Assembly (NCBI GenBank): GCA_022825195.1
Contig: JAJDYL010000101.1
Span: 7,740-71,739 of the forward strand
DNA: 64,000 bases
Source of the DNA: Alphaproteobacteria bacterium
GTDB taxonomy: Bacteria; Pseudomonadota; Alphaproteobacteria; Bin95
Direction of reading: 5' to 3'
The position numbers and the translations under genes are program-made. Shown one piece after another: positions 1 through 64,000 of the stretch. How positions within the stretch are numbered: the stretch's first letter is position 1; every line of letters begins with the position of its first letter. The notes under the pieces are model-generated. The model saw nothing but the letters and a program-made list of their open reading frames with translations. It was not told where the DNA came from and made no database searches.

Positions 1-1047
1 CTGGAGCTGCTGGACGAGAGCTACGAGTTCCGGCGGTCCACGGATTTCATCAGCAGGAATTTCTCCGGCGTGGAAACCTACGAATACTCGCTCAGCGCCG
101 GGCGGGAAGGCGGCGTCACGGATGTCGACTACCTGAAGCGGGTGGACGCATTTGCGGCCTGGTACCGGACGCAGCCGGAAGTCGCCCACGTCTTCGCGAT
201 CTCCGACATCGTGAAGCGCCTGAACAGGAACCTGCATGGCGACGACCCCGACGAGTACCGCCTGCCGGGGGATTCGGACCTCGCCGCGCAATATCTGCTG
301 CTCTACGAATTCTCGCTGCCGGCCGGGCGCGACCTGAACAATCTGATCGACGTCGACCGGTCTTCCACGCGCATGACCGTCGTGTTGAAGAGCCTTTCCA
401 CCGCCGAGAAGATCGCGCTCGACGACCGTGCGCAGGGCTGGTTGCGGCAGAACGCCCCCGGAATGGAAACCGGCGCCACCGGCGTGGCGCTTGTCGGGGC
501 CCATTCGATCCAGAGGAACATAGAAGGCATGCTGCTCGGCACCGTCATCGCGATGGGCCTCGTCTCGCTGCTCCTGCTTCTCGTCTTCAAGAGCGTGCGC
601 CTCGGCGCGATCAGCCTGATACCCAATTTCGTTCCCGCCGCCATGGCGATGGGCCTGTGGGGCTATGTCGTGGGCGAAGTCGGGGTCGCGGCGTCGGTCG
701 TCACCGCGATCGCCTTCGGCATCATCGTGGACGACACCATCCACTTCATGACCAAATATGTTTCGGCCAGGAAGAGCGGGCTGCTGCCGTCGGAATCGGT
801 CCAGTCCGCCTTCCGCTCCGTCGGCCGGGCGCTGCTGGCGACGACGGTGGTGTTCGGGCTCGGATTCATGGTGTTCGCGGCATCGGGGCTGGTGACCAAC
901 CAGGCGCTCGGCCTGCTCGTGGGAATGACGGTCGTCATCGCGCTTCTGGCCGACTTCCTGTTCCTCCCGCCGCTGCTGATGGCGCTCGACCGCGCCGGGG
1001 AGACGAGCGCGGAGATCAGGGAGCGGCTGCGGCGGGAAGCCGGCTAA
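1..1047 (+). CDS. RND-superfamily (MMPL/HpnN-like, COG1033-type) inner-membrane exporter, C-terminal part; 5' end lies outside the window
   Basis: Frame 1 is open from nt 1. The translation shows multiple TM helices and the conserved RND/MMPL C-terminal transmembrane block (GIIVDDTIHFM..., LLADFLFLPPLLMAL). Paired with the LolA-like gene downstream. Confidence 0.75.
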   Translation: MELLDESYEFRRSTDFISRNFSGVETYEYSLSAGREGGVTDVDYLKRVDAFAAWYRTQPEVAHVFAISDIVKRLNRNLHGDDPDEYRLPGDSDLAAQYLLLYEFSLPAGRDLNNLIDVDRSSTRMTVVLKSLSTAEKIALDDRAQGWLRQNAPGMETGATGVALVGAHSIQRNIEGMLLGTVIAMGLVSLLLLLVFKSVRLGAISLIPNFVPAAMAMGLWGYVVGEVGVAASVVTAIAFGIIVDDTIHFMTKYVSARKSGLLPSESVQSAFRSVGRALLATTVVFGLGFMVFAASGLVTNQALGLLVGMTVVIALLADFLFLPPLLMALDRAGETSAEIRERLRREAG

Positions 1048-1124
1048 CCCGGCGTATTATGCTATCCTGCAGGAAAAGGCTTCGGCGGGGCCGTACGCGC
1101 CCCGGCTGCCGACAGGAGGAAACG

Positions 1125-1934
1125 GTGATACGCGCATTTCTCTCCCGCCCGCTGCCTGCGCTTTTCGGGCTCTTGCTTGCGGTCTTCGCCTGGCCGGCAG
1201 GCCTGGCGGCCGAAAGCGCCGAGGAAGCCGGGCTCAGGATCGCGACGGACGCCCGCGAACGGCAAAAGGGCTTCGGCAATTTCATCGCAGGCATGACCAT
1301 GACGCTCCGCAACAAGCGGGGCCAGGAGAGCCGCCGGGAAGTCCGCCTGAAGGTCATAGAGGTCGAGGCGGACGGCGACCGCACCCTGTTCGTGTTCGAC
1401 CGGCCGCGCGATGTCCGGGGAACGGCGTTTCTCGTCCACGCCCACAAGGAGGAGGCCGACGAGCAGTGGCTCTATCTCCCCGCCCTGAAGCGGGTCAAGC
1501 GCATCAGCTCCTCGAACCAGTCGGGTTCCTTCATGGGCAGTGAGTTCTCATACGAGGATCTGGGCACCCCCGAGGTCGAGAAATTCACCTATCGCCATCT
1601 CCGCGACGAAGCCTGCGGCGAACTCGAGTGCGTGGTTCTGGAGCGCGTGCCGACCGACAAGGATTCCGGATATTCCAGCCAGCTTGTCTGGTTCGACCGG
1701 GAGGAGCTGCGCACCCTGCAGATTCAGTTCTTCGACCGCAGGAAGGCCCATCTCAAGACGATGGTAGTGGAAGGCTACAAGAAATATCTCGGCCGCTTCT
1801 GGCGAAGCAGCAAGATCACGATGACCAACCATCTCACGGGAAAGAGCACCGTGCTGGACTGGTCGGACTACGAGTTCGGCACCGATCTCGACCTCGGCGA
1901 TTTCACACGCACGGCGCTGAAGCGGGCGCGGTAG
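1125..1934 (+). CDS. LolA-like outer membrane lipoprotein-sorting protein family (periplasmic hydrophobic-ligand carrier); GTG start
   Basis: AGGAGGA RBS 7 nt upstream of GTG at 1125. N-terminal signal peptide (LPALFGLLLAVFAWPAGLAAES). Central block EQWLYLPALKRVKRISSSNQSGSFMGSEFSYEDL is characteristic of this family, which commonly sits next to COG1033 RND exporters. Confidence 0.7.
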   Translation: MIRAFLSRPLPALFGLLLAVFAWPAGLAAESAEEAGLRIATDARERQKGFGNFIAGMTMTLRNKRGQESRREVRLKVIEVEADGDRTLFVFDRPRDVRGTAFLVHAHKEEADEQWLYLPALKRVKRISSSNQSGSFMGSEFSYEDLGTPEVEKFTYRHLRDEACGELECVVLERVPTDKDSGYSSQLVWFDREELRTLQIQFFDRRKAHLKTMVVEGYKKYLGRFWRSSKITMTNHLTGKSTVLDWSDYEFGTDLDLGDFTRTALKRAR

Positions 1935-1960
1935 CGCCCGGGCCTAACCGGGTTTCCGCG
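1935..1960. terminator. Weak bidirectional hairpin between convergent genes (cccgg-gcctaa-ccggg followed by ttt)
   Basis: Inverted repeat seen directly in the 10-nt gap between the two converging stop codons. T-run is short, so weak. Confidence 0.25.
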
Positions 1961-2969
1961 CAAGCACGAAATACATCGGCGTGAAGATGCCGAGCCGTCC
2001 GGCCTCCGCGAGGGCGCCGGCGGCGAGATTGAGCAGGGCCGAGACCCGGGTTGTGCCGCGCGGCACGAGTCTCAGCCGTTCGAGCAGCCAGAGCGAACCA
2101 TGGGTCACACGGCGGCCGGCGTCGGAGCTGCGGACGCTGGCGAAAGACAGGCCCGAGCCGGTGAGGGGCTGGTACCAGGGGATCCCCGGCGGCGCCTCGG
2201 CAGCCAGGTCGCGGGCCTCGACCAGCTCGAAGCCGGCATCGCGGACGGCGGCGTCCACCTCGTGCGGCCGGGCGATATCGGGCAGACCGCCGCCATGCTC
2301 CATCTCGGCCTTCAGCCGCCGATGGCCGGGATCGGCACCGTCGAACCGGTCTGTCAGGCAATATTCGTATACCGCCATCTGGCCGCCGGGCCGGAGCAGG
2401 CGAAAGGCTTCGCCATAGACGCCCTTCTTGTCCGGCGCGCAGCAGGTCGCCTCGATGGAATAAGCGGCATCGAACGAGGCGTCGGGCGCATCGACCCGCA
2501 TGAAATCGCATTCGATCCAGTCGGCCAGATGGCCGAGCCCCACCTCGTCGCAGCGCCTTGCGGCGCGTTCGAGCTGCAGCGCGTTGTTGTTGACGCCGAC
2601 GATCCGGGCGCCGGAAAAGCGCGCAATCTCGATCAGCGGCCCGCCCACGCCGCACCCCAGATCGACTGCCGTCATGCCCGGCGCCAGGCCGAGACGGTGG
2701 GCGACATAGTGCTCGTGCCGGGCGAGCGAGGCGGCGAAACTTTCGTTGGCGGCGCGCGGCGCGAAATGGAACGACTGGCCCCAACCATATTCGAAGAAAT
2801 CGGTGACCAGGTCGTAATAGGTGTTCTCGAAATTCCGGTAGTCCGTCTTGCGCTCGTCGAGGCTGTCCTGCGCTGCGCCGCCGTAACGGCGGGCATAGTC
2901 CTCGATGCGGGCGGCGACGCAGTCCCCGCCGCTTCCGTCCTTCAGGATGCCGGTAAGCCTGCGCGCCAT
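1944..2969 (-). CDS. Sterol 24-C-methyltransferase (ERG6/SMT family, class I SAM-dependent methyltransferase)
   Basis: 341 aa. Blocks YYDLVTDFFEYGWGQSFHFA, ESFAASLARHEHY, VDLGCGVGGP (SAM motif I), YSIEATCCAP, PWYQPLTG and C-terminal FTPMYFVLARKP are near-identical to motifs I recall from yeast ERG6 and plant SMT1. Confidence 0.9.
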   Translation of the reverse strand: MARRLTGILKDGSGGDCVAARIEDYARRYGGAAQDSLDERKTDYRNFENTYYDLVTDFFEYGWGQSFHFAPRAANESFAASLARHEHYVAHRLGLAPGMTAVDLGCGVGGPLIEIARFSGARIVGVNNNALQLERAARRCDEVGLGHLADWIECDFMRVDAPDASFDAAYSIEATCCAPDKKGVYGEAFRLLRPGGQMAVYEYCLTDRFDGADPGHRRLKAEMEHGGGLPDIARPHEVDAAVRDAGFELVEARDLAAEAPPGIPWYQPLTGSGLSFASVRSSDAGRRVTHGSLWLLERLRLVPRGTTRVSALLNLAAGALAEAGRLGIFTPMYFVLARKPG

Positions 2970-3115
2970 TGCAAGAACTCAACCCTTATGTCCCGCCGCA
3001 CACCCTATAGTCGGCGGTATGTTTTGTCGTCGGTCGATGCAATACCGAAAATGGGGAAATCGGGCGCACCCGATGCAAGCGGCGGCTTCCCGCGGTGGAA
3101 CCGGCAGGCAACCGG

Positions 3116-5143
3116 TCAGACGGGCAGTGCGCGCCTCTGCTCGGCGACGAGGAATTTCAGCTTCCTGCTCGGCTTCATCGACGGCAGCGGACTGAACCGG
3201 AGCCTGTAATCGGCCGGAGACACTTTGAGCGTGAAATAGTGCGCGACCATCAGCACGTTGACCGCCAGTTGCAGGTCCATCCAGCGGGAGCCGAGGCACC
3301 GGTGCGTGCCCAGTCCGTAAGGTGCGTATCCGGGGCTGCGGTGCTCGTTGCGCGGCGGCTGATGGCGGTCGATATCGAATGAGAACGGATCCGGGAAGGT
3401 CTCTTCCATGTAATGCGGTGCCGTCTGGGCGATATGAAGCCGCGTCCCGACCGGCAATTCGTAGCCCTCGACCACGCAGGAATTCATCACGTTCCTGAGG
3501 GACATCGGAACGATCGGGTACATCCGCAGGCACTCGACAAGAAAACGGTGCGTGACGTCCATCGAGGGCGGACCGAAATCCTCGCCGGCCGGATCGCCGC
3601 CGTCGAACAGGACATCGGCTTCGTTCTGGATTCTCTCGTAAAGCTCGGGCTGCGCCGCCATGGCGTAAACCGCGAAGCTGAACGCATCGCCGAGATACAC
3701 GCTGGCGATAAGTGCTGCCGAAAGGGCGAAGCGCAGATTCGATTCCGGCACCAGTTGCGGATCGCTTGCGTGCAGGCTCAGCAAATCGTCCGCAAGGTCC
3801 CGCGGGCAGCCGGCTCGCTGGGCCGGCGTGTGGACGCTCTGGATCCTCGCCAACAGGGTGTCGATGGCCTTCGCCGTGCGCCTCATTCCCGGCGTGTTCA
3901 GCATGAACCTCGGCAGGGCCCCGATTATGTGCGTGGTGAGCGCCCGCTCCTTGTACGCCATCAGGTTATCGAAGAGGTCCTGGGAATCGACGCTCACCGC
4001 GAGAGAAGAGATTTGCGCATTTATCATTCGCCGGCATGTGCGCGTAGCAGGCAGCGCGTCGCCAACCGTCCAGCTTGCCATGAATTTGCGGCCGTGATGG
4101 TAAATCTGGTCCAACTGGCCCGCCAGCCTCTCCCGCGAATAGGCAGGCGACATGGCCTTGCGGAGCCGGAAATGGTCGGTGCCGTCCAGGGACGGCAATA
4201 CACCGGAGGCGCCGTAGATTTTCTCAAAATCGGCGAAATAGTCCCGGGCCCTCAGATATAACCGCCCGTGCCGGTGCACCCAGCGGTTTATCTCGGAACC
4301 GGCAACGAAAATCATCGGTTCCTTGAACGGAGGACAGATCTGAAAAACCGGGCCGTACCGTTCCGCCAGGTCGGCAAAGAGCGCAGGAATGTTGCCGGTG
4401 CGAATATGCGGACTGAGCAGCAGTCTGCGCAAAGAAACTTTTGGAATTTGTTTGGACAGCGTTGAACGCCGGAGAAGAGGATTGGCTATATTGTGTTTGA
4501 CTGCATCGGCTATGGAACGGCTGATCAAGTCCATCATGCAGATATTTCTGATCCGCTCTTCAGCCTCCTCGTCCAGCTCGAATATGAAACGAAAGACATC
4601 GCATGTATCGACGAGTGAAATAATGATGACATCCCTGGGACCGGGAATCAGATCGGTCAAAATGACCTGGCCGATACGCGCCTTGATAAATTGACCTGCG
4701 GTTCCCTCTCGAGGCCTTCCATCTTGATCGGCAAGAATTTTGTTCGAAGCAAGCGTGTAGAACTCGCCATTATGGCGTTCAAGGATGTTCAGAGCGACCA
4801 AGCGGTCCAGAGTTATCTCGATCACGGATTCGGCATGGAGAACGAGCCGCTCAATCCAGTATTGGGCGTCATGTTGTCCGGGCTCGCAGGCGATCCGGTT
4901 GAGAATGGAATCCAGGGCAGGATCGCCGGTTTCCGTAGCGTCCACCAGGTGCAGCGCCTCCATGTCGGTGTCGAGGCGCGAACGGAGGGAGAGTTCCGCA
5001 AGCACGGCGCCGACAACAGCGCAATTCAGGTCCCAGCCGGGCACCTGGTGAAAGTAGCCGTTCTGCTCGTTGAGGAGCACCAGGATGAGTTCGTCGGGCA
5101 AACTCAGCGCCGGCGTCGTCGAAATCGTCTCGGTACCAGCCAT
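3116..5143 (-). CDS. Two-domain protein: N-terminal GPP34/GOLPH3-like domain (about 225 aa) fused to a C-terminal cytochrome P450
   Basis: Start taken at MAGTETIS (ATG preceded by GAGGAGG); the track ORF extends 43 codons further upstream from a TTG. N-terminal part matches the GPP34 pattern (LSLPDELILVLLNEQNGYF...WDLNCAVVGAVLAELSL...GDPALDSILNRIA...AQYWIERL). C-terminal part has P450 ExxR (ECLRMYP) and the heme-thiolate loop YGLGTHRCLG. No canonical AGxD/ETT I-helix threonine is visible. Confidence 0.8.
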   Translation of the reverse strand: MAGTETISTTPALSLPDELILVLLNEQNGYFHQVPGWDLNCAVVGAVLAELSLRSRLDTDMEALHLVDATETGDPALDSILNRIACEPGQHDAQYWIERLVLHAESVIEITLDRLVALNILERHNGEFYTLASNKILADQDGRPREGTAGQFIKARIGQVILTDLIPGPRDVIIISLVDTCDVFRFIFELDEEAEERIRNICMMDLISRSIADAVKHNIANPLLRRSTLSKQIPKVSLRRLLLSPHIRTGNIPALFADLAERYGPVFQICPPFKEPMIFVAGSEINRWVHRHGRLYLRARDYFADFEKIYGASGVLPSLDGTDHFRLRKAMSPAYSRERLAGQLDQIYHHGRKFMASWTVGDALPATRTCRRMINAQISSLAVSVDSQDLFDNLMAYKERALTTHIIGALPRFMLNTPGMRRTAKAIDTLLARIQSVHTPAQRAGCPRDLADDLLSLHASDPQLVPESNLRFALSAALIASVYLGDAFSFAVYAMAAQPELYERIQNEADVLFDGGDPAGEDFGPPSMDVTHRFLVECLRMYPIVPMSLRNVMNSCVVEGYELPVGTRLHIAQTAPHYMEETFPDPFSFDIDRHQPPRNEHRSPGYAPYGLGTHRCLGSRWMDLQLAVNVLMVAHYFTLKVSPADYRLRFSPLPSMKPSRKLKFLVAEQRRALPV

Positions 5144-5387
5144 CAGCCATGGCCTCCTCGTACCCGAAACCGCCCCGTGCCACCGATACGAGGCTCCGGA
5201 GCGGCGGGCATGAGACCCGTGGACACGGCCAGTGAAATGAACATGTTCGGAACAACCGTAATCCCGCGCCAAGGCGAATCCGGAGACATGAGGAGCCGTC
5301 GTCGTTCACCTTACACTGTGGAATGTCGACCAAAGATGGCCGACAGTCAAGTCTGCGGTGTTCCAGCCGGCCTGGACAGTGTTGATT

Positions 5388-6503
5388 CTATTGCTGAAAT
5401 CTGACGCTGCGCCTGCGCGCCGGACTATCGTCCGATGGTGGCGCAATCCGTTCCAGGGGCGGCCGGTGGAATAGTTGACCGTCCGGGTAGAACTGCTCGC
5501 AGTAGCGCCGGAATTTTCCGATCGGGCCGTCCGAGCGGCAGAGCCCCGGGTGGAGCCGGTATCGTTTCCGGCCCCAGATGACCACGTCCTGCAACACATC
5601 GTGTTTCTGGGCCGTCACGATGATCTTGTTCATGAGCCGGGTGCGCAGCCGAACAGGAAGGAATCGCATTCCGACGATCGGCCGCTTAGGCTTCAGCAGC
5701 CGCCGCACCTGGCTCACCAGTGTCATTTCGACCAGCTCGCCGTCGATGGGCGTTGCGAGCACCCATAATCGGGTGTCCATGCCGATATAATGTTCACGAA
5801 CCTCGACATAGGAATATCCGAGGCCGTGCACATGGGTTACGGCGGAAACATCGTAGGTGAAGCACTTCATTCCCAAGGCGGTCTGGGTTCGCCTGAAGTC
5901 GAAGCAACTCTTGAGCCAGGTTCCTTCTACCGATACCGGGCCGACCGCGTTCACGCTGTCATAGCCGTGCACATAGCGCAGATGCCCGAGATCGACGGAA
6001 TTCTCGGTCGTTTCCTGGGGATGCCCCGCAAATCGGACGCGCCGGACTTCCATCTCGCTCCAGTCGCTGTCGTCGGGCGGGGAAGCGGGCAGATCCCACT
6101 GTGGCGGCCGTCCGCCGCTGCCGCGCCAGGCAAAGACGAGACCCAGAATTTCGCGCGTCTCAAACACTCTCAATCTGGCGGACCGGGGCGGCGGCGCGTA
6201 GGGCGTCGCCACGCACTGACCGGTGACGTCATATTCGAACCCATGAAACGGACAGACGAGGCAACCGTTGCGCACCCGGCCTCCCGCCTCGGGCCCCAGA
6301 TCCGCGCCCAGATGGGGGCAGACCGCTACGGCTACGCAAACATCGCCGTTCCCGTTACACCAGACGACAATCCGTTCGCCAAGCCAGGTCTTTTGCAACA
6401 GCTTTTTGTCTTCTATCGTCTGGCGGCTGGCGACGAAATACCAGCCTTCCGGAAATGGAAAAAGCGAGGGAATACCGTCGGGATCGTTCGAACTGATTTG
6501 CAT
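5388..6503 (-). CDS. Rieske [2Fe-2S] non-heme-iron oxygenase, KshA/Neverland/SdmA-like
   Basis: Rieske motif CPHLGADL...(17 aa)...CPFHGFE and mononuclear iron motif D-x2-H-x4-H (DLGHLRYVHG). GGGAGAG RBS upstream of ATG. Confidence 0.85.
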   Translation of the reverse strand: MQISSNDPDGIPSLFPFPEGWYFVASRQTIEDKKLLQKTWLGERIVVWCNGNGDVCVAVAVCPHLGADLGPEAGGRVRNGCLVCPFHGFEYDVTGQCVATPYAPPPRSARLRVFETREILGLVFAWRGSGGRPPQWDLPASPPDDSDWSEMEVRRVRFAGHPQETTENSVDLGHLRYVHGYDSVNAVGPVSVEGTWLKSCFDFRRTQTALGMKCFTYDVSAVTHVHGLGYSYVEVREHYIGMDTRLWVLATPIDGELVEMTLVSQVRRLLKPKRPIVGMRFLPVRLRTRLMNKIIVTAQKHDVLQDVVIWGRKRYRLHPGLCRSDGPIGKFRRYCEQFYPDGQLFHRPPLERIAPPSDDSPARRRSVRFQQ

Positions 6504-6753
6504 GCGATACGGACTCTCCCAGGTCCGGCGGTCGCGGTCTTCCCCAACCGATTAATCGGTCCGGCAGCGAAGGTAATTATATACCTTACAATATCGCGTA
6601 AGGCGCGGCAACGGAAACAGTCAGCGAAGTGGAAACGGCTCCAACCTCAAACCGCATTCGACAACTTCGCGATACCGGCCGGTCGGGATTTCATGTCCGG
6701 CTCGGGCATCTCCGGAAATCCGGGAGCGAAGCCTGCCTGCAGACGGTGGTAGT
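6504..6753. promoter_or_regulatory. Divergent promoter region between the Rieske-P450-SMT operon (minus) and the COG2907 gene (plus)
   Basis: 250-nt AT-richer spacer (attaatcggtccggcagcgaaggtaattatatacc) with a small hairpin ccttac-aatatcgc-gtaagg. No operator consensus recognised. Confidence 0.3.
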
Positions 6754-8145
6754 ATGGGGGCGATGAATGAAACGGCGCAAGCAGCCTTGCCGAGAAGGAT
6801 TGCCATTATCGGCGCAGGCGTCTCCGGACTGGGGGTAGCCTGGGCGCTGCACCGCCATCCGGACCGGTTCGATTTCCGACTGTTCGAAGCCCAGGCCCAA
6901 ATCGGCGGAAACGCCATTACGGTAGATATGCCGCAGGACGACGGCACGTCGGTTCCTTTCGATATTTCGGTCACTGCCTGCATTCCCTCAGTCTATCACC
7001 ATATTGTCCTGCTCATGCAGCAGCACGGCATAGAACTGGTCGATACCAGATTCAGCTACAGCGTAAAGTACCGAGGCGGTATCTACGCTCACGATTTCGA
7101 CTCCGAAATCAGGAGGCAGCTGCAACCGGAAATCGACAAATTCCAGAGGCTCCTGAGATGTTTGAGGCGAGTGGGCACGCTCAACCGGTCCAGGTCCAGA
7201 CTGCTCAATGCTCTCAACCCGTTGAACTATGTCAGCATGGGCGCACTGCTCAATTTGGGCAGATTCTCCGGAGACTTCAGATACAAGATACTCAAGCCTA
7301 TGTTTGTCAATTTCCTGATGGCGACGAATGTATTCGATATGTCCGCTTCCCTGTTTGCCCGCTATTTGGAATTCTTCGATATTGAAACAGCAACCCCTAT
7401 GCAAACCTGGAAACAGGGAACACGGAGAATCTATGAAGAAATTTCAGCAGGTTTTCGGGAAAAGATTTACCTTAGCCGACCGGTTCATAAAGTATACCGC
7501 CATCGGTCAAAAGTGGTTGTAGAGGATGAGGGTGGGAATATGGAAACATTCGACGATGTCGTTCTTGCGTGCAATGCAAATCAGACATTGATGATTCTCG
7601 ACAAACCGTCTTTTTTGGAAAGCAGCCTTCTGTCTTCGGTCCGATACGAAAGCGAGTTGCATAACCACACCGTCGTGCATTCTGACGCGTCCGTCCTTCC
7701 GGATAACGAGGCCAGGCCCCTCGCCACGCGGAGCAACCATATCGAACAGTACGGCACCAGGCCCGACAATTACGAAATCACCTACATCATGCACAATCAG
7801 CAGCCTTGGGCGAAACGGTCGGACAAGCCCTGCCTCGTCACCTACAATCCGATCAGCCCTATCGACGAGGCTAGGATCGTCAGGAAGTGGTGGTTCCAGC
7901 ACATCGTCCACGATGTCCGCCATGTGACGGTTCTGACGCAGCTGTTTCGCTTCATCCAGGGCAGGAGGCGGACATGGCATTGCGGGGCCCACACGCTGAT
8001 CAACAGCCAGGAGACCTGTTTCGTATCCGGCCTTGTCACCGCGGGGCAGCTGGGCGCGGGCTATCCGTTTCAGGACGCTGAGGCACGGCGCTGGTTCAAC
8101 TTTTACGGGCGCATAATGTTCGGCTGGCGCTTCCGGAAGGCCTGA
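6754..8145 (+). CDS. FAD/NAD(P)-binding amine-oxidase-like oxidoreductase, COG2907 family (the family usually found beside cyclopropane-fatty-acid synthase genes)
   Basis: N-terminal Rossmann fold RIAIIGAGVSGLGVAW...FEAQAQIGGNAITV. Overall layout matches COG2907 members as I recall them (VVLACNANQTLMIL, C-terminal WHCGAH...SGL). Confidence 0.7.
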   Translation: MGAMNETAQAALPRRIAIIGAGVSGLGVAWALHRHPDRFDFRLFEAQAQIGGNAITVDMPQDDGTSVPFDISVTACIPSVYHHIVLLMQQHGIELVDTRFSYSVKYRGGIYAHDFDSEIRRQLQPEIDKFQRLLRCLRRVGTLNRSRSRLLNALNPLNYVSMGALLNLGRFSGDFRYKILKPMFVNFLMATNVFDMSASLFARYLEFFDIETATPMQTWKQGTRRIYEEISAGFREKIYLSRPVHKVYRHRSKVVVEDEGGNMETFDDVVLACNANQTLMILDKPSFLESSLLSSVRYESELHNHTVVHSDASVLPDNEARPLATRSNHIEQYGTRPDNYEITYIMHNQQPWAKRSDKPCLVTYNPISPIDEARIVRKWWFQHIVHDVRHVTVLTQLFRFIQGRRRTWHCGAHTLINSQETCFVSGLVTAGQLGAGYPFQDAEARRWFNFYGRIMFGWRFRKA

Positions 8146-8255
8146 ATCCGGCTTGTTCCGCCGCTTGCCATCGACGGCGGGCCTGCTGTATCCAGCCTTC
8201 GGCCCCGGAGGGGTCAGGCAACCGGTCGGATCGGGGAGGGAGCGGGAACAGGGAA

Positions 8256-8331
<76 letters not shown>

Positions 8332-8491
8332 AATCCGGGCGGCTTCTAGCCGCTCTCCACCGGCGGGTCAAGCGAGCGGCCGGGCATTTGGGAAGGGCTT
8401 CAAGGATGCAAGAGACAGCGATCGCCGCGCCGTTTGCCGAACTGCAGGGGGGCAGGAGGGCGGGTTCGGCGCCGGGTACCGGGCGCAGCCG

Positions 8492-10135
8492 GTGATTTTC
8501 GATCCGATTCTTCCGGCCTGGCGGGCGGAAAAGCACCGCGCCGAGGGCCATTGGCGCGACCGCATCCTGCTCGACTATTTCGACGAGGCTGTTGCGCGCA
8601 AGCCGGACGCCGTCGCGGTCGTCGCCCGTTGCATGGAGGACGGCGGCGAGACCGTGCTGTCCTGGCGCCAGCTCAAGCGGCTTTCCGACAGGATGGCCCT
8701 CGGCCTTCACATGCACGGTCTGCGGAAGGGAGATGTGCTCGCCTTCCAGCTCCCCAACTGGTGGCAGTTTTATTGCTTGCACATTGCCTGTCTTCGCATC
8801 GGCGTCTGCTCCAACCCGCTGATGCCGATTTTCCGCGAGCGCGAGCTGGCCTTCATGGTCGATTTTGCGGAAGCGAAGGCGCTGGTCACGCCGAAGATGT
8901 TTCGCGGCCACGACCACGCGGCCATGGCGCGGGAGCTCCGGTCCGCATTGCCGAAGCTGGAGCACCTGTTCGTCGTCGGCGAAAACTTCGAGACCGCGCT
9001 GCTGGACCCCACGCTTGACCAGGAGCTGGATGCCGCGACGGTGTTCGCGGCCGGAAGGCCGGACCCGGACGAGGTGATCCAGCTGCTCTACACCTCCGGC
9101 ACGACCGGCGAGCCCAAGGGGGTGATGCACACCTCCAACACGCTGATCGCCATGGTGATGAGCTATGTCGAGCGCATCGGCCTCGGCGAGGACACGGCGA
9201 TCCTGATGGGCTCTCCGTTGGCGCACCAGACGGGGTTCATGTACGGCCTGATGCTCTCGCCCGTGCTCGGCGCCAAGACCTGCTACCTCGACATCTGGGA
9301 TCCGGAGGCGGCGCTTCGGCTGATCCAGGACGAGGCCGTGACCTTCACCATGGGGGCGACGCCGTTCCTGGCCGACCTCGCCAACAGCCCCGTGCTCGAC
9401 CGCTACGACATTTCGAGCCTGGAGGCCTTCGTGTCCGCCGGGGCGCCGATCCCGCGCGTGCTGGTCGAACAGGCCGGAGAGCGCCTCGGCTGTTTCGTCC
9501 ATTCCGGCTGGGGCATGACCGAAAACGGCTTCGGCTCGGGCACGAGGAGGACCGACCCGCCGGCGCGCGTGTTCGGGACGGACGGCAGCGCCGTGTCCTG
9601 CCTGGAAGTGCGCGTGGTCGGGGAAGACGGAGCGCCGGTTCCGGACGACGAGGAAGGGCGCCTGCAGGTGCGGGGCGCCGGCCAGTTCGTCGGCTATCTG
9701 AAGCGCCCGGAGCGCTACGACACGGACGCGGACGGGTGGTTCGAGACCGGCGACAATGCCCGGATGGACGCCGACCGCTATATCAGGATATCGGGCCGGT
9801 CCAAGGACATCATCATCCGGGGCGGCGAGAACATTCCCATCGTCGAGGTCGAGGAACTGCTCTACCGGCATCCCGGGGTGGCGGACTGCGCCATCGTCGC
9901 CATGCCGGACGACCGCCTCGGCGAGCGGGCATGCGCCTTCGTGACGCTTCGGCCCGGTGCGGAGACGCTGACGTTCGATGCGATGTGCGGCTTCCTGCTG
10001 GAGCGCCGGCTGGCGAAGCCTTACCTGCCCGAGCGCCTGGAACTGGTGGACGCCATGCCGCGCACGGCTTCCGGGAAGATCCAGAAATTCCGCCTGCGCG
10101 AACTCGCGGCCGATCTCAGGCCAATGCGGGAATGA
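8492..10135 (+). CDS. AMP-dependent acyl-CoA synthetase/ligase
   Basis: AMP-binding signature LYTSGTTGEPKGVMHTSNT and C-terminal GEN/SGKIQK motifs. GTG start. Confidence 0.85.
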   Translation: MIFDPILPAWRAEKHRAEGHWRDRILLDYFDEAVARKPDAVAVVARCMEDGGETVLSWRQLKRLSDRMALGLHMHGLRKGDVLAFQLPNWWQFYCLHIACLRIGVCSNPLMPIFRERELAFMVDFAEAKALVTPKMFRGHDHAAMARELRSALPKLEHLFVVGENFETALLDPTLDQELDAATVFAAGRPDPDEVIQLLYTSGTTGEPKGVMHTSNTLIAMVMSYVERIGLGEDTAILMGSPLAHQTGFMYGLMLSPVLGAKTCYLDIWDPEAALRLIQDEAVTFTMGATPFLADLANSPVLDRYDISSLEAFVSAGAPIPRVLVEQAGERLGCFVHSGWGMTENGFGSGTRRTDPPARVFGTDGSAVSCLEVRVVGEDGAPVPDDEEGRLQVRGAGQFVGYLKRPERYDTDADGWFETGDNARMDADRYIRISGRSKDIIIRGGENIPIVEVEELLYRHPGVADCAIVAMPDDRLGERACAFVTLRPGAETLTFDAMCGFLLERRLAKPYLPERLELVDAMPRTASGKIQKFRLRELAADLRPMRE

Positions 10136-10964
10136 GCGCACCGAACGCGTCCAGGAAGGGCAGGGCCTTCTCCGTATAGCGCGGCGCGACGAGCACGGCG
10201 CGCTCGATGCGCGGATTATCCGCGAGCTTCCGCAACGCCTGCTCATTGGCGCCGTTGAAGGCGAACACGGAGACGGAGATGGTTGCGGGGTCGCGTCCGG
10301 CTTCGGCAGCCTGCCGGTCGAGTTCGGCGGTTGCGGCGGGGAAATCGTCCAGCAGCACGTCGATCGGCATCCAGCCGTCGCAATAGCGCACCGTGCGCTT
10401 CAGCCCGAGCGGTGTGGCGCCGCCATAGATGATCGGCGGATGCGGGCTCTGGACCGGCTTCGGGTAGGAGACGATCCGGTCGAAGCGGACGAACTCGCCT
10501 TCGTAGCTCGCCTCCTCTTCGGTCCAGATCGCCTTCATGGCCTCGACGCGCTCCCGCAGCAACTGCCAGCGCCGCGTGAAGTCGGTGCCGTGATTGGCCA
10601 TTTCCTCCGCATTCCAGCCGCCGCCGATGCCGAGCAGCAGGCGTCCGCCCGACAGGTAGTCGAGCGTTGCGGCTTCCTTCGCCAGCACGATCGGGTCGCG
10701 CTCGATCACGAGGCAGACCGCGGTTCCGACCTTGATGGTCGATGTGGCACCGGCCGCCGCCATCAGCGACACGAAGGGGTCGGCCATGTGGTAATAGGGC
10801 TTCGGCAAGGGGTCGCCGCCGGGATAGGGCGTCTCGCGGCTCGCGGGGATGTGGGTGTGCTCGCCGACCCAGAAGGACTCGAAGCCCCGCTCCTCCGCGG
10901 CCCGGGCCAGTTCATCGGGCCGGGTGCCGTATTCCGTGTTGTAGCTGAAGATGCCGAGCTTCAT
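10116..10964 (-). CDS. Luciferase-like (LLM class) flavin/F420-dependent oxidoreductase
   Basis: LLM fold motifs (FESFWVGEH, GGRLLLGIGGGW). GAGAGGGGG RBS upstream. Confidence 0.75.
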   Translation of the reverse strand: MKLGIFSYNTEYGTRPDELARAAEERGFESFWVGEHTHIPASRETPYPGGDPLPKPYYHMADPFVSLMAAAGATSTIKVGTAVCLVIERDPIVLAKEAATLDYLSGGRLLLGIGGGWNAEEMANHGTDFTRRWQLLRERVEAMKAIWTEEEASYEGEFVRFDRIVSYPKPVQSPHPPIIYGGATPLGLKRTVRYCDGWMPIDVLLDDFPAATAELDRQAAEAGRDPATISVSVFAFNGANEQALRKLADNPRIERAVLVAPRYTEKALPFLDAFGALIPALA

Positions 10965-11110
10965 CGCCGCCCCCTCTCGCAGTGCCGGGGAAGCCTAAAG
11001 CGATTCAGGCGCGGGGAAAGACCCTCCGGCCGGACCAGGATGTGCTTTCGCACAGCGGACGGGCGGGATAGGGTTGCGGCGAGGTTCGCTAAAGCGGAAG
11101 GCAGGCGCAG

Positions 11111-11884
11111 ATGGCCGATCTGGCGCAACGCTTGTGGGAAGCCCGGCGGGGCGGAACCCTGGTCGAGACGGCTGCGAGGCGGGAACTTGCCGGTCTGGAC
11201 GATGCCTATCATGTGCAGGACGAGGCCGTGCGCGTGTCCGGTTATGCGCGCACCGGCTGGAAGGTCGGGTCCACCAGTGCCGAGGCCCGGCGCAAGCTCG
11301 GCACCGACCGGCCGGGGGCTGGCGCGCTGCTTGAGCCTTTCTGCTTCGAGGACGGTGCGGAGGTGCCGGTCTTCGCCGCGCATGCGCCGGCTGTCGAGGG
11401 CGAGTTCGTATTCGCGATGGGCGAGGGCCTGCCGCCGCGCGACGCGCCGTTCGAGCGCGCCGAGGTCCTGGCTGCGGTCATGGGCGTCGCCGGCGGCATC
11501 GAGGTCGTCGGCTCGCGCTTCGAGGGCGGGCTTGCCGGACTCGGCCGGGAAGGCGTGACGGCCGATTTCGGCGCCAATATCGCCTTTGTCGAGGGCGAGA
11601 CGCGGCCCGACTGGCGGGACCGGGACCTGCGGGATGCCCGCGTGGCGCTGTCTGTAGACGGCGAGGCGCTGGCCGAGGGCACGGGATCGCTGGCGCTCGG
11701 CGACCCGGCGCTGGTGCTACTCTGGCTCGCCAACCATCTGCGCGAGCGCGGCGACGGGCTGCGCGCCGGCGACCGCGTGACCACCGGCACCTGCACCGGC
11801 GTGGCCGCAATCCGGCCCGGCGCGCGCGTGCTGGCGGATTTCGGAGAACTCGGTCGGGTCGGTTTCACCGCGGTTCCGGCATAG
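11111..11884 (+). CDS. 2-keto-4-pentenoate hydratase-like (MhpD/FAH-family) hydratase
   Basis: Similarity pattern of the 2-oxopent-4-enoate hydratase family (AYHVQDEAV...WKVG). Confidence 0.65.
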   Translation: MADLAQRLWEARRGGTLVETAARRELAGLDDAYHVQDEAVRVSGYARTGWKVGSTSAEARRKLGTDRPGAGALLEPFCFEDGAEVPVFAAHAPAVEGEFVFAMGEGLPPRDAPFERAEVLAAVMGVAGGIEVVGSRFEGGLAGLGREGVTADFGANIAFVEGETRPDWRDRDLRDARVALSVDGEALAEGTGSLALGDPALVLLWLANHLRERGDGLRAGDRVTTGTCTGVAAIRPGARVLADFGELGRVGFTAVPA

Positions 11885-11973
11885 GGGCGCCGAGGTCGGG
11901 TCACAAGGCTGCCGCAATTGATAGTGACACGGTTCTCGTGTAAAACGGAATCCGTGTAATTGGAGGCCCCAAG

Positions 11974-12201
11974 ATGAACCTCACGATCTCTATAGACGAC
12001 GACATTCTCGAACACGCCCGGATCAGGGCAATTCGGGAAAAGACGTCCGTCAATGCAGTCGTGCGGGAATATCTGCACGCCTATGCGGGAGTTGACCGTC
12101 AACGCGCCGAAGCCTGCGATTCGCTGTTGGCCTTGTCGCAGGCGAGCGGTTCCCGGCGGGGTGGGGCGGTCTGGACGCGCAGCGAACTCCATGAGCGTTG
12201 A
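11974..12201 (+). CDS. vapB: VapB-type antitoxin (type II TA)
   Basis: 75-aa protein; GGAGG RBS. Overlaps the downstream PIN-domain gene by 11 nt. Confidence 0.65.
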   Translation: MNLTISIDDDILEHARIRAIREKTSVNAVVREYLHAYAGVDRQRAEACDSLLALSQASGSRRGGAVWTRSELHER

Positions 12202-12616
12202 GTGGAAGTTCGTCGACACGAATGTGCTGGTCTATCTGTTCGATGTCGATGCGCCGGACAAACGCGCGCGCGCGCAGGCACTCCTGCGCGAAGAGAAGGA
12301 CTGCATCGTGTTGAGCATACAGGTCCTCGGCGAATTCTATGTGACGGTAACGCGGAAATTCACAGAGTCGTTAAGCCGTGAATCCGCGGCCCGGGCCGTC
12401 GATGCATTCAGCCGGTTTCGCGTCCAGCCGGTTCATCCGGAGACGGTGAACGCCGCCATCCGTCGAAGTCGTTCGACACTGCTGTCCTACTGGGATGCAT
12501 TGATCGTCGAGGCGGCGTTGACCGCCGGAGCGGGCGTGCTCTTTACCGAGGACCTTCAGGACGGCCAGCGGATCGAAGGCTTGCAGATCGTCAATCCGTT
12601 CCGAAGCGGCGGCTGA
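12191..12616 (+). CDS. vapC: VapC PIN-domain toxin
   Basis: FVDTNVLVY...SIQVLGEF...YWDALIV...FTED; PIN acidic residues present. ATG overlaps the stop of the upstream antitoxin. Confidence 0.8.
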   Translation: MSVEWKFVDTNVLVYLFDVDAPDKRARAQALLREEKDCIVLSIQVLGEFYVTVTRKFTESLSRESAARAVDAFSRFRVQPVHPETVNAAIRRSRSTLLSYWDALIVEAALTAGAGVLFTEDLQDGQRIEGLQIVNPFRSGG

Positions 12617-12670
12617 AACAGGGACAGGCGGCACGACGGCTGAGCCCGCTCCTCCGCAAATCGAAGCGAT

Positions 12671-14239
12671 TTGGATGTAAGCATGAGCAAGATCGTCACG
12701 GCTGCGGAGGCGGCGGCGCTGGTGCCTTCCGGCGCGGTTCTGGGCGTGGACGGTTTCGTCGGCTCAGTCTGCCCCGAGGAACTGCTGCTGGCGCTGGAGG
12801 CTCGCTTCCTGGAGACCGGGGAGCCGCACGGGCTGACTGTCATCGCTTCGACCGGCTCTGGCGACACACGCGGGCGCGGCCTCGACCGCCTGCGCCATGA
12901 CGGGATGATCCGCCGGCTCATCACCTCCTATCTCAACCTCAACCGGATGCTGCAGCGCCGGCTGATCGAGAACGAGATCGAGGGCTACCTGCTGCCGCTC
13001 GGCGTCATCGTGCAGCTCTACCGGGAGGTTGCGGCAGGGCGGCCGGGCCTTGTGACCCATGTGGGGCACGGCACTTTCGTCGATCCGGAGCATGGCGGCG
13101 GCAAGGTGAACGCCCGCACGGTCGAGGACTATGTGGAGCGCGTGCGGCTCAGCGGGCGGGACTGGCTGTTCTACCCGTCCGTACGGCTCGATGCCGGATT
13201 GCTCCGGGGCACGACGGCGGACCCGGACGGCAACATCACCATGGAGCGCGAAATCGGTACCTTCCAGGGGCCGAGCTTCGCGCAGGCGGTGCGGAATTCC
13301 GGCGGCACCGTGCTGGCGCAGGTCGAGCGCATTGCGGAGCGCGGCTCGCTCGATCCGAGGAAGGTCGTGATTCCCGGCCATCTCGTGGACCGGGTGGTCG
13401 TGGCGCGGCCCGAAAACCACCCGCAGACCTTTGCCACCGCCTACGATCCGGTCTTCGCGGGCGAGGTCCGGGCGGACCTGAGCGGGCGGCCGCCGCAGCC
13501 GCTATCGGTGAAGAAGGTCATCGGCCGGCGCGCGGCGATGGAGCTCCGCCGGGGCGATGTGGTCAATCTCGGCGTAGGCGCGCCCGAATATGTGGCGACG
13601 GTGGCCGGCGAGGAAGGCTGTGGCGACGCCTTCACGCTGACGGTCGAATCCGGCGCGACGGGCGGTTATCCGGCCTATGGACTGTCCTTCGGCGCCGCGA
13701 TCAATCCAAGCTCGGTCATCGACAACACCTACCAGTTCGACTTCTACGACGGCGGAGGTCTGGACATCACCTTCGTCGGCATGGCGGAGCTGGACGCCGC
13801 CGGCAATGTCAACGTCTCGAAGCTGAAGACGCGCATTCCCGGCATCGGCGGCTTCTTCAACGTGACGCAGGGGGCCAAACGGGTGGTGTTCTGCGGCCAG
13901 TTCTCCGCGGGAGAATCGGATATCCGCGCGGGCGGCGGCCGTCTCGACATCCGGAAGGACGGCGACCCGGTCAAGTTCGTCGAGGCAGTGGAGCAGATCA
14001 GCTTCAACGCCCGCGCCGGCCTGGCGCGCGGGCAGTCGATCATGGCGGTGACGGAGCGCTGCGTCTTCCGCATCGAGGAGGCCGGACCGGTGCTCGTCGA
14101 AATCGCGCCGGGAGTCGAGCTCGAACGCGACGTGCTGGCGCGGATGGCCTTCCGGCCCCGTGTCGCCGGGGAGTTGCAGGAAATGCCGGCTGCGCTCTTC
14201 CGGGACGAGCCGATCGGGCTGGCGGCGCGGCTTTCCTGA
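12671..14239 (+). CDS. Acyl-CoA:carboxylate CoA-transferase (propionate CoA-transferase/COG4670 family)
   Basis: About 520 aa with the family layout (ESGATGG, GIGGFFNVTQGAKRVVF). An alternative start at MSKIV (12683) is possible. Confidence 0.75.
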   Translation: MDVSMSKIVTAAEAAALVPSGAVLGVDGFVGSVCPEELLLALEARFLETGEPHGLTVIASTGSGDTRGRGLDRLRHDGMIRRLITSYLNLNRMLQRRLIENEIEGYLLPLGVIVQLYREVAAGRPGLVTHVGHGTFVDPEHGGGKVNARTVEDYVERVRLSGRDWLFYPSVRLDAGLLRGTTADPDGNITMEREIGTFQGPSFAQAVRNSGGTVLAQVERIAERGSLDPRKVVIPGHLVDRVVVARPENHPQTFATAYDPVFAGEVRADLSGRPPQPLSVKKVIGRRAAMELRRGDVVNLGVGAPEYVATVAGEEGCGDAFTLTVESGATGGYPAYGLSFGAAINPSSVIDNTYQFDFYDGGGLDITFVGMAELDAAGNVNVSKLKTRIPGIGGFFNVTQGAKRVVFCGQFSAGESDIRAGGGRLDIRKDGDPVKFVEAVEQISFNARAGLARGQSIMAVTERCVFRIEEAGPVLVEIAPGVELERDVLARMAFRPRVAGELQEMPAALFRDEPIGLAARLS

Positions 14240-14267
14240 CCCGAAAGCCGCGCCGGACCGAAACCGG

Positions 14268-15584
14268 TCAGCCGACGATATTCTGGATCATCAACCGCGG
14301 CAGCCAGAGCACGATGCCGGGGAAGGCGACGAGCACGGCGACCGTGATGATGTCCGCCACGAAGAACGGCCAGATACCCTTGAAGACTTCCTCCAGCGGG
14401 ATATCCGGACGCACGCCGTTGACGACGAAGCAATTGAGCCCGATGGGCGGCGTGACCAGGCAGACCTCCACCATCTTGACGATGATGATGCCGAACCAGA
14501 CCGGGTCGTAGCCGAGCGCCGTGACCGCCGGATAGACGACCGGCAGGGTCAGCAGCAGCATCCCGATGCCGTCCATGAACATGCCCAGCACGACATAGGC
14601 GAGCAGGATCAGGATCATCACGACCAGCGGCGGCACATCGATGCTGACTATGAAGGTAGCAAACGCCTCGGGCAGGCCCGAGAAGCCGAGGAACCGCACA
14701 TAGATCAGGATCGACCAGATGATCGTGAAGATGAAAACCGTGAGCTTCGCGGTTTCCATGAGCGATTCGCGCAAGTTTGCGAGGCTCATATTGCGCTTCG
14801 CAAGCGCAATCAGGAAGATCACGAATGCGGCGACGCCGCCGACTTCGGTCGGGGTCATCACGCCCGTGTAGATGCCGCCCAGGATGATGAAGATCACGAA
14901 GAAGATGCCGGAAGCCCCTGCCAGGGACCGGAACTTCTCGGCCAGCGGAACAGCAGACACCGGCGCGCCCAGAGACGGGTTCAGCTTGCAGCGAAAGATA
15001 ATCAGCGCCGCATAGATAACCGCCGAAAGCGCGCCGGGTATGAATCCCGCGAGCAGCAATGCGCCCACCGATTCCTCGACGATGATGGCGTAGATCACCA
15101 GGATGGCGCTCGGCGGGATGAGCGACGCGAGCGTGCCGCCGGCGGCAACGACGCCGGCTGCGAGGCTGCGCTCGTAGCCGTATTTCAGCATTTCCGGAAT
15201 CGCGACGCGGCTGAACACGGCGGCCGTTGCCGTCGAGGCGCCGGACACCGCAGCGAAACCGGCGGTCGCGAACACGGTCGCGACGGCAAGCCCGCCGGGC
15301 AACGTGCCCAGCCAGCATCTGGCCGCGTAGAACGCGCTCCGGGTCAGCCCGGCATAGAACGCCAGGAAACCGATGAGGATGAACATCGGAAGCACCGACA
15401 GGGTGACATGGCTGACCTGGGAATGGGCGAGCAGGCCGGCGAGACCGGCTCCGGGGTCGTAACCCCGCAGCATTATCAGCCCGATGACGCCTGCAATTCC
15501 GGAAGCATAGGCTACCCGCACACCGAGCACGACCATCCCGATGATGAACGCGACCGACACGAGACCTGCATTGAACGGATCCAT
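14268..15584 (-). CDS. dctM: TRAP transporter large permease subunit
   Basis: 438 aa, polytopic membrane protein with DctM-family features. Confidence 0.85.
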   Translation of the reverse strand: MDPFNAGLVSVAFIIGMVVLGVRVAYASGIAGVIGLIMLRGYDPGAGLAGLLAHSQVSHVTLSVLPMFILIGFLAFYAGLTRSAFYAARCWLGTLPGGLAVATVFATAGFAAVSGASTATAAVFSRVAIPEMLKYGYERSLAAGVVAAGGTLASLIPPSAILVIYAIIVEESVGALLLAGFIPGALSAVIYAALIIFRCKLNPSLGAPVSAVPLAEKFRSLAGASGIFFVIFIILGGIYTGVMTPTEVGGVAAFVIFLIALAKRNMSLANLRESLMETAKLTVFIFTIIWSILIYVRFLGFSGLPEAFATFIVSIDVPPLVVMILILLAYVVLGMFMDGIGMLLLTLPVVYPAVTALGYDPVWFGIIIVKMVEVCLVTPPIGLNCFVVNGVRPDIPLEEVFKGIWPFFVADIITVAVLVAFPGIVLWLPRLMIQNIVG

Positions 15585-15598
15585 AACCGCAAACCCCC

Positions 15599-16255
15599 TT
15601 AAGCCTTGGAGCTGCCGTCGGACGGATCCGTCGGGCCTTCGCTCTCTCGTCCCATGACCTCTTCGATCTCCGCCCTGGCATGCTCCGCGGCGTCCATGAT
15701 GACCGGCACCGCCTGCGGAACCTTGTCAGGATCGAGCGCCAACCGTCCATAGCCCCAAACCTGGATGATCAACCGTATGCACAGCAGGACCAGAGCGATG
15801 GGAACGACCAGTTTTCCAGGCCAGGTCTGGAGTTGCACGTCGATCGTGCTGTCGCCCTCGATGATGGACCTCAGAAAATGCTCCCAGCTCTTGTCGATGA
15901 TAATGAGGCAATAGACGACGCCGATGCAGACGGCGAAACATTCGACGCCCCACAACAATCTGCCGCGCATCTTTGCGACAACCAGTTCCATACGAACATG
16001 CACGCCCAGCCTCTGCGCGTAAGCGGCAGGGAGGAAAGCAAAGATCGCCATGTAAACTTCAATCCAGTCGATCGCGCCCGGAATCGGCCGGTTGAACACA
16101 TATCGGCCAATGACTTCGCAGACGACAAACAGCATCAACAAGAAGATAAACGCTGCCGCGAAAAGCGTGACGGCATCCTCTATGCGGCCGAAAAAGCGAT
16201 CTATACTCGACAAAGCGCTGTTCTGGCGCCCGTTTTGCGTCTGAGCCTGAGCCAT
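15599..16255 (-). CDS. dctQ: TRAP transporter small permease subunit
   Basis: 218 aa, four TM helices, located between dctM and dctP. Confidence 0.8.
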   Translation of the reverse strand: MAQAQTQNGRQNSALSSIDRFFGRIEDAVTLFAAAFIFLLMLFVVCEVIGRYVFNRPIPGAIDWIEVYMAIFAFLPAAYAQRLGVHVRMELVVAKMRGRLLWGVECFAVCIGVVYCLIIIDKSWEHFLRSIIEGDSTIDVQLQTWPGKLVVPIALVLLCIRLIIQVWGYGRLALDPDKVPQAVPVIMDAAEHARAEIEEVMGRESEGPTDPSDGSSKA

Positions 16256-16344
16256 AGAATTCGCTTCCTCCCCTTATGACAAACAACAGAATGGGGCCGC
16301 TCTCGGCGGAACGGCCCCACTCAGACTTATGAGGACTACGGCCT

Positions 16345-17379
16345 CTATGCTTCCTTGTTGTGATGCGCCGCGCGCTCGAGAACGAAGTCGAGAAGCTCTT
16401 GCGCGGGAAGCTTGTCCTTGTTCTCTGCAACCCACTCGTTCCAGACCGGCTCCGCACCGATCTTCACGAACTCGGCATGCTGCTCCTTGGTGAACTCCAC
16501 CCGCTCCATGGCCTTTTCGTAGATCGGGATCCACTTCTTGTCGGCCTCTACGTAAGCGGAGATCAACGCGTTGTAGGAGTTCCACTTCATCTCGTCGTTG
16601 AACAGCGCCCGGTATTCGTCCGGGAGGGCGTTGTAGGCAGTGACGCTCATGATCTGCGGGCAGAAGACCGATCCCAGCGCCATCCCTTCCGTGTACCACT
16701 TGGCGACTTCGTGGTGCCTGTAGGCGCCGAAGGCGTAGCTGTAGGGGAAGGTCATCACCTGGATGGTGCCGCGCTCGAGGGCCGTGTAGCTCTCCGACGC
16801 CGTCACCGTAGTTGGAACTGCGCCCAGCTTGTCGAAGAACTGGCCGATGCCGCCGAGACCGCGGACCCGCAAGCCCTCGAAGTCCGCCGCGCTCCTCGGC
16901 GGGTCGCCGACGCCCATCGCCTCATATTGCGGCAGGATGCCGGAGAAGATGGGGATGGCGTTCCAGCGCTTCATCTCCTTCTTGAATTCCGGATGCCCGA
17001 TGAAGTCCTCATGCACCTTCGCCTGCACCGTCAGGTCGGAGATGGGCAGGAACGGCAGGTCCAGCACCGTGCCGGCCGGGTTCTTGCCGGGATGGTAGGA
17101 GGTGCACATCATCGCGGCTTCGTGGCTGCCGATCTTGATGCCGTCGATGTTCTCCTTCGAGGGCGAGATCGCCTCGCCGTAATGAACCTTGAGCTTGAAA
17201 TTGCCCCCCGATTTCTCGGCGAGATATTCGCTCATTGCGTCGATGCCCTTGGTGAAGGCCCGCGGCTTGCCCCAGGCGGAGAAGTTCCAGAGCACCTCAT
17301 CGGCGGCGGAAGCGGACACGGCGACGCCTCCCACCATGGCCGCCGCGGCTACGCCGCATGCCAGACGTACGATCTTCAT
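16345..17379 (-). CDS. dctP: TRAP transporter substrate-binding protein
   Basis: Start taken at MKIVRLA (signal peptide; AAGGGAG RBS). The track ORF extends 31 codons further upstream. Confidence 0.8.
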   Translation of the reverse strand: MKIVRLACGVAAAAMVGGVAVSASAADEVLWNFSAWGKPRAFTKGIDAMSEYLAEKSGGNFKLKVHYGEAISPSKENIDGIKIGSHEAAMMCTSYHPGKNPAGTVLDLPFLPISDLTVQAKVHEDFIGHPEFKKEMKRWNAIPIFSGILPQYEAMGVGDPPRSAADFEGLRVRGLGGIGQFFDKLGAVPTTVTASESYTALERGTIQVMTFPYSYAFGAYRHHEVAKWYTEGMALGSVFCPQIMSVTAYNALPDEYRALFNDEMKWNSYNALISAYVEADKKWIPIYEKAMERVEFTKEQHAEFVKIGAEPVWNEWVAENKDKLPAQELLDFVLERAAHHNKEA

Positions 17380-17579
17380 GTTTGCACTCCCTTGGTCGCT
17401 GGATGTTTCCCCTCTGGCGAGGACCCAATCCGTCGGTCGTTCACAATAGCAAGTCCGGATACGCGCCTGCAAGCCGGTCGAAACACGGCCTCGGACAAGG
17501 CTGACCCGTTGCCGGGGGCCGCCGGGACGGCGCCGCGGCGCTGCTTAACCCTGCCCGCCCGCTTTGGTAGCCTTCGTGC

Positions 17580-18260
17580 ATGGACAGTCTGGAACAGAGC
17601 GCCGCCGCCGCGCGGCTGGCGGCGGTCACGGGCCGCATAGGCGCGGCTGCCAAGGCTGCCGGGCGCGATGCCGCTTCCGTCCGGCTGGTTGCGGTGTCGA
17701 AGTTGCAGCCGGAGGCGCGGGTCTCGGGAGCTTTGGAAGCCGGGCACCGGCTGTTCGGGGAGAACCGGGTGCAGGAGGCCGAGGCGCGCTGGCCGGCGTT
17801 CAAGGAACGCTACCCCGATATCCGGCTCCACCTGATCGGCGGGTTGCAGACGAACAAGGTGCGGGCTGCGGTGCAATTGTTCGACGTAATCGAGACGGTG
17901 GACCGGCCCCGGCTCGCGGCCGCGCTGGCGCGCGAGTTCGAGCGGGCGGGCAGGGCGCTTCCCTGCTTCGTGCAGGTCAACACCGGCGATGAACCGCAGA
18001 AGAGCGGCGTGTCGCCGGCCCGGCTCGACGGGTTTCTGGACGAGTGCCGCACCGTGTACGGCCTCGAAGTGGTCGGGCTGATGTGCATACCGCCTGCCGA
18101 GGACCCGCCCGGCCCGCATTTCGCCTTTCTGCGCGAGGCGGCCCGGCGCAACGGTCTGGAGGGGCTGTCGATGGGCATGAGCGCCGACTTCGAAACGGCA
18201 ATTCGCTTCGGCGCGACCCATGTGCGGGTCGGCAGCGCTGTGTTCGGCGCCCGCGGCTGA
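17580..18260 (+). CDS. yggS: YggS-family pyridoxal-phosphate homeostasis protein
   Basis: 226 aa with alanine-racemase N-terminal-like fold motifs (VAVSKLQ, LIGGLQTNK, VGLMCIPP). Confidence 0.85.
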   Translation: MDSLEQSAAAARLAAVTGRIGAAAKAAGRDAASVRLVAVSKLQPEARVSGALEAGHRLFGENRVQEAEARWPAFKERYPDIRLHLIGGLQTNKVRAAVQLFDVIETVDRPRLAAALAREFERAGRALPCFVQVNTGDEPQKSGVSPARLDGFLDECRTVYGLEVVGLMCIPPAEDPPGPHFAFLREAARRNGLEGLSMGMSADFETAIRFGATHVRVGSAVFGARG

Positions 18261-18356
18261 CAGGCGCCGCTGCCGCCCCGCGCCGCTTGCCCGAATCGCC
18301 TCGCGCCCGCACTTGTGGTAGCGTCCGGACGGACTTTCTTCCCGGAGACCGGCCGA

Positions 18357-19040
18357 ATGGCGCGCACGATTTTGCTCGTGGACGACGATGAAATGCTGCG
18401 CAGCGTTCTCGCCGAGCAATTTGCACTGAATGGCGAATTCGCGACCCAGGAGGCCGGCACGGCGGGAGAGGCGGTCGACGCCATAGCATCGGAGCAGTTC
18501 GACGCCGTCATTCTCGACGTCGGTCTGCCGGACATGGACGGGCGCGAATTGTGCCGGTCGATGCGGAGCCAGGGGGTGAAGGTTCCGATCCTGATGCTGA
18601 CCGGCGTGGATACCGACGCCGACGCCGTTCTCGGCCTCGATGCGGGCGCAAACGACTATGTCGCCAAGCCGTTCAGGTTCGAGGTGCTTCGGGCCCGCCT
18701 CAGGGCGCATCTGCGCCAGCACCAGGAGAGCCATGACGCTTCGCTCGATATTGGCGGATACAAGTTCCGGCCCGCGTACAAGCAGCTTCTGGACGGGGAG
18801 GACGGCAGAACGGTGCGCCTGACGGAGAAGGAGACAGCCATCCTGCAATATCTCTACCGGGCCGACGGCGAGACCGTCAGCCGGGAGACACTGCTTCGGG
18901 AGGTCTGGGGATACCGGCCCGGCGTAACCACGCACACGCTCGAGACGCACATCTACCGCCTGAGACAGAAAATCGAGCGCGGCCCCTCCAGCGCCCGGAT
19001 CCTGGTGACGGAACCGGGCGGATACCGATTGGCATCCTGA
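18357..19040 (+). CDS. OmpR-family two-component response regulator
   Basis: Receiver domain (LLVDDD...ILDVGLPDMDG...KPF) plus winged-helix output domain (RLTEKETAILQYL...YRLRQKIE). Confidence 0.85.
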   Translation: MARTILLVDDDEMLRSVLAEQFALNGEFATQEAGTAGEAVDAIASEQFDAVILDVGLPDMDGRELCRSMRSQGVKVPILMLTGVDTDADAVLGLDAGANDYVAKPFRFEVLRARLRAHLRQHQESHDASLDIGGYKFRPAYKQLLDGEDGRTVRLTEKETAILQYLYRADGETVSRETLLREVWGYRPGVTTHTLETHIYRLRQKIERGPSSARILVTEPGGYRLAS

Positions 19041-19041
19041 C

Positions 19042-19869
19042 TTGCCGGCGTCTTTCGAAGTCCGGTTCCGCGGCGTACGTGGCAGCATTGCCTGTCCGGG
19101 GCCGGGAACCGCCCGCTACGGCGGCAATACGGCGTGCATCGAATTGCGCTGCGGCGAGCGGCTCGTGGTCCTCGACGCCGGCACCGGCCTGAGGGGCCTC
19201 GGCGCGGACCTGGCCGGCCGGGGTCCGCTCGAAGCCGACATATTGCTGAGTCACACCCACCTCGACCATGTGGTCGGCCTGCCCTTTTTCACCCCGCTCT
19301 TCGACGCCCGCAGCCGCTTCGCGCTGCGCGCCGGCCATCTGGCGGAGCGGGGCGGCGTGCGCCCTGTGCTGGAGCGCATGCTGTCGCCGGAACTGTTTCC
19401 CGTGCCGCTGGGGGGCTTCGCGGCAGACCTGCGGTGCATCGACTTCCGCGCCGGGGAAGAGTTCGGCCTGGCCGGCGGCATTCATGTGCGCACCGCGCCA
19501 CTCGACCATCCGGGGGGCGCCACCGGCTACCGGGTGGAATTCGAAGGACGGTCGGCCTGCTATGTCAGCGACACGGGCCATGTGCCGGGCAAGCCCAACC
19601 GGGACATCCTGGGACTCATCGAGGGCGCCGATATCGTCATCTATGACGCGATGTTCACCGAGGAGGAGTTCGCGCGCCATCCGCACTGGGGCCACTCAAC
19701 CTGGAACGAGGGCGCGAGGCTCTGCGAGGCGGCGGGTGCGGACAGGCTTGTGCTGTTCCACCACGATCCGCGCCGCGACGACGAGGCCATGGACCGGCTG
19801 GGTGCGGATGCGGCCGCGTGCCGGCCGGGCACGCGGGTAGCGCGGGAAGGCATGGTGCTGAGCCTTTGA
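19042..19869 (+). CDS. MBL-fold metallo-hydrolase
   Basis: HTHLDHVVG metal-binding motif and RYGGNTACIEL N-terminal block. TTG start immediately after the regulator's stop. Confidence 0.7.
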   Translation: MPASFEVRFRGVRGSIACPGPGTARYGGNTACIELRCGERLVVLDAGTGLRGLGADLAGRGPLEADILLSHTHLDHVVGLPFFTPLFDARSRFALRAGHLAERGGVRPVLERMLSPELFPVPLGGFAADLRCIDFRAGEEFGLAGGIHVRTAPLDHPGGATGYRVEFEGRSACYVSDTGHVPGKPNRDILGLIEGADIVIYDAMFTEEEFARHPHWGHSTWNEGARLCEAAGADRLVLFHHDPRRDDEAMDRLGADAAACRPGTRVAREGMVLSL

Positions 19870-19870
19870 G

Positions 19871-20716
19871 GTGGCGGACGTGAGGCGCGGTACCTATCGC
19901 CGGCTCCGGTTGGGGATACCGACGGTCCTGGGCCTGGCGCAGCGCGGCTTTTTCATCCCCTATGCACGCGCGGACAGCGTTGCTCCGCCGCCGCGGCTGG
20001 GTTGGATCGAAGAGCGTTTCGAGGCGGCGCTGCCCGAATTTCTGGCCACAATGGATCTGATCGACGGTTTGGCCGCCGACCTGGGAGCCATAGGCCGGGA
20101 GGCGCCGCCGGAGCCGCGTTGGCATCAGGACTGGTTCCCCCGCCTCGACGCTGCCGTGCTTTATGCCCTGGCGCGCAGCCGCCCGCCGCGCCGGGTCGTC
20201 GAAGTCGGCAGCGGCCATTCCACGCGCTTCCTGCTCCGTGCCCTTCGCGATGGCGGGACGACCGCGGACGTGACCGCAATCGATCCCGCGCCCCGAGCCG
20301 ATCTGACGGGCCTCGGCGATCGTCTTCGGCTGTCGAGAACAACGGTCCAGAAAGCGGGTGAGCAGGCATTTGCGGCTCTGGAAGCCGGCGACTGGCTGGT
20401 GATCGATTCGAGCCACATTGCCATGCCGGGAACGGATGTCGACCTCTTGTTCGGGCGCATAATTCCGCAGCTCCCGGCCGGCGCGATCGTCCACATCCAC
20501 GATATCTTCCTGCCGGATCCATATCCGGAGACGTGGCAGTGGCGGGGCTATAACGAACAACTGGCGGCCGCCCTGCTGCTGGCGGGCAGCTGGCGCCCGA
20601 TCTTCGCAAGCCGCTACATGGCGACCCGACATTCCGAACGGATCGCGGGGTCGGCGGTGGGGGACCTGCCGCTTGCGCCGGGCGCCTGGGAGACGAGCCT
20701 CTGGCTTTCCCGCTGA
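19871..20716 (+). CDS. Class I SAM-dependent methyltransferase (TylF/CmcI-like O-methyltransferase family)
   Basis: VVEVGSGHSTRF SAM-binding motif; family layout IDSSHI...HIHDIF. Confidence 0.6.
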   Translation: MADVRRGTYRRLRLGIPTVLGLAQRGFFIPYARADSVAPPPRLGWIEERFEAALPEFLATMDLIDGLAADLGAIGREAPPEPRWHQDWFPRLDAAVLYALARSRPPRRVVEVGSGHSTRFLLRALRDGGTTADVTAIDPAPRADLTGLGDRLRLSRTTVQKAGEQAFAALEAGDWLVIDSSHIAMPGTDVDLLFGRIIPQLPAGAIVHIHDIFLPDPYPETWQWRGYNEQLAAALLLAGSWRPIFASRYMATRHSERIAGSAVGDLPLAPGAWETSLWLSR

Positions 20717-20739
20717 GCGGCGGCGCCCGTTCGGCCCGT

Positions 20740-21312
20740 TCAATCCGGGGCCGGTTCCCGCCAGCGGCGGACGGTGCCGAGATCGATGTCGAAGAGGTCG
20801 AGGGCGCGCCCGAGCGTGTGGTCGATCATCTCTTCGAGGCTCTCCGGGCGGGCGTAGAACGCCGGCACGGGCGGCATGATGACGGCGCCGTTCTCGCCTG
20901 CCGCCGCCATGGCGCGCAGATGGCCCGCATGCAGCGGCGTTTCGCGGACGAGCAGGACCAGCCGGCGGCGTTCCTTCAGCGTGACGTCGGCAGCACGGGT
21001 GAGCAGGTTCGTCGTCGTGCCCCAGGCGATCTCGGAGAGCGACCGGACCGAGCACGGCGCGACCACCATGCCCTGCGTGCGGAACGAGCCGGACGCGATG
21101 GCGGCCGCAATGTCGCGCGGGTTGTACACCCGGTCCGCAAGCGCCTTCACGTCTGCGGCCTTGCGGTCGGTCTCGTGCGCGAGCGTGACCTCGGCGGACG
21201 CGGTCATCACCAGATGGGTTTCGACGGCGCTCGCCGCCAGGAGTTCCAGCAGGCGCACGCCGTAAACGACGCCGGAGGCGCCGCTGATGCCGATGACGAG
21301 CCGGTCGGTCAT
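20740..21312 (-). CDS. ubiX: Flavin prenyltransferase UbiX
   Basis: LVIGISGASG...GMVVAPCS...VRETPLHAGHLR motifs. 4-nt overlap with the upstream emrB stop. Confidence 0.85.
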   Translation of the reverse strand: MTDRLVIGISGASGVVYGVRLLELLAASAVETHLVMTASAEVTLAHETDRKAADVKALADRVYNPRDIAAAIASGSFRTQGMVVAPCSVRSLSEIAWGTTTNLLTRAADVTLKERRRLVLLVRETPLHAGHLRAMAAAGENGAVIMPPVPAFYARPESLEEMIDHTLGRALDLFDIDLGTVRRWREPAPD

Positions 21313-22892
21313 GCCGATTGCAGCCTCGCCGATGCTGCCGGCTCCTGCAAGCCGGCGCGCGCCATGACGAACGCCGGCAGCAGAGCGGCGAATGCAAGCA
21401 GCCCGATGGCCACGAACACATCCTGAAACGCCTGCGCCTGTGCCTGCGCCAGCATGACCTCGCCCAGATAACGGGCCGCGGTCGCGCTTGCCTCCCCGGG
21501 CCCGAGTCCGCCGGTAGCCGCCAGCCGGCCGACACCGTCCAGTACGGCCATGCTGGCGGCATTGGCGGCGGTCTGCGTGGCGGTGAAGGCCTCGGCGAAC
21601 ACGCCGGTCCGCATCTCGAGCAGGACCACCAGCAGGTTGATGCCGCTGGCGCCGCCGAGCATTCGGGTGAAGTTCACCAGGCCGGAGCCCTGCTGCACCT
21701 GGTCCGGGCGCAGCGCCCTGAGCGAGCCGGTGTTGAGCGAGGGAATGACGAAGGAGAGCCCGAAGCGGTTGATCATGATGAAGATCGCGAAGGTCCAGAA
21801 CGGCGTATCGGCATCCGCCGTGGACATGAGCAGGAAACCGACCCCGAACACGGCAAGCCCGGCCATGATCGGCCAGTGCGCCGGCACGAGGTCGCTGATA
21901 CGCCCCGAGATCGGGAACATGACCGCCATCAGCAGGCCGGCCGGCACCATGAGCAAGCCTGCCCGCGTCGCCGTGTAGCCCTGCACTTCCTGCACGAACA
22001 CGGCGATGACATAGATCGAACCGAACATGCTGAAGCCGAAGACGAAGCCGACGACGAACGCCGAGGCGAAGCGCCCGTTCCGGAACAGCGACAGGTCGAG
22101 CAGCGGCGAGCGTGCCGTCAACTGCCGGAATATGAAGGCCGCCGCGGCGGCGGTGCCGAGGGCAAGCTCGAAGACGATCCGGTCCGAGCTCCAGCCGATC
22201 CGCTGACCGCTGGCGAGGCCGTCCAGAAGGGCCACCAGGGCCGCGGCCAGCAACAGGAAACCCGGCCAGTCGAAGGCCGGACGGGGGCCGGACGTCTCAC
22301 GCTCCGGCATGAAGAGAAGGCCGAGCGGGAGGGCGATCGCCACGCCCGGAAGGGGAATCAGGAAAACCCAGCGCCAGTCGAAGCCGTCTATGGCGAAACC
22401 GCCGAGCGCAGGACCGAAGGCCGGCGCCAGCACGACGCCCAGGCCGAACAGTCCCATCGCCGTGCCGCGCCGCTCGGGCGGAAAGACGCGGAAGAGGATC
22501 TGCATGGAAAGCGGTTGCAGCAGGCCGCCGCAAGCGCCCTGGACCACGCGCGAGAGGATGACGACATCGAGGCTGGGCGCGGCGGCTCCGGCAAAGGAGG
22601 CGGCGGTGAAGGCGGCGAGGGTTGCGGTCAGCACGGCGCGCGCGCCGAAATTGCGAACCAGCCAGGCATTGAGCAGCATGCCGGCCGTCATGGCGGCGAA
22701 ATAGCCGGTCGCGACCCATTGCGCCCGGTCCTGCCCGACGCCGAACGCGCCCATGATATGCGGCACGGCCACCGTGACGCTGGTCGACGAAAGCACCATG
22801 GCGATCATGGCGACCAGGGCCGTGCCGCTCGCCCACCAGCGATATTGCGCGCCGAAGCGCTCCGTCAGGACCTCAACGGTCTCGGACGTCAA
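21309..22892 (-). CDS. emrB: MFS drug efflux transporter, DHA2 (EmrB/QacA) family, 14 TMS
   Basis: 527 aa, MFS motifs, typical DHA2 length. Confidence 0.85.
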   Translation of the reverse strand: MTSETVEVLTERFGAQYRWWASGTALVAMIAMVLSSTSVTVAVPHIMGAFGVGQDRAQWVATGYFAAMTAGMLLNAWLVRNFGARAVLTATLAAFTAASFAGAAAPSLDVVILSRVVQGACGGLLQPLSMQILFRVFPPERRGTAMGLFGLGVVLAPAFGPALGGFAIDGFDWRWVFLIPLPGVAIALPLGLLFMPERETSGPRPAFDWPGFLLLAAALVALLDGLASGQRIGWSSDRIVFELALGTAAAAAFIFRQLTARSPLLDLSLFRNGRFASAFVVGFVFGFSMFGSIYVIAVFVQEVQGYTATRAGLLMVPAGLLMAVMFPISGRISDLVPAHWPIMAGLAVFGVGFLLMSTADADTPFWTFAIFIMINRFGLSFVIPSLNTGSLRALRPDQVQQGSGLVNFTRMLGGASGINLLVVLLEMRTGVFAEAFTATQTAANAASMAVLDGVGRLAATGGLGPGEASATAARYLGEVMLAQAQAQAFQDVFVAIGLLAFAALLPAFVMARAGLQEPAASARLQSA

Positions 22893-24006
22893 TGTTCACT
22901 TCCACCATCATGCCCGGCAGGAGCGTCATGCCGTTGCGCTCAAGCCCTATGCGCACCGGCACGCGCTGGGTGATCTTGGTGAAGTTGCCGCTCGGATTGG
23001 GTGTGGGGAGCAGGGCGAAATTGGCGGTGGTGGTGCTGCCGATGCGCTCCACGGTGCCCCGGAACCCGGTTTCCGGATAGGCATCCACGGACACGGCCAC
23101 CGCCTGGCCGACCTTGAGCCGGCTGAGTTCCGTTTCCTTGATGTTGGCCTCGATCCAGAGGTCGCTCGGATCGTGCAGCAGCAGCATGCGCTGGCCGTCG
23201 TTCACGAACTCGCCTTGCTCCACGAAGATGCGGTCGATCAGCCCGTCATTGGGCGCGCGCATCAGCCGGTCGTCCACGTCGACCCGCTGCTGATCCAGTT
23301 CGGCCAGCAGCCGGGTGGTGCGATGATCCAGCATGGCGAGCTCGGAATCGATGACCTCGAGACGGCGCCGTTCGGCCTCGGCTTCGGCCATCTGGGCGCG
23401 CGCGGCCTGCGTCTCGGCATCGACCTTCCGCAGGTCGGCCTCGATCCGGTCCACCTTGGAACTCGCCTGATCGAGGGCCTGCTTGGAAACCACCCGCCGT
23501 TCATACAGCGCCCGGGCGCGGCGGAGTTCGGATCGTGCGAGATCGAGGTCCGTGAGCAGCACCGAGCGGCCGGCCCGGCTCGCGCGGACATCGCTCTCGC
23601 GAGTGCGCATTCTGGTCGAGGTCTGGGCGTCCATGACGCCGCGCTCAACAAGCAGCCGCCGCCGCTCGGCTTCGAGGCCCGCGAGCTCGGCTTCGAGGCC
23701 CTGGACCCTGAGTTTCGGAATGCGGTCGTCCAGGCGGGCCAGAACCTGTCCGCCCTGCACGCGGTCTCCCTCCTCGACCGAGAGTTCGAGAATCACGCCG
23801 TCCACCTTGCTTGCGAGCGTCACCATGTTCGCCTTGATGCGCGCGTCATATTCGTGGACATGCGTGAAGCGGTCCCACACCTCGCGCGCGCCATAGGCGA
23901 GCGCCGCGCAGGCGATGAGCGCAATCGCGAGATAACGCAGCCGCCGCATGGCGCCGCCGCGCCGCGGCGGCGGGGCGGCAACAGAGCTCTCAGGCGTTTC
24001 GGCCAT
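22873..24006 (-). CDS. emrA: HlyD-family membrane fusion protein (EmrA-like)
   Basis: N-terminal TM segment, coiled-coil with RRRLEV repeats, C-terminal beta-barrel. Confidence 0.85.
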   Translation of the reverse strand: MAETPESSVAAPPPRRGGAMRRLRYLAIALIACAALAYGAREVWDRFTHVHEYDARIKANMVTLASKVDGVILELSVEEGDRVQGGQVLARLDDRIPKLRVQGLEAELAGLEAERRRLLVERGVMDAQTSTRMRTRESDVRASRAGRSVLLTDLDLARSELRRARALYERRVVSKQALDQASSKVDRIEADLRKVDAETQAARAQMAEAEAERRRLEVIDSELAMLDHRTTRLLAELDQQRVDVDDRLMRAPNDGLIDRIFVEQGEFVNDGQRMLLLHDPSDLWIEANIKETELSRLKVGQAVAVSVDAYPETGFRGTVERIGSTTTANFALLPTPNPSGNFTKITQRVPVRIGLERNGMTLLPGMMVEVNIDVRDR

Positions 24007-24508
24007 TGTCCCGGTCCCCGTTCAGCATTTCCAGGCGATTGCGTATCGAGTTGAAGACGTGGAGGCAGATATCGAGATGTTGCGGGTCGATATCTTCCGT
24101 CAGCTCCTGGCGGAGCTCCCTGCCGACCCGGTCGATTTCGTCCAGCAGCGGCATGGCGGCCCGGGTCAGCCGCACCGTCTTGGCCCGCCGGTCGTCCGGT
24201 GCATCGCGACGCTCGATGAGGCCGTCGCGGGCGAGCGCGTCCAATTGCGGCACCAGGGTCGAATCCCGTATGCCGACCCTGAGCGCCAGCCGGCCCTGGG
24301 TCAGTCCGTCCGGGTAGGCGCTGAGATGAATCAGCGCCGCCCAGCGCGCCTGCGAAAGCCCGAGCGGCCTGAGCCGTGCATCGAGCGCCTGGCGCCAGAG
24401 CCGCGCCAGTTCGGCGAGCTTCAGGCCGAAACGATGGTCTGTCTCAAGCCCGGCCGCCTTCTCCATGTTCGCCTCCTCATAATTCACTACCAATATATTA
24501 GGACACAA
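23990..24508 (-). CDS. MarR-family transcriptional regulator
   Basis: Winged-helix MarR layout (GLTQGRLALRVGIRDSTLVPQLDALARDGLIERR). Confidence 0.8.
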   Translation of the reverse strand: MCPNILVVNYEEANMEKAAGLETDHRFGLKLAELARLWRQALDARLRPLGLSQARWAALIHLSAYPDGLTQGRLALRVGIRDSTLVPQLDALARDGLIERRDAPDDRRAKTVRLTRAAMPLLDEIDRVGRELRQELTEDIDPQHLDICLHVFNSIRNRLEMLNGDRDNGRNA

Positions 24509-24654
24509 AAGATTCGGTTGGAAGGGTTTTCACCCGGCCGCCCTGCGGGCCATGCCGGTCCCGGACGCGGCGGCTGCGCACCTCACGCCGGCAAAGCCAC
24601 CCCCGGTGCGCCGCATGCGCTACGATAGCTGCCGTTCAAACGGAGACCGGACCG

Positions 24655-26970
24655 ATGCCTGACGGGACGCAGACCGCATTCGGGGCAAGCCACTGGGGCG
24701 CTTTCACCGCCGAGACGAAAGATGGACGGCTGGTCGGCGTTACGCCGTTCCACAAGGACCCCAACCCTGCGCCCTTTATCCGGGCGTTGCCGGATGCGGT
24801 CCACGCCGAATGCCGCATCGCGGCGCCTGCCGTGCGCAAGTCCTGGCTGGAAAACGGGCCGGGCGCCAACACCGCGGCGCGCGGCGCGGAGCCCTTCGTA
24901 CAGGTGAGCTGGGACCGGGCGCTCGACCTGGTGGCGGCCGAGCTGCAGCGGGTCCGGCGGGACCATGGCAACGAAGCCATCTACGGCAGTTCCGGCTGGG
25001 GCAGTGCGGGCGCCTTCCACCATGCGCGCAGCCAGCTTGCGCGCTTCCTCAATCTCCATGGCGGTTTCGTCGACCAGGTGACGAGTTTCAGCGTCGGCGC
25101 GGCGAGCGTCATCGTTCCGCGCATCGTCGGCTCGATGCAGCCGGTGTTCGGGCCGGTCAACACATGGCCCGCGATTGTGGAGCACACAGAACTGATGGTG
25201 GCGTTCGGCGGCATGCCGCCCAAGAACGCCATGGTCAACCAGGGCGGCGTCGGCGCGCACGACGCCCCCGGCTGGCATCGGCGCGCCGCGGAGTCCGGCA
25301 CCCGGTTCGTGTGCATCGGCCCGATCCGCGACGACACGGGGAAGGAAGTCCGGGCGGAATGGCTCGCTGTCCGGCCCAACACCGACCTCGCGATCATGCT
25401 GGGTCTTGCGCACACGCTTCTCAGCGAAGGCCTGCACGATGAGGGTTTCCTTGAGCGTTACTGCACGGGATTCGACAGGCTGGCCGCCTACCTCCTCGGC
25501 GAGGCGGACGGGATCGTCCGGGACGCCGACTGGGCCTCCGGCATTTGCGGGCTGCCGGCCGAAACGATCCGCAGCCTCGCCCGCAGCATGGCGTCCTCCC
25601 GCACGCTGATCGGCGTCAGTTGGTCGGTCCAGCGCGCCGACCGGGGAGAGCAGCCCTACTGGATGACGATCGCGCTCGCGGCGATGCTGGGGCAGATCGG
25701 CCTGCCGGGCGGCGGGTTCGGCTTCGGCTACGGCGCCATGCACGGTATCGGCGACCCGACCCGGCAGGTGGCGCCGCCCAGGCTTCCCACAGGGAAGAAC
25801 GACATCGCCAACACGATTCCGGTGGCGCGGCTGGCGGACATGCTGCTCAACCCGGGCGCGCCATACAGTTTCAACGGAGAGGACCGCCGCTATCCCGATA
25901 TCCGGCTGATCTACTGGTGCGGGGGCAACCCGTTTCACAAGCACCAGGACCTGAACAACCTGCTTCGGGGCTGGGCGAAACCGGACACCATCGTGATTCA
26001 CGAGCCCTGGTGGACGCCGGCGGCCAAGCGCGCCGACATCGTGCTGCCCTGCACGACCACGTTGGAGCGCAACGACATCGCGGCATCGAACTTCGACCGC
26101 TTCGTCATTGCCAGCCAGCAGGCCATCGAGCCGCTGGGCGAAGCGCGCAGCGAATACGGGATATACAGCGCGCTGGCGGACCGGCTCGGTTTTGCCGAGG
26201 CCTTTACCGAAGGCCGCAGCGAGCTGGACTGGCTGCGCCATCTCTACGACCTCTATCGACAGCGCGTCGCGAAGGACGGCATCGAGATGCCCGGCTTCGA
26301 CGCCTTCTGGGAGACCGGCTACTTCGAAATCCCCGCGCAGGCGAGTCCGCCCGTCCCCTTTGCCGATTTCCGCGCGGACCCGGAGGGCGCGCCGCTCAGA
26401 ACCCCATCGGGGCGGATCGAGATCTATTCGGAGACCATCGCCGGATTCGGCTATGACGATGCGCCGGGACACCCGACCTGGGTGGACCCGGTGGAATGGC
26501 TCGGCGGCGGCGAGGCTGAGCGGTACCCGCTGCACATGCTCTCGAACCAGCCGCGCGCGCGGCTCCACAGCCAGCTGGACTGCGGATCGGTGAGCCGGGG
26601 CGCCAAGGTCGCCGGCCGCGAAGCAATGCGGATAAACCCCGACGACGCAGCGCAGAGGGGCATCGCCGACGGCGACATCGTGCGCGTGTTCAACGACCGG
26701 GGCGCCTGCCTTGCCGGCGCCGTCCTCAGCGATGCGATTCGTCCCGGCGTGGTCGAGCTTGCGACCGGCGCCTGGTTCGATCCCGTCGATCCGGCAGTGC
26801 CCGGCAGCCTGGAAAAGCACGGCAACCCGAATGTGCTCACCACGGACAAGCCGACCTCGACGCTGACCCAGTGCAGTGCGGCCCAGACTGCGCTCGTCGA
26901 GGTCGAGCGGTTCGAGGGAGAGCCGCCCGCCATCACCGCATTCACGCCCCCGACCCTGATCGAAGCGTGA
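24655..26970 (+). CDS. Molybdopterin-dependent S-/N-oxide reductase (DMSO-reductase family, BisC/TorZ-like, no Fe-S or Tat leader)
   Basis: 771 aa. N-terminal HWGAF...G(R/K)LVGV and overall layout of cytoplasmic biotin-sulfoxide-type reductases. Confidence 0.75.
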   Translation: MPDGTQTAFGASHWGAFTAETKDGRLVGVTPFHKDPNPAPFIRALPDAVHAECRIAAPAVRKSWLENGPGANTAARGAEPFVQVSWDRALDLVAAELQRVRRDHGNEAIYGSSGWGSAGAFHHARSQLARFLNLHGGFVDQVTSFSVGAASVIVPRIVGSMQPVFGPVNTWPAIVEHTELMVAFGGMPPKNAMVNQGGVGAHDAPGWHRRAAESGTRFVCIGPIRDDTGKEVRAEWLAVRPNTDLAIMLGLAHTLLSEGLHDEGFLERYCTGFDRLAAYLLGEADGIVRDADWASGICGLPAETIRSLARSMASSRTLIGVSWSVQRADRGEQPYWMTIALAAMLGQIGLPGGGFGFGYGAMHGIGDPTRQVAPPRLPTGKNDIANTIPVARLADMLLNPGAPYSFNGEDRRYPDIRLIYWCGGNPFHKHQDLNNLLRGWAKPDTIVIHEPWWTPAAKRADIVLPCTTTLERNDIAASNFDRFVIASQQAIEPLGEARSEYGIYSALADRLGFAEAFTEGRSELDWLRHLYDLYRQRVAKDGIEMPGFDAFWETGYFEIPAQASPPVPFADFRADPEGAPLRTPSGRIEIYSETIAGFGYDDAPGHPTWVDPVEWLGGGEAERYPLHMLSNQPRARLHSQLDCGSVSRGAKVAGREAMRINPDDAAQRGIADGDIVRVFNDRGACLAGAVLSDAIRPGVVELATGAWFDPVDPAVPGSLEKHGNPNVLTTDKPTSTLTQCSAAQTALVEVERFEGEPPAITAFTPPTLIEA

Positions 26971-26976
26971 GGGGCA

Positions 26977-28434
26977 TTGCCGGTGACCGGGAAAGGCAAG
27001 ACCAACCTCCTGATCCTGATGTCGGACGAGCACCAGGCGCGTGCGATGGGTGCGGCGGGGCATCCCATCGTGCAGACCCCGCACCTCGACGCCCTCGCGG
27101 CGCGCGGCATGCGCTTCACCGATGCCTATACGCCCTGTCCGATCTGCGTGCCTGCGCGGGCGGCGTTCGCCACCGGGCAATATGTCCACCGGCTGCGCCT
27201 CTGGGACAACGCCATGCCCTATACGGGCAAGACACCCGGCTGGGGCTACGCGCTGCAGGCGAGCGGCGTGCCCGTCGAGTCCATCGGCAAGCTGCATTAC
27301 CGCGACGCGGAGGACCCGACGGGCTTCGACCGCCAGACGATTCCGATGAATGTGGCGGGCGGCGTCGGGATGGTCTGGGCCGCAACGCGCTCGCTGGAAG
27401 AGCGCGTCAGGCCCGGAAGCCGCATGCTGGGCGACTATATCGGCCCCGGCGTGAGCCCCTATACCGCCTACGACGCCGAGGTGACGGCTTGCACCGTGAA
27501 CTGGCTGAAGGACCGGTCGGGCGATGAGAGCCCCTGGTGCCTGTTCGTCGGGCTTGTCGCGCCGCATTTCCCGCTCGTCTGCCCGCAGGCGTTCTACGAC
27601 CTCTATCCGCTGGACAGCCTCCCCGAGGTCAAGCTGGGCCCCGGCAGCGGGTATGAGCCGCACCCCTGGGTCAGGCTGCATGACGACCTGCTGGACACGG
27701 AGAACGCATTCCGGGATGCAGAAGAGCGCCTGCGCGCCATGGCCGCCTATTACGGGCTCTGCTCCTATCTCGACGACAATATCGGGAAGATTCTGGCTGC
27801 GCTGGACGAGGCGGGGCTAAGCGGCAGCACGACAGTCGTCTACACCTCGGACCATGGCGAGGACCTCGGCGCGCGCGGTTCCTGGGGCAAGGGCAATTTC
27901 TACGAGGAGGCAGCTGCGGTGCCGCTGATCCTGGCCGGTCCGGATGCGCCCCGGGGCGTCTGCGGCACGCCGGTGAGCCTGCTCGACCTCTCCGAAACGA
28001 TCCTCGACCATTTCGAGGCGGGGCTCGCAACCGACCGGCCCGGCAAATCCCTCTACGCCATCGCGGCCGAACCCCGCGACGACGGGCGCGCCGTATTCTC
28101 CGAATACCACGCCATAGGCGCGGTCGAGGGCGGCTTCATGCTGCGCCAGGGGGACCTGAAGCTGATCCATTACGAGGGCTTCCGGCCGGAACTCTTCGAC
28201 CTCGCAGCGGACCCCGAGGAACTCGAAGACCTGTCGCAGGATCCGGCCTATGCCGGGCGGCTTGCGGACCTCTATGCCGAACTGGCGCGAATCTGCTCGA
28301 CCGCGGACGTGAACAGGCAGGCCCATGCGGACCAGGCCGCGCTCGTCGCGTCATTCGGCGGCAGGGAGGCGGCGGCGACTCTCGGCGCGCCCGGCGCCAC
28401 GCCGCCGCCGTCCGTCAGGACGAAACACGCCTAA
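26977..28434 (+). CDS. Formylglycine-dependent sulfatase
   Basis: Sulfatase N-terminal LLILMSDEHQ and the C-x-P-x-R maturation motif (CVPAR). Confidence 0.8.
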   Translation: MPVTGKGKTNLLILMSDEHQARAMGAAGHPIVQTPHLDALAARGMRFTDAYTPCPICVPARAAFATGQYVHRLRLWDNAMPYTGKTPGWGYALQASGVPVESIGKLHYRDAEDPTGFDRQTIPMNVAGGVGMVWAATRSLEERVRPGSRMLGDYIGPGVSPYTAYDAEVTACTVNWLKDRSGDESPWCLFVGLVAPHFPLVCPQAFYDLYPLDSLPEVKLGPGSGYEPHPWVRLHDDLLDTENAFRDAEERLRAMAAYYGLCSYLDDNIGKILAALDEAGLSGSTTVVYTSDHGEDLGARGSWGKGNFYEEAAAVPLILAGPDAPRGVCGTPVSLLDLSETILDHFEAGLATDRPGKSLYAIAAEPRDDGRAVFSEYHAIGAVEGGFMLRQGDLKLIHYEGFRPELFDLAADPEELEDLSQDPAYAGRLADLYAELARICSTADVNRQAHADQAALVASFGGREAAATLGAPGATPPPSVRTKHA

Positions 28435-29291
28435 TCCTTCGGCCGGTCCTCCCAGGAGACGACCGTCTGGCGGGCTTCGCCGAGGCCCTCTATGCCGAGA
28501 TGCACCTCGTCGCCGACATCGAGGAAGCGCGGCGGCTTCATGGCGCTGCCGACGCCGGGGGGCGTGCCGGTCATGACGACGTCGCCAGGCATGAGCGTCA
28601 TGAAGCGGCTGGCGTAGGCGACGGCCTGGACGACCGAGAAGATCATCTTGCCGGTATTGCCGGTCTGCATCCGCTCGCCGTTCACATTCAGGAACATGGC
28701 GAGGTTCTGCACGTCGGCGATCTCGTCCTTCGTCACCAGCCACGGGCCGATGGGCGCGAAGCTGTCATGGCTCTTGCCCTTGGTCCACTGGCCGGAACGC
28801 CGGGTCTGGAACTCGCGCTCCGAGACGTCGTTGCCGAGCGCGAAACCGGCGACATGGTCCATGACCTCGTCTTCGCCGATATATTGCGCCTTCGAGCCCA
28901 TGACGACGACGAGTTCCACCTCCCAGTCGAGCATGGTCGAGTCGACCGGCTTGACGATGGGGTCGTTCGGGCCCGTCAACGCCGTGACCGGCTTCTGGAA
29001 GTAGATCGCGTCCTTGGGGATCGTCGCGCCCACCTCGTTGGCGTGGTCGATATAGTTGAGGCCGACGCAGAGCACCTTGGCCGTGCCCGTGACCGGCAGG
29101 CCGAGGCGCGGCGACCCGGAGACCGCCGGCAGGGCCGCGGGATCGAGGCCCGCCAACCGCTCCAGGCCCGCGGGCGAAATCGCCTCGGGTCCGAGGTCCG
29201 CGATCTCGCCCGAGAGGTCGCGGACGACGCCCCCGGCATCCAGCAGGCCCGGCTTTTCCTGGCCCCTCGGGCCGTAACGCAACAATTTCAT
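28431..29291 (-). CDS. Fumarylacetoacetate-hydrolase (FAH) family hydratase/decarboxylase
   Basis: FAH fold motifs (KVLCVGLNYIDH, GTPPGVG). Confidence 0.8.
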   Translation of the reverse strand: MKLLRYGPRGQEKPGLLDAGGVVRDLSGEIADLGPEAISPAGLERLAGLDPAALPAVSGSPRLGLPVTGTAKVLCVGLNYIDHANEVGATIPKDAIYFQKPVTALTGPNDPIVKPVDSTMLDWEVELVVVMGSKAQYIGEDEVMDHVAGFALGNDVSEREFQTRRSGQWTKGKSHDSFAPIGPWLVTKDEIADVQNLAMFLNVNGERMQTGNTGKMIFSVVQAVAYASRFMTLMPGDVVMTGTPPGVGSAMKPPRFLDVGDEVHLGIEGLGEARQTVVSWEDRPKD

Positions 29292-29294
29292 CTT

Positions 29295-30503
29295 CTACTC
29301 CGCCGCTTCGGCCGTTGTTTCCGTTATTCCGCCGACGGCCCCGGCCGCCGCGAGCTCTTCCACCTGCGCCGGCGTCCAGCCTTCCCTCAGCAGGATTTCC
29401 CGGGAGTGTTCGCCGATCTGCGGCGCCCTGTCGAGGTCCGGGTCGGACCCGATCTTCGCGAGACCCGGAATGTTGGTGACGGGCAGCGCGCCCGGCATGC
29501 CGGGATGGTCGATCCAGGACACGCTTTCCACCGCCTTCACATGCTCGTCCTCGAGAAAATGGCTGTAGGTGGAAACGGGCGCATTCATCACGCCTTCCTC
29601 GGTCAGCGCCTCGGCCCATTCCGCCGTCGTGCGCTTCAGGAACGCCTCGCGGATGACCGGCATCAGCTCCGCCTCGCGCTCGATGCGCTTTTCGCGGGAG
29701 TCGTAGCGCGGGTCGTCGGCAAGGTCCTCGCGTCCGAGCACCTTGCAGAGCGAGACATAGTGGCGCTCGCGCATGGCGGTGATGTTGATGTAGCCGTCGG
29801 CGGTCCGCATCGTCCCGACCGGCACGTAGAGCACCTGCGGCGCGCCGCCTTCCAGGTAATGCTCCATCACCTTGGCGGACTGGAACGCCGCCGCTGCCTG
29901 CATCAGCGAGCAGTCGATATAGGCGCCCTTGCCGAAGCGCAGCTTGCGGATGAGCGCGGACGAGATGGCCTGGTAGGCGTAGAGGCCGGTCATCACGTCG
30001 ACGGCGATCATGCCGATGCGCTGCGGCGTGCCGGAGGCGTCCCGGTTGATCGACATCCAGCCCGAGAAGGCCTGGATCACGGAGTCCGTCACCGGCAGGC
30101 GGTTGTAGGGGCCCTCCTGACCGAAGCCGGTGACCGAAAGATAGATGACCTCCGGATTGACGGCCTTTACCTGCTCGTAGCCAAGGCCGAAGCGCTTCAT
30201 CACGCCGGGGCGGAAGCTCTCGACCACTATATCGGCCTCGGAGGCGAGCTTGAAGGCGACCTTCTGCGCGGCCTCGTTCTTCATGTCCATCGCCAGCGAT
30301 TTCTTGCCGCGGTTGAACACGATTGAGTGGGCGCACTGGTTCCCGTAGGCCTTGCCGAGCGTGCGCCCCCAGTCGCCGTCGAGCGGCTCCAGCTTGGTAA
30401 CTTCCGCGCCGTGTTGCGCGAGCAGCATCGTGCTGTGCGGGCCGGCGACGCCCTGGGTGGCGTCGAAGACCTTGACGCCCTCCAGGGGCATGGGGGTCGG
30501 CAT
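29295..30503 (-). CDS. Family III CoA-transferase (CaiB/BaiF)
   Basis: LEGVKVFDATQGVAGP...SIVFNRGKKSLA motifs. Confidence 0.85.
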   Translation of the reverse strand: MPTPMPLEGVKVFDATQGVAGPHSTMLLAQHGAEVTKLEPLDGDWGRTLGKAYGNQCAHSIVFNRGKKSLAMDMKNEAAQKVAFKLASEADIVVESFRPGVMKRFGLGYEQVKAVNPEVIYLSVTGFGQEGPYNRLPVTDSVIQAFSGWMSINRDASGTPQRIGMIAVDVMTGLYAYQAISSALIRKLRFGKGAYIDCSLMQAAAAFQSAKVMEHYLEGGAPQVLYVPVGTMRTADGYINITAMRERHYVSLCKVLGREDLADDPRYDSREKRIEREAELMPVIREAFLKRTTAEWAEALTEEGVMNAPVSTYSHFLEDEHVKAVESVSWIDHPGMPGALPVTNIPGLAKIGSDPDLDRAPQIGEHSREILLREGWTPAQVEELAAAGAVGGITETTAEAAE

Positions 30504-30653
30504 GGGTCGATTGTCTCCTCGCCCGCATGGCGCGAGCGTGCAGCGAAAAGCGGATTCGCGGAATATCGGGCGGCGGCGGACACCAAGTCAATGCGCTTGC
30601 CGGGCGGCGCATGCGCGCGGCAGAGTGGGGCGGTGGAAGGGGAGGAACCGGCG

Positions 30654-31418
30654 ATGCGCCTGCGCCTCAGACAGATTTGCCTCGTCGCGCGCGACCTGGA
30701 GCCCGTCGTCGGGGACCTGAAGCGCGTCTTCGGGCTGGAGGTCTGTTATGTGGACGATGCGGTTGCGGCATACGGGCTGGTGAACGCGCTGCTGCCCGTC
30801 GGCAACCAGTTCCTGGAGGTGGTGGCGCCGAAGGAGCCGGGGACGGCGGCCGGGCGCTATCTGGACCGGCGCGACGGCGATGGCGGCTACATGGTCATCA
30901 CGCAATGCCCCGACCTGGAGGCGCGTCGCCGGCGCGTCGCCGAACTCGGCGTGCGTATCGCCAACCCGCTGGAGCACGGCGATTTCCAGGGCATGCAGCT
31001 TCACCCGAAGGACACGGGCGGCGCCTTCTTCGAGATCGACTGCCAGCAGGGCGGCGAGGCGGAGGACGGCCCCTGGCATCCCGCCGGGCCGGACTGGAAA
31101 CCGCATGTCCGCACGGGCATCGTCTCGGCGATCCTGGCGGCCGAACTGCAAAGTCCCGATCCGGAGCGGCTGGCGGGGCGCTGGAGCGAGATTGCCGAAA
31201 TCCCGCTGGAGCGGAACGGGCAGGGCGCTCCGGTTATGCCGTTCGACAATGGGGAACTGCGGTTCGTGGAGGCGAGGGACGGGCGCGGCGAGGGGCTGGC
31301 CGGCCTCGACCTCAAGAGCGGGGATGCGGAGGCGGCGTTCGCCAGGGCGCGCGCCGCGGGCCTGCCGCCCGCCGATGGAGTCATCGCGCTCGGGGGCATG
31401 CGCTTCCGCCTCGTCTGA
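30654..31418 (+). CDS. VOC (glyoxalase/bleomycin-resistance/dioxygenase) family protein
   Basis: Start taken at MRLRLRQICLVARDLE with GGAGGA RBS. Two VOC beta-alpha-beta-beta-beta modules. Confidence 0.6.
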   Translation: MRLRLRQICLVARDLEPVVGDLKRVFGLEVCYVDDAVAAYGLVNALLPVGNQFLEVVAPKEPGTAAGRYLDRRDGDGGYMVITQCPDLEARRRRVAELGVRIANPLEHGDFQGMQLHPKDTGGAFFEIDCQQGGEAEDGPWHPAGPDWKPHVRTGIVSAILAAELQSPDPERLAGRWSEIAEIPLERNGQGAPVMPFDNGELRFVEARDGRGEGLAGLDLKSGDAEAAFARARAAGLPPADGVIALGGMRFRLV

Positions 31419-31470
31419 CGGCTGCTATGCTGATTGCGGTAAAGGTTCCGGAACGGGAGGGAGCGAGGCC

Positions 31471-32553
31471 ATGCATTTCGGCTATTTCGGTCTGATGGGC
31501 TATCGCGAGCGCGGGACATCGCCGCAGCGCGTGTTCGAGGAGCACATCGAACAGGTGCGCCAGGCGGACCGGCTCGGCTTCGAGATCGCCTGGTTCGCGG
31601 AGCACCATTTCTCCAACTACTGCATCTGCCCCTCGCCGCTGCTGATGGCGGCGCGCTGCGCCGGGGAGACGCAGCAGATCAAGCTCGCTCCCGCCGTCGT
31701 GGTGACGCCGCTCTACCAGCCCGCGCGGCTGCTGGCCGAGATCGGCATGGTGGACGCCTGCTCGGGGGGCCGGCTCGTGCTTGGCGTCGGCAGCGGCTAC
31801 CAGCCCTACGAGTTCGAGCGTTTCGGCCAGGACCTCGCCGAGGCGCGGCCCAGGCTGGAAGAGTTCCTCGACATGCTGGAGCTTGCCTTCGACAACGAGA
31901 CCTTCAGCTATGAGGGCAGCTACTACAGCATGCCCGAAACCCACATCAGCGCCCGTCCGGTGGGCGGCCGGCCGGACATCTGGGTCGCCGGCGACGGCGA
32001 GACCGGCCACCGGCTTTGCGCCCGGCGCGGCTATGCGCCCATGTTCTCCGGGCGATGGCAGGGCGCGGACTACCTGGCCGGGATGCGCGAACGCATTGCA
32101 GAAGCCTACCGGGCGGAGGGCTGCGACCCGGAGACGATGCGGATGGGCTTCCAGCGTTTCCTCTGCGTGACGGAGAGCCGCGCCGAGACGCTTGCCTATG
32201 TCGATAATGCCCGCCACCAGATGCGCCTCGCCTCTGCGCTCCGCCGCCGCGCCGAGGTCATGGACGGGGCGATGATGACCGAGGTGCCGATGCCGGAGGA
32301 GCCCTCACTCGACGAGATCGCGGACAATCTGCTGGTCGGCGACCCGGAAACCATCGCGGAGCGGCTGACGGCCGAAATCCGCGCGGCGCGCCCGGCGCAC
32401 ATCATGTTCCATTTCCAGGTCGGCGGCTCCTCGCACCGCGCGGCGCTCGACAGCATGGAGACGCTCGCGACCAGCATCCGCCCGATGGTGGAAAAGGAAC
32501 TCGGGCCGCTGGCCGATTTCGGCGCGCCCCCGCGCCCGCAGGCCGCGGAGTAG
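31471..32553 (+). CDS. Luciferase-like (LLM class) flavin-dependent monooxygenase
   Basis: MHFGYFGLMG...AWFAEHHFSNY N-terminus typical of the family. GGGAGGGAG RBS. Confidence 0.8.
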   Translation: MHFGYFGLMGYRERGTSPQRVFEEHIEQVRQADRLGFEIAWFAEHHFSNYCICPSPLLMAARCAGETQQIKLAPAVVVTPLYQPARLLAEIGMVDACSGGRLVLGVGSGYQPYEFERFGQDLAEARPRLEEFLDMLELAFDNETFSYEGSYYSMPETHISARPVGGRPDIWVAGDGETGHRLCARRGYAPMFSGRWQGADYLAGMRERIAEAYRAEGCDPETMRMGFQRFLCVTESRAETLAYVDNARHQMRLASALRRRAEVMDGAMMTEVPMPEEPSLDEIADNLLVGDPETIAERLTAEIRAARPAHIMFHFQVGGSSHRAALDSMETLATSIRPMVEKELGPLADFGAPPRPQAAE

Positions 32554-32555
32554 CC

Positions 32556-33347
32556 ATGTCCGAACATCTGCTGGAACGCCGCGAAAACGGCGTCGCCTGG
32601 CTGACGCTGAACCGCCCGGAGCGGCTGAACGCGCTGACCGACGACATGCTGGACGGCCTGCTCGAGGCCATGCAGCGTCTCTCCGAGGACCGGGAGACGG
32701 GCTGCATCGTGCTCACCGGCGCCGGGCGCGGCTTTTCCGCCGGAGGCGATGTGAAGGACATGGCCCAGGGCTCGCACCAGGACGACACGCTGGAAGGGCG
32801 CACCCGGTCGCTCCGCCGCCGCATGGAGGTGAGCCGCCTCATCCACGAATTGCCGAAGCCCGTCATCGCGATGATCCGCGGCCCGGCGGCCGGCGCCAGC
32901 CTGTCGATCGCGCTTGCCTGCGACATGCGGATCGCCAGCGACACGGCGCTGATTACCACGGGCTTCGCGCAAGTGGCGCTCTCGGGAGATTTCGGCGGAT
33001 CCTGGTTCCTGACCCGGCTGGTGGGGCCCGCCAAGGCGAAGGAGCTTTACATGACCGCTGCGCGCCTCGGTGCGGAAGAGGCGCTGGCGCTCGGCATTCT
33101 GAACCGCGTCGTTCCGGACGAGGCGCTGGAGGCGGAGACGGCGAGCCTCGCCGAAAGCCTCGCCGCCGGCCCGCGCATCACGCTCGCCTACATGAAGCAG
33201 ACGCTCAACGGCGCCGTCACGGCCTCTCTCTCAGAGACGCTCGACACCGAAGCCCGCAACCACTCCCGCTCCGGCCTGACGGACGACCATCTTGAAGCCG
33301 CCAAGGCCTTCGTCGAGAAGCGCAAGCCGGTGTTCAGGGGGCGGTAG
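32556..33347 (+). CDS. Enoyl-CoA hydratase/isomerase (crotonase) family
   Basis: Crotonase motifs (LTLNRPERLNAL, AGGDVKDM, oxyanion-hole segment). Confidence 0.85.
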   Translation: MSEHLLERRENGVAWLTLNRPERLNALTDDMLDGLLEAMQRLSEDRETGCIVLTGAGRGFSAGGDVKDMAQGSHQDDTLEGRTRSLRRRMEVSRLIHELPKPVIAMIRGPAAGASLSIALACDMRIASDTALITTGFAQVALSGDFGGSWFLTRLVGPAKAKELYMTAARLGAEEALALGILNRVVPDEALEAETASLAESLAAGPRITLAYMKQTLNGAVTASLSETLDTEARNHSRSGLTDDHLEAAKAFVEKRKPVFRGR

Positions 33348-33492
33348 CGCGGAAGGCCGGCGTCCGGTCGCGTCGGGCGGCCGGGCGGTGGCCGGCGATC
33401 GCCTCGCGGAGGCCTTCGAGCCGCGCCTGTCCGTGTTCTATCGCCCGTCTCCCGACCCCTTTCGCCGCCCCGAACCCCAGATCCGGAGGGCG

Positions 33493-36400
33493 CTAACTGC
33501 ACCCGTCGGTCTGGCCGCAGGTCATGCATTTCATGCAGGTGCCGTTGCGGACCATGGTGAAATTGCCGCAGCTCCCGCAGGCGTCGCCTTCATAACCCAT
33601 CATCCGTGCATGGCGGACGACCGCATCGTGCGAGCCCGCCGCCGCCGTCATGGGTACTGCCACGAACGACTCCTCCACGGTTTCCCGTGCGGCTGACGCG
33701 GTTTCGTTGCGTCCGCCCGGCAGCACATAGAGGTTGTCGCGCACGAAACCGCGGCTGGCGGCAGTCGGGATCGGCTGGCCCATCGCGCGCTCCGCCAGCG
33801 CCGCCTCGTTCTCGCCGCCGCCCAGACTGTCCGGGCGCAGGTCGTCGGACATCACGTGGCTGAGGTCGCCGCGACCGAGATAGGAGATCGCGAGCTCGCG
33901 GAACAGGTAGTCCAGGATCGAGGTCGACATCTTGATCGCATCGTTGCCCTCCACGATCCCGGACGGCTCGAAGCGCGTGAAGGTGAAGGCCTCCACATAT
34001 TCCTCCAGCGGCACGCCGTATTGCAGGCCGATCGAGATGCCGATGGCGAAATTGTTCATCAGGCTGCGGAAGGCCGCGCCCTCCTTGTGCATGTCGATGA
34101 AGATTTCGCCGAGCTTGCCGTCATCATATTCGCCCGTGCGCAGATAGACCTTGTGGTTGCCGACCGTGGCCTTCTGCGTGTAGCCCTTGCGGCGGTCCGG
34201 CAGGCGCCTGCGCTCGATCAGCTGCCTCTCGACGATGCGCTCGGCCAGAACCGTTGCGCGGCCCGCGGCCGGCTCGTCCGCGATGTCCTCGGCAAGGTCG
34301 CCGCCGAGCGCCGTCGCCGCCAGCGGCTGCGAGAGCTTCGAGCCGTCGCGGTAGAGCGCGTTCGCCTTGAGCCCGAGGCTCCAGGACAGGAGGTAAGCGT
34401 CGATGCAGTCCTGCACGGTCGCGCCGTTCGCCATGTTCACGGTCTTGGAGATGGCGCCCGAGATGTAGGGCTGGACCGCCCCCAGCATCCGGATATGGCT
34501 TTCCGTCGAAAGGTGGCGGATGCCGTTCCGGCCGCAGGGATTGGCGCAGTCGAACACCGGCAGGTGCTCCTCGCGGAGGTCCGGCGCGCCTTCCACGGTC
34601 ATGGCGCCGCCGCACCAGAGGTTCGCGGCCTCGACCTCCGCCTTGGAGAAGCCGAGCGCGTCCAGCAGGTCGCCGCCGTCCAGCTCCTCGTCCGTCAGGC
34701 CGAGCGCCTCGCGGCAGGCCTCCTCGCCGAGCGTCCAGCGGTTGAACACGAAACGGATGTCGAAGGCGCCCGGCAGCGCGGCCTCCACCGCTTCGATCAT
34801 CTCCGGCGTGAAGCCCCTAGCCGCCAGCGCCTCATGGCCGATGGCGGGCGAGCCCTTCAGCGTGCCGCGCCCGACGGCGTAGCGTTCGATGGCCTCGATC
34901 CGCTCTTCGCCGTAACCGAGTGCGGCCAGCGCCTCCGGCACCAGGCTGTTGATGATCTTGAAGTAGCCGCCGCCGGCCAGCTTCTTGAACTTGACCAGCG
35001 CGAAATCCGGTTCGATGCCGGTCGTGTCGCAATCCATCACCAGCCCGATCGTGCCGGTCGGTGCGATGACGGTGGCCTGCGCGTTGCGGTAGCCGTGCTT
35101 CTCCCCGGCGGCCAGGGCATCGTCCCAGGCGGCCCTCGCGGCTTCCGCCAGGCCGTCGAACGGGCAGGCGTCGGAGTCGAGCGGCCGGGGGACGGTGTTC
35201 AGGCCTTCGTAGCCGTCGGCGCAGCCATGCGCCGCGCGGCGGTGGTTGCGGACGACCCGCAGCATGGCTTCGGCATTGGCGGGATAACCCTCGAAGGGCC
35301 CGAGCTCGCCGGCGATCTCGGCCGACGCGGCGTAGGCGGCGCCGGTCATCAGCGCGGTTATGGCGCCGGCGGCGGCCCGGCCCTCGTCGCTGTCATAGGC
35401 GATGCCGGACGCCATCAGCAGCCCGCCGACATTGGCGTAGCCCAGGCCGAGCGGGCGGTAGCGGTAGGATCTCTCGGCGATCCGCCGCGAGGGGAACTGG
35501 GCCATCGACTCCGAGATTTCGAGCGCAACGGTCCACAGCCGGACGGTGTGCCGGAAGCCCTCTATGTCGAACCCGCCGTCCTCCATGCGGAACGCCATCA
35601 GGTTCAGCGACGCCAGATTGCAGGCCGTGTCGTCCAGGAACATGTATTCCGAGCACGGGTTGGAGGCGTCGATCCGTCCTTCCGCCGGGCAGGTGTGCCA
35701 GTCGTTGATCGTCGTATCGAACTGCACCCCGGGGTCCGCCGAGGCCCAGGCGGCGTGGGCGATCCTGTCCATGAGGGCCCGCGCCTGCACCGTGCGCGCC
35801 ACGGCGCCGTCCGTGCGGCGCGTCAGCTTCCAATCGCCGCCGTCGCCGACGGCGCGGAGGAACTCGTCCGTGAGCCGCACCGAATTGTTGGAGTTCTGGC
35901 CGGCGACGGTGCGGTAGGCCTCGCTGTCCCAGTCGGTGTCGTAGGTGCGGAAGTCGATCCGGGTGAACCCCTGGCGGGCGAACTGGATCACCCGCTGGAT
36001 GTAGCTTTCCGGAATAGCGGCTTCCCGCGCGCCCGTAATTGCCTTGCGGAGCGCCCGGTTCCGCTTCGGGTCGAACCGGTCGGCTTCGTCGATTTCGCCG
36101 GCCCCCGGCCCGCCGGGAGCGCAGGCGGCGATCACGCGGCCCAAGTGCTTCTCGCAGGCCTTCGAGCCCGCGACCAGGGCGGCGACCTTCTGCTCCTCGA
36201 CGACCTTCCAGTCGATATAGTCCTCGATGTCCGGATGGTCGATGTCGAGCGTCACCATCTTGGCGGCGCGGCGGGTGGTGCCGCCCGACTTGATGGCGCC
36301 CGCCGCGCGGTCGCCGATCTTGAGGAAGCTCATCAGCCCGGAGGAGCGCCCGCCGCCCGAAAGCGGCTCGCCTTCACCCCGCAGCCTGGAGAAATTGGTG

Positions 36401-37089
36401 CCCGTTCCGGAGCCGTATTTGAACAGCCGCGCCTCACGCAGCCAGAGATCCATGATTCCGCCATCGTTGACGAGGTCGTCGGCAACGGACTGGATGAAAC
36501 AGGCATGGGGCTGCGGGCGCTCATAGGCCGAGTCGGAGGCGCGGCATTCCCCGGTCGCGGGATCGACGAAATAGTGGCCCTGCGCCGGCCCGTCTATGCC
36601 GTAGGCCCAGTGCAGGCCGGTGTTGAACCATTGCGGCGAATTGGGCGCCGCCATCTGCCGGGCGAGCATGGAGCGCATTTCGTCGTAATAGGTGCGCGCA
36701 TCCTCTTCGCCGGAAAAGTAGCCGCCCTTCCAGCCCCAATAGGTCCAGGCGCCGGCAAGCCGGTGGAACACCTGGCGGGCGTCGCGCTCGGTCCCGAATG
36801 TCGCGCCTTCGGCCGGCCGGCTGCGCCGCAGCCAGTCCGGCACGCCGTCCTCGGCGACCGCCTCGGTCAGGTCGGGAACGCCGGCCTTGCGGAAATATTT
36901 CTGCGCCAGCACATCGACGGCCACCTGCGACCATCCCTGCGGCGCCATGATGTCGTCGGCAATGAAAACGGGAGTACCGTCGGGATTGCGGATTTCGCTG
37001 TTCCTGCGGACGAACGCAACGCCGTCATAGGCCGAGGCGCAACCTTCCGTATAGCGGCGCCCGAATCTCAGGCCGACTCCTCCCGCCAT
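33493..37089 (-). CDS. nrdJ: Class II (adenosylcobalamin-dependent) ribonucleoside-diphosphate reductase, long form
   Basis: 1198 aa with the ATP-cone/insert architecture typical of alphaproteobacterial NrdJ. C-terminal redox cysteines CGSCGN...CMKCMTCG. Confidence 0.9.
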
Positions 37090-37523
37090 GGTCGCGCTCC
37101 TTCAGGAAATCCGCGGATATTGCGCATCGAAGCTTCGCGCATACCGGATATGGTGTTCGTATTCCTTCAAGCTTGTCAAGCGAAACGCGCGGCGCGGTGC
37201 TGCGGCGCGCGTTTGAACCTATGCATGCTTGACCGGATCGGACATAGGCATATCAGTCTTCGTCACCCCGTCCCCGAGCCGTGCCCAGCCTTGGCTCTCG
37301 CGGCAGCTTCGTGAGCCCGGTCCGTTCTCCGCCGGCTGCGGCGGCATCGGGAGCCGGAGACAGCCTCCGCTTTCGCGGAGGTGAAGAAGGGGCCCGCCAA
37401 CGGTCGATCCGGCCCGGTTCTTTCAATTGGCCCGCGTTTCGCTTTCAATCGGTCAAACGGTCGGAGTTGCTGCCCCGCTGGCCCGCCGGCCTTTCCTGCC
37501 GTGCAACAGGAGCGGATTCCACG
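37090..37523. promoter_or_regulatory. Long (about 430 nt) nrdJ upstream leader/promoter region with structured elements
   Basis: Perfect 9-bp stem aaacgcgcg...cgcgcgttt (about 37180-37215) and a HindIII-centred palindrome caagcttg. No B12-box recognised. Confidence 0.3.
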
Positions 37524-37952
37524 CTAATCCAGACGCCGCACCCGCAACCCGTCGAACCGTCCGAAGTCGCGATCGTTCGTCAGGACCTCGTCGATGCCAT
37601 GCTCTCGGCACAGGGCGACGATTTGCGCATCGAACATCAGATTACCGCGCGCATCGGCGTCGCGCGCGGTCGCCAGAAGGCGGTCCAGGAACTCCCCGCC
37701 CGGCCGGACGACCTCGCAGGTCGGGGCGGCAACGACCCCTTCGATGAACGCGGTTGCCTGCGCCATGCTCGATGGAGGACTGAACACGCGCCTGTGCGTC
37801 ACGACGCGAATGAACTCTGCAATGCAGAAGACGGGTAGCACCCATCGTTCCCCGCCGCCGGCGAGGGCAACGAGTTCGGAAACCGCCCTGTCGTGAAACT
37901 CCGTCTCGCCGCGGTGAGCATAAATCAGGATGTTGGTGTCGACGGCGATCAT
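37524..37952 (-). CDS. vapC: VapC PIN-domain toxin
   Basis: IAVDTNILIYA...FDAQIVA...LTNDRDF PIN motifs. 4-nt overlap with the upstream antitoxin. Confidence 0.8.
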   Translation of the reverse strand: MIAVDTNILIYAHRGETEFHDRAVSELVALAGGGERWVLPVFCIAEFIRVVTHRRVFSPPSSMAQATAFIEGVVAAPTCEVVRPGGEFLDRLLATARDADARGNLMFDAQIVALCREHGIDEVLTNDRDFGRFDGLRVRRLD

Positions 37953-38185
37953 CCGCGGTCGATTACGTCATAAAGCGCGTCCCGGTCGGAAATGTCGATT
38001 TTCGGCGGGCTGTCCCCGGTCACGGTCTCCAGCCGCAGCCGGAACGGGCGCTCGGCATCGCGCGCCGACGCCAGCCGGGCGCGAAGCGCGTCCTCGACGA
38101 AGCTTGCCAGCGTAACGCCGTCCCGCTCCGCGCAGGCTTTCGCCCGGCGCAGCACCGTCTCGTCCAGATTGAGCGTCGCTTTCAT
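37949..38185 (-). CDS. vapB: VapB-type antitoxin
   Basis: 78-aa protein immediately upstream of the PIN toxin, sharing its stop/start overlap. Confidence 0.65.
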   Translation of the reverse strand: MKATLNLDETVLRRAKACAERDGVTLASFVEDALRARLASARDAERPFRLRLETVTGDSPPKIDISDRDALYDVIDRG

Positions 38186-38225
38186 GGCCCGACCGTATCG
38201 CAGAGGAACGGACGGCGAAAGCCCG

Positions 38226-38462
38226 CTACCGCCCGGTCCACCGCTTCCGCCGGCGGCGGGCGAGGCGGCGTTCGCGCTCCAGGCCGTGGCGCTTCAGGAA
38301 ACGCTGCACCGTGGTTACGTGGAACGCGAACCCCTCGGCGGCCAGCGCGTCGCGCAGCCCGTACATGGTGAGCCGCGGCCGCGCCGCCAGGATGCGGAGG
38401 ATGCGCTCCCGCTGCGGCTCGATCCGCGAGGGTCTGCGGCCGCCCGTCGGGTCGGCCCGCAC
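38226..38462 (-). pseudogene. IS630-family transposase N-terminal (HTH) fragment; remnant
   Basis: 78-aa ORF with the IS630-type winged-helix segment (RILRILAARPRLTMYGLRDALAAEGFAFHVTTVQRFLKRHGL). No DDE catalytic domain follows. Confidence 0.5.
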
Positions 38463-38490
38463 GTGGCCGCGCTCGCGCGGCTTCCGTAAA

Positions 38491-38640
38491 ACTCCAACCC
38501 GAAAGAAACGCTCCGGCCCTCCGGCCGCTCAGGCAGACCGCTACAAGCGGCCGCCGGCTTACCGCAAACGCCGGATCCGAACGCAATGCCCCGGCCCTGC
38601 GGCCGCTCAGGCAAACCGCCACAAGCGGCCGCCGGGCCGG
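38491..38640. repeat. Two-copy imperfect tandem repeat, period about 78 nt (core 45-mer ccggccctNcggccgctcaggcaRaccgcYacaagcggccgccgg at 38513-38557 and 38591-38635)
   Basis: Seen directly in the sequence; 41/45 identity in the core. Adjacent to the transposase remnant. Confidence 0.7.
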
Positions 38641-38868
38641 CCTCTCCTCTCGCCGCCCGGGGGCGGCGGGTTCGCGGCAGAGGTCCAAAAAAGGCGGCTT
38701 GCGCGGCTGCGCCGCCCTGTCAGGTCCAGATCATGGCCCTTTCGCTCCGTCGGGAGTTGTCCGGAACATACATAGAACAATAGACCGGAATGTCAAGTGC
38801 CGGGTTTGACCGGGGGGCGCAGCGGTGCGATAAGGGCCGGAGTTCTGGAGTCTGGAGGGACCCGGCCC

Positions 38869-39225
38869 GTGACTTCCATCGGAACGCGGCTTTACACCTG
38901 GATGCAGGGCGAATTCGTCGGCGAGGACGGGCAGGGCAACCGCTATTTCCGCAGCCGCAGGGGGCGCCTGCACGGGCGCGAGCGGCGCTGGGTCGTCTAT
39001 GACGGGCCGGTGGAAGCCTCGCGGGTGCCGCCGGAATGGCATGCCTGGCTGCACCGCATGACGGACGCGCCGCCGGCCGCCGACCGGCCGCGCTATCCCT
39101 GGCAACGGCCGCACGAGCAGAACCTGACCGGAACCCCGGAGGCCTACCGGCCGCCCGGGCACGATTTCGCCGGCGGGCGCCGCGCGGCGGCGACGGGCGA
39201 CTACGAGGCCTGGACGCCCGAGTGA
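38869..39225 (+). CDS. NDUFA12-like NADH:ubiquinone oxidoreductase subunit family protein
   Basis: GTG start with GGAGGG RBS. IGTRLYTWMQGEFVGEDGQGNRYFRS...YRPPG motifs of the family. Confidence 0.7.
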   Translation: MTSIGTRLYTWMQGEFVGEDGQGNRYFRSRRGRLHGRERRWVVYDGPVEASRVPPEWHAWLHRMTDAPPAADRPRYPWQRPHEQNLTGTPEAYRPPGHDFAGGRRAAATGDYEAWTPE

Positions 39226-39680
39226 TGCGGCGCAGCGTGCTCGAAACGATAACGGGCGCGGCGGTGCTGTTGGCCGCGGCGGCGTTTGTGTTCTTCGCCT
39301 ACTCGACGGCCGATCTCGGCCGCGGCGGCGGCTATGAGATCGTGGCCGAGTTCGACAATGTCGGCGGGCTCGCCGTGGGCGCCGACGTGCGGATGAGCGG
39401 CATCAAGATCGGGACGGTCTCCGGTCAGCGGCTCGACACCGGGACCTTTTCCGCAGTCGTTACCTTCTCCATCGACTCGTCCGTCCGGCTGCCCACCGAC
39501 AGTTCGGCCAAGATCGCGAGCGAAAGCCTGCTCGGCGGCAAATATGTCCAGATGACTCCCGGCGCGGAAGACGAGACAATTCCGCCCGGCGGCCGCATCC
39601 GCTTCGCGCAGTCGTCGGTCAGCCTCGAGGACCTGATCGGCCGGTTCATCTTCAGCGGTGCCGATGACGGGAAGGGCTGA
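39225..39680 (+). CDS. mlaD: MlaD-like MCE-domain protein (outer-membrane lipid asymmetry)
   Basis: N-terminal TM helix then MCE domain (YEIVAEFDNVGGLAVGADVRMSGIKIGTV). ATG overlaps the upstream stop (TGATG). Confidence 0.75.
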   Translation: MRRSVLETITGAAVLLAAAAFVFFAYSTADLGRGGGYEIVAEFDNVGGLAVGADVRMSGIKIGTVSGQRLDTGTFSAVVTFSIDSSVRLPTDSSAKIASESLLGGKYVQMTPGAEDETIPPGGRIRFAQSSVSLEDLIGRFIFSGADDGKG

Positions 39681-39750
39681 CGCCCGCCGCCGGCACCCGA
39701 AGGTGCGCCGCCGCAATCCATCCGCTTCCTGGCGCTGCCGTTTCCGCCGC

Positions 39751-40131
39751 GTGCGTGCCGCGGCGCTGCTGCTGGCCGCATGGCCGGCGGCGGCCGAAGC
39801 GGGGCAGAGCTTCACCTATCGCGAAATGGGGACGGCGGTGCTCCAGGGACTGGACAAGGTCACCGCGCGGATTTCCACGCTGACGATGCCGCTGGAGCAG
39901 ACGAAGCGCTTCGGCACGCTCGAAGTCACGGTCTGGGCGTGCCGCAAGCGTCCGCCGGAGGAACCGCCGGAAAGCGCGGTCTTCCTCACCATTGTCGAGC
40001 GCAAGCGGGGCGTCCCGCCGGCGCGGCTCTTCCAAGGGTGGATGTTCGCATCGAGCCCCGCCATGTCGGCGCTGGAGCACCCGGTCTACGACATCTGGGC
40101 GCTGGACTGCGTCGACAGCCCTGTGGAATAG
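39751..40131 (+). CDS. DUF2155 family periplasmic protein
   Basis: Signal peptide plus conserved alphaproteobacterial DUF2155 arrangement after NDUFA12-like and mlaD. Start uncertain; the track ORF begins at 39658. Confidence 0.5.
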   Translation: MRAAALLLAAWPAAAEAGQSFTYREMGTAVLQGLDKVTARISTLTMPLEQTKRFGTLEVTVWACRKRPPEEPPESAVFLTIVERKRGVPPARLFQGWMFASSPAMSALEHPVYDIWALDCVDSPVE

Positions 40132-40134
40132 GGA

Positions 40135-41571
40135 TCAGCGCGGGAGTTCGGAGGGGCGGCCGGTGAGATAGGCGTCCACGGCATGGGCGCACTGGCGGCC
40201 TTCGCGGATCGCCCAGACGACCAGCGACTGGCCCCGCCGCATGTCTCCGGCCGCGAACACCTTGTCGCGGGAGGTGCGGTAGCTCTCCGTGTCGGCCTCG
40301 ACATTGCCGCGCGCGTCGAGCGCCAGCCCGAGCGTGTCGATCATGCCGGCGCGCACCGGGCCGGAGAAGCCCATGGCGAGCAGCACGAGATCGGCCTCGA
40401 TCTCGCCTTCGGAGCCGGGAACCGGAACGAAGCCTTTGCCGGGCTCGAAGCGCACCTGCCGGGTCTGGAGGGCGCGCACACGGCCGGCCCGGTCGGCGAG
40501 GAACGCCGTCGTCTCGATCTCGTAGCGCTGCTCGGAACCCTCCTTCTGGGACGAAGATATGCGAAGGCGCCTCGGCCAGTACGGCCAGACCAGGCTGAGG
40601 TCCGGATTCTCTTCCGGCTCGTCGAAGATTTCGAGCTGCACGATCCTTTCGGCGCCCTGGCGGGTCGAGGTGCCGATGCAGTCGGAGCCGGTGTCGCCGC
40701 CGCCGATCACGACCAGCTTGCGGCCGGCGGCGTCGATCCTGTCCGGGGGCGCCGTGTCGCCGGCATTGATGCGGTTCTGCTGCGGCAGGAAATCCATCGC
40801 GAAATGAATGCCGTCCAGGTCCCGCCCCGGCGTGCCCGCAAGGTCGCGCGGCGCCTCGGCCCCGCCTGTCAGCACAACGGCGTCGTAGGTTGCAACCAGT
40901 TCCTCGGCATCGACATTGACGCCGACATGCGCGCCCGTGCGGAAGGTGACGCCTTCCGCCGCCATCTGCGCCATGCGGCGGTCGATCAGGTGCTTCTCCA
41001 TCTTGAAGTCGGGAATGCCGTATCGCAGCAGGCCGCCGATGCGGTCTTCCTTCTCCAGCAGCACGACGTCGTGGCCCGCGCGGGCCAGTTGCTGCGCGGC
41101 CGCCATGCCGGCCGGGCCGGAGCCGACGACCGCGACGCGCCTGCCGGTCCGCGCGGCGGCCTTCTGCGGCTCGATCCACCCCTCGTCGAAGCCCTTGTCC
41201 ACGATGGCGCATTCGATCGTCTTGATGGTCACCGGGTCGTCGTTGATCGTGAGGACGCAGGCCTCCTCGCAGGGCGCCGGGCACACCCGGCCGGTGAACT
41301 CCGGGAAGTTGTTGGTGGAATGCAGATTAACCAGCGCCTCCCGCCAGTCGTCCCGGTACACGAGGTCGTTCCAGTCGGGGATCTGGTTGTTGACCGGACA
41401 GCCGTTGTGACAGAACGGGATGCCGCAATCCATGCAGCGCGCCGCCTGCTTCCGGGTCGCCTCGTCGCCCAGCGGCACGACGAATTCCCGCCAGTGCCGG
41501 ACGCGCTCCGCCACCGGCCGGTAGGGGCGTTCGCTGCGTCCGTGCTCCAGGAAGCCGGTGACCTTACCCAT
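40135..41571 (-). CDS. gltD: Glutamate synthase (NADPH) small subunit
   Basis: Fe-S cysteines [17 protein letters not shown](P)/FAD-binding folds [14 protein letters not shown] and [11 protein letters not shown]. Confidence 0.9.
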
Positions 41572-44500
41572 GCGCCCCGGCACCCTGGGCAGCGGCCGCC
41601 ATTTCGGTTAGCGCGCGGCGGTAGTCCACCGGCATGACCTTGACGAACTGCGCTCGGGCCGTGTCCCAATCCTCGAGCATGGCGGCGGCCACGGCGCTGC
41701 CGGTATAGCGGCGGTGGCGCTCGACCATCCGGTAGAGCCGCGCCTCGTCGTGGTTCATCATGTCCTGGAGGTCGCGGGCGTCCCTTCCGGTTGCGGCGAC
41801 CGCCTCCAGCGACACCGCGGCGAGGTTGCACCGCTCCTCGAAGCTGCCATCCGGATCGTGGACATAGGCGATGCCGCCGCTCATGCCGGCGGCGAAGTTC
41901 CGTCCCGTGCCGCCCAGCACGGCGACACAGCCTCCGGTCATGTATTCGCAGCCGTGGTCGCCGACGCCCTCGACCACCGCCCAGGCGCCGGAATTGCGCA
42001 CGGCGAAGCGCTCGCCGGCCACACCGGAGAAATAGCACTCGCCCTCGATGGCCCCATAGAGGACCGTATTGCCGACGACGATGTTCTCGCTCGGCGCATA
42101 GGGTGTCGCGGGGTTCGGGTAGATGACCAGCCGCCCGCCGGAGAGGCCCTTGCCCACATAGTCGTTCGCCACGCCTTCGAGGTGGATCGCCATACCGCGC
42201 GTCGACCAGGCGCCGAAACTCTGCCCGCCTGTACCCTTCGCCTCGATGACGATGGTGTCCTCCGGCAGACCGGCATGGCCGCGCCGCTTGGCGACCTCGC
42301 CTGCCAGCATGGCGCCGACCGAACGGTTCACGTTGCGCACCACCGTCCGGATCTGCACCGGGCGGCCGGTCTCCAGCGCGGGCATGGCCTCCGCGATCAG
42401 CCGCCGGTCGAGCGCGCGGTCGAGGCCGTGGTCCTGCCGCTGGCTGTTGTGGATATCGACGCCGGGTCCGACCTCGGGCTTGAACAGCAGCCGCTGCAGG
42501 TCCACGCCGTGTGCCTTCCAGTGGTCTTCCGCCCGGCGCATGTCGAGCCTGTCGGAGCGGCCGATCATCTCCTCGAAGCGGCGGAAGCCCAGCCGCGCCA
42601 TGATCCGGCGCACTTCCTCGGCCACGAAGAAGAAGAAGTTGATGACATGCTCCGGAGTGCCGGCGAAGCGCTGCCGCAACTCTTCGTCCTGCGTCGCGAT
42701 ACCGACCGGGCAGGTGTTCAGATGGCACTTGCGCATCATGATGCAGCCCATCGCGATCAGCGGCGCGGTGGAGAACCCGAACTCGTCCGCGCCGAGCAGC
42801 GCGCCGATGGCCACGTCGCGGCCGGTGCGCAGGCCGCCGTCCACCTGCACGGCGATGCGGGTGCGCAGATTGTTGAGCACGAGGGTCTGGTGCGTCTCGG
42901 AGAGGCCGATCTCCCAGGGCGAGCCGGCGTGGGTGAGGGAGGTCACCGGCGAGGCGCCCGTACCGCCCTCGAAGCCCGAAATCGTGACATGGTCGGCCTT
43001 GGCCTTGGAGACGCCGGCGGCCACGGTGCCGACACCGACCTCCGAGACCAGCTTCACGCTGATGCGCGCCTCCGGGTTCACGTTCTTCAGATCGTGGATG
43101 AGCTGGGCCAGATCCTCGATGGAATAGATGTCGTGGTGCGGCGGCGGCGAGATCAGCCCGACGCCCGGCGTCGAGTGCCGGACCCGCGCGATGTTGCGGT
43201 CCACCTTGTGGCCGGGGAGCTGGCCGCCTTCGCCGGGCTTCGCGCCCTGGGCCATCTTGATCTGGATGTCGCTGGAATTGGCGAGATATTCGGCCGTCAC
43301 GCCGAACCGGCCCGAAGCGACCTGCTTGATCGCCGAGCGCATGCTGTCGCCGTTCGCCATCGGCTGGAAGCGGTCGGCCTCCTCGCCGCCTTCGCCGGTG
43401 TTCGACTTGCCGCCGATGCGGTTCATGGCGATGGCAAGCGTGGTGTGCGCCTCGCGGGAGATGGAGCCGAAGGACATGGCGCCCGTCGCGAACCGCTTCA
43501 CGATCCGCGAAGCCGGCTCCACCTCGTCCAGAGGCACGCCGTTGCCGTCCTCGCAGAACTCGAACAGGCCGCGCAATGTCATCAGCCTGCGGCTGCGGTC
43601 GTTGAGGATCGCGGCATATTCCTCGAAGCTCGCGGCATCGTCCGCGCGCGAAGCGTGCTGGAGCTTGGCGACCGAGTCCGGCTCCCACTGGTGGCGCTCG
43701 CCGCGAAGGCGGAAGGTGTATTCGCCGCCGACATCCAGCATGTTGCGGTAGATCGGCGCGTCGCCCCAGGCGGCCCGGTGCCGGGCGACCGTCTCGGCCG
43801 CGACCTCGGCCAGCGAGGCGCCCTCGACTGTCGTCGCGGTGCCGGTGAAGTAGCGGTCCACGAACTCGCTCGCGAGGCCGACGGCGTCGAAAATCTGCGC
43901 GCCGCAATAGGACTGGTAGGTCGAGATGCCCATCTTGGACATCACCTTCAGCAGGCCCTTGCTGACGGCCTTGATGTAGTTCTTGCGGACCTTCTCGCGC
44001 GTGTAGTCGGGGGCGAAGGCGCCGTCCTCGTGGAGCGCGTCCAGCGTCTCGAAGGCGAGATAGGGGTTGACCGCCTCCGCGCCATAGCCTGCGAGCACGC
44101 AGAAATGATGGACCTCGCGGGCCTCGCCGGTCTCCAGCACGAGGCCGGCGCCGGTGCGCGAGCCCTCCAGGATCAGGCGGTGATGCACCGCCGAGCAGGC
44201 CAGCAGCGCCGGCAGGGCGATCCGGTCCGGCCCGACCGCGCGGTCGGAGAGGATGAGGATGTTGAAGCCCTGCTCGACCGCCCGCTTCGCCTCGTCGCAA
44301 AGCCGTTCGAGCGCGGGGCCCATGCCGTCGGCGCCCTCGGCGGCGTCCCAGGTGGTGTCCAGCGTCTCGGTCAGGAACGCGCCGCCCACCAGATCGCCGA
44401 CATGGCGGATCTTGTCGAGGTCGGTGTCGGTCAGGACCGGCTGCGATACCTCGAGACGGCGATGCGTGCCGCCGCTGTCCAGGTCGAGCAGGTTCGGGCG

Positions 44501-46150
44501 CGGCCCCACCATCGAGACCAGCGACATCACCAGTTCCTCGCGGATCGAATCGATCGGCGGGTTGGTGACCTGCGCGAACAACTGCTTGAAATAGGTATAG
44601 AGCAGCTTGGGCCGCTCGGAGAGCACGGAGATGGGCGTATCGGTGCCCATCGACCCGACCGGGTCGTCGCCGTCCGCGCCCATGGGCTGCAGGAAGACCT
44701 CAAGGTCCTCGTTCGTGTATCCGAAGGCCTGCTGCCGGTCGAGCAGGCTGCCCGCGGGGGGCCGGTTGGTGGCCGCGCGCGGCGGCGCCTCAAGGTCGTC
44801 GAGCCGGAACCGGGTGCGGGCGAGCCATTGACCGTAGGGGTGCGAGCGCGCCAGCTCCGCCTTGAGCTCGCCGTCGTCCACGATGCGCTGCTGCTCCAGG
44901 TCGATCAGGAACATCTTGCCGGGCTGGAGCCGCCATTGCCGGGCGATCCGCTCGGGCGGAATGTCGAGCACGCCGACTTCGGACGCCATCACCACGAGCC
45001 CGTCCGTGGTCACGAGATAGCGCGCGGGGCGCAATCCGTTCCGGTCGAGCGTGGCGCCGATCTGCCGTCCGTCGGTGAATGCGACCGCCGCCGGCCCGTC
45101 CCACGGCTCCATCAGCGCGGCGTGATATTCGTAGAAAGCGCGCCGCTCCTCGTCCATCAGCGGGTTGCCGGCCCACGCTTCCGGAATGAGCAGCATCATG
45201 GCGTGGGCAAGCGAGTATCCGCCCCGCGTCAGCAGTTCCAGCGCATTGTCGAAGCAGGCCGTGTCCGACTGTCCGGGCGGGATCAGCGGCCAGAGCTTCT
45301 CCATGTCGTCGCCGAACAGTCTGGAACTGGTGGCGTGCCGGCGGGCCGCCATCCAGTTGAAATTGCCCCTCACGGTGTTGATCTCGCCATTGTGGCAGAT
45401 CATCCGGTAGGGGTGCGCGAGCCGCCAGGAAGGGAAGGTGTTGGTCGAGAAGCGCTGATGCACGAGCGCCAGCGCGGAGGCGATCCGCTCGTCCTGGAGG
45501 TCGAGATAGTAGTCGCCCAACTGCGGCGCGAGCAACATGCCCTTGTAGACGATGGTGCGGCAGGAAAGCGACGCGAAGTAGAAATCGTCGAGGCCCGGCG
45601 CGCCTTCGGCAGCGGCCTCGTTCTCGATCCGCTTGCGAATGACGAACAGCTTGCGCTCGAAAGCGTCTCCCGGCGCGGTCGCGCTGCCGCGCCCGACGAA
45701 GATCTGGCGCACGACCGGCTCCGTGGCCGAGACCGTCGGGCCCAGAATTTCGCTGGCGACGGGGACCGTCCGCCATCCGGCAACCTGCTGGCCTTCCTCG
45801 CGCACGACACGTTCGACCAGCGCCTCATAGACGGCGCGCGGCGCTTCGGCCCGCGGCAGGAATACGGAGCCGGCCGCGTAATCGGGCTCGTCGGGCAGGT
45901 CGATGCCGGCGTCCGGCGCGACGGCGCGGAACAGCGCATCGGGCTTTTGAATCAGGATTCCGGAGCCGTCCCCGGCCAGCGGGTCCGCGCCGACCGCGCC
46001 GCGATGGTCCAGGTTCAGCAGGATTTCGAGGCCCTGCCGGACGATCCGGTGGGACTTGCGGTTCCGGATGTCGACGACGAACCCGACGCCGCAACTGTCA
46101 TGCTCGTTGCGCGGGTCGTAGAGTCCCTGCTTCGGCGGCAACGCAGACAA
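41564..46150 (-). CDS. gltB: Glutamate synthase large subunit
   Basis: 1528 aa. N-terminal amidotransferase Cys ([10 protein letters not shown]), FMN domain and C-terminal GXGXG beta-helix. Overlaps the gltD start by 8 nt. Confidence 0.95.
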
Positions 46151-46356
46151 GGGATGTCACCTCCACAGGTTTCGTTCGCAAAGAGCCGCCGTCTCTCAAG
46201 CCGGGTCGGGCGCCGCGCAAGGGAAAGCCGATATAAAGCATTGAGGCGCAAGGTAGAAGACGGCGGGACGGTTGGTCGCAACGATTCCACAGCTTCCGAC
46301 TGCAGGCGCCGGTATGCAATTAACACGGACCGGGCCGGCACGGCCGGGGCAGGAGA

Positions 46357-47076
46357 ATGGCGGAACGCATTCTGATAACCGGCGGCGCGCAGCGCCTGGG
46401 CCTGGCGCTGGCGCGGGCGATGCTGGCGGAGGGCCACCGCGTCGCCATCCACACGCGGCGCAGCGAGCCGCCGGGCGACCTCGAAGCGGTGGTCCTGCAG
46501 GGGGACCTGGACGACCCTTCGGTCCCGGCGCGGATCGTCGGCGAGGCGTGCGCGCGCCTGGGCGGTCTCTCGGTGCTGGTCAACAATGCCGCGCGGTTCG
46601 AGCCGGACCGGATCGACACCCTCGACGCCGCGTCCTTCGATGCGCACATGGCCACCAATCTCCGGGCGCCGCTGCTCGCGATCCAGGCGTTCGCCGCCTC
46701 GCTGGAGCCGGACGGGACAGGTCTGGCGGTCAACATCGTGGACCAGAAGATCCGCCATCCCGGAGCGGGCTACCTTTCCTACACGCTCAGCAAGATCGCG
46801 CTGGAAGGCGCCGTGCGGACGCTGGCGGCGGAGCTCGCTCCCAGGGTCCGGATTGCGGCCATTGCACCCAGCATCATCTATGAGAGCGCCGGCATGAAAC
46901 CCGGGCGGTTGGAGACGCTGGGCGCGCGGCTGCCGCTCCGGCGCGCAACCCGGCCGGAGGAGGTCGCCGCCGCGCTTGCATATCTGATCGAAACGCCCTC
47001 GGTCACCGGCGAGACGCTTTTCGTCGATTCAGGGGAATCGCTGCGCGCGCGTTCGGTTATTCTCGGGGCAAGCTGA
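46357..47076 (+). CDS. Short-chain dehydrogenase/reductase (pteridine-reductase-like subfamily)
   Basis: ILITGGAQRLG cofactor motif, NNAA, YxxxK (YTLSK). Confidence 0.75.
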   Translation: MAERILITGGAQRLGLALARAMLAEGHRVAIHTRRSEPPGDLEAVVLQGDLDDPSVPARIVGEACARLGGLSVLVNNAARFEPDRIDTLDAASFDAHMATNLRAPLLAIQAFAASLEPDGTGLAVNIVDQKIRHPGAGYLSYTLSKIALEGAVRTLAAELAPRVRIAAIAPSIIYESAGMKPGRLETLGARLPLRRATRPEEVAAALAYLIETPSVTGETLFVDSGESLRARSVILGAS

Positions 47077-47092
47077 AGGCAGGAGGTCGCAG

Positions 47093-48553
47093 ATGGCGGC
47101 ATACGACACGGTTATTCGCGGCGGCACGGTTGCCACGGCATCCGACATGGTCCGGGCCGATATCGGAATCATCGGAGGGCGTGTCGCCGCGCTCGGCGAA
47201 AACCTGGACGGCGGCGCACTTGAAATCGACGCCGCCGGCCGGCTGGTCATGCCCGGCGGCGTGGACAGCCATTGCCACATCGAGCAGCCGGGCTCGACCG
47301 GCGGCACCAACGCCGACACCTTCACCAGCGGTTCGATTTCGGCGGCCTGCGGCGGCACCACGACCACGATCAGCTTTTCGCCGCAGGTCCGCGGCCGGGG
47401 TGTGAGGGAGGCGATGGACGGATATGCCGAACTCGCCCGCAAATCGGTCATCGACTACTGCTTCCACATCATCGTCAACGACCCCTCCGACACGGTGATC
47501 GAGGAGGAACTGCCGGAGCTGATCGCGGAGGGCCACCGCTCGATCAAGGTCTTCATGACCTACCCGTCGAACCGGATGGACGATGCGCAACTGCTCAAGG
47601 TGTTCGCCTGCGCGAGGAAGCACGGGGCGTTCGTGTGCGTCCATGCGGAGAACCACGACGCCATCATGTGGATGACGGACCGGCTGCTGGAGGCCGGGCT
47701 GACCTCGCCGCGCTACCACGCCTGGTCGAAGCCGCCGGTCGTCGAGCGCGAGGCGGTTCACCGCGTCATCGCGCTTGCCGAGCTTCTGGACCTGCCGATC
47801 CAGGTCTTCCACGTCACCTGCGCGGAGGCTGCGGAGGAAATCCGCCGCGCCCAGGCGCGGGGCATCAAGGTGTTCGGCGAGACCTGCCCGCAATATCTGA
47901 CCCTGACCGCCGACGACATGGACCGGGACGGGTTCGAGGGCGCCAAGTTCATCTGCTCGCCCGCGCCGCGCACGGCGGAGCATCACGAAGCCATCTGGCG
48001 GGCGCTCACGGACGGGACGCTCGGCATTGTGAGCTCCGACCATGCGCCCTACAGCTTCGACGATCCGAGGGGCAAGGCGCTGCACGGCGCCAATGCGCGC
48101 TTCAGCGAAATCCCGAACGGCGTGCCGGGGCTGGAGACGCGCCTGCCGCTCGTATTTTCGGAAGGCGTTGCGGCCGGCAGGATTACCCCCTGCGAGTTCG
48201 TGGCGCTGACTTCCGCGAATCCGGCCCGTCTGTTCGGCCTCTACCCGAAGAAGGGCACGATCGCGGTTGGTTCCGACGCCGATATCGCCATCTGGGACGC
48301 AGAGCGGGAAGTTGTGATCCGCAGCGACGACCTGCACACGCAGACCGACTACACGCCGTATGAGGGCATGTCGGTGACGGGCTGGCCGGTGATAACGCTC
48401 TCGCGCGGCGAGGTGTTGTGGAACGACGGCGAGGTAACGGCCGAACCGGGGCGCGGCCAGTGGCTGAAGCGCGAGCCCTACGACTTCATCCGGCCTGCCG
48501 GCCGCTTTACCGCGCCGTTCGATCCCATCGCGCTCCGGAAACTCGACGAGTGA
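47093..48553 (+). CDS. Dihydropyrimidinase/D-hydantoinase (cyclic amidohydrolase)
   Basis: GGVDSHCH metal-binding motif; carbamylated-Lys region SIKVFM; 486 aa. Confidence 0.85.
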   Translation: MAAYDTVIRGGTVATASDMVRADIGIIGGRVAALGENLDGGALEIDAAGRLVMPGGVDSHCHIEQPGSTGGTNADTFTSGSISAACGGTTTTISFSPQVRGRGVREAMDGYAELARKSVIDYCFHIIVNDPSDTVIEEELPELIAEGHRSIKVFMTYPSNRMDDAQLLKVFACARKHGAFVCVHAENHDAIMWMTDRLLEAGLTSPRYHAWSKPPVVEREAVHRVIALAELLDLPIQVFHVTCAEAAEEIRRAQARGIKVFGETCPQYLTLTADDMDRDGFEGAKFICSPAPRTAEHHEAIWRALTDGTLGIVSSDHAPYSFDDPRGKALHGANARFSEIPNGVPGLETRLPLVFSEGVAAGRITPCEFVALTSANPARLFGLYPKKGTIAVGSDADIAIWDAEREVVIRSDDLHTQTDYTPYEGMSVTGWPVITLSRGEVLWNDGEVTAEPGRGQWLKREPYDFIRPAGRFTAPFDPIALRKLDE

Positions 48554-48564
48554 GGCCGCCGGGC

Positions 48565-49215
48565 ATGCCGTACGAAATGCGGCTGTTCGAAGACGTGCTG
48601 TTCGGCGGCGAGGAGGTCCGGTTCGACGATCCCGCGCCGAGGGCGCTTTATGTCTCCGCCGGCAGCGTCTCTGTGAACGGGGAGGAGGTTCCGGCCGACG
48701 GAGGCATTGTCCTGGCGGAGCCGCTGCGGCTGTCTGCCGGCGGCGGCGGCGCTGCGCTCTGGCGTTGGGAGGTCGCGGCCTCGGATGCCGACACCGCCGC
48801 ATACCGCCACCGGACGGCGCTTCGCCTCGCCGGCCGGATCGACCTTGCCGCCGTCGCCGATGAACTGCTGCTGCGGCTCGACAGCGTCGCCTTCCCGCCC
48901 GGCGGAACGGCCCTGCTTCACACCCACCGGGGCCCGGGAATCAGGTGCCTGCGGGAGGGGGAGATCAGGATCGACACGGAAGGCCGCTCCTCTTCCTACG
49001 GCCCCGGTGGCGCCTGGTTGGAAAGCGGACCGGAGCCCGTCTTCGCGCAAGCCTCTCTCGATGTCCCCAGCCGCTTCATCCGCGCGATGGTCCTGCCGCG
49101 CCCCCTGCTCGGCGCCTCGTCCATCCGCTATGTCAGGGACGAGGACCGGGACAGGCCGAAGTCGCAGAGCTACCGGGTGTTCGGCGAGGCGCCCATAAGC
49201 CTGGGTCCGCTATAG
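48565..49215 (+). CDS. Cupin-domain hypothetical protein
   Basis: FPPGGTALLHTHRGPGIRCLREGEIRI cupin-like motif. Function unknown. Confidence 0.45.
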   Translation: MPYEMRLFEDVLFGGEEVRFDDPAPRALYVSAGSVSVNGEEVPADGGIVLAEPLRLSAGGGGAALWRWEVAASDADTAAYRHRTALRLAGRIDLAAVADELLLRLDSVAFPPGGTALLHTHRGPGIRCLREGEIRIDTEGRSSSYGPGGAWLESGPEPVFAQASLDVPSRFIRAMVLPRPLLGASSIRYVRDEDRDRPKSQSYRVFGEAPISLGPL

Positions 49216-49256
49216 ATAGATCGCATAGTCTGCGGGCAAGCGGGAGGAGACGGGAC

Positions 49257-50012
49257 ATGCGTTGCAGCGGAAAGGTCGCGGTCGTCACCGGCGGCGCAAT
49301 GGGGATCGGCCGCGCGGTCGCGGAAGGCCTGCTCGCCGAAGGGGCGAGCGTGGTGATCGCGGACCGCGCCGGCGCTGCGGAGGCCGCGAAGGCGCTCGAC
49401 AACAAGGCGAACGGCGTCGTCGGCGTTGCCTGCGACGTGTCGAGCCGGGGCGACACCGAGGCCATGGCCGATGCCGCGCTGGAGGCGTTCGGCCGCATAG
49501 ACGTGCTGGTCAACAACGCGGGCATCTACTCCTCGCTGAAGACCGGGCCCTTCGAGGACCTCGACATCGAGGAGTGGCGGCGCGTGCTCGATGTGAATGT
49601 CATCGGGCAGGCGATGGCGACCCGTGCGGTCGTCCCCGCCATGCGCCGGCAGGGCGGCGGCTCTATCGTCAACTTCTCGTCCGGGACGCCGTTCAAGGGC
49701 GTGCCGTTCCTGCTGCACTATGTGGCGAGCAAGGGCGCCGTGAACGCGATGACCAAGGCGCTCGCGAAGGAACTCGGCGGCGCGGGCATACGGGTCAATG
49801 CGGTGGCGCCCGGATTCACGCTCTCCGACGGCGTGCTCGCCAATCCCCACCAGCTTGAAAAGCTCCAGGACATATCGAGGCAGGCGCGGGTCATCCAGCG
49901 CGACCAGCACCCGGACGACATCGTGGGCGCAGTGGTGTTCTTCGCCTCGCAGGATTCCGACTTCGTCACCGGGCAAACCCTCGTCGTGGACGGCGGCGCC
50001 TACTTCCACTGA
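49257..50012 (+). CDS. Short-chain dehydrogenase/reductase (3-oxoacyl-ACP-reductase-like)
   Basis: VAVVTGGAMGIGRA, NNAG, S...YVASK catalytic triad. GGGAGGAG RBS. Confidence 0.85.
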   Translation: MRCSGKVAVVTGGAMGIGRAVAEGLLAEGASVVIADRAGAAEAAKALDNKANGVVGVACDVSSRGDTEAMADAALEAFGRIDVLVNNAGIYSSLKTGPFEDLDIEEWRRVLDVNVIGQAMATRAVVPAMRRQGGGSIVNFSSGTPFKGVPFLLHYVASKGAVNAMTKALAKELGGAGIRVNAVAPGFTLSDGVLANPHQLEKLQDISRQARVIQRDQHPDDIVGAVVFFASQDSDFVTGQTLVVDGGAYFH

Positions 50013-50044
50013 CCCGGATCGGCTTTGCCGAACGGCTGTTCCCG

Positions 50045-50653
50045 TCAGGGCTCCCAAGTGCTCCCGATTTCCGCCGGTTCGTCGGTTCCTCCCGGCAGGT
50101 CGGCGAACGCCCGGCCGTCTTCGGGGCGGCGCCCCGGAGCGGTAGGGTGCAACATCTCGCGGACGATCTCGTCGGCGGACGGGACGATACCTGCCCGTTG
50201 CAGTCCCCTGAGCAATCCGACTGTGGACAGGAGGTGCATGTTCGGAGGCTTCCCGAACACGCGGAGGCTCCCGCGGTCCTCGAACAACACCAGAAGCGGG
50301 TCGCCGGACCGGAGGTAACGCTGTACGCCGCCTTCCTCGCTGATGAAGTCCACCATTGCCAACTCGCCGGCGTTCCTCTTGAGAGGCTTGCCGGCATTCC
50401 GTTTCCTGCGCTCCTCGGCGCCGATTTCGGTTTCCTCGATCGTGAAGGGCGGGCTGTGGCGTTCGATGAACGCCTTGACCTCGGCATCCTTCGGATAGCG
50501 CGGGTCGCTCGTAACCTCGTCATAGACGGCGTCCACCACCGCGATCGGCATGTCGAGCGGCAGAAGCAGGTCGAGCCGGTCCGCTACCCAGAGGCTGTCC
50601 AGCGGCCCTGCATCGGGGATCAGCAGCGTGCAGCGCTTCACGCCGCGTTCCAT
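50045..50653 (-). CDS. Putative toxin of a type II TA pair, family not recognised (about 203 aa)
   Basis: ATG at 50653 overlaps the stop of the upstream RHH gene by 14 nt (ATGGAACGCGGCGTGA read in two frames). Real-looking composition (MERGVKRCTLLIPDAGPLDSLWVADRLDLLLPL...VVDAVYDE...). Annotated from the in-frame portion of a longer track ORF. Confidence 0.45.
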   Translation of the reverse strand: MERGVKRCTLLIPDAGPLDSLWVADRLDLLLPLDMPIAVVDAVYDEVTSDPRYPKDAEVKAFIERHSPPFTIEETEIGAEERRKRNAGKPLKRNAGELAMVDFISEEGGVQRYLRSGDPLLVLFEDRGSLRVFGKPPNMHLLSTVGLLRGLQRAGIVPSADEIVREMLHPTAPGRRPEDGRAFADLPGGTDEPAEIGSTWEP

Positions 50654-50970
50654 ATCCGGACGAACATGGCCGCCTGGTTTTCGATTTCGTGCTCCGGCGG
50701 CCATGGCGGCGTCAAACCCGCATCGCCCAGGGCAACGAGAAGCTCCGCATAATCCCGGACGCCGGCGTCGCGGATTGCCACGCGCCGCGAGAGCAGTCCT
50801 GCGGCGTAGGCTTGGAGAGGGTCGCTTTCGGGAACCTCTACCTCGTCCGTAACGGCTTCGAGATGCTCCCGGATAATCGCCGTCATGCTGGTGCCGTGAG
50901 CAGCCGCATACGCCTTTGTCTTCGCTATGAGGGACTCCGGGAGGTTCAGGGTGGTATTTCGGTTCGCCAT
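50638..50970 (-). CDS. Ribbon-helix-helix (CopG-like) antitoxin with C-terminal extension
   Basis: N-terminal beta-strand plus helix (TTLNLPESLIAKTKAYAAAHGTSMTAIIREHLE) typical of RHH antitoxins. Confidence 0.55.
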   Translation of the reverse strand: MANRNTTLNLPESLIAKTKAYAAAHGTSMTAIIREHLEAVTDEVEVPESDPLQAYAAGLLSRRVAIRDAGVRDYAELLVALGDAGLTPPWPPEHEIENQAAMFVRIWNAA

Positions 50971-51098
50971 GGCCCGCTCTCAACAGATCACATATATATG
51001 TGACGATTGCGCCTTGCGTCAAACCGGCGGTCTGGCGGGAGCGCCGCCGCGTGTGCTTGAATGACGGCTGTTTCCCCGGAACGAAAGCCCGAGCAGCC

Positions 51099-52289
51099 AT
51101 GTCCGCCACGCTTCCTCTCGCCCATGTCAGGGTTCTCGATCTCACCCGCGCCCGCGCGGGGCCGACGGCCGTGCGCCAGCTCGCCGACTGGGGGGCGGAT
51201 GTGGTCAAGGTCGAGGCGCCGCCCGGCGAGGATGCGCGTTCGGTCGTGTCCGGCAGCCGCCACGGCTTCGACTTCCAGAACCTCCATCGCAACAAGCGGT
51301 CGATGACGCTCAATCTCAAGGCCGACAAGGGCCGCGAGATTTTCCTGGCGATGGCGAAGGACGCCGACGTGGTGGTCGAGAACTACCGGGCGGGCGTGAA
51401 ACACCGGCTCGGCATCGACTACGAGGCCGTGCGCGCCGTCAATCCGCGCATCGTCTATGGCTCGATCTCGGGCTTCGGCCAGTCGGGCCCCTACCGCGAC
51501 CGGCCGGGCGTGGACCAGATCGCGCAGGGCATGGGCGGTCTCATGTCGATCACCGGCCTGCCGGGGCAGGGGCCGGTCCGGGTCGGCATTCCGATCGCGG
51601 ACCTGACGGCCGGCCTTCACCTGGCGCAGGGCATCCTGCTGGCGCTTTACGAGCGCGAGCGCTCGGGCGAGGGGCAGTGGGTGCATACCTCGCTGCTGGA
51701 AGCGCAGATCATGATGCTGGACTTCCAGGCGGCGCGCTGGACGGTCTCCGGCGAGGTGGCGCCGCAGGCGGGCAACGACCACCCGACCTCGATCCCGACC
51801 GGCGTGTTCCCGACCTCGGACGGGCATATCAATATCGCCGCCTCCGGCAACACCATGTTCGAGCGGCTCTGCGGCGCGCTCGGCTGCCCGGAGCTCGTCT
51901 CCCATCCCGACTATGCCGACGACGGGAGCCGGTCGAAGAACCGCGCCGCGCTCAACAGGGTACTCGGCGAATACACGGCCAGGCGCCCGAGCGAGGAATG
52001 GGTCATCGTGCTGAACGAGGCGCGTGTGCCCTGCGGGCCGATCAACAGCATCGACAGGACGATGACCGACCCGCAGGTGCGCCATCTCGGCATCGAGAAG
52101 GTCATGGCCCACCCGGAACTCGGCGATGTCGGGGTCGTCGGCCAGGCGGCGACCCTCTCGCGCAGCGGCGGCCGGCCGGATGTCCGCCTCCACACCCCGG
52201 ACCAGGGCGAGCACACGGGCGAAGTGCTGGCCGCGCTCGGCTATGACGGCGCGGCGGTCGAGGCGCTCCGGGCGGACGGAGTGATTTAG
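51099..52289 (+). CDS. Family III CoA-transferase (CaiB/BaiF)
   Basis: VRVLDLTRARAGP...RNKRSMTLNLK and catalytic Asp region. Confidence 0.85.
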   Translation: MSATLPLAHVRVLDLTRARAGPTAVRQLADWGADVVKVEAPPGEDARSVVSGSRHGFDFQNLHRNKRSMTLNLKADKGREIFLAMAKDADVVVENYRAGVKHRLGIDYEAVRAVNPRIVYGSISGFGQSGPYRDRPGVDQIAQGMGGLMSITGLPGQGPVRVGIPIADLTAGLHLAQGILLALYERERSGEGQWVHTSLLEAQIMMLDFQAARWTVSGEVAPQAGNDHPTSIPTGVFPTSDGHINIAASGNTMFERLCGALGCPELVSHPDYADDGSRSKNRAALNRVLGEYTARRPSEEWVIVLNEARVPCGPINSIDRTMTDPQVRHLGIEKVMAHPELGDVGVVGQAATLSRSGGRPDVRLHTPDQGEHTGEVLAALGYDGAAVEALRADGVI

Positions 52290-52378
52290 CCGGGAACCCT
52301 CACGGGGGTCATAGTCCGGCGACGCCGCCCTCCGGGCCAGCCGGTCTTTTCCGATGCCCATGCCGGGAGGCGCACCCG

Positions 52379-53554
52379 ATGGACAAGCCGACCGACCCGA
52401 TTGGCAACTGGAGCTTCCCTGCTCCTATCCGCTTCGGCGCAGGCCGCATAAGCGAGCTTCCCCAAGCTTGCCTCGAACTCGGCATCCGCCGGCCCCTGCT
52501 GGTCACGGACCCCGGGCTGGCGGCGCTGCCCATGGTGGGCGAAGCGGTGGCGTCCTGCGCGCAGGCGGGCCTCGCATGCGCGGTGTTCTCGGACGTGCGC
52601 GCGAACCCGGTCGAGGCCAATGTCCATGACGGGGTGGCGGCGCTGCGGGACGGAGACCATGACGGCCTTGTCGCCTTCGGCGGCGGGAGCGCCCTCGATG
52701 TGGGGAAGGCGATCGGTTTCATGGCGGGTCAGTCGCGCCCTATCTGGGACTTCGAGGACCGCGAGGACTGGTGGACCCGGGCCGCCGAGGACGGAATGCT
52801 GCCGGTGGTCGCCGTTCCCACCACATCGGGCACGGGTTCGGAGACGGGGCGCGCCTCGGTCATCACCGACGCCCGCGCCGAACACACCAAGCGGATCATC
52901 TTCCATCCCCGGATGATGCCGGGCCGCGTGATCCTGGACCCCGAACTCACCGTGGGGCTTCCCGCCCACCTCACCGCGGCGGTCGGCATGGACGCGCTCT
53001 CCCACAGCCTCGAAGCCTATTCGAGCCCGGTCTTCCATCCGCTGGCGCAGGGAATTGCGCTCGAAGCCATGCGGCTCATCCGCGACGCGCTTCCCGCCGC
53101 GGTGAAGAACCCCTCCGACCTTGCCGCGCGGAGCCGCATGCAGGTGGCGGCCGCGATGGGCTCGACCGCCTTCCAGAAGGGGCTGGGCGCCATGCACGCC
53201 CTCAGCCACCCCTGCAGCTCGCTGCTCGACACCCACCATGGCCTGACGAACGCGGTGGTCATGCCCTATGTGCTCGTCTTCAACCGGCCGGCCGTCGAGA
53301 CGAAGATGGCGGCCCTCGCGCGCTACCTGGACCTGCCGGACCCGTCCTTCCCGGGCGTCCTCGACTGGATTCTTGCCCTGCGCGAGGAGATCGGGATTCC
53401 GCACACGCTCAAGGGCATCGGCGTGGACGCCTCGTTCGCAAGGCGCATGGCGCCGATGGCGGCGGCGGACCCGTCGGCTGCAACCAACCCGGTTCCTCTC
53501 GATACAGGCGCGTTGGAGCGCCTCTACCTTCGGGCGATCGACGGCGTGCTGTAG
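52379..53554 (+). CDS. Iron-containing (group III) alcohol dehydrogenase
   Basis: GGGSALDVGK NAD-binding motif and His-rich metal site (HSLEAYS...HALSHP). Confidence 0.85.
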   Translation: MDKPTDPIGNWSFPAPIRFGAGRISELPQACLELGIRRPLLVTDPGLAALPMVGEAVASCAQAGLACAVFSDVRANPVEANVHDGVAALRDGDHDGLVAFGGGSALDVGKAIGFMAGQSRPIWDFEDREDWWTRAAEDGMLPVVAVPTTSGTGSETGRASVITDARAEHTKRIIFHPRMMPGRVILDPELTVGLPAHLTAAVGMDALSHSLEAYSSPVFHPLAQGIALEAMRLIRDALPAAVKNPSDLAARSRMQVAAAMGSTAFQKGLGAMHALSHPCSSLLDTHHGLTNAVVMPYVLVFNRPAVETKMAALARYLDLPDPSFPGVLDWILALREEIGIPHTLKGIGVDASFARRMAPMAAADPSAATNPVPLDTGALERLYLRAIDGVL

Positions 53555-53562
53555 CCGGTCGG

Positions 53563-53614
53563 CCCTACCGCGTCGGGATGGGGTGGTCGCCGGAATAATC
53601 GTAGAAGTCGCGGC
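53563..53614. repeat. Direct repeat copy 1 (52 bp, 50/52 identical to 54653-54704): a duplicated 3' end of hbd
   Basis: ccctaccgcgtcgggatggggtggtcgccggaataatcgtagaagtcgcggc. Its reverse complement encodes ...DFYDYSGDHPIPTR*. Confidence 0.8.
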
Positions 53615-53740
53615 TGCGGCGGGAGACAGTATGCCGTTGCCGCTCCTGCGTCTCCTGTCTCTTGCTAAACGGGGGCATACGAGGCAAGCAGATTACGACG
53701 CTTCTGAGCATTGTTCTCCCGCCTAGACCACGGAGGCCGT

Positions 53741-53983
53741 ATGGCTGCCGCTACCTTCGACATCTTCGCCGCCGCCAAGGCGTTGCAGGATGCTGGCGTC
53801 GACAGGGAACAAGTGCAGTCGATAGCGGCGGCACTGGGTGAACGCGACCGGGATCAATTAGCGACAAAAGCAGACTTGGCAAACCTGCGTGCAGAACTGG
53901 TCGTCCGTCTATACGCTGTCGCTGCCGCGCTGGCTGCGGGGCTGGGCGGCCTCCTTGTGGCCGTACTGGACCGCCTGCCGTAA
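53741..53983 (+). CDS. DUF1640-like small coiled-coil protein with C-terminal TM segment
   Basis: MAAATFDIFAAAKALQDAGVDREQ...ATKADLANLRAEL...hydrophobic tail. Lies inside the AT-rich insert. Confidence 0.5.
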   Translation: MAAATFDIFAAAKALQDAGVDREQVQSIAAALGERDRDQLATKADLANLRAELVVRLYAVAAALAAGLGGLLVAVLDRLP

Positions 53984-54024
53984 CGACGACATTCGCTTGG
54001 AGTCCGGACTAGCAGAAGCACTCC

Positions 54025-54624
54025 TTACTCTTCATCTAGCTTTGTTGTGCCTGCGCAATTGCCGAGTTCCAGAATTACCTCATTATAGCTAACTTTGGTG
54101 TGTCTGAAGTGGCTGTTTATGCCCAATTGGAAGCTGGGACTGCTATCGCTACAATCAACAAGGGCATCGCCGTCAGTGAAAGCAAGTTCTCTGCAAACTC
54201 TATATGGATTGAATTTGTAATTGTCGACCTTTATACATGATGAAAACCAAGGTTTATACGGGCTACCAGGAAGATGTTTGTTGTGTAATTCTCGTTCTGA
54301 TTTTCGTAAAGCATGCTCAGAAGCACATCTTGAAAACATCGGATGTTCGCCATATTTATTATTCAGATACTTCAAAGCTTCATCCTCATCAAAAGAAAAT
54401 GGTATGTGTATCTTCGTTATAGTGAACTTTCTTTCCTTGTAGCCCTTTACACCCCATTTCTTGTTGAAAATATCATAATTAAAGTGCAATGATAAATCGG
54501 GCGCGCAAATGGTTGTAAAACCTTTAAGTGGACGATCTGTAACTTCCGCAGCCGATACTTGGTCGACAGACATAATCAGCAGTAAGCCCAAACTGAAACT
54601 TGTTACCCTGTTTCGAATGGGCAC
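54025..54624 (-). CDS. Secreted cysteine-containing hypothetical protein (signal peptide), very low GC
   Basis: 199 aa. Signal peptide LGLLLIMSVDQVSAAE, 8 Cys, no recognisable domain. Gene is about 40% GC in a roughly 68% GC genome. Confidence 0.5.
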   Translation of the reverse strand: MPIRNRVTSFSLGLLLIMSVDQVSAAEVTDRPLKGFTTICAPDLSLHFNYDIFNKKWGVKGYKERKFTITKIHIPFSFDEDEALKYLNNKYGEHPMFSRCASEHALRKSERELHNKHLPGSPYKPWFSSCIKVDNYKFNPYRVCRELAFTDGDALVDCSDSSPSFQLGINSHFRHTKVSYNEVILELGNCAGTTKLDEE

Positions 54625-54652
54625 GATTAAATGCTCTTTGGGCCGTCTGTCG

Positions 54653-54704
54653 CCCTACCGCGTCGGGATGGGGTGGTCGCCGGAATAGTCGTAGAAGCCG
54701 CGGC
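54653..54704. repeat. Direct repeat copy 2 (the authentic 3' end of hbd)
   Basis: ccctaccgcgtcgggatggggtggtcgccggaatagtcgtagaagccgcggc. Confidence 0.8.
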
Positions 54705-55548
54705 CGGCCTTGCGGCCGATCCAGCCGGCCTCGACATATTTCACCAGCAGCGGGCAGGGACGGTACTTGCTGTCGGCGAGCCCGTCATAGAGCACCTGCA
54801 TCACCGCGAGGCAGGTGTCCAGCCCGATGAAGTCCGCGAGCTCCAGCGGCCCCATCGGGTGGTTGGCGCCGAGGCGCATGCCGGTGTCGATGGCATCCAC
54901 CGAGCCCACGCCCTCATAGAGCGTATAGACGGCCTCGTTGATCATCGGCAGCAGGATGCGGTTGACGATGAAGGCCGGGAAGTCCTCCGCCGCCACCGGC
55001 GTCTTGCCGAGCGAGACGGCGAACTCCTTCACGTCCTCGAAGGTGTTGTCCCCGGTCGCGATGCCCCGGATCAGCTCGACCAGCGACATCATCGGCACCG
55101 GGTTCATGAAGTGCAGGCCGATGAACCGCTCCGGGCGGTCGGTCGTGGAAGCGAGCCGCGTGATCGAGATCGAGGAGGTGTTGGAGGCGACGATGGCGCC
55201 CTCGGCGAGATGCGGCAGCAGCGCCTTGAACACTTCGCGCTTCACCGCCTCGTTCTCCGTGGCGGCCTCGATCACGATGTCGCAGTCGCCGAAGCCGGCA
55301 TAATCGGTGCCGGCGTCGATGCGCGCCAGCGCGTCGGCCTTCGCGGCCTCGTCGAACAGGCCCCGGCGCAATTGCCGGTCCATGTTGCGGCCGATGACGG
55401 CGAGGCTCCGCTCCAGCGCCCGCTCCTCGATATCGACCAAGCGCACATCGAAGCCCGAAATCGCGGCCACATGCGCGATGCCGCTGCCCATCTGCCCGGC
55501 GCCGACGACGCCGACCGTGCGGATACGGCTATCCAGACCCTTCGGCAT
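54655..55548 (-). CDS. hbd: 3-hydroxybutyryl-CoA / 3-hydroxyacyl-CoA dehydrogenase
   Basis: VGVVGAGQMGSGIA Rossmann motif and NTSS catalytic block. An in-frame TTG at 55557 overlapping the etfA stop is an alternative start. Confidence 0.9.
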   Translation of the reverse strand: MPKGLDSRIRTVGVVGAGQMGSGIAHVAAISGFDVRLVDIEERALERSLAVIGRNMDRQLRRGLFDEAAKADALARIDAGTDYAGFGDCDIVIEAATENEAVKREVFKALLPHLAEGAIVASNTSSISITRLASTTDRPERFIGLHFMNPVPMMSLVELIRGIATGDNTFEDVKEFAVSLGKTPVAAEDFPAFIVNRILLPMINEAVYTLYEGVGSVDAIDTGMRLGANHPMGPLELADFIGLDTCLAVMQVLYDGLADSKYRPCPLLVKYVEAGWIGRKAGRGFYDYSGDHPIPTR

Positions 55549-55553
55549 GGCGG

Positions 55554-56507
55554 TCAATCGTTTTCCGCCTTGTATTCTTCGATCACGCCGGTGAGTTCCG
55601 GCACGGCCTTGAACAGGTCGGCGACGAGGCCGTAATCCGCGACCTGGAAGATCGGCGCTTCCTCGTCCTTGTTTATGGCGACGATCACCCTGCTGTCCTT
55701 CATGCCGGCGAGATGCTGGATGGCGCCCGAAATGCCGACCGCGATGTAGAGCTCCGGGGCGACGACCTTGCCGGTCTGCCCGACCTGGTAGTCGTTCGGC
55801 ACGTAGCCCGCATCGACCGCCGCGCGCGAGGCGCCGACCGCCGCGCCCAGCCGGTCGGCAAGGGCTTCCAGGATGTTGAAGTTCTCGCCGGAGCCCATGC
55901 CGCGCCCGCCGGAAACGACGATGCCGGCGGTGGTGAGTTCCGGGCGCTCGGACTTGGTGAGCTCGCGTCCGACGAAGCTGGAGAGCCCGACGCTGCCGGC
56001 GCCCGACGCCGCCTCGACCGGCGCGGAACCGCCCTCTGCGGGAGCCGCGTCGAACGCCGTCATGCGCACCGTGATGAGCTTGACGGGGTCGCCGGACTGC
56101 ACCTTCGCCATGGCGTTGCCCGCATAGATGGGGCGCACGAAAGTATCCGCGGAGACGACCTCCGTAATGTCCGAGATCTGCGCCACGTCCAGCAGCGCCG
56201 CGGCGCGGGGCAGGATGTTCTTGCCGTTCGCGGTCGCCGGCGCGAGCACATGGCTGTAGCTGCCGGAAAGATCGACCACCAGCTTCGCGACATTTTCCGC
56301 CAGCGCGTGTTCGTAGGCCGCGTCTTCGGCGACGAGGACCTTCGCGACGCCCGCGACCTGCGCGGCCGCCTCGGCGGCGGGGCCGCAGCCCTGGCCGGCG
56401 ACCAGCACATGCACGTCGGCATCGATCTCCGCCGCCGCGGCGACGGCGTTGCGCGTGGCCGCCTTCAAGGTGGCGTTGTCGTGTTCGGCAATGACGAGAA
56501 CGCTCAT
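55554..56507 (-). CDS. etfA: Electron transfer flavoprotein alpha subunit
   Basis: FAD-binding C-terminal domain ([19 protein letters not shown]). Confidence 0.9.
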
Positions 56508-56511
56508 GGGG

Positions 56512-57261
56512 TCAGATCACCTTCGCTTCGGTGGAGAGCTTCTGCACGAGTTCCTCGACGGTCTCGACCTTGACGCCGCCGGCGCGCTTCTCCGGCTCGC
56601 CGACATGCAGCACCTTGAGGCGCGGCGCGGTGTCCACGCCGAGGTCGGCCGGCTCCATGCGGTCGATGGGCTTGCGTTTCGCCTTCATGATGTTGGGCAG
56701 CGAGGCGTAGCGCGGCTCGTTCAGGCGCAGGTCCACCGTCACCACGGTCGGCAGCGTCACCTCGACCGTCTCCAGCCCGCCATCGACCTCGCGGGTGACG
56801 CGGGCCTTGCCGCCGTCTATCGCGACCTCGGAGGCGAAGGTCGCCTGCGACCAGCCGAGCAGCGCGGAGAGCATCTGGCCCGTCTGGTTGCAGTCGTCGT
56901 CGATGGCCTGCTTGCCGAGAATGACCATGCCCGGCTCTTCCTTCTCGCAGATCGCCTTCAGCATCTTGGCGACGGCGAGCGGCTCCACCTCGTCCTCGGT
57001 CACGACCAGGATGCCCCGGTCCGCGCCCATGGCGAGCGCGGTGCGGATGGTCTCCTGGCACTGCTGCACGCCGATGGAAACCGCGACGATCTCCTCGGCC
57101 GAACCGTTTTCCTTCATCCGGATGGCCTGTTCGACGGAGATTTCGTCGAACGGGTTCATCGACATCTTCACATTCCGGGTCTCGACGCCGGTGCCGTCCG
57201 GCTTCACCCGGATCTTCACATTGTAGTCGATGACGCGCTTTACGGGGACGAGGACCTTCAA
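56512..57261 (-). CDS. etfB: Electron transfer flavoprotein beta subunit
   Basis: [20 protein letters not shown]-terminus typical of EtfB. Confidence 0.9.
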
Positions 57262-57376
57262 GGGGACCTCCGCAGGCTCGGGTTGAAGGGCAAGGCGGCT
57301 TTTAGGGTTCGCGCGCCCGGCAAGTCAAGCCGTGCGGGCCTTTTTGCGGTGCAGCATTCCGCCGCGCCGCGGGGTG

Positions 57377-58240
57377 TCAGGCGCGGTCGGCGCCCGGCAT
57401 GTCCTCGGGCCAGATCGCAGGCGGCCCCGTGCCGGGCCAGCCGATCGGGCCGCCGGCCTTCATGGCGGAGTCCACCGGCGCGATGCGCTTGTCCCAGAGT
57501 GCGGCGATGATCCGCCGGCCGGTGAAGCCGTCGGAAATCTCGGAGGCAAGGAAGCGAACCGGCGGGGCCATGACCGCGGGGGAGAGCAGGGCGGTCCTGT
57601 CCGGCGCGCTCTCCTCCGTCACCATCGGCGTGTCGGTCGGCCCGCCGGGCGTGAGCACGTTGACGGTGATGCCGCTGCCCTCCAGTTCGCCGGCGAACTG
57701 GGACGACATCGCCTCCAGCGCGGCCTTCGAGGCGCCATAAGGAAAGAACCGCGGCCTGAGCATGGTGGAGAGCGAAGTGGTGACATTGACGATCCGGCCC
57801 CAGCCGCGCTCATGCATGAACGGGGAGGCGGCGCGCATGAAGGCGAAGGGCGCGGTGGCGTGGACGGCGACGAAACGCTGCCAGTCCTCGACCGAGACCT
57901 CGCCGAGCGCGGCGAGCGGGCGCAGATGGTAGTCGGGGCGCAAGGTGCTCATGCCGATGCCGGCATTGTTCACCAGCATGTCCAGCCGGCCGAAATGCTC
58001 CGCCGCGCGCCCGACCGCCTCCGCGCAGGCGTCCTCGTCGGTGAGGTCGAGCGCCAGCGGCAGCACCATGCCGTCGCCGTGCCGTTGCCAGAGCCGGTCG
58101 CTCAGCGCCTGCAGGCGCTCCTCGTCCCGGTCCACCAGCGCCAGCCGGTGCCCGTCGCCGGCCAGCGCCTCCGCCATGGCCGTACCGAGGCCGCCGGCCG
58201 CGCCGGTCAGCAGCACGGCCTTGGCGAAGGACGGAGTCAC
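57377..58240 (-). CDS. Short-chain dehydrogenase/reductase
   Basis: GTG start at VTPSFAKAVLLTGAAGGLG. The track ORF extends 33 codons upstream into the TauD gene. NNAG and YxxxK (YGASK) present. Confidence 0.75.
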   Translation of the reverse strand: MTPSFAKAVLLTGAAGGLGTAMAEALAGDGHRLALVDRDEERLQALSDRLWQRHGDGMVLPLALDLTDEDACAEAVGRAAEHFGRLDMLVNNAGIGMSTLRPDYHLRPLAALGEVSVEDWQRFVAVHATAPFAFMRAASPFMHERGWGRIVNVTTSLSTMLRPRFFPYGASKAALEAMSSQFAGELEGSGITVNVLTPGGPTDTPMVTEESAPDRTALLSPAVMAPPVRFLASEISDGFTGRRIIAALWDKRIAPVDSAMKAGGPIGWPGTGPPAIWPEDMPGADRA

Positions 58241-59085
58241 CGGGGGCGTTCCCCGTAGGAAATCGTGCGCAGCATCACCCGGCGCTCGTTGGGGTCGTAG
58301 TCGCCCGCGCCCCGGTGCATGGTGGCGCGCTCGTCCCACATCACCACGTCGCCATGGCTCCAGCGGTGGTGGTAGACGAACTCGTCCCGGGTGGCGTGGT
58401 CGAGCAGGTCGTTCAGCAGCGCCTCGCCCTCCTCGCCCTCGACCTCGACGAAGCCGAAGGTGTGGATGGCGTTGACATACAGCATCCTGCGCCCGCTCTC
58501 CGGATGCGTGCGCACCACCGGGTGATGCACCTCCGGCAGCGTTCCCTCCTGGTAGTCCTTCAGCGGAAGGGCGCCGGTGCCGCCGGGGCCGGCGCCGTAG
58601 AAATGCCGGCCCGTCAACCCGTCGATCCGCTCCCGCACCTCGTCGGGCAGCTTTTCATAGGCGCGGATCATGTTGCAGAAGACCGTGCCGCCGCCCTTCG
58701 ACGGGATTTCCCTGGCGTGCAGGATGGCGACCGCCGGCGGGCGTTCCTCGAAGGTGCCGTCGGAATGCCAGGTCGTGGCGCGCTTGTAGCCGGCGGGATC
58801 GAGCGAGCCGTCCTTGTTCACATTGGTGAGCCAGGAGACTTCCGGCACCTCCTCGTGCCGGTAATCGACCAGCACATGAAGCTGGAGCGGCCCGAAGCGC
58901 TTGCCCAGCGCCGCCAGGCTGTGCGCGTCGAGGTCCTGGTCGCGGAACACCAGCACCGGGTTCTGCCAGAAATGCTCCTTGATCTTGTCGAAGGTGCTCT
59001 CCGCCATCGGCGCCGCCAGGTCCACGCCGGCGACTTCCAGGCCGAGCGCGTTGCCGATGGGGCGGGTCGTGAGCTGCTGTGCCAT
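58237..59085 (-). CDS. TauD/TfdA-family Fe(II)/2-oxoglutarate-dependent dioxygenase
   Basis: HxD...H facial triad (WHSDGTF ... H) and family layout. Confidence 0.8.
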   Translation of the reverse strand: MAQQLTTRPIGNALGLEVAGVDLAAPMAESTFDKIKEHFWQNPVLVFRDQDLDAHSLAALGKRFGPLQLHVLVDYRHEEVPEVSWLTNVNKDGSLDPAGYKRATTWHSDGTFEERPPAVAILHAREIPSKGGGTVFCNMIRAYEKLPDEVRERIDGLTGRHFYGAGPGGTGALPLKDYQEGTLPEVHHPVVRTHPESGRRMLYVNAIHTFGFVEVEGEEGEALLNDLLDHATRDEFVYHHRWSHGDVVMWDERATMHRGAGDYDPNERRVMLRTISYGERPR

Positions 59086-59126
59086 GGTCCTGTCTCTGTG
59101 CTGTCTTTCGTTCCGGTTGCCGCGCC

Positions 59127-59984
59127 TCAGGCGAAGCCCGCCGACGCGCTCATCGCGATGGTCCCCTCCGGCGTCACCGCCCAGACCTCGCAGCCGCCTT
59201 CGTCCGTCGGCTTGCCGACCAGCCGCACCGGGCCGTCGATGAAGAGCGGCGCGCGCGCCCGCATGTCGAAGGAGGTCATGCGCCTCGGCGCCATGCAGTC
59301 GCGGGCGAAGTTCATCAGGTAGGACTGCGACAGCGGGCCGTGGACGACCAGCGCCGGGTAGCCCTCCACCTCCTTCGCCCAGACCGCGTCATAGTGGATG
59401 CGGTGGGCGTTGAAGGTGAGCGCGGAGAAGCGGAACAGCGTGACCTCGTCCGGGCGCTCTTCCGCCTCCCAGACGGTATCCTCCGGCGGGGCGGCGCGCT
59501 TCGGCGCCCGGTTGGCGGCGCCGGCGGGCGTCTCCTCCCGATAGACCGTGTCGCGCTGCTCGACGACGGCGAGGCCGCGCGGCGTGGAGATGCGGCTCTC
59601 GACGGTCGCGAAGGCGAGGCGGCCGGTGCTGCCCTCCTTGACCGTCAGGTCCACAAGCTCCGTCTCCCGGTGCAGCCGGTCTCCGATGCGGATGGGCTCG
59701 TGGAAGGCCAGGCGCGTGCCGGCGTACATGCGGCGCGGAAACGGCATTTCCGGGATCACGCCGGAGGAAGCGGGCGCGCCGTCCGGCCCCAGCTCCGCCT
59801 GCTCGAAGCGCGGCAGGAAGTAGAGCATGTGCCAGCCGGGCGGCACCGCGGCGCCGTCCTCCGGCTCCAGGTCGCGGCGCCCGAGGGTCTTCTGGAACAG
59901 CAGCACGGGGGCCGCCGTCGCGACATCGGCGTCCGATTGCCGGGTGCCGATATGGCTGCGGATATCCGCCAGATCGTCGGGCAT
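59127..59984 (-). CDS. MaoC/FAS1-like (hotdog) dehydratase family protein
   Basis: Double hotdog layout; C-terminal MaoC-like segment (LFRFSALTFNAHRIHYD). Confidence 0.65.
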   Translation of the reverse strand: MPDDLADIRSHIGTRQSDADVATAAPVLLFQKTLGRRDLEPEDGAAVPPGWHMLYFLPRFEQAELGPDGAPASSGVIPEMPFPRRMYAGTRLAFHEPIRIGDRLHRETELVDLTVKEGSTGRLAFATVESRISTPRGLAVVEQRDTVYREETPAGAANRAPKRAAPPEDTVWEAEERPDEVTLFRFSALTFNAHRIHYDAVWAKEVEGYPALVVHGPLSQSYLMNFARDCMAPRRMTSFDMRARAPLFIDGPVRLVGKPTDEGGCEVWAVTPEGTIAMSASAGFA

Positions 59985-60061
59985 GGGTCTCGTTTCCCCC
60001 GGGTCTCGTTTCCCGCAGCGACTGTATCACAGCGACCGCAGGGCGGGGAAAGCGCCGGCCG

Positions 60062-61924
60062 TCAGGCGAAGCCCACCAGCCGGTAGACGGCGACCGGAGC
60101 CGCCCGGCCCTTGACCTCCATCTCGCCGACCGGCTCCACCTCGAACAGCCCGTCCAGATCGGCCACCGTCGAGGCGCTGACGGTGATTGCGACCTCGGCG
60201 TCGGGCGAGACCTCCTTGCCGAGCTGTTCCAGCCGCTGCGCGATGTTCACATCGTCGCCGATGACCGTGTAGTTGACGCGGCTCGGCGCGCCGATATTGC
60301 CGGCCGTCGCCTGCCCGGAATGGATGCCGAGGCGCACGCGGACCGGCGGCTCGCCCCGGGCTTCGCGCTCGCGGTTGTCGGCGGCGATTCCCTCCCGGAT
60401 GGCCAGCGCCGCCCGGCAGGCGCGGACGGCGCGGTTCTTCTGCTTTTCCGGTGCGCCCCAGAAGGCCATGACGCTGTCGCCGATGAACTTGTCCACCGTG
60501 CCCTCCTCGGCCTCTATGGCGTTGGTCAGGATGCCGAAATGCCGGTTGAGCAGCGCCGCGACCTCCGCCGCGCTCTTGCCTTCCGAGATGGTGGAATAGC
60601 CGGCGATGTCGCTGAACATCACGGTGACATTGCGCCGGTCGGAGGCGAGCGAGGCCAGGTCGCCCTCGCGCATCAGCTGGTGGACCAGCGAGCGCGGCAC
60701 ATAGGCCTGGAACCATCTCAGCGCGCCGGTCATCGAGTTGAAGGCGCTCGACTGCTCGTCGAGCTCCCTGACCCTGCTGTGGGGCAGGTCGTGGATATCT
60801 TCCAGTCGCAGTTCGCCGATGAGGCGCGCGACCGAGGAAAGCCGCGACACGGGCCGCGAGAGCCGCCTGCCGATGAAGAGCGCCAGCAGGATGGCAAGCA
60901 CCAGGGCGGCGAAGCCGACGATGATGGAATTGAGCAGGCGGTTGATCTCGCCGCTGATGACGTCGGTGTCGAAATAGGCCCCGGCGATGAGCGGCGTTGC
61001 GGTGTAGGAGTCCAGTTGGCGGTAAAGGAACAGGTACCGCACCCCCGCCAGCTCCACCAGGTGGCTTTGCAGCGGCGGGCGCGGTTCGATGCCGGAGTTC
61101 CGCATCCAGTACTCGTCCCACATGCGGGCCAGCACCGGGTCTGCGAACCCGGCAAGCGCAGGCAACGGCTTCTCCAGCGACAGGCCGGGATAGCCCGCCG
61201 CCATCAGCCGGTGGGCCAGCACGCTTTCCTTGCCGTAGAGGACGAAGGTGTTCGGCGCGCTGCCGGCGGAGAGATGCTCCAGGAACTCGGACAGCGCCAT
61301 GATCCCGAGCGCCACCGCCAGCATGCCTTCGAACCGGTCGTTCCGGTAGATGGGGATCTGGAGGGTGAGAACCGACGAATTGAAATCGGCGCGGTAGATC
61401 GGCGGCGCCCAGACGGGTTCCCTGTTCGCCCTGCCGTAACGGAGCGCCGTCTTCACCGCCTCGTCGTTCGAGAAGTCCAGCGTGCGAACCTTCGCAAGCG
61501 TTTCGGTCCTCTCGGCCAGCAGCGCCTGTCCGTCCGGGCGGAAGAAGGCGATGGCGCCGATGGCGGGGTCGGCCGCCATGGCGCCGAAGAGAAGCGCGGC
61601 CACCCGCTCCGGGTCGCCGAGGTCGGCCTCGCCGGTCTCCAGCGCCCGCGCCACGAATCCGGCCTGGTTGCCCGCCGATTCGAGCAGGCCTTCGACTTCG
61701 CGGGTGAGCACTCCGATTCCGAGGTCCGCCCGGTCCCGCAGCAGGTCCACCGTGTTGCGCGCCGCGCCATAGACGGCGAAGCCCAGCACCACGAGGATCG
61801 ACACCGAGATCAGCGAGCCGAAGCTGAGCGCCAGCAGCCAGGAGAGGGAAAGCCGCCGGCTCCGCCCGCCCTGTCCGGCGGCGGGCCGAGCGGCAACCGC
61901 GCCGGCGTCACCAGGCTGTGTCAT
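60062..61924 (-). CDS. Membrane sensor adenylate/guanylate cyclase (periplasmic sensor - HAMP - class III cyclase domain)
   Basis: Two TM segments flanking a roughly 280-aa periplasmic region; HAMP; cyclase catalytic domain VTVMFSDIAGYST...FIGDSVMAFWGAP...GIHSG. Confidence 0.85.
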   Translation of the reverse strand: MTQPGDAGAVAARPAAGQGGRSRRLSLSWLLALSFGSLISVSILVVLGFAVYGAARNTVDLLRDRADLGIGVLTREVEGLLESAGNQAGFVARALETGEADLGDPERVAALLFGAMAADPAIGAIAFFRPDGQALLAERTETLAKVRTLDFSNDEAVKTALRYGRANREPVWAPPIYRADFNSSVLTLQIPIYRNDRFEGMLAVALGIMALSEFLEHLSAGSAPNTFVLYGKESVLAHRLMAAGYPGLSLEKPLPALAGFADPVLARMWDEYWMRNSGIEPRPPLQSHLVELAGVRYLFLYRQLDSYTATPLIAGAYFDTDVISGEINRLLNSIIVGFAALVLAILLALFIGRRLSRPVSRLSSVARLIGELRLEDIHDLPHSRVRELDEQSSAFNSMTGALRWFQAYVPRSLVHQLMREGDLASLASDRRNVTVMFSDIAGYSTISEGKSAAEVAALLNRHFGILTNAIEAEEGTVDKFIGDSVMAFWGAPEKQKNRAVRACRAALAIREGIAADNREREARGEPPVRVRLGIHSGQATAGNIGAPSRVNYTVIGDDVNIAQRLEQLGKEVSPDAEVAITVSASTVADLDGLFEVEPVGEMEVKGRAAPVAVYRLVGFA

Positions 61925-62954
61925 AGCCCTTGAAGGCGGTGGGCAGGCGGCGGATGTCCTGGATCACATCGGGCGGCAGATCGGGCCGCATGTCCATGGA
62001 GAGGCTGGCATATATGGCGTCCGCCGCCCCGCCGAAGCGCTCCTCGACGGCGCCGGCGAGCTCGTCATGGCGGCCGACGGCGGCGAACAGGCGCACCGTG
62101 TCGTCGTCCACCTCGGCGGCGATCCGGTCCCAGGCTCCTTCCTTGGTCATGCGGTTGAGCTTGCGCCCGAGGTCGCCGAGATCGTGCAGGTCCAGCACCG
62201 GCCAATAGCCCGGCGTCGAGCCGTAGAAGGCGACGCGGTAGCGCACCCACTCGACGGCCTTCGCGACCTCCTCGTCATCCGCGCCGGTCGCCACGAAGCC
62301 GCCGCCCGTCACCTCGAAGGACTCGCGCCTGCGCCCCGTCCGCGCCATACCCTCGGCGATGCGCGGCAGGCAGACTTCCTCCAGGTAGCGCCTCGTGCAG
62401 AAGCCGTGGAGCCGCACCCCGTCCGCCACCTCGCCCGCAAGGCGCAGCGAATAGTCGCCGACCGCCGCGAGGGTGACGGGCACCATCGGCTGGCCCGTGG
62501 AGGCCGGGGCGAAGTTCGGCGTCATCAGGGTGAAGGTGTAGTGCTTGCCCTCGAAGCGCAGCCGCTCGCCCGTCTCCCAGCTACGCCAGATCGCCCGGAG
62601 CGCCTGCACATATTCGCGCAGCCGCGGCACCGGCGCCGACCAGGGCACGGAGAAGCGCTTCTCGTTGTGCGGGCGGATCTGCGGCCCGATGCCGAGCGCG
62701 AAGCGGCCCTTCGAGGCGGTCTGGAGGTCCCAGCAGGCGTTCGCCACCACCATGGGGCTGCGCGGAAAGGCGATGGCGACGGCGGTGCCGAGCGTGAGCC
62801 GTTTCGTTGCGGTCGCGGCGACGCCGAGCGCCAGGAACGGGTCGTGGCGGTTCTCCATGGTGAGCGCGCCGTCGAAGCCGGCGGCTTCGGCCGCGGCGGC
62901 CGCGGCCGGCACTTCGTTCAGGTCGTTCTGGGGCAGGGTGGTCAGGATGCGCAT
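61908..62954 (-). CDS. Luciferase-like (LLM class) F420/flavin-dependent oxidoreductase
   Basis: LLM fold (AEAAGFDGALTMENRHDPF, RFALGIGPQ). Confidence 0.75.
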   Translation of the reverse strand: MRILTTLPQNDLNEVPAAAAAAEAAGFDGALTMENRHDPFLALGVAATATKRLTLGTAVAIAFPRSPMVVANACWDLQTASKGRFALGIGPQIRPHNEKRFSVPWSAPVPRLREYVQALRAIWRSWETGERLRFEGKHYTFTLMTPNFAPASTGQPMVPVTLAAVGDYSLRLAGEVADGVRLHGFCTRRYLEEVCLPRIAEGMARTGRRRESFEVTGGGFVATGADDEEVAKAVEWVRYRVAFYGSTPGYWPVLDLHDLGDLGRKLNRMTKEGAWDRIAAEVDDDTVRLFAAVGRHDELAGAVEERFGGAADAIYASLSMDMRPDLPPDVIQDIRRLPTAFKGYDTAW

Positions 62955-62982
62955 GGGCGGTCGGGCCTTCCGGGTCGGACTG

Positions 62983-63753
62983 TCAGGAGCCGGCGGTCAT
63001 GCCGTGGTCGATGACGAGCTCCGAGCCCGTCATGTGGATCGAGGCGTCGGAAAGCAGGAACACGATGCCGTCCGCGATATGCTCCGGCCTGCCGGGCTGC
63101 CCGCCCGGAACCCGGCTGGCGGCGCGTTCCACGGGGTCGGTGGAGGCGGTCGGGTCGTTGAAGGGCGAGGGGCCGCTCTCCGCCATCCGGTCCCAGATCG
63201 GCGTGTCGATGATGCCGGGATGGACGGAGTTCACGCGCACGTTCCAGCCGCGCCGGGCGCTCTCCAGCGCGGCCGACTTGGTGAACAGGCAGACCGCCCC
63301 CTTGGTCGCGCTGTAGCAGGAAAGGCCGACGGCGTTGCCGCGCAGGCCGGCGACCGAGGAGAGGTTGACGATCGAGCCGCCGCCCGAATCGCGGATGACC
63401 GGCAGGATATGCTTCACGCCGAGGAATACGCCCTCGACATTGACCGCCTGCTGCCTGCGCCAGTCTTCGAGGCTGGTCTCCAGCAGCGGACGCACGATGG
63501 CGATGCCCGCATTGTTGACGAGGCCGTGCAGCGGGCCCGACGCGCCGGCGACCTCCTGCCAGCGCGCCTCGTCGGTCACGTCCTGCTGCATGAACCGCCC
63601 GCCGGCGCGCTCGGCGGTGTCGCGTCCGCCGGCCTCGTCGATGTCGGTCGCAATCACCGCAGCGCCCGCCTCGGCCGCCGCCAGCGCCGTAGCCCGGCCG
63701 ATGCCGGAAGCCGCGCCGGTAACCAGGATCGTCCTGCCGTCGAGCACACCCAT
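62983..63753 (-). CDS. Short-chain dehydrogenase/reductase
   Basis: Start taken at MGVLDGRTILVTGAASGIGRA with GGAGGGGAGGGAG RBS. NNAG, S..YSATK catalytic residues. Confidence 0.85.
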   Translation of the reverse strand: MGVLDGRTILVTGAASGIGRATALAAAEAGAAVIATDIDEAGGRDTAERAGGRFMQQDVTDEARWQEVAGASGPLHGLVNNAGIAIVRPLLETSLEDWRRQQAVNVEGVFLGVKHILPVIRDSGGGSIVNLSSVAGLRGNAVGLSCYSATKGAVCLFTKSAALESARRGWNVRVNSVHPGIIDTPIWDRMAESGPSPFNDPTASTDPVERAASRVPGGQPGRPEHIADGIVFLLSDASIHMTGSELVIDHGMTAGS

Positions 63754-64000
63754 GGCTCTCCCTCCCCTCCGTTCCCCCATTATGGCAGCAATCGGCGATG
63801 CCGGGGCACCCTCGGCCGGCGGCTGCCGGATTCGCACGTCTCCGGTGTTGGCTTCGTGCCGCGCGCCCTCCGAGCGGGGGCCATCCGCCGCCCGATACGA
63901 CGCAAAGGGATATACCGGGCCGTCACAATTATCCTGCTGATTCAACAAATTGTAAGAAAGTTGTCCGACATTGTCATTTTTTGTTCCCAAAACAGATTGA

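Follow-up and report, generated by a model that had tools for sequence, protein, structure and literature searches.

Fusions of a GPP34 domain with a cytochrome P450 were described in 2025 from sponge symbionts under the name GPP34_L, a monophyletic group of 656 proteins that occurs across many phyla and is expressed in situ in sponge metatranscriptomes (Microbiome 2025;13:4, PMC11706023). Fusions of GPP34 with Rieske proteins and with ABC ATPases were published as well, together with the hypothesis that the protein is a PI4P-binding effector, the sole proposal in print (PMC11706023). The text of that paper makes no mention of sterols, methyltransferases, the genes flanking GPP34_L, the PI4P-pocket residues or the I-helix; what is new here beyond that text is the non-conservation of the pocket, a derived Tyr-Leu I-helix, and cross-phylum linkage to Rieske, sterol methyltransferase (SMT), flavoprotein and MMPL genes. 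A second body of work concerns sponge symbionts from a number of the lineages that also have the fusion, in which functional SMTs and transferable clusters for sterol biosynthesis are found (PMC9531527, PMC10070321).

The protein considered here is encoded in a 64-kb stretch of DNA (the window). It matches GPP34_L in two-domain architecture, length class and sponge-metagenome source, with no structural difference. The GPP34-P450 architecture is already known, although the original prediction was aware of no described case. P450 BM3 and the M. capsulatus CYP51-ferredoxin likewise combine a P450 and an accessory domain in a single chain; unlike in those proteins, the partner domain in the window is N-terminal and non-redox, and it lacks a match to any cofactor-binding family.

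The fusion gene and its family

The gene and its principal parts are as follows.

3116..5143, minus strand: GPP34-P450 fusion CDS, 675 aa, very likely a GPP34_L member; gene calling on the source contig gives the same 675-aa product
5153..5159, minus strand: Shine-Dalgarno-like GAGGAGG, 9 nt upstream of ATG 5143, read from the sequence
4496..5101, minus strand: GPP34/GOLPH3-fold domain, residues 15-216 (Pfam PF05719, E 2e-26)
4412..4495, minus strand: inter-domain linker, residues 217-244, mean top-residue frequency 0.72
3188..4411, minus strand: cytochrome P450 domain, residues 245-652 (Pfam PF00067, E 1.5e-32)

The ORF (3116..5272, minus strand) is open from a TTG at 5272, giving 718 codons. 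A start at ATG 5143 yields 675 aa, the length of nearly all homologues, and is favoured over the TTG because of the GAGGAGG that precedes it. The original prediction of a GPP34 domain joined in one frame to a complete heme-thiolate P450 is borne out: Pfam finds both in a single uninterrupted ORF, and the stop or frameshift that had been named as grounds for doubting the fusion is absent between them. The profile search proposed at that time detects GPP34 at 93.7 bits (cutoff 29.1), covering profile positions 1-199 of 201 and lying within the first ~225 residues to which the domain had been assigned; the P450 domain scores 113.4 bits (cutoff 22.8). No other domain was detected by Pfam, including any fused flavodoxin, reductase or ferredoxin domain, and neither a signal peptide nor a transmembrane segment was found in the protein.

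A search for further fusions, also proposed earlier, was productive. Hundreds of ~675-aa homologues with the same domain pair occur at 64-99% identity among sponge-associated MAGs, which span at least ten phyla. They include more than 120 clusters (at 90% identity) of ~675-aa proteins that are 73-99% identical to the query, and precomputed annotation gives the GPP34 and PF00067 pair in all 120 best homologues. Among GTDB species genomes 148 relatives were found, and 80 loci, at 64-86% identity, were kept; their hosts belong to the Alphaproteobacteria, Gammaproteobacteria, Thermodesulfobacteriota and Bacteriovoracales and, further, to the Latescibacterota, Binatia, Gemmatimonadota, Nitrospirales, Chloroflexota and Rhodothermales. 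Because it is 64-99% identical to at least 148 fusion proteins, the window protein very likely belongs to the monophyletic GPP34+P450 clade. An identical protein is encoded on ENA scaffold KELL22-1_SAMN22237329_METAG-scaffold_563, a label that we take to denote the Ircinia sponge metagenome study of Kelly et al. 2022, and the closest loci are from sponge MAGs.

The GPP34 domain and the PI4P pocket

In a Foldseek search of the PDB, the AF2 model of the N-domain (pLDDT 79.5, pTM 0.82) matched only GOLPH3 and Vps74 (E 1.9e-9 to 1.6e-5, TM 0.65-0.68), the next match standing at E 0.22. At the sequence level, a phmmer search of the PDB with the domain alone returned only marginal Vps74 matches (E 0.015); detection of GOLPH3 homology there required a profile built from diverse fusion N-domains rather than a single sequence, and this profile matches GOLPH3 3kn1 at E 4.7e-12. 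The domain thus shares its fold and a profile-level homology with GOLPH3 and Vps74 (3kn1, 9qpq, 2zih), but identity is ~21% and the hairpin sequence is not conserved. Unlike these proteins, the window GPP34 domain is fused to an enzyme and has no Golgi context.

PtdIns4P binding by GOLPH3 requires W81/R90 and R171/R174, as established by mutagenesis (PMC2806290). Their equivalents were located with hmmalign.

4820..5041, minus strand: GOLPH3 PI4P-pocket equivalents, aligned against GOLPH3
5039-5041, minus strand: P35 codon, equivalent of GOLPH3 W81
5012-5014, minus strand: V44 codon, equivalent of GOLPH3 R90
4829-4831, minus strand: E105 codon, equivalent of GOLPH3 R171
4820-4822, minus strand: I108 codon, equivalent of GOLPH3 R174

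A conserved Trp lies two residues beyond P35, the position aligned to W81. Across 78 clade members, the R90 position is V, I, A or T and never basic, the R174 position is I, V or T, and the R171 position is E or D in all but one (77/78); nor is a basic residue among the common ones at the R90 position in 36 divergent fusion sequences. By this alignment, the GOLPH3 PI4P pocket is not conserved in the window clade (R90→V, R171→E, R174→I). The phosphoinositide-type lipid binding implied by the original prediction is unsupported, three of the four pocket residues being replaced. The loop around the pocket (N25-W37) is among the most conserved stretches of the protein. Membrane insertion in the manner of GOLPH3 is doubtful because the region equivalent to the GOLPH3 beta-hairpin (residues ~133-150) is variable and polar. 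In the linker that follows the domain, P222, L229 and P234 are invariant.

The P450 domain and its I-helix

Three motifs define the P450 part.

3524..3535, minus strand: K-helix ExxR, E537-C-L-R540, with E537 and R540 invariant
3290..3322, minus strand: heme-binding loop P608-Y-G-L-G-T-H-R-C616-L-G618, in which Tyr replaces the usual Phe
3686..3706, minus strand: I-helix motif A480-S-V-Y-L-G-D486, standing in place of (A/G)Gx(D/E)T(T/S)

P450s are recognized by the heme-thiolate loop FxxGxxxCxG and the K-helix ExxR (PMC11586672), and both signatures are present in the window protein, with Tyr for Phe in the former. E537, R540 and the Cys ligand C616 are invariant across 88 homologues, and within the heme loop G610, L611, G612, H614, L617 and G618 are invariant besides. 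The suspected loss of the I-helix acid-alcohol pair proved correct: ASVYLGD is found instead of AGxD/ETT, and this motif is invariant or near-invariant in the window clade, with conserved residues at both the acid position (Y483) and the Thr position (L484). The register was set with the help of divergent fusion clades, whose motif is AGHYT, AGLHT or xGxD/ET; on this alignment, Tyr-Leu in the I-helix is derived in the window clade, the deeper fusion clades being canonical (xGxD/ET). Since Tyr483-Leu484 replace the acid-alcohol pair, the chemistry of the enzyme is probably not ordinary hydroxylation. Sterol C-22 desaturase P450s (CYP710A) may likewise lack the I-helix Thr, a parallel that is not used as evidence here.

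The full-length AF2 model is of moderate quality (pLDDT 69, pTM 0.61), with the Cys loop below 50. In Foldseek searches, the P450 domain matched more than 1,600 P450 chains at E <= 0.001, with CYP51s, CYP184A1, CYP204A3 and BM3 at the top (target TM 0.65-0.73), whereas its sequence relatives in the PDB appear only at E 1e-17 to 1e-15. CYP51 (e.g., 4lxj, 6mcw) is the best structural match and is, like the fusion, found in sponge symbionts, but the similarity is generic: identity in the structural alignment is 16-19%, and the PDB sequence matches (E ~1e-15) fall mostly in the C-terminal third, values that rule out a CYP51 identity. By comparison, the bona fide CYP51s encoded in the sterol clusters of sponge symbionts share ~30% identity with yeast ERG11 (E 1e-62 to 1e-77) and, unlike the window P450, adjoin OSC or ERG24. 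The CYP51 I-helix is of the AGQHTS type, as opposed to ASVYLG in the window.

A conserved neighbourhood across phyla

Five genes surround the fusion gene in the window.

5388..6503, minus strand: KshA-like Rieske oxygenase, 371 aa, upstream on the same strand (Pfam Rieske and KshA_C)
1944..2969, minus strand: sterol-methyltransferase homologue, 341 aa, downstream on the same strand (Sterol_MT_C, E 6e-23)
6754..8145, plus strand: amine-oxidase-family flavoprotein, 463 aa, divergent from the Rieske gene (Pfam Amino_oxidase)
1125..1934, plus strand: LolA-like/TP_0789-like lipoprotein-carrier protein, 269 aa (Pfam LolA_like, E 7e-60; source-contig gene call)
1..1047, plus strand: C-terminal part of an MMPL/RND (HAE3, HpnN-like) transporter (Pfam MMPL; 778 aa on the source contig)

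The Rieske neighbour has a predicted [2Fe-2S] Rieske domain (PF00355, E 2e-17) and a KshA_C catalytic domain (PF19298, E 1.7e-24), the combination of KshA-type oxygenases, and its best PDB match is KshA 4qdf (E 3e-25). An SdmA identity is ruled out (26.2 bits against an NCBIfam cutoff of 600), and no GPP34-Rieske fusions occur among its best 120 matches. Criteria for SMTs comprise GWGxxFHF (Region I), DxGxGxxGP (Region II), a Region III Glu, and Sterol_MT_C with G..F.P (bioRxiv 10.64898/2025.12.19.695621). The window homologue, with GWGQSFHF, DLGCGVGGP, YSIEATCCAP and GIFTPM, keeps every conserved SMT motif checked (a subset of the 25 conserved residues) and shares them all with the SMTs of sponge-symbiont sterol pathways. 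The commonest SMT-like partner among the loci is of another class, class B (GWGESLHF); neither a class B SMT copy nor a second GPP34 or P450 was found within the 64-kb window. The best PDB match of the flavoprotein, over its full length, is LkcE 6f7l (E 2e-26). HpnN/BstA RND systems and the mycobacterial MmpL-LprG/LppX systems likewise place an MMPL/RND protein and a lipid-carrier lipoprotein beside lipid-modifying enzymes, but the window MMPL falls below the NCBIfam cutoffs for HAE3, HpnN and BstA, far below in the case of the latter two equivalogs. MMPL proteins with sterol-sensing-domain Pfam matches occur together with LppX_LprAFG-like or LolA-like carriers.

Within ±10 kb of the fusion gene, a Rieske/KshA_C gene is present in 63 of the 80 loci, an SMT-like gene in 50 and the flavoprotein gene in 43 (68-83% identity); at least one of the three occurs in 73 loci and all three in 32. 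Gene order and orientation vary between loci while the linkage is kept. The SMT-like gene is the tightest neighbour, lying less than 500 bp away in 35 of its 50 loci. With the window MMPL as a tblastn query, MMPL genes were found in 27/80 loci; clustering of neighbouring ORFs, for which support-ranked non-overlapping ORFs were used, recovered an 844-aa type in 33 loci and the window type in 8. No conserved ferredoxin or reductase is found near the gene. The sterol genes of sponge symbionts (SMTs, SdmA/SdmB and the ERG24-CYP51-OSC 'CSG'; PMC10070321, PMC9531527) share many host lineages with this cassette and also show evidence of horizontal transfer. The cassette differs from that gene set in having a KshA-like enzyme rather than SdmA, GPP34-P450 rather than CYP51, an additional LkcE-like flavoprotein and a cyclase-free neighbourhood.

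Base composition and horizontal transfer

The original prediction had described the GPP34 half of the gene as AT-richer than the P450 half and had taken the difference to hint at an origin by domain fusion or recombination.

4394..4846, minus strand: low-GC3 tract, codons ~100-250, GC3 0.52-0.58, lineage-specific

A minimum of ~48-50% GC does exist, but it is confined to this tract, which comprises the C-terminal half of GPP34 and the linker, and does not extend over the whole GPP34 half. The first 100 codons (62% GC, GC3 0.77) resemble the P450 part, and GC content is 55% over the whole GPP34 domain vs 62% over the P450 domain. Within the tract, nucleotide identity with L001, the closest locus, falls from 0.90 to 0.70-0.77; the dip is only weakly seen in L001, L003 and L008, the sister loci, and is absent family-wide (mean deviation ~0). 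A fusion scar is rejected, since the dip ignores the domain boundary and is specific to this alphaproteobacterial lineage; the fusion itself dates far back, many of its clades standing at 27-41% identity. The dip is at most a lineage-specific mosaic tract. Signs of horizontal transfer of the cassette are found in its GC3 (0.68-0.73 vs 0.85-0.93 in flanking genes) and in the ~70% identity of the fusion protein across phyla.

Proposed role and alternatives

We propose, with a probability of about 0.5, that the locus is a mobile cassette for tailoring sterols or related triterpenoids in which GPP34 serves as a lipid- or membrane-docking module. The cassette would comprise GPP34-P450, a KshA-type Rieske oxygenase, one or two SMT homologues, an LkcE-like flavin oxidoreductase, and an MMPL/RND exporter with its lipid-carrier lipoprotein. 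The link to sterols is drawn because of the family assignments of the neighbours, and steroid-type support comes from Sterol_MT_C with the SMT Region I and II motifs, from KshA_C, from a P450 fold closest to CYP51s, and from the MMPL proteins with sterol-sensing-domain matches and their carriers. The likeliest substrates would be sterols or polycyclic triterpenoids related to them, either synthesized by the symbiont or derived from the sponge. The GOLPH3-fold domain, in which the basic PI4P pocket appears to be lost and a strongly conserved hydrophobic/aromatic version of the site kept, may dock the soluble P450 on the membrane or hand over a hydrophobic substrate, as a counterpart of the N-terminal membrane anchor of eukaryotic sterol P450s. 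The P450 is predicted to bind heme via C616, with Tyr483-Leu484 occupying the proton-relay site; desaturation, peroxide-driven or substrate-assisted oxidation, and rearrangement of an oxygenated sterol are candidate chemistries. Products would leave via the MMPL system. The published GPP34-Rieske and GPP34-ABC ATPase fusions would fit a role of GPP34 as an accessory module for oxygenases and transport.

A bolder version of this proposal joins its parts and is correspondingly tentative. The cassette might be a mobile pathway for making or remodelling the unconventional sterols of demosponges, such as side-chain-alkylated, extra-desaturated or ring-oxygenated forms, from host or symbiont sterols and for exporting them. 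The GOLPH3 fold would then have been re-purposed from a phosphoinositide reader to a sterol-binding hand-off domain for oxygenases, and the Tyr-Leu P450 would act by non-monooxygenase chemistry, for instance desaturation or rearrangement of an oxygenated sterol.

Among the alternatives, the one that survives best, as a minority possibility, is that the tailored lipid is not a sterol but, for example, a hopanoid, another terpenoid (carotenoid-like or otherwise), or a fatty acyl chain of the methyl-branched or furan type. The 'SMT' would then add its methyl group at a different isolated double bond, next to which the flavoprotein would introduce a desaturation, as in the precedent of the UfaM methylase and the NAD/FAD desaturase UfaD (PMC7380195). 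The class B partner has Leu at a Region I position where all functional SMTs carry Phe (bioRxiv 10.64898/2025.12.19.695621), and it may use another substrate. The SMT homologues also match the CMAS family of cyclopropane/methyl-lipid synthases, the P450 finds its best NCBIfam matches, which score far below cutoff, among terpene oxidases, and genes for oxidosqualene cyclase, CYP51 and ERG24 are absent from the 64-kb window and from the ±10 kb around the fusion gene in all 80 loci. However, both SMT classes score above the Pfam cutoff for Sterol_MT_C whereas the CFA and UfaM-type NCBIfam models reach only ~30 bits against cutoffs of 400-650, the window SMT retains the motifs described above, and the KshA_C domain is steroid-associated.

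Catabolism of sterols or steroids for carbon is unlikely. Host sterols would be taken up, with the P450 attacking the side chain like CYP125 and the Rieske enzyme opening the ring like KshA, its closest solved relative. Steroid-degrading bacteria are reported to be globally distributed, host environments included (PMC5790920). The window itself encodes, after the cassette, an AMP-dependent ligase, CoA-transferases, an enoyl-CoA hydratase, a 3-hydroxyacyl-CoA dehydrogenase, ETF and luciferase-like monooxygenases. These beta-oxidation-type genes are, however, not conserved beside the cassette at other loci (an AMP-ligase gene is found in 1/80 and a luciferase-like gene in 3/80), and KstD, KshB, HsaA-D and Mce-type genes are absent from the conserved neighbours of the 80 loci. 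The tightest partner belongs to the SMT family of SAM-dependent C-methyltransferases, a biosynthetic type, and RND/MMPL systems export rather than import.

The published proposal, by which the fusion is secreted, its GPP34 domain binds host phagosomal PI4P and stops maturation so that the symbiont escapes digestion, and the P450 is auxiliary, also appears improbable to us. It draws on the homology and shared fold with GOLPH3/Vps74, on occurrence in sponge (and coral) symbionts but not in free-living relatives and expression in sponge metatranscriptomes (PMC11706023), and on a cross-phylum spread typical of symbiosis factors. Yet the residues required for PtdIns4P binding (PMC2806290) are P, V, E and I in the clade, no signal peptide was found, and a heme P450 dependent on bacterial redox partners would be odd cargo for the host cytosol. 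The gene sits, moreover, in a conserved set of cytoplasmic lipid enzymes with an RND exporter, and because this set is mobile and contains sterol-type enzymes, remodelling of sterol-like lipids is suggested over manipulation of host cells.

An artefact, in which a sequencing error merged separate GPP34_S and P450 genes such as the stand-alone GPP34 genes that adjoin P450 genes in Actinobacteriota symbionts (PMC11706023), is refuted by the recurrence of the same ~675-aa fusion, with its conserved linker, in hundreds of independent assemblies, closed long-read MAG chromosomes included, and by the identical protein called on the source contig.

Implications for sponge symbionts

Two results sit poorly with the PI4P-effector proposal now in print: the loss of the pocket, and the place of the gene in a conserved, transferred set of steroid-type genes with a lipid exporter. 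If the mobile tailoring cassette that we favour acts on sterols, it would provide concrete candidate genes for a bacterial origin or modification of the unusual 'sponge' sterols, which include precursors of the sterane biomarkers used for dating early animals. In that case, GPP34 would represent a new non-redox accessory domain for P450s, and the Tyr-Leu pair a new variant of the P450 distal site.

The fusion gene and its neighbors

The GPP34-P450 fusion gene lies among genes for a steroid-type oxygenase, a methyltransferase, a flavoprotein and lipid export, and this linkage is conserved across phyla.

Genes of the window (coordinates, strand, description)
1-1047, plus: MMPL/RND exporter, truncated at the window edge; the contig encodes 778 aa
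1125-1934, plus: LolA/TP_0789-like protein
1944-2969, minus: sterol-methyltransferase (SMT) homologue, convergent to the MMPL and LolA-like genes
3116-5143, minus: GPP34-P450 fusion
5388-6503, minus: KshA-like Rieske oxygenase
6754-8145, plus: amine-oxidase-family flavoprotein, divergent from the Rieske gene
12053-12616, plus: PIN-domain ORF
37524-37952, minus: PIN-domain ORF
8492-64000, flank: AMP-dependent ligase, two family III CoA-transferases, enoyl-CoA hydratase, 3-hydroxyacyl-CoA dehydrogenase, ETF alpha/beta, MaoC-like dehydratase
8492-64000, flank (continued): four luciferase-like monooxygenases, TauD-family dioxygenase, sulfatase with molybdopterin oxidoreductase, TRAP transporter, class II RNR, glutamate synthase

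Both PIN-domain ORFs are likely the toxin parts of toxin-antitoxin pairs, and the remainder of the window holds ordinary metabolism genes. The fusion ORF spans 3116..5272 (minus strand), with 718 open codons from a TTG. An in-frame ATG at 5143, 9 nt after GAGGAGG (5153-5159), gives a protein of 675 aa, the length of nearly all homologues; the gene call on the source contig has this length too. This SD-preceded ATG is likely the true start; upstream of it, 5144-5272 holds 43 further open codons reaching the TTG. A few database homologues are annotated at 690-717 aa, probably from upstream starts of this TTG kind. The original prediction of an in-frame fusion with a complete P450 domain was confirmed: both Pfam domains scored above cutoff in a single 675-aa protein, no interruption of frame separates them, and the ExxR motif and heme loop are present with their key residues invariant.

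Features of the fusion protein (residues, description)
15-216: GPP34 domain (PF05719), Pfam E 2e-26, 93.7 bits (cutoff 29.1)
245-652: p450 domain (PF00067), Pfam E 1.5e-32, 113.4 bits (cutoff 22.8)
467-497: I-helix, a long helix in the AF2 model, with motif A480-S-V-Y-L-G-D486
537-540: K-helix ExxR, E537-C-L-R540
608-618: heme loop, P608-YGLGTHRC616LG

Conserved linkage and the proposed substrate

Linkage was counted in 80 related loci, within +-10 kb of the fusion gene. The Rieske gene occurs in 63 of them (55-80% identity), an SMT-like gene in 50 (at most 500 bp away in 35) and the flavoprotein gene in 43 (68-83% identity); all three occur together in 32 loci, and one or more of them in 73. 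This association is kept across phyla despite differing gene order and orientation. ORF clustering also recovered an 844-aa MMPL type in 33 loci (e.g., L038:13126-15654, minus strand) and, as a separate cluster, an LppX_LprAFG-like lipoprotein in nine (e.g., L071:18465-19322, minus strand); these two stand in for the LolA-like pair of Proteobacteria. The Dehalococcoidia MMPL representative tested gave Sterol-sensing/Patched SSD Pfam matches (E 3e-13). Within the window, Rieske and KshA_C domains were detected in the Rieske protein, whose best solved relative is KshA (E 3e-25); identity with SdmA was rejected (26 bits against a cutoff of 600). The flavoprotein aligns with LkcE over its full length (E 2e-26). 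The SMT homologue carries Sterol_MT_C (E 6e-23) together with GWGQSFHF, DLGCGVGGP, IEAT and GIFTPM, motifs that agree with residues shared by all functional SMTs (bioRxiv 10.64898/2025.12.19.695621).

The reading that we favor, at a probability of about 0.5, is a cassette that would tailor sterols or related triterpenoids. The GPP34 domain would dock the soluble P450 at the membrane or deliver a hydrophobic substrate, the P450 would perform a non-standard oxidation, and the product would be exported by the MMPL protein. An analogy for docking may be found in the tomato sterol C22-desaturase, whose activity requires a membrane anchor (PMC7972189). Published GPP34-Rieske and GPP34-ABC-ATPase fusions (PMC11706023) are compatible with an accessory role of GPP34 for oxygenases and transport.

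The alternative that survives best, although unlikely, is a non-sterol lipid substrate. The SMT-like partners fall into two classes by Region I, namely GWG(Q/R)SFHF, the window type (about 11), and the commoner GWGESLHF (about 31), which has Leu at a position that is Phe in all functional SMTs. Genes of the latter class usually lie at ~12050-13200 (minus strand of the locus), directly after the P450 gene (L003, L008, L016, L022, L026, L036, L044, L078 and others). This deviation favors a non-sterol substrate, as does the lack of a nearby cyclase: no OSC, CYP51 or ERG24 was found in the 64-kb window or among conserved neighbors within +-10 kb in the 80 loci. Some loci carry both SMT-like classes, and the window carries the canonical class only. 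Sterol catabolism is less probable still, as a methyltransferase fits it poorly and the beta-oxidation genes beside the cassette are not conserved; none of the flank genes of 8492-64000 is conserved beside the cassette in other loci.

The P450 domain and its distal site

The window protein belongs to the P450 superfamily, as a heme-thiolate enzyme whose distal site is Tyr-Leu. In an 88-sequence alignment, E537, R540, G610, L611, G612, H614, C616, L617 and G618 are invariant, as are A480, S481, Y483, G485 and D486 of the I-helix, with V482 and L484 conserved at >=90%. The acid-alcohol pair was correctly predicted to be missing: ASVYLGD stands in its place, and the canonical monooxygenase I-helix is thus absent. 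Divergent fusions read AGHYT (P0128), AGLHT (P0137) and VGLDT/VGIDT/AGLDT/AGIET (P0138, P0140, P0141, P0143), and these motifs fix the register, so that Y483 occupies the acid position and L484 the threonine position. Fusion clades at 31-36% identity keep a canonical or near-canonical pair (xGxD/ET; AGLHT in P0137), whereas it is missing from the window's clade and from relatives at 41% identity (ASIYIG, AAIYLG). Judged from the alignment, the Tyr-Leu distal site is therefore derived and has been conserved; it is not decay.

The nearest PDB sequence relative of the domain is CYP184A1 (7wzl, E 1.6e-17), followed by two cytochrome P450DA heme-domain entries (7f3w, 7f3h; E ~1e-16) and by CYP51s over their C-terminal thirds only (E ~1e-15). 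AF2 modeled the full-length protein with moderate scores (pLDDT 69, pTM 0.61), yielding no inter-domain information; the best structural matches of this model are CYP51s, CYP184A1, CYP204A3, CYP97C1 and BM3 (target TM 0.65-0.73, identity 13-22%). Assignment as a CYP51 orthologue was rejected, since these PDB matches are distant, whereas genuine CYP51s from the sterol clusters of sponge symbionts share ~30% identity with yeast ERG11. Every NCBIfam equivalog score for the P450 was far under cutoff, and the protein is not a redox-partner-fused P450.

Loss of the PI4P arginines in a GOLPH3-fold domain

Twenty-two diverse fusion N-domains, combined into a profile, matched GOLPH3 (3kn1, E 4.7e-12) and Vps74 (E 2e-11). 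An AF2 model of residues 1-232 (pLDDT 79.5, pTM 0.82), searched against the whole PDB, matched only GOLPH3 (9qpq_B, E 1.9e-9, TM 0.68/0.65; 3kn1) and Vps74, the next match having E 0.22. As modeled, GOLPH3-fold membership is secure. The domain shares its fold with GOLPH3 but lacks the PI4P arginines. The PtdIns4P pocket of GOLPH3 consists of W81, R90, R171 and R174, a site probed with the double mutants W81A/R90A and R171A/R174A (PMC2806290); alignment places P35, V44, E105 and I108 of the window protein at these positions. Across the clade of window-type fusions (n=78), R90 is replaced by V/I/A/T, R171 by E/D in 77 and R174 by I/V/T. Of 36 divergent fusions, 29 have Ala for R90, 21 have Asp for R171 and 19 keep Arg at R174. 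The window protein thus does not appear to be of the functional PI4P-binding GOLPH3 type. The loop at the former pocket (N25, G29, F31, V34, G36, W37, C41, G45) ranks with the best conserved segments of the domain, and the site itself seems to persist, with a non-basic chemistry of another kind. Residues ~133-150, the hairpin region, are variable in the alignment.

The architecture has been published as GPP34_L (Microbiome 2025;13:4; PMC11706023), to which the window protein belongs by domain architecture and very likely by descent. The fusion is therefore already known, and the original claim of an undescribed architecture fails. The authors reported 656 GPP34+P450 proteins, monophyletic, confined to sponge symbionts and expressed in Aplysina metatranscriptomes, and proposed them as secreted PI4P-binding effectors that block phagosome maturation. 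Their flanking genes were analyzed for the short form only, pocket residues were undiscussed, and "sterol" and "methyltransferase" do not occur in the text. No other paper treating the fusion was found in a literature search. We regard the effector role as improbable: it is weakened by the loss of the PI4P pocket, by the operon context and by the absent secretion signal. No signal peptide or transmembrane segment was found in the fusion protein, whose maximum 19-residue hydropathy is 1.72, within buried helices.

Distribution, signs of transfer and a possible mosaic tract

Database searches for other such fusions returned >120 90%-identity clusters (73-99% identity), nearly all of ~675 aa and all with GPP34 and p450 domains. 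Scanning one genome for each GTDB species gave 148 relatives, and the 80 loci fetched from these show 64-86% identity. Host MAGs, many of them closed chromosomes, come from Alphaproteobacteria, Gammaproteobacteria, Thermodesulfobacteriota, Bacteriovoracales, Nitrospirales, Rhodothermales, Latescibacterota, Binatia, Longimicrobiales/Gemmatimonadota and Dehalococcoidia/Chloroflexota; with so many clusters and closed chromosomes carrying the same fusion, an assembly or annotation artefact is practically negligible. The window corresponds to ENA scaffold KELL22-1_SAMN22237329_METAG-scaffold_563, whose KELL22 label is taken to denote the Ircinia sponge metagenome work of Kelly et al. 2022. Locus L022 (JAAXIB010000027.1, Nitrospirales) carries the isolate label Plut_88904, which resembles that of a MAG from the coral Porites lutea; the fusion may thus extend beyond sponges. 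Coral symbionts are mentioned for GPP34 in general (PMC11706023).

HMMER, run exhaustively on 50%-identity representatives (E <= 1e-30), defined a wider family of 367 proteins. Among them are dozens of full-length fusions (~655-690 aa) whose identity is as low as 27-41%, which marks the fusion as old and diversified. Others are stand-alone P450 relatives (~440-460 aa, 29-34% identity), GPP34-GPP34-P450 (P0140, 872 aa), tandem GPP34 without P450 (P0215, 444 aa) and a P450 with two C-terminal cyclic-nucleotide-binding domains (P0267, 711 aa).

Fusion proteins are ~70% identical between phyla, and the Rieske partner follows the same pattern (best 120 homologues, 66-99% identical). GC3 is 0.68-0.73 in the three central cassette genes, 0.83 in the adjacent SMT gene and mostly 0.85-0.93 in the other predicted genes of the window. 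These signs of horizontal transfer have a parallel in the transferable sterol clusters reported for many of these symbiont lineages (PMC9531527).

Within the fusion gene, the GPP34 domain is lower in GC overall (55% against 62% in the P450 domain), as had been noted for an AT-rich GPP34 half, but the trough (~48-52% GC, GC3 0.52-0.58) takes in codons ~100-250 only (window ~4394-4846), covering the linker and the C-terminal half of GPP34. The suggestion that this contrast marks a domain-fusion origin, that is, a fusion scar, was rejected because the dip lies off the domain boundary (codons 1-100 have GC3 0.77, resembling the P450 part) and is absent family-wide (mean deviation about -0.02). In alignment register it is weak in sister loci L001, L003 and L008, and against L001, the nearest locus, nucleotide identity drops inside it from ~0.90 to 0.70-0.77. 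The trough looks like a lineage-specific mosaic tract. A second local trough (0.44-0.45) at 7200-7650, within the flavoprotein gene, may be another.

Implications

Taken as sequence evidence, these findings point away from the published effector hypothesis and towards bacterial sterol remodeling in sponges. Such remodeling would bear on the debate over sponge sterane biomarkers (PMC10070321).

What the first reader, a model, noticed from the sequence alone, without database searches (positions are those of the whole stretch)
5388..6503. KshA/SdmA-like Rieske oxygenase co-transcribed with a P450 and the sterol methyltransferase
It has the Rieske CxH...CxxH motif and the D-x2-H-x4-H iron site. 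The family includes 3-ketosteroid 9-alpha-hydroxylase, cholesterol 7-desaturase (Neverland) and the bacterial sterol C-4 demethylase SdmA. Its position at the head of an operon ending in the SMT argues for a sterol-ring or side-chain oxidation role. No reductase partner (KshB or SdmB) is visible in the window.
Basis: partly seen in the sequence, partly recalled or inferred. Interest (0 to 1): 0.6.

Follow-up and report, generated by a model that had tools for sequence, protein, structure and literature searches.

The report
Sponge-symbiont sterol-tailoring Rieske oxygenase module
The gene is a real, intact Rieske iron oxygenase distantly related to the steroid hydroxylase KshA, and it marks a so far undescribed gene module (oxygenase, unusual P450 fusion, sterol methyltransferase, flavin oxidase, lipid pump) found in sponge-associated bacteria of about ten bacterial phyla, which probably tailors and exports sterols.

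Summary
ORF 5388-6503(-) encodes a 371-aa Rieske oxygenase with all metal ligands: C62/H64/C84/H87, D171-x2-H174-x4-H179 and D306.

It is KshA-like, not SdmA. Pfam KshA_C scores 1.7e-24, and the best solved relatives and best fold matches are KshA. The SdmA equivalog model scores 26 bits against a 600-bit cut-off. It lies outside the KshA clade, in a large family that carries only generic names.

No reductase partner, oxidosqualene cyclase or steroid-catabolic gene was found by Pfam scans of the window's GC3-selected long ORFs. Crude motif screens found no KshB-like reductase or triterpene cyclase within +/-10 kb of 83 related loci.

Close relatives (64-80% identity) occur in MAGs of about ten phyla. 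Many of these are recognisably sponge symbionts, and the window itself comes from an Ircinia sponge metagenome. These relatives repeatedly sit beside:
- a GPP34-P450 fusion
- MMPL or AcrB RND pumps
- sterol methyltransferases
- an LkcE-like FAD oxidase
- a LolA-like protein
- in some phyla, ERG4/ERG24 and 3-beta-HSD genes

Gene order is shuffled between genomes, so the "operon" is only local.

Best reading: a sterol hydroxylase or desaturase within a horizontally spread sterol tailoring-and-export module. The position it attacks is unknown.

The parts
5388..6503 (-). Rieske non-heme-iron oxygenase, 371 aa. Rieske domain residues 21-105, KshA_C catalytic domain residues 126-339. Ligands C62, H64, C84, H87; bridging D171; Fe ligands H174, H179, D306.
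3116..5143 (-). GPP34 (N-terminal) fused to cytochrome P450 (C-terminal), 675 aa. True start is ATG 5143, 9 nt after AGGAGG. The heme-thiolate motif is GLGTHRCLG.
1944..2969 (-). Sterol C-24 methyltransferase family protein, 341 aa. Has the Sterol_MT_C domain and the motifs GWGQSFHF, DLGCGVGGP and IEATC.
6754..8145 (+). FAD-dependent amine-oxidase-family protein, 463 aa, LkcE-like. Transcribed divergently from the Rieske gene.
6504..6753 (.). 250-bp divergent intergenic region between the Rieske and FAD-oxidase genes. It holds an AT-rich stretch (TTGTAAGGTATATAAT) that may carry the promoters. This is inferred only.
1125..1934 (+). LolA-like / TP_0789-like periplasmic lipid-carrier-type protein, 269 aa, with a signal peptide. 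Starts at GTG 1125 after GGAGGA.
1..1047 (+). C-terminal part of an MMPL/HAE3-family RND transporter, cut by the window start. Full-length homologues are about 785-800 aa and give faint to weak sterol-sensing-domain hits.
8256..8331 (-). tRNA-Phe (GAA), directly at the right-hand border of the module. The P450, Rieske and FAD-oxidase genes have lower GC than the rest of the window.

Best explanation
The ORF encodes a soluble Rieske non-heme-iron monooxygenase of the KshA fold. By analogy to the solved KshA structures it is probably a homotrimer.

Inferred mechanism, following the established one for this enzyme class:
1. Electrons from NAD(P)H arrive through an unlinked, generic reductase or ferredoxin.
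2. They reach the [2Fe-2S] cluster (C62, H64, C84, H87).
3. They cross the subunit interface through D171 to the mononuclear Fe(II) held by H174, H179 and D306.
4. There O2 is activated to hydroxylate or desaturate a C-H bond.

The substrate is most likely a sterol. The enzyme is the signature gene of a sterol tailoring-and-export module made of:
- the Rieske oxygenase
- a GPP34-P450 fusion
- a C-24 sterol methyltransferase
- an LkcE-like FAD oxidase
- an HAE3/MMPL RND pump
- a LolA-like periplasmic carrier

The module has spread among sponge-associated bacteria of about ten phyla and is kept under strong purifying selection. The oxidised and methylated sterol would be handed to the RND pump and carrier for delivery to the outer membrane or the outside.

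Shown: the intact catalytic apparatus, the KshA-type fold, the recurrent gene neighbourhood and the cross-phylum distribution.
Inferred: the sterol substrate, the direction of transport and the electron donor.
Unknown: the carbon atom attacked, and whether the sterol is made by the bacterium or taken from the host.
For: Catalytic machinery and fold
- The catalytic machinery is complete and conserved.
- The structure model (pLDDT 75.7) matches KshA5, KshA1 and Mtb KshA best (TM 0.71-0.73), ahead of SxtT/GxtA, DdmC and NdmA.
- The family profile scores 192 bits on KshA against 121 on SxtT.

Neighbourhood in 83 related loci (tblastn)
- P450 in 56, MMPL in 36, SMT in 31, FAD oxidase in 25, LolA-like in 15.
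- ORF clustering with Pfam annotation of representatives adds AcrB-type RND plus MFP plus a 488-aa family not Pfam-checked and read by eye as an outer-membrane factor (21/18/15 loci), ERG4/ERG24 sterol reductase (5), 3-beta-HSD (5) and SDR-DUF2867 (6).
- Of four more distant relatives examined (41-55% identity), two sit next to a GPP34-P450 and an RND pump (one also near an SMT), one next to an AcrB-type pump only, and one (a 645-aa fusion) next to none of these.

Sterol link
- The SMT keeps the motifs that the Brown & Welander preprint found in all functional SMTs: GWGxxFHF, DxGxGxxGP and E195, plus F81.
- MMPL homologues give Patched and sterol-sensing-domain hits.

Source and distribution
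- The window is a contig of the Ircinia sponge metagenomes of Kelly et al. 2022. There, ERG24-CYP51-LSS clusters occur in 115 of 537 MAGs of 10 phyla, so sterols are available in these communities.
- Mean identity between phyla is 63%, reaching 75-80% for Nitrospirota-Alphaproteobacteria and Gemmatimonadota-Latescibacterota pairs.

Reductase
- SdmA works in E. coli without a dedicated reductase (PMC10202945). The missing partner is therefore no obstacle.
Against: - No biochemical datum exists for any member. Every relative carries only a generic name.
- The sterol assignment rests on guilt by association. SMT-like enzymes can methylate other isoprenoids (my own knowledge: the Botryococcus triterpene methyltransferases).
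- Gene order and strand are not conserved, and 24 of the 66 loci with a clustered Rieske ORF have no P450 within +/-10 kb.
- About 30% of the 83 loci show none of the partner genes nearby. Some of these loci are short contigs.
- Neither OSC nor any other early sterol gene is in the window, so the source of the sterol is open.
- The Rieske relatives on Streptomyces and Planktothrix plasmids (30-34% identity) show that the wider family is not restricted to sterol contexts.
Confidence: 0.55

Rival explanations
1. It is a catabolic KshA: a 3-ketosteroid 9-alpha-hydroxylase that opens ring B so that host or dietary steroids can be degraded through the 9,10-seco pathway. Holert et al. 2018 proposed this for the divergent 'KshA' genes found only in sponge MAGs.
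For: - KshA is the closest characterised and solved relative.
- Holert et al. found sponge-only KshA clusters with signs of horizontal transfer (PMC5790920).
- The window holds many CoA-transferase, enoyl-CoA hydratase, acyl-CoA synthetase and 3-hydroxyacyl-CoA dehydrogenase genes.
Against: - The family is a sister group of KshA, not inside it (78/100 NJ bootstraps; 22-24% structural-alignment identity).
- A crude motif screen found no KshB-like ORF, and no recurrent reductase family or family recognisable as KstD or Hsa appeared. No search with KstD or Hsa queries was made.
- The recurrent partners are anabolic or export genes: SMT, ERG4/24, RND pumps.
- The beta-oxidation-type genes of the window lie beyond the tRNA border and are not conserved next to the gene elsewhere.
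Confidence: 0.1
2. It is the C-4 sterol demethylase oxygenase (an SdmA analogue). It oxidises the 4-methyl group of 4,4-dimethyl or 4-methyl sterols, as the first reader suggested testing.
For: - SdmA is also a Rieske oxygenase acting on sterols, and the weak best NCBIfam hit is the SdmA model.
- Kelly et al. could not annotate sdmA or sdmB in their MAGs.
- A 3-beta-HSD-type or SDR gene, the kind of partner SdmB is, lies near the gene in a few phyla.
Against: - The SdmA equivalog score is 26 bits against a 600-bit cut-off, and it covers only the Rieske half.
- True sdmA/sdmB pairs (44-47% identical to MCA1016/1017) exist in sponge-symbiont OSC clusters and belong to a different family.
- No SdmB-like gene is adjacent in the window.
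Confidence: 0.07
3. The substrate is not a sterol. It is another hydrophobic compound that the adjacent RND pump exports: a hopanoid or other triterpenoid, a carotenoid-like lipid or a secondary metabolite. The SMT-like enzyme methylates that compound.
For: - The nearest non-KshA structural relatives hydroxylate alkaloids or demethylate aromatics: SxtT/GxtA, DdmC, NdmA.
- Relatives at 30-34% identity lie on Streptomyces and Planktothrix plasmids.
- The FAD oxidase resembles LkcE of lankacidin biosynthesis.
- Many loci lack an SMT.
Against: - The SMT keeps the sterol-binding Region I and all checked functional motifs.
- ERG4/ERG24 and 3-beta-HSD genes co-occur in several phyla.
- Transporter homologues give sterol-sensing and Patched hits.
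- None of the recurrent neighbour families (largest 40 listed, ten representatives Pfam-checked) is a PKS, NRPS or terpene synthase.
- No hopene-cyclase motif was found.
Confidence: 0.15

Closest known systems
KshA, oxygenase of 3-ketosteroid 9-alpha-hydroxylase (PDB 2zyl, 4qck, 4qdc, 4qdd, 4qdf)
   Same: - Same two-domain architecture (Rieske plus KshA_C).
- Same metal ligands and bridging Asp.
- Same C-terminal 'QDxxIW...DGPxxxxRRxxxQFY' helix region.
- Best sequence match (92 bits single sequence, 192 bits profile) and best fold match (TM 0.71-0.73).
   Different: - Only 22-24% identical in the structural alignment.
- Falls in a separate sister family.
- About 20 residues shorter.
- No KshB was found by a motif screen, and no KstD- or Hsa-like family recurs nearby. 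Its neighbours are anabolic and export genes instead.
SdmA, bacterial sterol C-4 methyl oxidase (Methylococcus MCA1016; NCBIfam NF052579)
   Same: A Rieske oxygenase acting on a sterol in a biosynthetic setting. Like SdmA it may work with host or generic redox partners.
   Different: Fails the equivalog model by a wide margin (26 against 600 bits). It has no SdmB partner next to it. It sits in a different cluster from the OSC-CYP51-ERG24-sdmAB clusters of sponge symbionts.
Neverland / DAF-36 / DES7 cholesterol 7-desaturases (eukaryotic Rieske enzymes)
   Same: From my own knowledge: KshA-related Rieske enzymes that desaturate the sterol nucleus in an anabolic pathway. This is the kind of chemistry that would fit beside an SMT and an ERG4-type reductase.
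   Different: No sequence was available here, so the relationship was not tested. Those enzymes are eukaryotic and membrane-anchored. This protein is bacterial and has no predicted anchor.
CSG sterol clusters (ERG24-CYP51-LSS) of Ircinia symbionts (Kelly et al. 2022) and the sponge-symbiont SMT clusters of Brown et al. 2023
   Same: The source is the same for the CSGs, since the window is a contig of the Kelly data set. Both cluster types share the theme of sterol genes, including SMTs, spread by horizontal transfer across many symbiont phyla and kept under purifying selection.
   Different: The module here has none of the CSG core genes. It consists of genes those papers do not mention: the KshA-like Rieske gene, the GPP34-P450 fusion, the LkcE-like FAD oxidase, and the MMPL and LolA-like genes.
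HpnN (hopanoid) and BstA (sterol) RND transporters
   Same: The neighbouring pump is an HAE3/MMPL RND protein. Like HpnN and BstA, it would move a polycyclic lipid towards the outer membrane.
   Different: It scores far below both equivalog cut-offs (HpnN 55.6 against 751.85; BstA 27.7 against 1400, on a C-terminal fragment). It is paired with a LolA-like protein (Pfam TP_0789-like). No homologue of BstB or BstC was tested for.

Membership tests
Rieske non-heme-iron oxygenases, KshA_C-bearing (alpha-only) group | Rieske [2Fe-2S] ligands CxH...CxxH | tested here: met
   C62-P-H64 and C84-P-F-H87 are present. Pfam Rieske scores 2.1e-17. The ligands are invariant in A1 and A2.
Rieske non-heme-iron oxygenases, KshA_C-bearing (alpha-only) group | Mononuclear iron 2-His-1-carboxylate site plus bridging Asp (D-x2-H-x4-H ... 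D) | tested here: met
   D171, H174 and H179 are present. D306 aligns to the KshA QDxEIW motif. All are conserved.
Rieske non-heme-iron oxygenases, KshA_C-bearing (alpha-only) group | KshA_C catalytic domain and fold | tested here: met
   PF19298 scores 87.5 bits against a 23.3-bit cut-off. Foldseek ranks the KshA structures first, TM 0.71-0.73.
KshA (3-ketosteroid 9-alpha-hydroxylase) | Falls inside the KshA clade (orthology) | tested here: not met
   In the NJ tree rooted on GxtA, the whole family excludes the three KshA sequences in 78 of 100 bootstraps. Identity in the structural alignment is 22-24%.
KshA (3-ketosteroid 9-alpha-hydroxylase) | Works with KshB and lies in a 9,10-seco catabolic gene context (kstD, hsa genes) | tested here: not met
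   No such Pfam families appeared among the scanned long ORFs of the window. A motif screen found no KshB-like ORF in 83 related loci. No recurrent reductase, KstD-like or Hsa-like family appeared, though no KstD or Hsa query was run. The rest of the genome could not be searched.
KshA (3-ketosteroid 9-alpha-hydroxylase) | 9-alpha-hydroxylation of 3-ketosteroids | not testable with these tools
   This needs an enzyme assay.
SdmA (4-beta-methylsterol monooxygenase) | Reaches the NCBIfam equivalog score (NF052579, 600 bits) | tested here: not met
   The score is 26.2 bits and covers residues 21-174 only.
SdmA (4-beta-methylsterol monooxygenase) | Paired with the SdmB reductase/decarboxylase gene | tested here: not met
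   There is no SDR or 3-beta-HSD gene in the module in the window. A 3-beta-HSD gene lies nearby in only 5 of 83 loci.
Neverland/DAF-36 cholesterol 7-desaturase | Clade membership and 7,8-desaturase activity | not tested
   No Neverland or DAF-36 sequence could be obtained with the tools, and the AlphaFold-database fold library was unavailable.
Sponge-symbiont sterol biosynthesis cluster (CSG: ERG24-CYP51-LSS) | Presence of the three core genes | tested here: not met
   None of the three is among the scanned long ORFs of the window. The P450 here is only 59 bits from CYP51 and is fused to GPP34. No cyclase motif was found in 83 loci.

The most novel reading that the evidence does not exclude
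The module may let sponge symbionts take up host sterols rather than their own. This would include symbionts that lack an oxidosqualene cyclase. They would oxidise the nucleus (Rieske, P450, FAD oxidase), alkylate the side chain (SMT) and pump the products back out. Bacteria of many phyla would then be a direct source of the unusual sponge sterols: nuclear-oxidised or desaturated and 24-alkylated forms, including biomarker precursors. The remodelled sterols could also serve as a host-like surface coat that helps the bacteria persist in the sponge.
Probability: 0.2. Interest if true: 0.85.

Novelty: new variant of a known kind. Interest (0 to 1): 0.62.

Why it matters
Bacterial sterol biology still lacks enzymes for most steps after C-14 and C-4 demethylation. 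It also has only one characterised transport system.

This family offers a concrete, highly conserved candidate set for such steps: a Rieske oxygenase, a GPP34-P450 fusion, an FAD oxidase, an SMT, an RND pump and a LolA-like carrier. At least 586 loci in a collection of species-representative genomes encode a relative.

Its concentration in sponge symbionts ties it to two open questions. The first is who makes the odd sterols of sponges, including the 24-alkyl sterols used as Neoproterozoic 'sponge' biomarkers. The second is why sterol genes are a defining, horizontally shared trait of sponge microbiomes.

The set can be tested directly with the E. coli sterol expression systems already in use.

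Tried and rejected
- The AlphaFold-database fold search (afdb50) was not available. UniProt-named relatives such as Neverland could therefore not be ranked.
- A tree including SdmA and Neverland could not be built, because no sequences of these were obtainable. KshA and GxtA sequences were recovered from printed PDB alignments instead. The first tree script timed out.
- Motif searches for triterpene cyclases (DCTAE or DDTA plus QW repeats) and for KshB-like reductases found nothing in 5,681 ORFs of 83 loci plus the window's first 20 kb.
- No vehicle of transfer was found: no relative on viral contigs and nothing above 35% identity on plasmids.
- No direct repeat of the tRNA-Phe end was found within 1-9000. 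The left end of the module lies outside the window.
- Recent transfer was rejected as a general explanation. Gene GC follows host GC (r = 0.89), and the nearest neighbour is from the same phylum in 52 of 62 cases. Transfers are therefore mostly old, followed by vertical descent.
- Literature searches for this module found nothing (GPP34+P450+sterol; sponge+SMT+P450 cluster; sponge+MAGs+KshA+sterol).
- The promoter and terminator scans were uninformative.
Full report
**The observation**

An independent gene call on the public source contig gives the same protein.
- The sequence contains C62-P-H64 and C84-P-F-H87, the Rieske ligands.
- It contains D171-L-G-H174-L-R-Y-V-H179, which is D-x2-H-x4-H.
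- The carboxylate ligand is D306, which aligns with the QD(V/I)EIW motif of KshA.
- All these residues are invariant or nearly so in 34 close relatives (A1) and 40 relatives down to 29% identity (A2).
- Pfam finds Rieske (2.1e-17) and KshA_C (1.7e-24), both well above gathering scores.

**Family placement**

- Against all solved structures the best sequence matches are three KshA proteins (E = 3e-25 to 3e-23). Next come SxtT/GxtA and dicamba monooxygenase.
- A family profile raises KshA to 165-192 bits against 121 for SxtT.
- An AlphaFold model (pLDDT 75.7, pTM 0.75) matches the KshA structures best by Foldseek (TM 0.71-0.73, 22-24% identity). SxtT/GxtA, DdmC and NdmA follow.
- NCBI's equivalog model for SdmA gives only 26 bits against a 600-bit cut-off, and only over the Rieske half. 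The protein is not an SdmA.
- A full scan of 1.8 billion cluster representatives found 401 relatives at E <= 1e-30. Many are full-length at 30-55% identity, far closer than KshA.
- In a neighbour-joining tree rooted on GxtA, all of these form a group that excludes KshA in 78 of 100 bootstraps. The window protein sits in a tight sub-clade.
- None of the relatives looked up carries anything but a generic name.
- Neverland/DAF-36 could not be tested. No sequence was available, and the AlphaFold-database library was off-line.

**The neighbourhood in the window**

On the minus strand, downstream of the Rieske gene:
- A 675-aa protein that is a fusion of an N-terminal GPP34 (GOLPH3-like) domain and a C-terminal P450. 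Its true start is ATG 5143, 9 nt after AGGAGG. The P450 part is remote from every solved P450: best match 66 bits, CYP51 59 bits.
- A 341-aa sterol methyltransferase with the Sterol_MT_C domain. It has the motifs GWGQSFHF, DLGCGVGGP and IEATC, and a Phe at the 'position 81' that Brown & Welander link to function.

Diverging from the Rieske gene is a 463-aa FAD amine-oxidase-family protein. Its only solved full-length relative is LkcE (95 bits).

On the other side lie a LolA-like/TP_0789-like protein and the C-terminal part of an MMPL/HAE3 RND pump.

A tRNA-Phe lies directly at the right border.

The P450, Rieske and FAD-oxidase genes have 54-61% GC (GC3 0.68-0.73). The rest of the window has 68% (GC3 about 0.85-0.9).

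The intergenic gaps are 244 and 146 bp with no terminator-like hairpin. Co-transcription is therefore possible but not shown.

Pfam scans of the window's GC3-selected long ORFs from 8.5 to 64 kb found no KshB/FNR-type reductase, no cyclase and no kstD or hsa genes. Short ORFs, including those at about 37.9-40.1 kb, were not scanned.

**Related loci**

A scan of one genome per species (185,579 species) found at least 586 loci that encode a relative. The 80 best are 63-80% identical. By their record titles they come from these groups:
- Alpha- and Gammaproteobacteria, including Candidatus Poriferihabitaceae (Arenicellales)
- Nitrospirota
- Nitrospinota
- Thermodesulfobacteriota and Dadabacteria
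- Acidobacteriota
- Latescibacterota
- Rhodothermales
- Gemmatimonadota
- single records labelled Spirochaetia and Bifidobacteriaceae, which may be misbinned

Many names and isolate tags are those of sponge-symbiont MAGs. Sponge genome notes list such taxa among sponge cobionts. The window itself is scaffold_563 of a 'KELL22' metagenome, that is the Ircinia sponge data of Kelly et al. 2022. The sponge link of the generically named MAGs is an inference from names, not a measured enrichment.

Within +/-10 kb of the gene in 83 loci, tblastn with the window's proteins finds:
- the P450 in 56
- the MMPL pump in 36
- an SMT in 31
- the FAD oxidase in 25, at 73-83% identity across phyla
- the LolA-like protein in 15

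De novo clustering of all ORFs, with Pfam annotation of cluster representatives, adds:
- AcrB-type RND pumps in 21 loci, their membrane-fusion proteins in 18, and a 488-aa family in 15 that I read as outer-membrane factors but did not check with Pfam
- ERG4/ERG24 sterol reductases in 5 loci
- 3-beta-HSD in 5 loci
- SDR-DUF2867 proteins in 6 loci
- no recurrent reductase family and no recurrent cyclase

Four more distant relatives were examined:
- at 55% identity, a GPP34-P450 and an MMPL/Patched/SSD pump
- at 49%, an AcrB-type pump
- at 41%, a GPP34-P450, an AcrB-type pump and an SMT
- a 645-aa fusion protein at 41% identity, none of these

Order and strand vary. The P450 follows within 600 bp on the same strand in only 9 of the 66 loci with a clustered Rieske ORF, 42 of which hold a P450. 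The association is thus a functional neighbourhood, not a fixed operon.

**History**

- Gene GC follows host GC (r = 0.89).
- The nearest neighbour comes from the same phylum in 52 of 62 cases.
- Mean identity is 74% within phyla and 63% between them, with a minimum of 53%.
- Cross-phylum pairs reach 75-80%: Nitrospirota with Alphaproteobacteria, and Gemmatimonadota with Latescibacterota.

This pattern fits old horizontal transfers between symbiont lineages, then vertical descent under strong purifying selection.

No copy was found on viral contigs, and no close copy on plasmids.

**What is already known**

- Kelly et al. 2022 showed that ERG24-CYP51-LSS clusters and SMTs are enriched, horizontally transferred and under purifying selection in Ircinia symbionts of 10 phyla.
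- Brown et al. 2023 showed that sponge-symbiont SMTs are active. Their clusters contain genuine sdmA/sdmB genes, 44-47% identical to MCA1016/1017.
- Holert et al. 2018 noticed sponge-only 'KshA' clades with signs of transfer and read them as catabolic.
- Term searches in the three papers found no mention of a GPP34-P450 fusion, an LkcE-like oxidase or this MMPL and LolA-like pair. Three further literature searches found nothing on the module.

**Interpretation**

The best-supported reading is a sterol hydroxylase or desaturase that works beside the P450, the FAD oxidase and the SMT. Its products are passed to an RND pump and a periplasmic carrier.

The electron donor is probably a generic reductase or ferredoxin encoded elsewhere. 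SdmA homologues oxidise lanosterol to the 4-methylaldehyde when expressed alone in E. coli.

Two points remain open:
- The position attacked. A nuclear desaturation or hydroxylation would fit the enzymes it travels with, by analogy to KshA, SdmA and Neverland.
- The origin of the sterol. OSC clusters are common in the same microbiomes, so tailoring of the bacterium's own sterols is at least as likely as remodelling of host sterols.

The rivals are less likely for the reasons given with each: a catabolic KshA, an SdmA analogue, or a non-sterol substrate.

**Verdict**

The finding is real. The gene belongs to a new, uncharacterised variant of the KshA-like Rieske oxygenases. Its genomic company and its distribution among sponge symbionts make it worth an experiment.

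Noticed in passing
window 3116-5143 (-): The P450 is fused to an N-terminal GPP34 (GOLPH3-like, phosphoinositide-binding in eukaryotes) domain. GPP34-P450 fusions of about 630-680 aa accompany the Rieske gene in 51 of the 84 sources clustered (83 loci plus the window) and in relatives at 41-55% identity. No literature on such a fusion was found.
   Followed up: partly
window 6754-8145 (+): The LkcE-like FAD amine-oxidase-family protein is the most conserved gene of the module, at 73-83% identity across phyla. Its role is unknown: sterol oxidation, desaturation or something else.
   Followed up: partly
window 8256-8331 (-) and 3000-8200: A tRNA-Phe lies directly beside the module. The P450, Rieske and FAD-oxidase genes have clearly lower GC (54-61%) than the rest of the window (68%), which suggests a genomic island. 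No flanking repeat of the tRNA end was seen within the window.
   Followed up: partly
window 53562-53614 and 54652-54704: Two 53-nt direct repeats (96% identical) flank a 1.09-kb low-GC insert. The insert carries an orphan 199-aa ORF with a signal-peptide-like N-terminus (54025-54624, minus strand).
   Followed up: no
window 1944-2969 (-) versus L004/L005 and other loci: At least two SMT types travel with the module. The window's SMT is 85% identical to those of L004 and L005, 69-71% to L024 and L031, and only about 40% to the SMT found in most other loci. Both types have the Sterol_MT_C domain.
   Followed up: partly
L045, L065, L069, L071 (Dadabacteria/Thermodesulfobacteriota loci): In these loci the Rieske gene sits tail-to-tail with the MMPL pump. 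Nearby are an ERG4/ERG24-family sterol reductase, an SMT, an SDR-DUF2867 protein and, in some, a 3-beta-HSD. No P450 is present.
   Followed up: partly
L065 versus L069: The Rieske protein of a MAG labelled Spirochaetia is 96% identical to that of a Thermodesulfobacteriota MAG, and the neighbours are the same. This is either a binning error or a very recent transfer. A MAG labelled Bifidobacteriaceae (L059) is similarly suspicious.
   Followed up: no
L087/L088 (protein P0284, 645 aa): Acidimicrobiia relatives (41% identity) carry an extra N-terminal region of about 290 aa with no Pfam match. They lie next to hydrogenase maturation genes, not sterol genes. The protein is indexed in 103 blocks of the assembly collection.
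   Followed up: no
window 12053-12616 (+), 37524-37952 (-), 26977-28434 (+), 58237-59085 (-), 14268-17472 (-): The window also holds two PIN-domain toxin genes, a sulfatase, a TauD-family dioxygenase and a TRAP transporter. Several family III CoA-transferases and luciferase-like monooxygenases are present too. I recall such gene content being reported for sponge symbionts.
   Followed up: no
L002 14477-21080: A second DUF1302-DUF1329-BNR-MMPL transporter set lies a few kb from the module in one large MAG. This hints that several lipid-export systems cluster there.
   Followed up: no

Follow-up and report, generated by a model that had tools for sequence, protein, structure and literature searches.

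The window, i.e., the whole stretch of DNA analysed (64 kb), carries a gene for a predicted FAD-dependent oxidoreductase, hereinafter the flavoenzyme. The gene is located next to genes for a Rieske oxygenase, a cytochrome P450 fusion, a sterol methyltransferase (SMT) and two proteins resembling lipid transporters or carriers (Table 1). In the first-pass annotation, the flavoenzyme gene was described as divergent to an operon ending in the SMT gene. Three minus-strand genes with the SMT gene in the last position were indeed found, and the intergenic gaps of 244 and 146 bp between them make the operon itself plausible. A scan for sigma-70 consensus promoters and terminators over positions 1800–8600 detected nothing above the shuffled expectation, including in the divergent intergenic region, where divergent promoters are presumed to lie.

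Table 1. Genes and other features at the flavoenzyme locus
Feature	Positions	Strand	Description
MMPL/RND transporter, C-terminal part	70..1047	+	complete on the source contig (778 aa)
LolA-like / DUF1329-type periplasmic lipid-carrier protein	1119..1934	+	LolA_like E 8e-60; convergent with SMT
SMT, sterol C-24 methyltransferase	1944..2969	-	341 aa; Sterol_MT_C E 6e-23
GPP34-P450 fusion	3116..5143	-	N-terminal GPP34/GOLPH3-like domain plus cytochrome P450 (Pfam); 675 aa from the ATG at 5143
Rieske [2Fe-2S] oxygenase, KshA_C catalytic domain	5388..6503	-	371 aa; Rieske E 2e-17, KshA_C E 2e-24
Divergent intergenic region, Rieske gene/flavoenzyme gene	6504..6753	.	250 bp; AT-rich stretch around 6573-6597
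Flavoenzyme gene	6754..8145	+	ATG start, 463 aa; predicted FAD-dependent oxidoreductase, UfaD/LkcE-type branch, amine-oxidase fold
tRNA-Phe (GAA)	8256..8331	-	separated by 110 bp from the 3' end of the flavoenzyme gene; borders the lower-GC segment

The best solved relatives of the Rieske protein are the KshA 3-ketosteroid 9alpha-hydroxylases (E 3e-25); its assignment to SdmA was ruled out, as the SdmA model, the cut-off of which is 600 bits, gave a score of 26. The GPP34-P450 protein is close to no solved P450 family, and a full-text literature search returned no mention of bacterial GPP34-P450. Its mechanically defined ORF runs on to position 5272. For the MMPL protein, the best solved relatives are the HpnN hopanoid transporters, and the sterol transporter BstA also belongs to the MMPL family (PMC10942540). 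The LolA-like gene recurs in related loci, where it is accompanied by MMPL, DUF1302-like and OMP beta-barrel genes. The 64-kb window contains no OSC, CYP51, ERG24 or Sdm genes. The flavoenzyme region has a GC content of 0.54 versus 0.67 for the window. A genomic island was considered and rejected, since just one 16-nt direct repeat (15/16 matching; about one expected by chance) and no integrase were seen.

The flavoenzyme and its clade

According to the Pfam analysis, the flavoenzyme is similar to the Amino_oxidase family (E 2e-14, residues 23–283) and to NAD_binding_8. Its N-terminal sequence contains the GxGxxG motif of an FAD-binding Rossmann fold, the single dinucleotide-binding motif of the protein, and an NAD(P)H domain is absent. 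The H309-x-D311 motif is common to the whole family, and a basic/aromatic C-terminal helix (residues 442–459) is specific to the clade. The NCBIfam scan gave just matches to the N-terminal dinucleotide motif (PPOX, HpnE, VioA) far under the cut-offs, and thus no family was assigned from NCBIfam. No FA_hydroxylase, P450, FAD_binding_4 (VAO), ERG4_ERG24, GGR or FAD_binding_2 domains were detected in the Pfam and NCBIfam scans. Judging from its sequence, the protein falls outside the known families of sterol desaturases and reductases (ERG3/SC5D, ERG5/CYP710, DHCR24, ERG4/DHCR7, Bsr, KstD). It is probably cytoplasmic and peripheral to the membrane.

Full-length homology was found with plasmid- or chromid-borne FAD-dependent oxidoreductases (27–30% identity, >90% coverage, E 1e-24 to 6e-40). 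The genes of the latter are located in sigmaE/ChrR-oxidoreductase-DUF1365-CFA-synthase operons of the UfaD/UfaO type, which was confirmed in Aminobacter and Pseudoalteromonas; such operon-equivalent homologues were used for the comparison with UfaD in place of RSP1091. These alignments place the flavoenzyme in the UfaD/LkcE-type ("COG2907") lineage. Both the COG2907 call of the first-pass annotation and its description of CFA synthase and DUF1365 genes as the usual partners of this family are in agreement with these results. The AF2 model (pLDDT 89, pTM 0.90) shows a two-domain fold of the Amino_oxidase type, and Foldseek ranks LkcE as the top match, followed by MAO-family enzymes.

Relatives of the flavoenzyme are encoded by at least 579 species-level genomes, mostly sponge-associated; the best 80 of them are 79–85% identical to the window protein and span more than 12 phyla. 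The clade is isolated, with the next full-length relatives showing 36–38% identity. Clade members and relatives, including two proteins (P0274 and P0276) that are 58–60% identical to the window protein, are labelled by JGI as 'predicted NAD/FAD-binding protein', which is the COG2907 descriptor. Linkage to isoprenoid genes is also seen for the nearest outgroup (P0134), namely, to SQS_PSY and to genes for a second amine oxidase and a polyprenyl synthase. Within the clade, residues T74 and Y344 are invariant, and in the sterol clusters of symbionts the flavoenzyme is conserved to the same extent as SdmB or CYP51.

The dN/dS ratio is about 0.08, with a median dS of about 1.1 (near saturation; near or beyond it in most pairs), and GC3 follows the GC content of the host genome (r about 0.77). 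Taken together, these values indicate that the gene has long been resident and is strongly constrained. Recent transfer, which the low GC content had brought to mind, is therefore rejected in general; it may have occurred in this particular genome.

Gene neighbourhoods across 163 loci

Gene neighbourhoods were analysed in 163 homologous loci by counting the genes within the available flanking DNA. Sterol-related genes were detected near the flavoenzyme gene in 101 of the loci, and this linkage persists through at least four distinct gene orders, flavoenzyme identities of 58–85% and many phyla. Thus, co-localisation with sterol genes across taxa, as in clusters of steroid genes (CSGs), is observed. 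In the remaining 62 loci no sterol-related gene was found in the available flank, many of these contigs being short. Twelve soil-type loci (58–62% identity) have no neighbour conserved among them.

The most frequent of the neighbours is the GPP34-P450 gene, present in 66 loci and located within 400 bp in 41, followed by the KshA-like Rieske gene (43 loci, within 400 bp in 34). Genes for TPR, ERG2 and SdmB proteins lie within 400 bp in 23, 10 and 7 loci, respectively; in the 10 loci with ERG2 the distance is within 150 bp. The TPR gene is convergent with the flavoenzyme gene, and its product was considered as BstC-like and rejected, as it shows just generic TPR/RMD3 similarity and no BstC/Tp0956 match. 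Core sterol genes (OSC, CYP51, ERG24, SdmA/B, ERG2) occur in 25 of the 163 loci. Another seemingly conserved gene, 'unk281', turned out to be a shadow ORF opposite ERG24.

Adjacency to ERG2 was recorded in 11 loci; most of these do not belong to the sponge clade, in which ERG2 is adjacent in 2 of 99. Among the deep-branching members, which are found in ERG2 operons or full sterol clusters with no SMT gene in reach, those with 58–60% identity have the ERG2 and flavoenzyme genes overlapping and translationally coupled in an operon, and a member with 64% identity is flanked by OSC/TPR and ERG2/ERG24. In one locus (L093) the order is ERG24-ERG2-flavoenzyme. In type A loci the flavoenzyme gene is directly divergent from an SdmB-SdmA-ERG24-CYP51-SE/OSC-SMT cluster, and in Rhodothermales the order Rieske-flavoenzyme-P450 occurs without SMT. 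The other cluster genes account for demethylation at C-4 and C-14, for C-14 reduction and for the isomerisation of Delta8 to Delta7.

The first-pass annotation had paired the flavoenzyme with the SMT. Homologues of the SMT are present within 10 kb in 41 of the 163 loci, and the gene order differs among these (at least four arrangements); this enrichment near a lipid methyltransferase is far above chance, and the annotation is not refuted in this respect. However, the SMT gene is never the immediate neighbour (0/163 loci with a distance of 400 bp or less), so the association is indirect.

The clusters contain two paralogue groups of ERG24-type reductases. The second ERG4/ERG24 paralogue ('ERG24b', named 'delta14-sterol reductase' by JGI) adjoins the SMT gene in Thermodesulfobacteriota and Dadabacteria loci and may be of the ERG4, DHCR7 or ERG24 type; against the PDB references, which are Delta14-reductases only, it scores 113 bits, and the type A paralogue 235 bits. 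An ERG3-type FA_hydroxylase gene was detected in just two of the 163 loci (L069 and L078), 1.5 kb from the flavoenzyme gene; if it encodes ERG3, these two loci would have no need of another C-5 desaturase. No squalene/phytoene synthase gene was found near any clade member, and an HpnE-like role in squalene formation is therefore unlikely. The tblastn analysis of the 163 loci revealed no DUF1365 and no CFA synthase, and a ChrR homologue was present in one locus (L006).

Possible role in sterol metabolism

The above data suggest that the flavoenzyme gene is a conserved part of horizontally spread sterol clusters, above all in sponge symbionts. The tightest gene links point to the sterol nucleus, and the gene is tied to the sterol pathway as a whole. 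Very probably, the protein is a sterol-pathway enzyme. Since it retains about 80% identity over many species and is located in sterol clusters, it probably performs a sterol-modifying step that has not been described and is not specifically a partner of the SMT. No published description of the flavoenzyme was found in the searchable sterol and sponge literature, despite the strong conservation of the gene and the purifying selection acting on it. This flavoenzyme, the KshA-like Rieske protein and the GPP34-P450 are mentioned neither by Kelly et al. 2022 (PMC9531527; 0 occurrences of 'Rieske') nor in the description of SMT clusters by Brown et al. 2023 (PMC10070321), whose examined text and supplements lack the terms 'FAD', 'Rieske', 'P450' and 'oxidoreductase' altogether.

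The overall reading preferred here, to which about even chances are given, is that a FAD enzyme of the UfaD/LkcE lineage was recruited to bacterial sterol metabolism as a flavin-dependent ring-B desaturase, i.e., a non-homologous analogue of ERG3/SC5D. That the enzyme desaturates sterols at some position is slightly favoured; the assignment specifically to C-5(6) is tentative, and we infer the regiochemistry solely from the neighbouring genes. In such a reaction, a mono-unsaturated sterol would give up a hydride to the flavin from one of its allylic C-H bonds, with proton loss giving a conjugated diene, and the flavin would be reoxidised by O2 or a quinone, in the manner of UfaD and CrtI-type desaturases. 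With ring B as the site, the Delta7-sterol made by ERG2 would be desaturated at C-5(6) to Delta5,7-sterols. In the window, the KshA-like Rieske oxygenase and the GPP34-P450 could oxidise this product further, the SMT could alkylate the sterol at C-24, and the MMPL/LolA-like system could carry it to the outer membrane. The next-tightest partner after ERG2 is the homologue of KshA, a ring B/C steroid oxygenase. The ring-B site has to be weighed against the low identity to UfaD-type proteins (about 30%), against the reductases and isomerases that the same fold includes, and against the SMT genes within 10 kb of the flavoenzyme gene in 41 loci.

The proximity of these SMT genes, seen in four architectures, would be explained if the flavoenzyme acted on the side chain together with the SMT, desaturating the allylic methyl-bearing C-24 of a Delta25(27)- or Delta24(28)-24-alkyl sterol or introducing Delta22. 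The products would be a conjugated side-chain diene or an olefin re-created for further methylation. By analogy, UfaD is specific for the methyl-branched product of UfaM (PMC7380195), and bacterial SMTs of sponge symbionts can methylate repeatedly, with Delta25 and Delta24(28) sterols as products (PMC10070321). However, the SMT is never adjacent and is far less conserved (37–56% versus 79–85% identity for the flavoenzyme in most loci), it is out of reach of the basal members in ERG2 operons or complete sterol clusters, and it is missing from the Rieske-flavoenzyme-P450 loci of Rhodothermales. We consider a side-chain role rather unlikely. The oxidoreductase and olefin-methyltransferase chemistry proposed in the first-pass annotation stands in so far as UfaD desaturates the product of a C-methyltransferase (PMC7380195), and a side-chain pair with the SMT is not its best-supported form.

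Reduction of a sterol double bond (Delta24(25), Delta24(28), Delta7 or Delta14) by a reduced flavin, in place of DHCR24, ERG4 or DHCR7, is also unlikely, and to a somewhat greater degree. Genes of the DHCR24 or Bsr type were not noticed among those of the flavoenzyme clusters, and some members of the wider amine-oxidase/CrtI superfamily, such as RetSat and HpnE, saturate or reduce their substrates. A non-canonical flavoprotein is known to perform C-24 reduction in bacteria, but it belongs to another family (PMC12004948). Moreover, UfaD and LkcE, the sole characterised close relatives, are oxidative, the protein lacks an NAD(P)H domain and has just one motif for dinucleotide binding, the clusters already encode ERG24-type reductases, and Delta24(25) reduction would compete with the co-clustered SMT for the substrate. 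The Delta24(28) reductase put forward in the first-pass annotation is accordingly less probable, given that UfaD is an oxidative desaturase and Bsr belongs to the geranylgeranyl reductase family.

Olefin isomerases with the fold of the flavoenzyme exist, namely, CRTISO and the polyenoic fatty-acid isomerase of Propionibacterium. A redox-neutral, flavin-dependent shift of a double bond in the sterol nucleus or side chain would agree with the close linkage to ERG2, itself a double-bond isomerase; it is nevertheless improbable, as ERG2 already performs the Delta8-to-Delta7 step in those operons and the UfaD/LkcE branch has no characterised isomerase. Finally, a role outside sterol metabolism, either as a true amine/amide oxidase or as a UfaD-type furan fatty-acid desaturase hitch-hiking with sterol islands, would be compatible with the Pfam Amino_oxidase match and the 62 loci without detected sterol neighbours, but is highly improbable given the lack of DUF1365/UfaO and CFA-synthase/UfaM in the 163 loci, the replacement of the LkcE catalytic residues E64 and R326 by T74 and Y344 according to the HMMER sequence alignment only, the low similarity to MAO-type amine oxidases (TM about 0.62, 13–15% identity), with bona fide amine oxidases matching by sequence just in the dinucleotide-binding motif (E above 0.001), and the sterol linkage kept across architectures and phyla; little in these comparisons suggests a bona fide amine oxidase.

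If the preferred reading of a flavin-dependent sterol desaturase is correct, the flavoenzyme would represent a new enzyme class for sterol biochemistry, would help to define the sterols actually produced by sponge symbionts and, with about 80% identity across phyla, could serve as a metagenome marker gene for this capacity. Ircinia sponges contain Delta5,7-derived sterols (PMC6267468). A more speculative, and doubtful, proposal is that the flavoenzyme, the KshA-like Rieske protein and the GPP34-P450, with the SMT and an MMPL/LolA-type exporter, form a horizontally spread pathway to ring-B-oxidised, side-chain-alkylated sterols such as those of Ircinia and related sponges. In this pathway, flavin C-5 desaturation replacing ERG3, P450 epoxidation and Rieske 9alpha-hydroxylation would lead through Delta5,7-dienes to 5alpha,6alpha-epoxy-Delta7 and 9alpha-hydroxy sterols. 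The symbionts would then make, or remodel from host sterol, part of the 'sponge' sterol signature with an enzyme class new to sterol biosynthesis. Bacterial sterol synthesis is under re-evaluation with respect to the origin of the eukaryotic pathway and to sterane biomarkers, e.g., the 24-isopropylcholestane 'sponge' signal, and several of its steps use enzymes unrelated to eukaryotic ones (SdmAB, Bsr).

Comparison with known systems

In the furan fatty-acid pathway, the desaturation of fatty-acyl chains is catalysed by UfaD (RSP1091 of Rhodobacter sphaeroides / RPA2571), which converts a mono-ene to a conjugated diene, requires O2 in vivo and is specific for the methyl-branched chain produced by the SAM methylase UfaM; the one substrate known for UfaD is an acyl chain of a phospholipid (Lemke et al. 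2020, PMC7380195). The flavoenzyme shares with it the lineage, the FAD motifs and the H-x-D motif. The substrate of UfaD is a lipid olefin, and its mono-ene to diene conversion served as the model for the reaction proposed here. However, the flavoenzyme is about 30% identical to UfaD-type proteins, forms a separate, isolated clade with sterol-gene neighbours and lies outside DUF1365 (UfaO)/CFA-synthase operons in the 163 loci. In addition, it has clade-specific insertions and the basic/aromatic C-terminal helix, which are absent in the UfaD-type protein of Pseudoalteromonas.

LkcE, the amide oxidase and Mannich macrocyclase of lankacidin biosynthesis (PDB 6F32, 6F7L), has the strictly conserved catalytic residues E64 and R326 (and Y182) (PMC6162330). 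It is the closest solved structure (phmmer E 2e-26, residues 13–445), superimposed on the AF2 model with TM 0.85/0.90 and an rmsd of 2.5 A at 24% identity. The substitution of E64 and R326 seen in the alignment distinguishes the two proteins, and so does the gene setting: LkcE-type enzymes belong to PKS clusters of the lankacidin or chejuenolide type, whereas no PKS genes were seen near the flavoenzyme gene. ERG3/SC5D catalyses the proposed Delta7 to Delta5,7 reaction and has the same pathway position straight after ERG2. It is, however, a di-iron membrane FA_hydroxylase with another fold and cofactor and no homology to the flavoenzyme, so that the equivalence would be a functional one, as inferred from the cluster.

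Bsr, the bacterial sterol C-24 reductase, is a flavoprotein of the geranylgeranyl-reductase family reported mainly in Myxococcota and Cyanobacteriota (PMC12004948). Together with SdmA/SdmB it provides a precedent for sterol steps that bacteria carry out with enzymes having no relation to their eukaryotic counterparts (PMC12004948), and these genes, too, were found as unexplained members of sterol clusters. They belong to other families with reactions already assigned. The flavoenzyme clade, unlike Bsr, is found mainly in sponge symbionts. In gene order, the type A loci, with their set of SdmB-like 'DFR', SdmA-like hypothetical, ERG24, CYP51, LSS and SMT genes, match the CSGs published for Ircinia symbionts by Kelly et al. 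2022 (PMC9531527). As with the flavoenzyme loci, these CSGs are distributed over about 10 phyla, spread by HGT and are under purifying selection (PMC9531527).

Neighborhoods of the flavoenzyme gene

The surroundings of the flavoenzyme gene were compared in 163 non-redundant, phylogenetically non-independent loci drawn from 80 genomes and 80 metagenome contigs, plus the window and a few loci looked up separately. Window proteins and conserved neighbor families (all-against-all ORF clustering, Pfam) were mapped onto these loci, with neighbors detected by tblastn thresholds in the 8–10 kb flank only. A sterol-related gene lay within the flank in 101 of the 163 loci; no sterol neighbor was found there in the other 62, many being short contigs. 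The flank contained genes for the GPP34-P450 fusion (66 loci), KshA-like Rieske protein (43), sterol methyltransferase (SMT, 41), MMPL transporter (28), TPR protein (26) and ERG2 (11). Within 400 bp, the counts were 41 for GPP34-P450, 34 for Rieske, 23 for TPR, 10 for ERG2 and 7 for SdmB. At least one core sterol biosynthesis gene (SE-OSC fusion, CYP51-like P450, ERG24, SdmA-like Rieske/VanA_C, SdmB-like 3beta-HSD/epimerase or ERG2) was present in the flank of 25 loci. DUF1365, CFA synthase and squalene/phytoene synthase genes were found in none of the 163 loci, and a ChrR homologue in one (L006).

Four recurrent architectures were distinguished. In architecture A (Gammaproteobacteria, Nitrospirales), which agrees with the "CSG" of Kelly et al. 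(PMC9531527), the flavoenzyme gene is divergent from SMT / SE-OSC / CYP51 / ERG24 / SdmA / SdmB; what seemed an unknown gene separating SdmA from CYP51 proved to be a mere shadow of ERG24. Architecture B (Thermodesulfobacteriota, Dadabacteria) consists of LolA-like / DUF1302-like / SMT / ERG24 paralogue / GPP34-P450 / flavoenzyme genes with a convergent TPR gene, and architecture C (Alphaproteobacteria, including the window) of OMP / MMPL / LolA-like / SMT / GPP34-P450 / Rieske genes with the flavoenzyme gene divergent. Architecture D (Acidobacteriota, Rhodothermales) has the order (SMT) / AcrB / GPP34-P450 / flavoenzyme / Rieske, with a variant Rieske-flavoenzyme-P450 that has a 26-bp gap and lacks SMT. 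The data show a flavoprotein of the UfaD/LkcE type to be conserved and under strong constraint within the sterol gene clusters of bacteria.

The most informative loci are the deep branches. The gene of P0121 (64% identical) lies in the cluster SE / SdmB / CYP51 / SdmA / OSC / TPR / flavoenzyme / ERG2_Sigma1R / ERG4_ERG24; SMT is not found within 10 kb. Those of P0276 and P0274 (58–60%) come directly after ERG2_Sigma1R, their start codons overlapping its stop codon, and no other sterol genes occur within 10 kb of the P0276 pair (104-kb contig). Metagenome loci show the orders ERG24-ERG2-flavoenzyme (L093) and ERG2-flavoenzyme (L094, L095), or a flavoenzyme gene divergent from ERG2 where OSC-SdmA-CYP51-SdmB clusters end (L156, L162, also L167 and L172). 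In the sponge clade, ERG2 was found 149 bp upstream at L037. The gene of the nearest outgroup protein, P0134 (36%), overlaps one for squalene/phytoene synthase; next come genes for a second amine oxidase (557 aa) and a polyprenyl synthase. The neighboring family branch is therefore also isoprenoid-linked, and this compact set suggests an uncharacterised isoprenoid desaturation pathway.

Window locus and co-travelling genes

Features of the window and of related loci (L numbers)
Feature	Position	Strand	Remarks
MMPL transporter	70-1047	+	truncated by window edge
LolA-like gene	1119-1934	+	after MMPL; convergent with SMT
SMT	1944-2969	-	Sterol_MT_C domain
GPP34-cytochrome P450 fusion	3116-5143	-	Pfam; 675 aa as called on source contig
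Rieske/KshA_C oxygenase	5388-6503	-	Pfam
Flavoenzyme	6754-8145	+	ATG start, 463 aa
16-nt direct repeat	3105-3120, 8215-8230		CAGGCAACCGGTC[A/G]GA, 15/16 matching
tRNA-Phe	8256-8331	-	110 bp downstream of flavoenzyme gene
DUF6364 / PIN gene pair	~11974-12616 (L001:15221-15863)		putative toxin-antitoxin
GC dip	54001-56000		0.59 vs ~0.68
Transporter set	70-1934; L001:1037-5181		also in related loci
SE-OSC fusion	L050:13363-16851	-	1163 aa; SE 32-410, cyclase 502-1130
TPR / RMD1-3-like gene	L060:11414-12202	-	~263 aa; 22 more loci
TPR gene	L089:8960-9823
Second ERG4/ERG24 paralogue	L058:3855-4991	-	also type B loci, L113, L140
FA_hydroxylase-family gene	L069:12879-13940; L078:12980-14068	-	two Rhodobacterales MAGs
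P0134 isoprenoid gene set	L088:89-5043

The first-pass annotation placed the flavoenzyme gene divergent to an operon ending in SMT. Three minus-strand genes do diverge from it, the first starting 250 bp upstream and SMT being the last; their operon status is only plausible, with gaps of 244 and 146 bp and no promoter or terminator signals from consensus scans of the region. The GC content of the flavoenzyme (0.54), Rieske (0.61) and P450 (0.59) genes is below the window mean of 0.67, unlike that of SMT (0.68). The 16-nt repeat exactly flanks the lower-GC segment with the former three genes, its second copy lying 26 bp from tRNA-Phe, and could be a trace of insertion of a three-gene module, although chance alone would yield about one such pair in 12 kb. 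The repeat is not extended by its flanks, and no integrase was seen. The DUF6364 / PIN pair lies a few kb past the tRNA, and a second GC dip occurs farther along the window. Since OSC, CYP51, ERG24 and Sdm genes are absent from the 64-kb window, the genome may make sterols via genes elsewhere or remodel host sterols.

In eukaryotes, GPP34/GOLPH3 is a Golgi phosphoinositide-binding domain. Here, a GPP34/GOLPH3-like domain (Pfam E 2e-26 in the window) is fused N-terminally to a cytochrome P450 in the window and at about 66 related loci, some of which have two tandem copies of the fusion gene (e.g., L036, L042, L058); full-text search found no bacterial sterol paper linking GPP34 with P450. The SE-OSC fusion, which joins squalene epoxidase and oxidosqualene cyclase in one protein, occurs in at least eight more symbiont loci (L007, L008, L009, L040, L051, L059, L061, L075). 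The TPR gene is at most 60 bp away from the flavoenzyme gene and mostly in convergent orientation; a suspected BstC-like sterol carrier role for its product found no support, as neither BstC nor Tp0956 matched it in sequence. The second ERG4/ERG24 paralogue, located between SMT and GPP34-P450, is ~30% identical to the core-cluster ERG24 and 81–100% identical across Dadabacteria, Gemmatimonadota and Acidimicrobiaceae; Delta14, Delta7 and Delta24(28) reductases are candidate functions. An OMP beta-barrel / MMPL (HpnN-like) / LolA-like (DUF1329) / DUF1302-like set accompanies the sterol-tailoring genes and probably exports sterols to the outer membrane by a route distinct from BstABC of Methylococcus.

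Family, structure and spread of the flavoenzyme

Pfam detects Amino_oxidase (residues 23–283, E 2e-14) and NAD_binding_8 in the flavoenzyme, and no NCBIfam model covers it. Its assignment to COG2907 was correct, as shown by full-length homology to oxidoreductases of DUF1365/CFA-synthase operons: 126 plasmid/chromid records match in tblastn (27–30% identity, 90–94% coverage, E down to 6e-40). The usual context given with that assignment (CFA synthase and DUF1365) was likewise observed, the annotated order being sigma-E / ChrR anti-sigma – FAD oxidoreductase – DUF1365 – (SDR) – cyclopropane-fatty-acyl-phospholipid synthase. In such an operon type, Lemke et al. characterised UfaD (RSP1091) and UfaO (DUF1365); UfaD desaturates 11-methyl-12-trans-18:1, which the SAM methylase UfaM produces, to the conjugated 10,12-diene (PMC7380195).

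By sequence, LkcE is the sole relative with a solved structure (E 2e-26, residues 13–445). An AlphaFold model from a 32-sequence alignment (pLDDT 89, pTM 0.90) matches LkcE with TM 0.85/0.90 and rmsd 2.5 A, versus only ~0.62 for classical amine oxidases. E64 and R326, essential to LkcE catalysis (PMC6162330), align with T74 and Y344, invariant across the clade, so an LkcE-type cyclase is ruled out as far as the sequence alignment indicates. The protein has a single dinucleotide-binding motif and lacks an NAD(P)H module. The family-wide H309-x-D311 motif is a candidate general base. A basic/aromatic C-terminal helix (442–459), common to the isoprenoid-linked outgroup and missing in a UfaD-type protein, would suit peripheral membrane binding. 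Two distant relatives (32–33% identical), P0168 (976 aa) and P0178 (932 aa), carry a fused domain that by eye resembles carotenoid-cleavage dioxygenases (RPE65 type), in either order.

A word-indexed search yielded 1869 proteins, the best 120 of them all 80–100% identical, with Bacteroidetes, Rhodospirillaceae, Acidobacteriota, Halieaceae and Defluviicoccus among source names. In the GTDB species-representative collection, relatives are encoded in at least 579 stretches. The best 80 of these (79–85% identity) belong to Alpha- and Gammaproteobacteria, Nitrospirales, Bryobacterales/Vicinamibacteria, Rhodothermales, Binatia, Thermodesulfobacteriota, Dadabacteria, Nitrospinota, Poriferihabitaceae, Spirochaetia and Gemmatimonadaceae, many of sponge origin according to record titles (sponge MAG projects). 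Metagenome matches include JGIcombinedJ30088, from Aplysina aerophoba per Brown et al. (PMC10070321). When 1.84 billion 50%-cluster representatives were searched exhaustively with HMMER, the clade proved isolated, with one full-length representative at 64% (P0121) and the next full-length ones at 36–38% (P0134, P0135). GC3 of the gene (0.52–0.93) tracks host flank GC (r ~0.77), median pairwise dS is 1.1 with many pairs saturated, dN is ~0.10 and dN/dS ~0.08. Very recent transfer is therefore rejected as the cause of the high identity; the gene is old, horizontally distributed and under strong purifying selection.

Probable reaction and comparison with known sterol pathways

We favor a flavin-dependent sterol desaturase, since all close relatives characterised so far are oxidative enzymes and the UfaD reaction type is common in late sterol synthesis. 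By analogy with UfaD acting on an acyl chain, the enzyme would convert a sterol mono-ene to a conjugated diene, possibly sitting peripherally on the membrane via its C-terminal helix. The translational coupling to ERG2 in basal loci and the tight operons with the KshA-like Rieske gene in the sponge clade point to rings B/C; solved relatives of this Rieske protein are C-9 hydroxylases of the steroid nucleus. Co-clustered genes already cover C-14 demethylation and reduction, C-4 demethylation and Delta8-to-Delta7 isomerisation. In eukaryotes, the step after ERG2 is C-5 desaturation (ERG3). Most plausibly, the flavoenzyme acts at C-5(6), giving Delta5,7-sterols, and would follow the ERG2 isomerisation. 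An ERG3-type FA_hydroxylase occurs near the flavoenzyme gene in only 2 of 163 loci. At L069 and L078, this gene, whose family includes ERG3 and ERG25, is located 1.5 kb downstream and, if it is ERG3, argues against an ERG3 analogue in those genomes.

The strongest alternative is the SMT-coupled side-chain enzyme proposed in the first-pass annotation. It keeps real support from the UfaM/UfaD analogy and the presence of SMT in a quarter of the loci; however, SMT was never directly adjacent (0/163 within 400 bp), its conservation is much lower (37–56% in most loci), and basal contexts lack it. A sterol reductase or isomerase is a further, less probable alternative. Bsr, the non-canonical C-24 reductase characterised in bacteria, is homologous to geranylgeranyl reductases (PMC12004948). 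A function outside sterol metabolism is improbable because the sterol linkage persists through four rearranged architectures and 58–85% identity.

Sterols reported from Ircinia, with C-24 methyl and ethyl side chains, include cholestatrienol and 5,8-epidioxy, 5,6-epoxy-Delta7 and 9alpha-hydroxy-5,6-epoxy-Delta7 compounds, for which autoxidation of 7-dehydrosterols is an alternative source (PMC6267468). A desaturase giving Delta5,7-sterols fits these structures without being proven by them. Published descriptions cover CSGs (PMC9531527), bacterial SMTs (PMC10070321), SdmAB and Bsr (PMC12004948) and BstABC transporters (PMC10942540); the searchable literature contains no description of the flavoenzyme, the KshA-like Rieske gene or the GPP34-P450 fusion. 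The flavoenzyme represents a known lineage in a new pathway, and its reaction is probably new for the sterol pathway.
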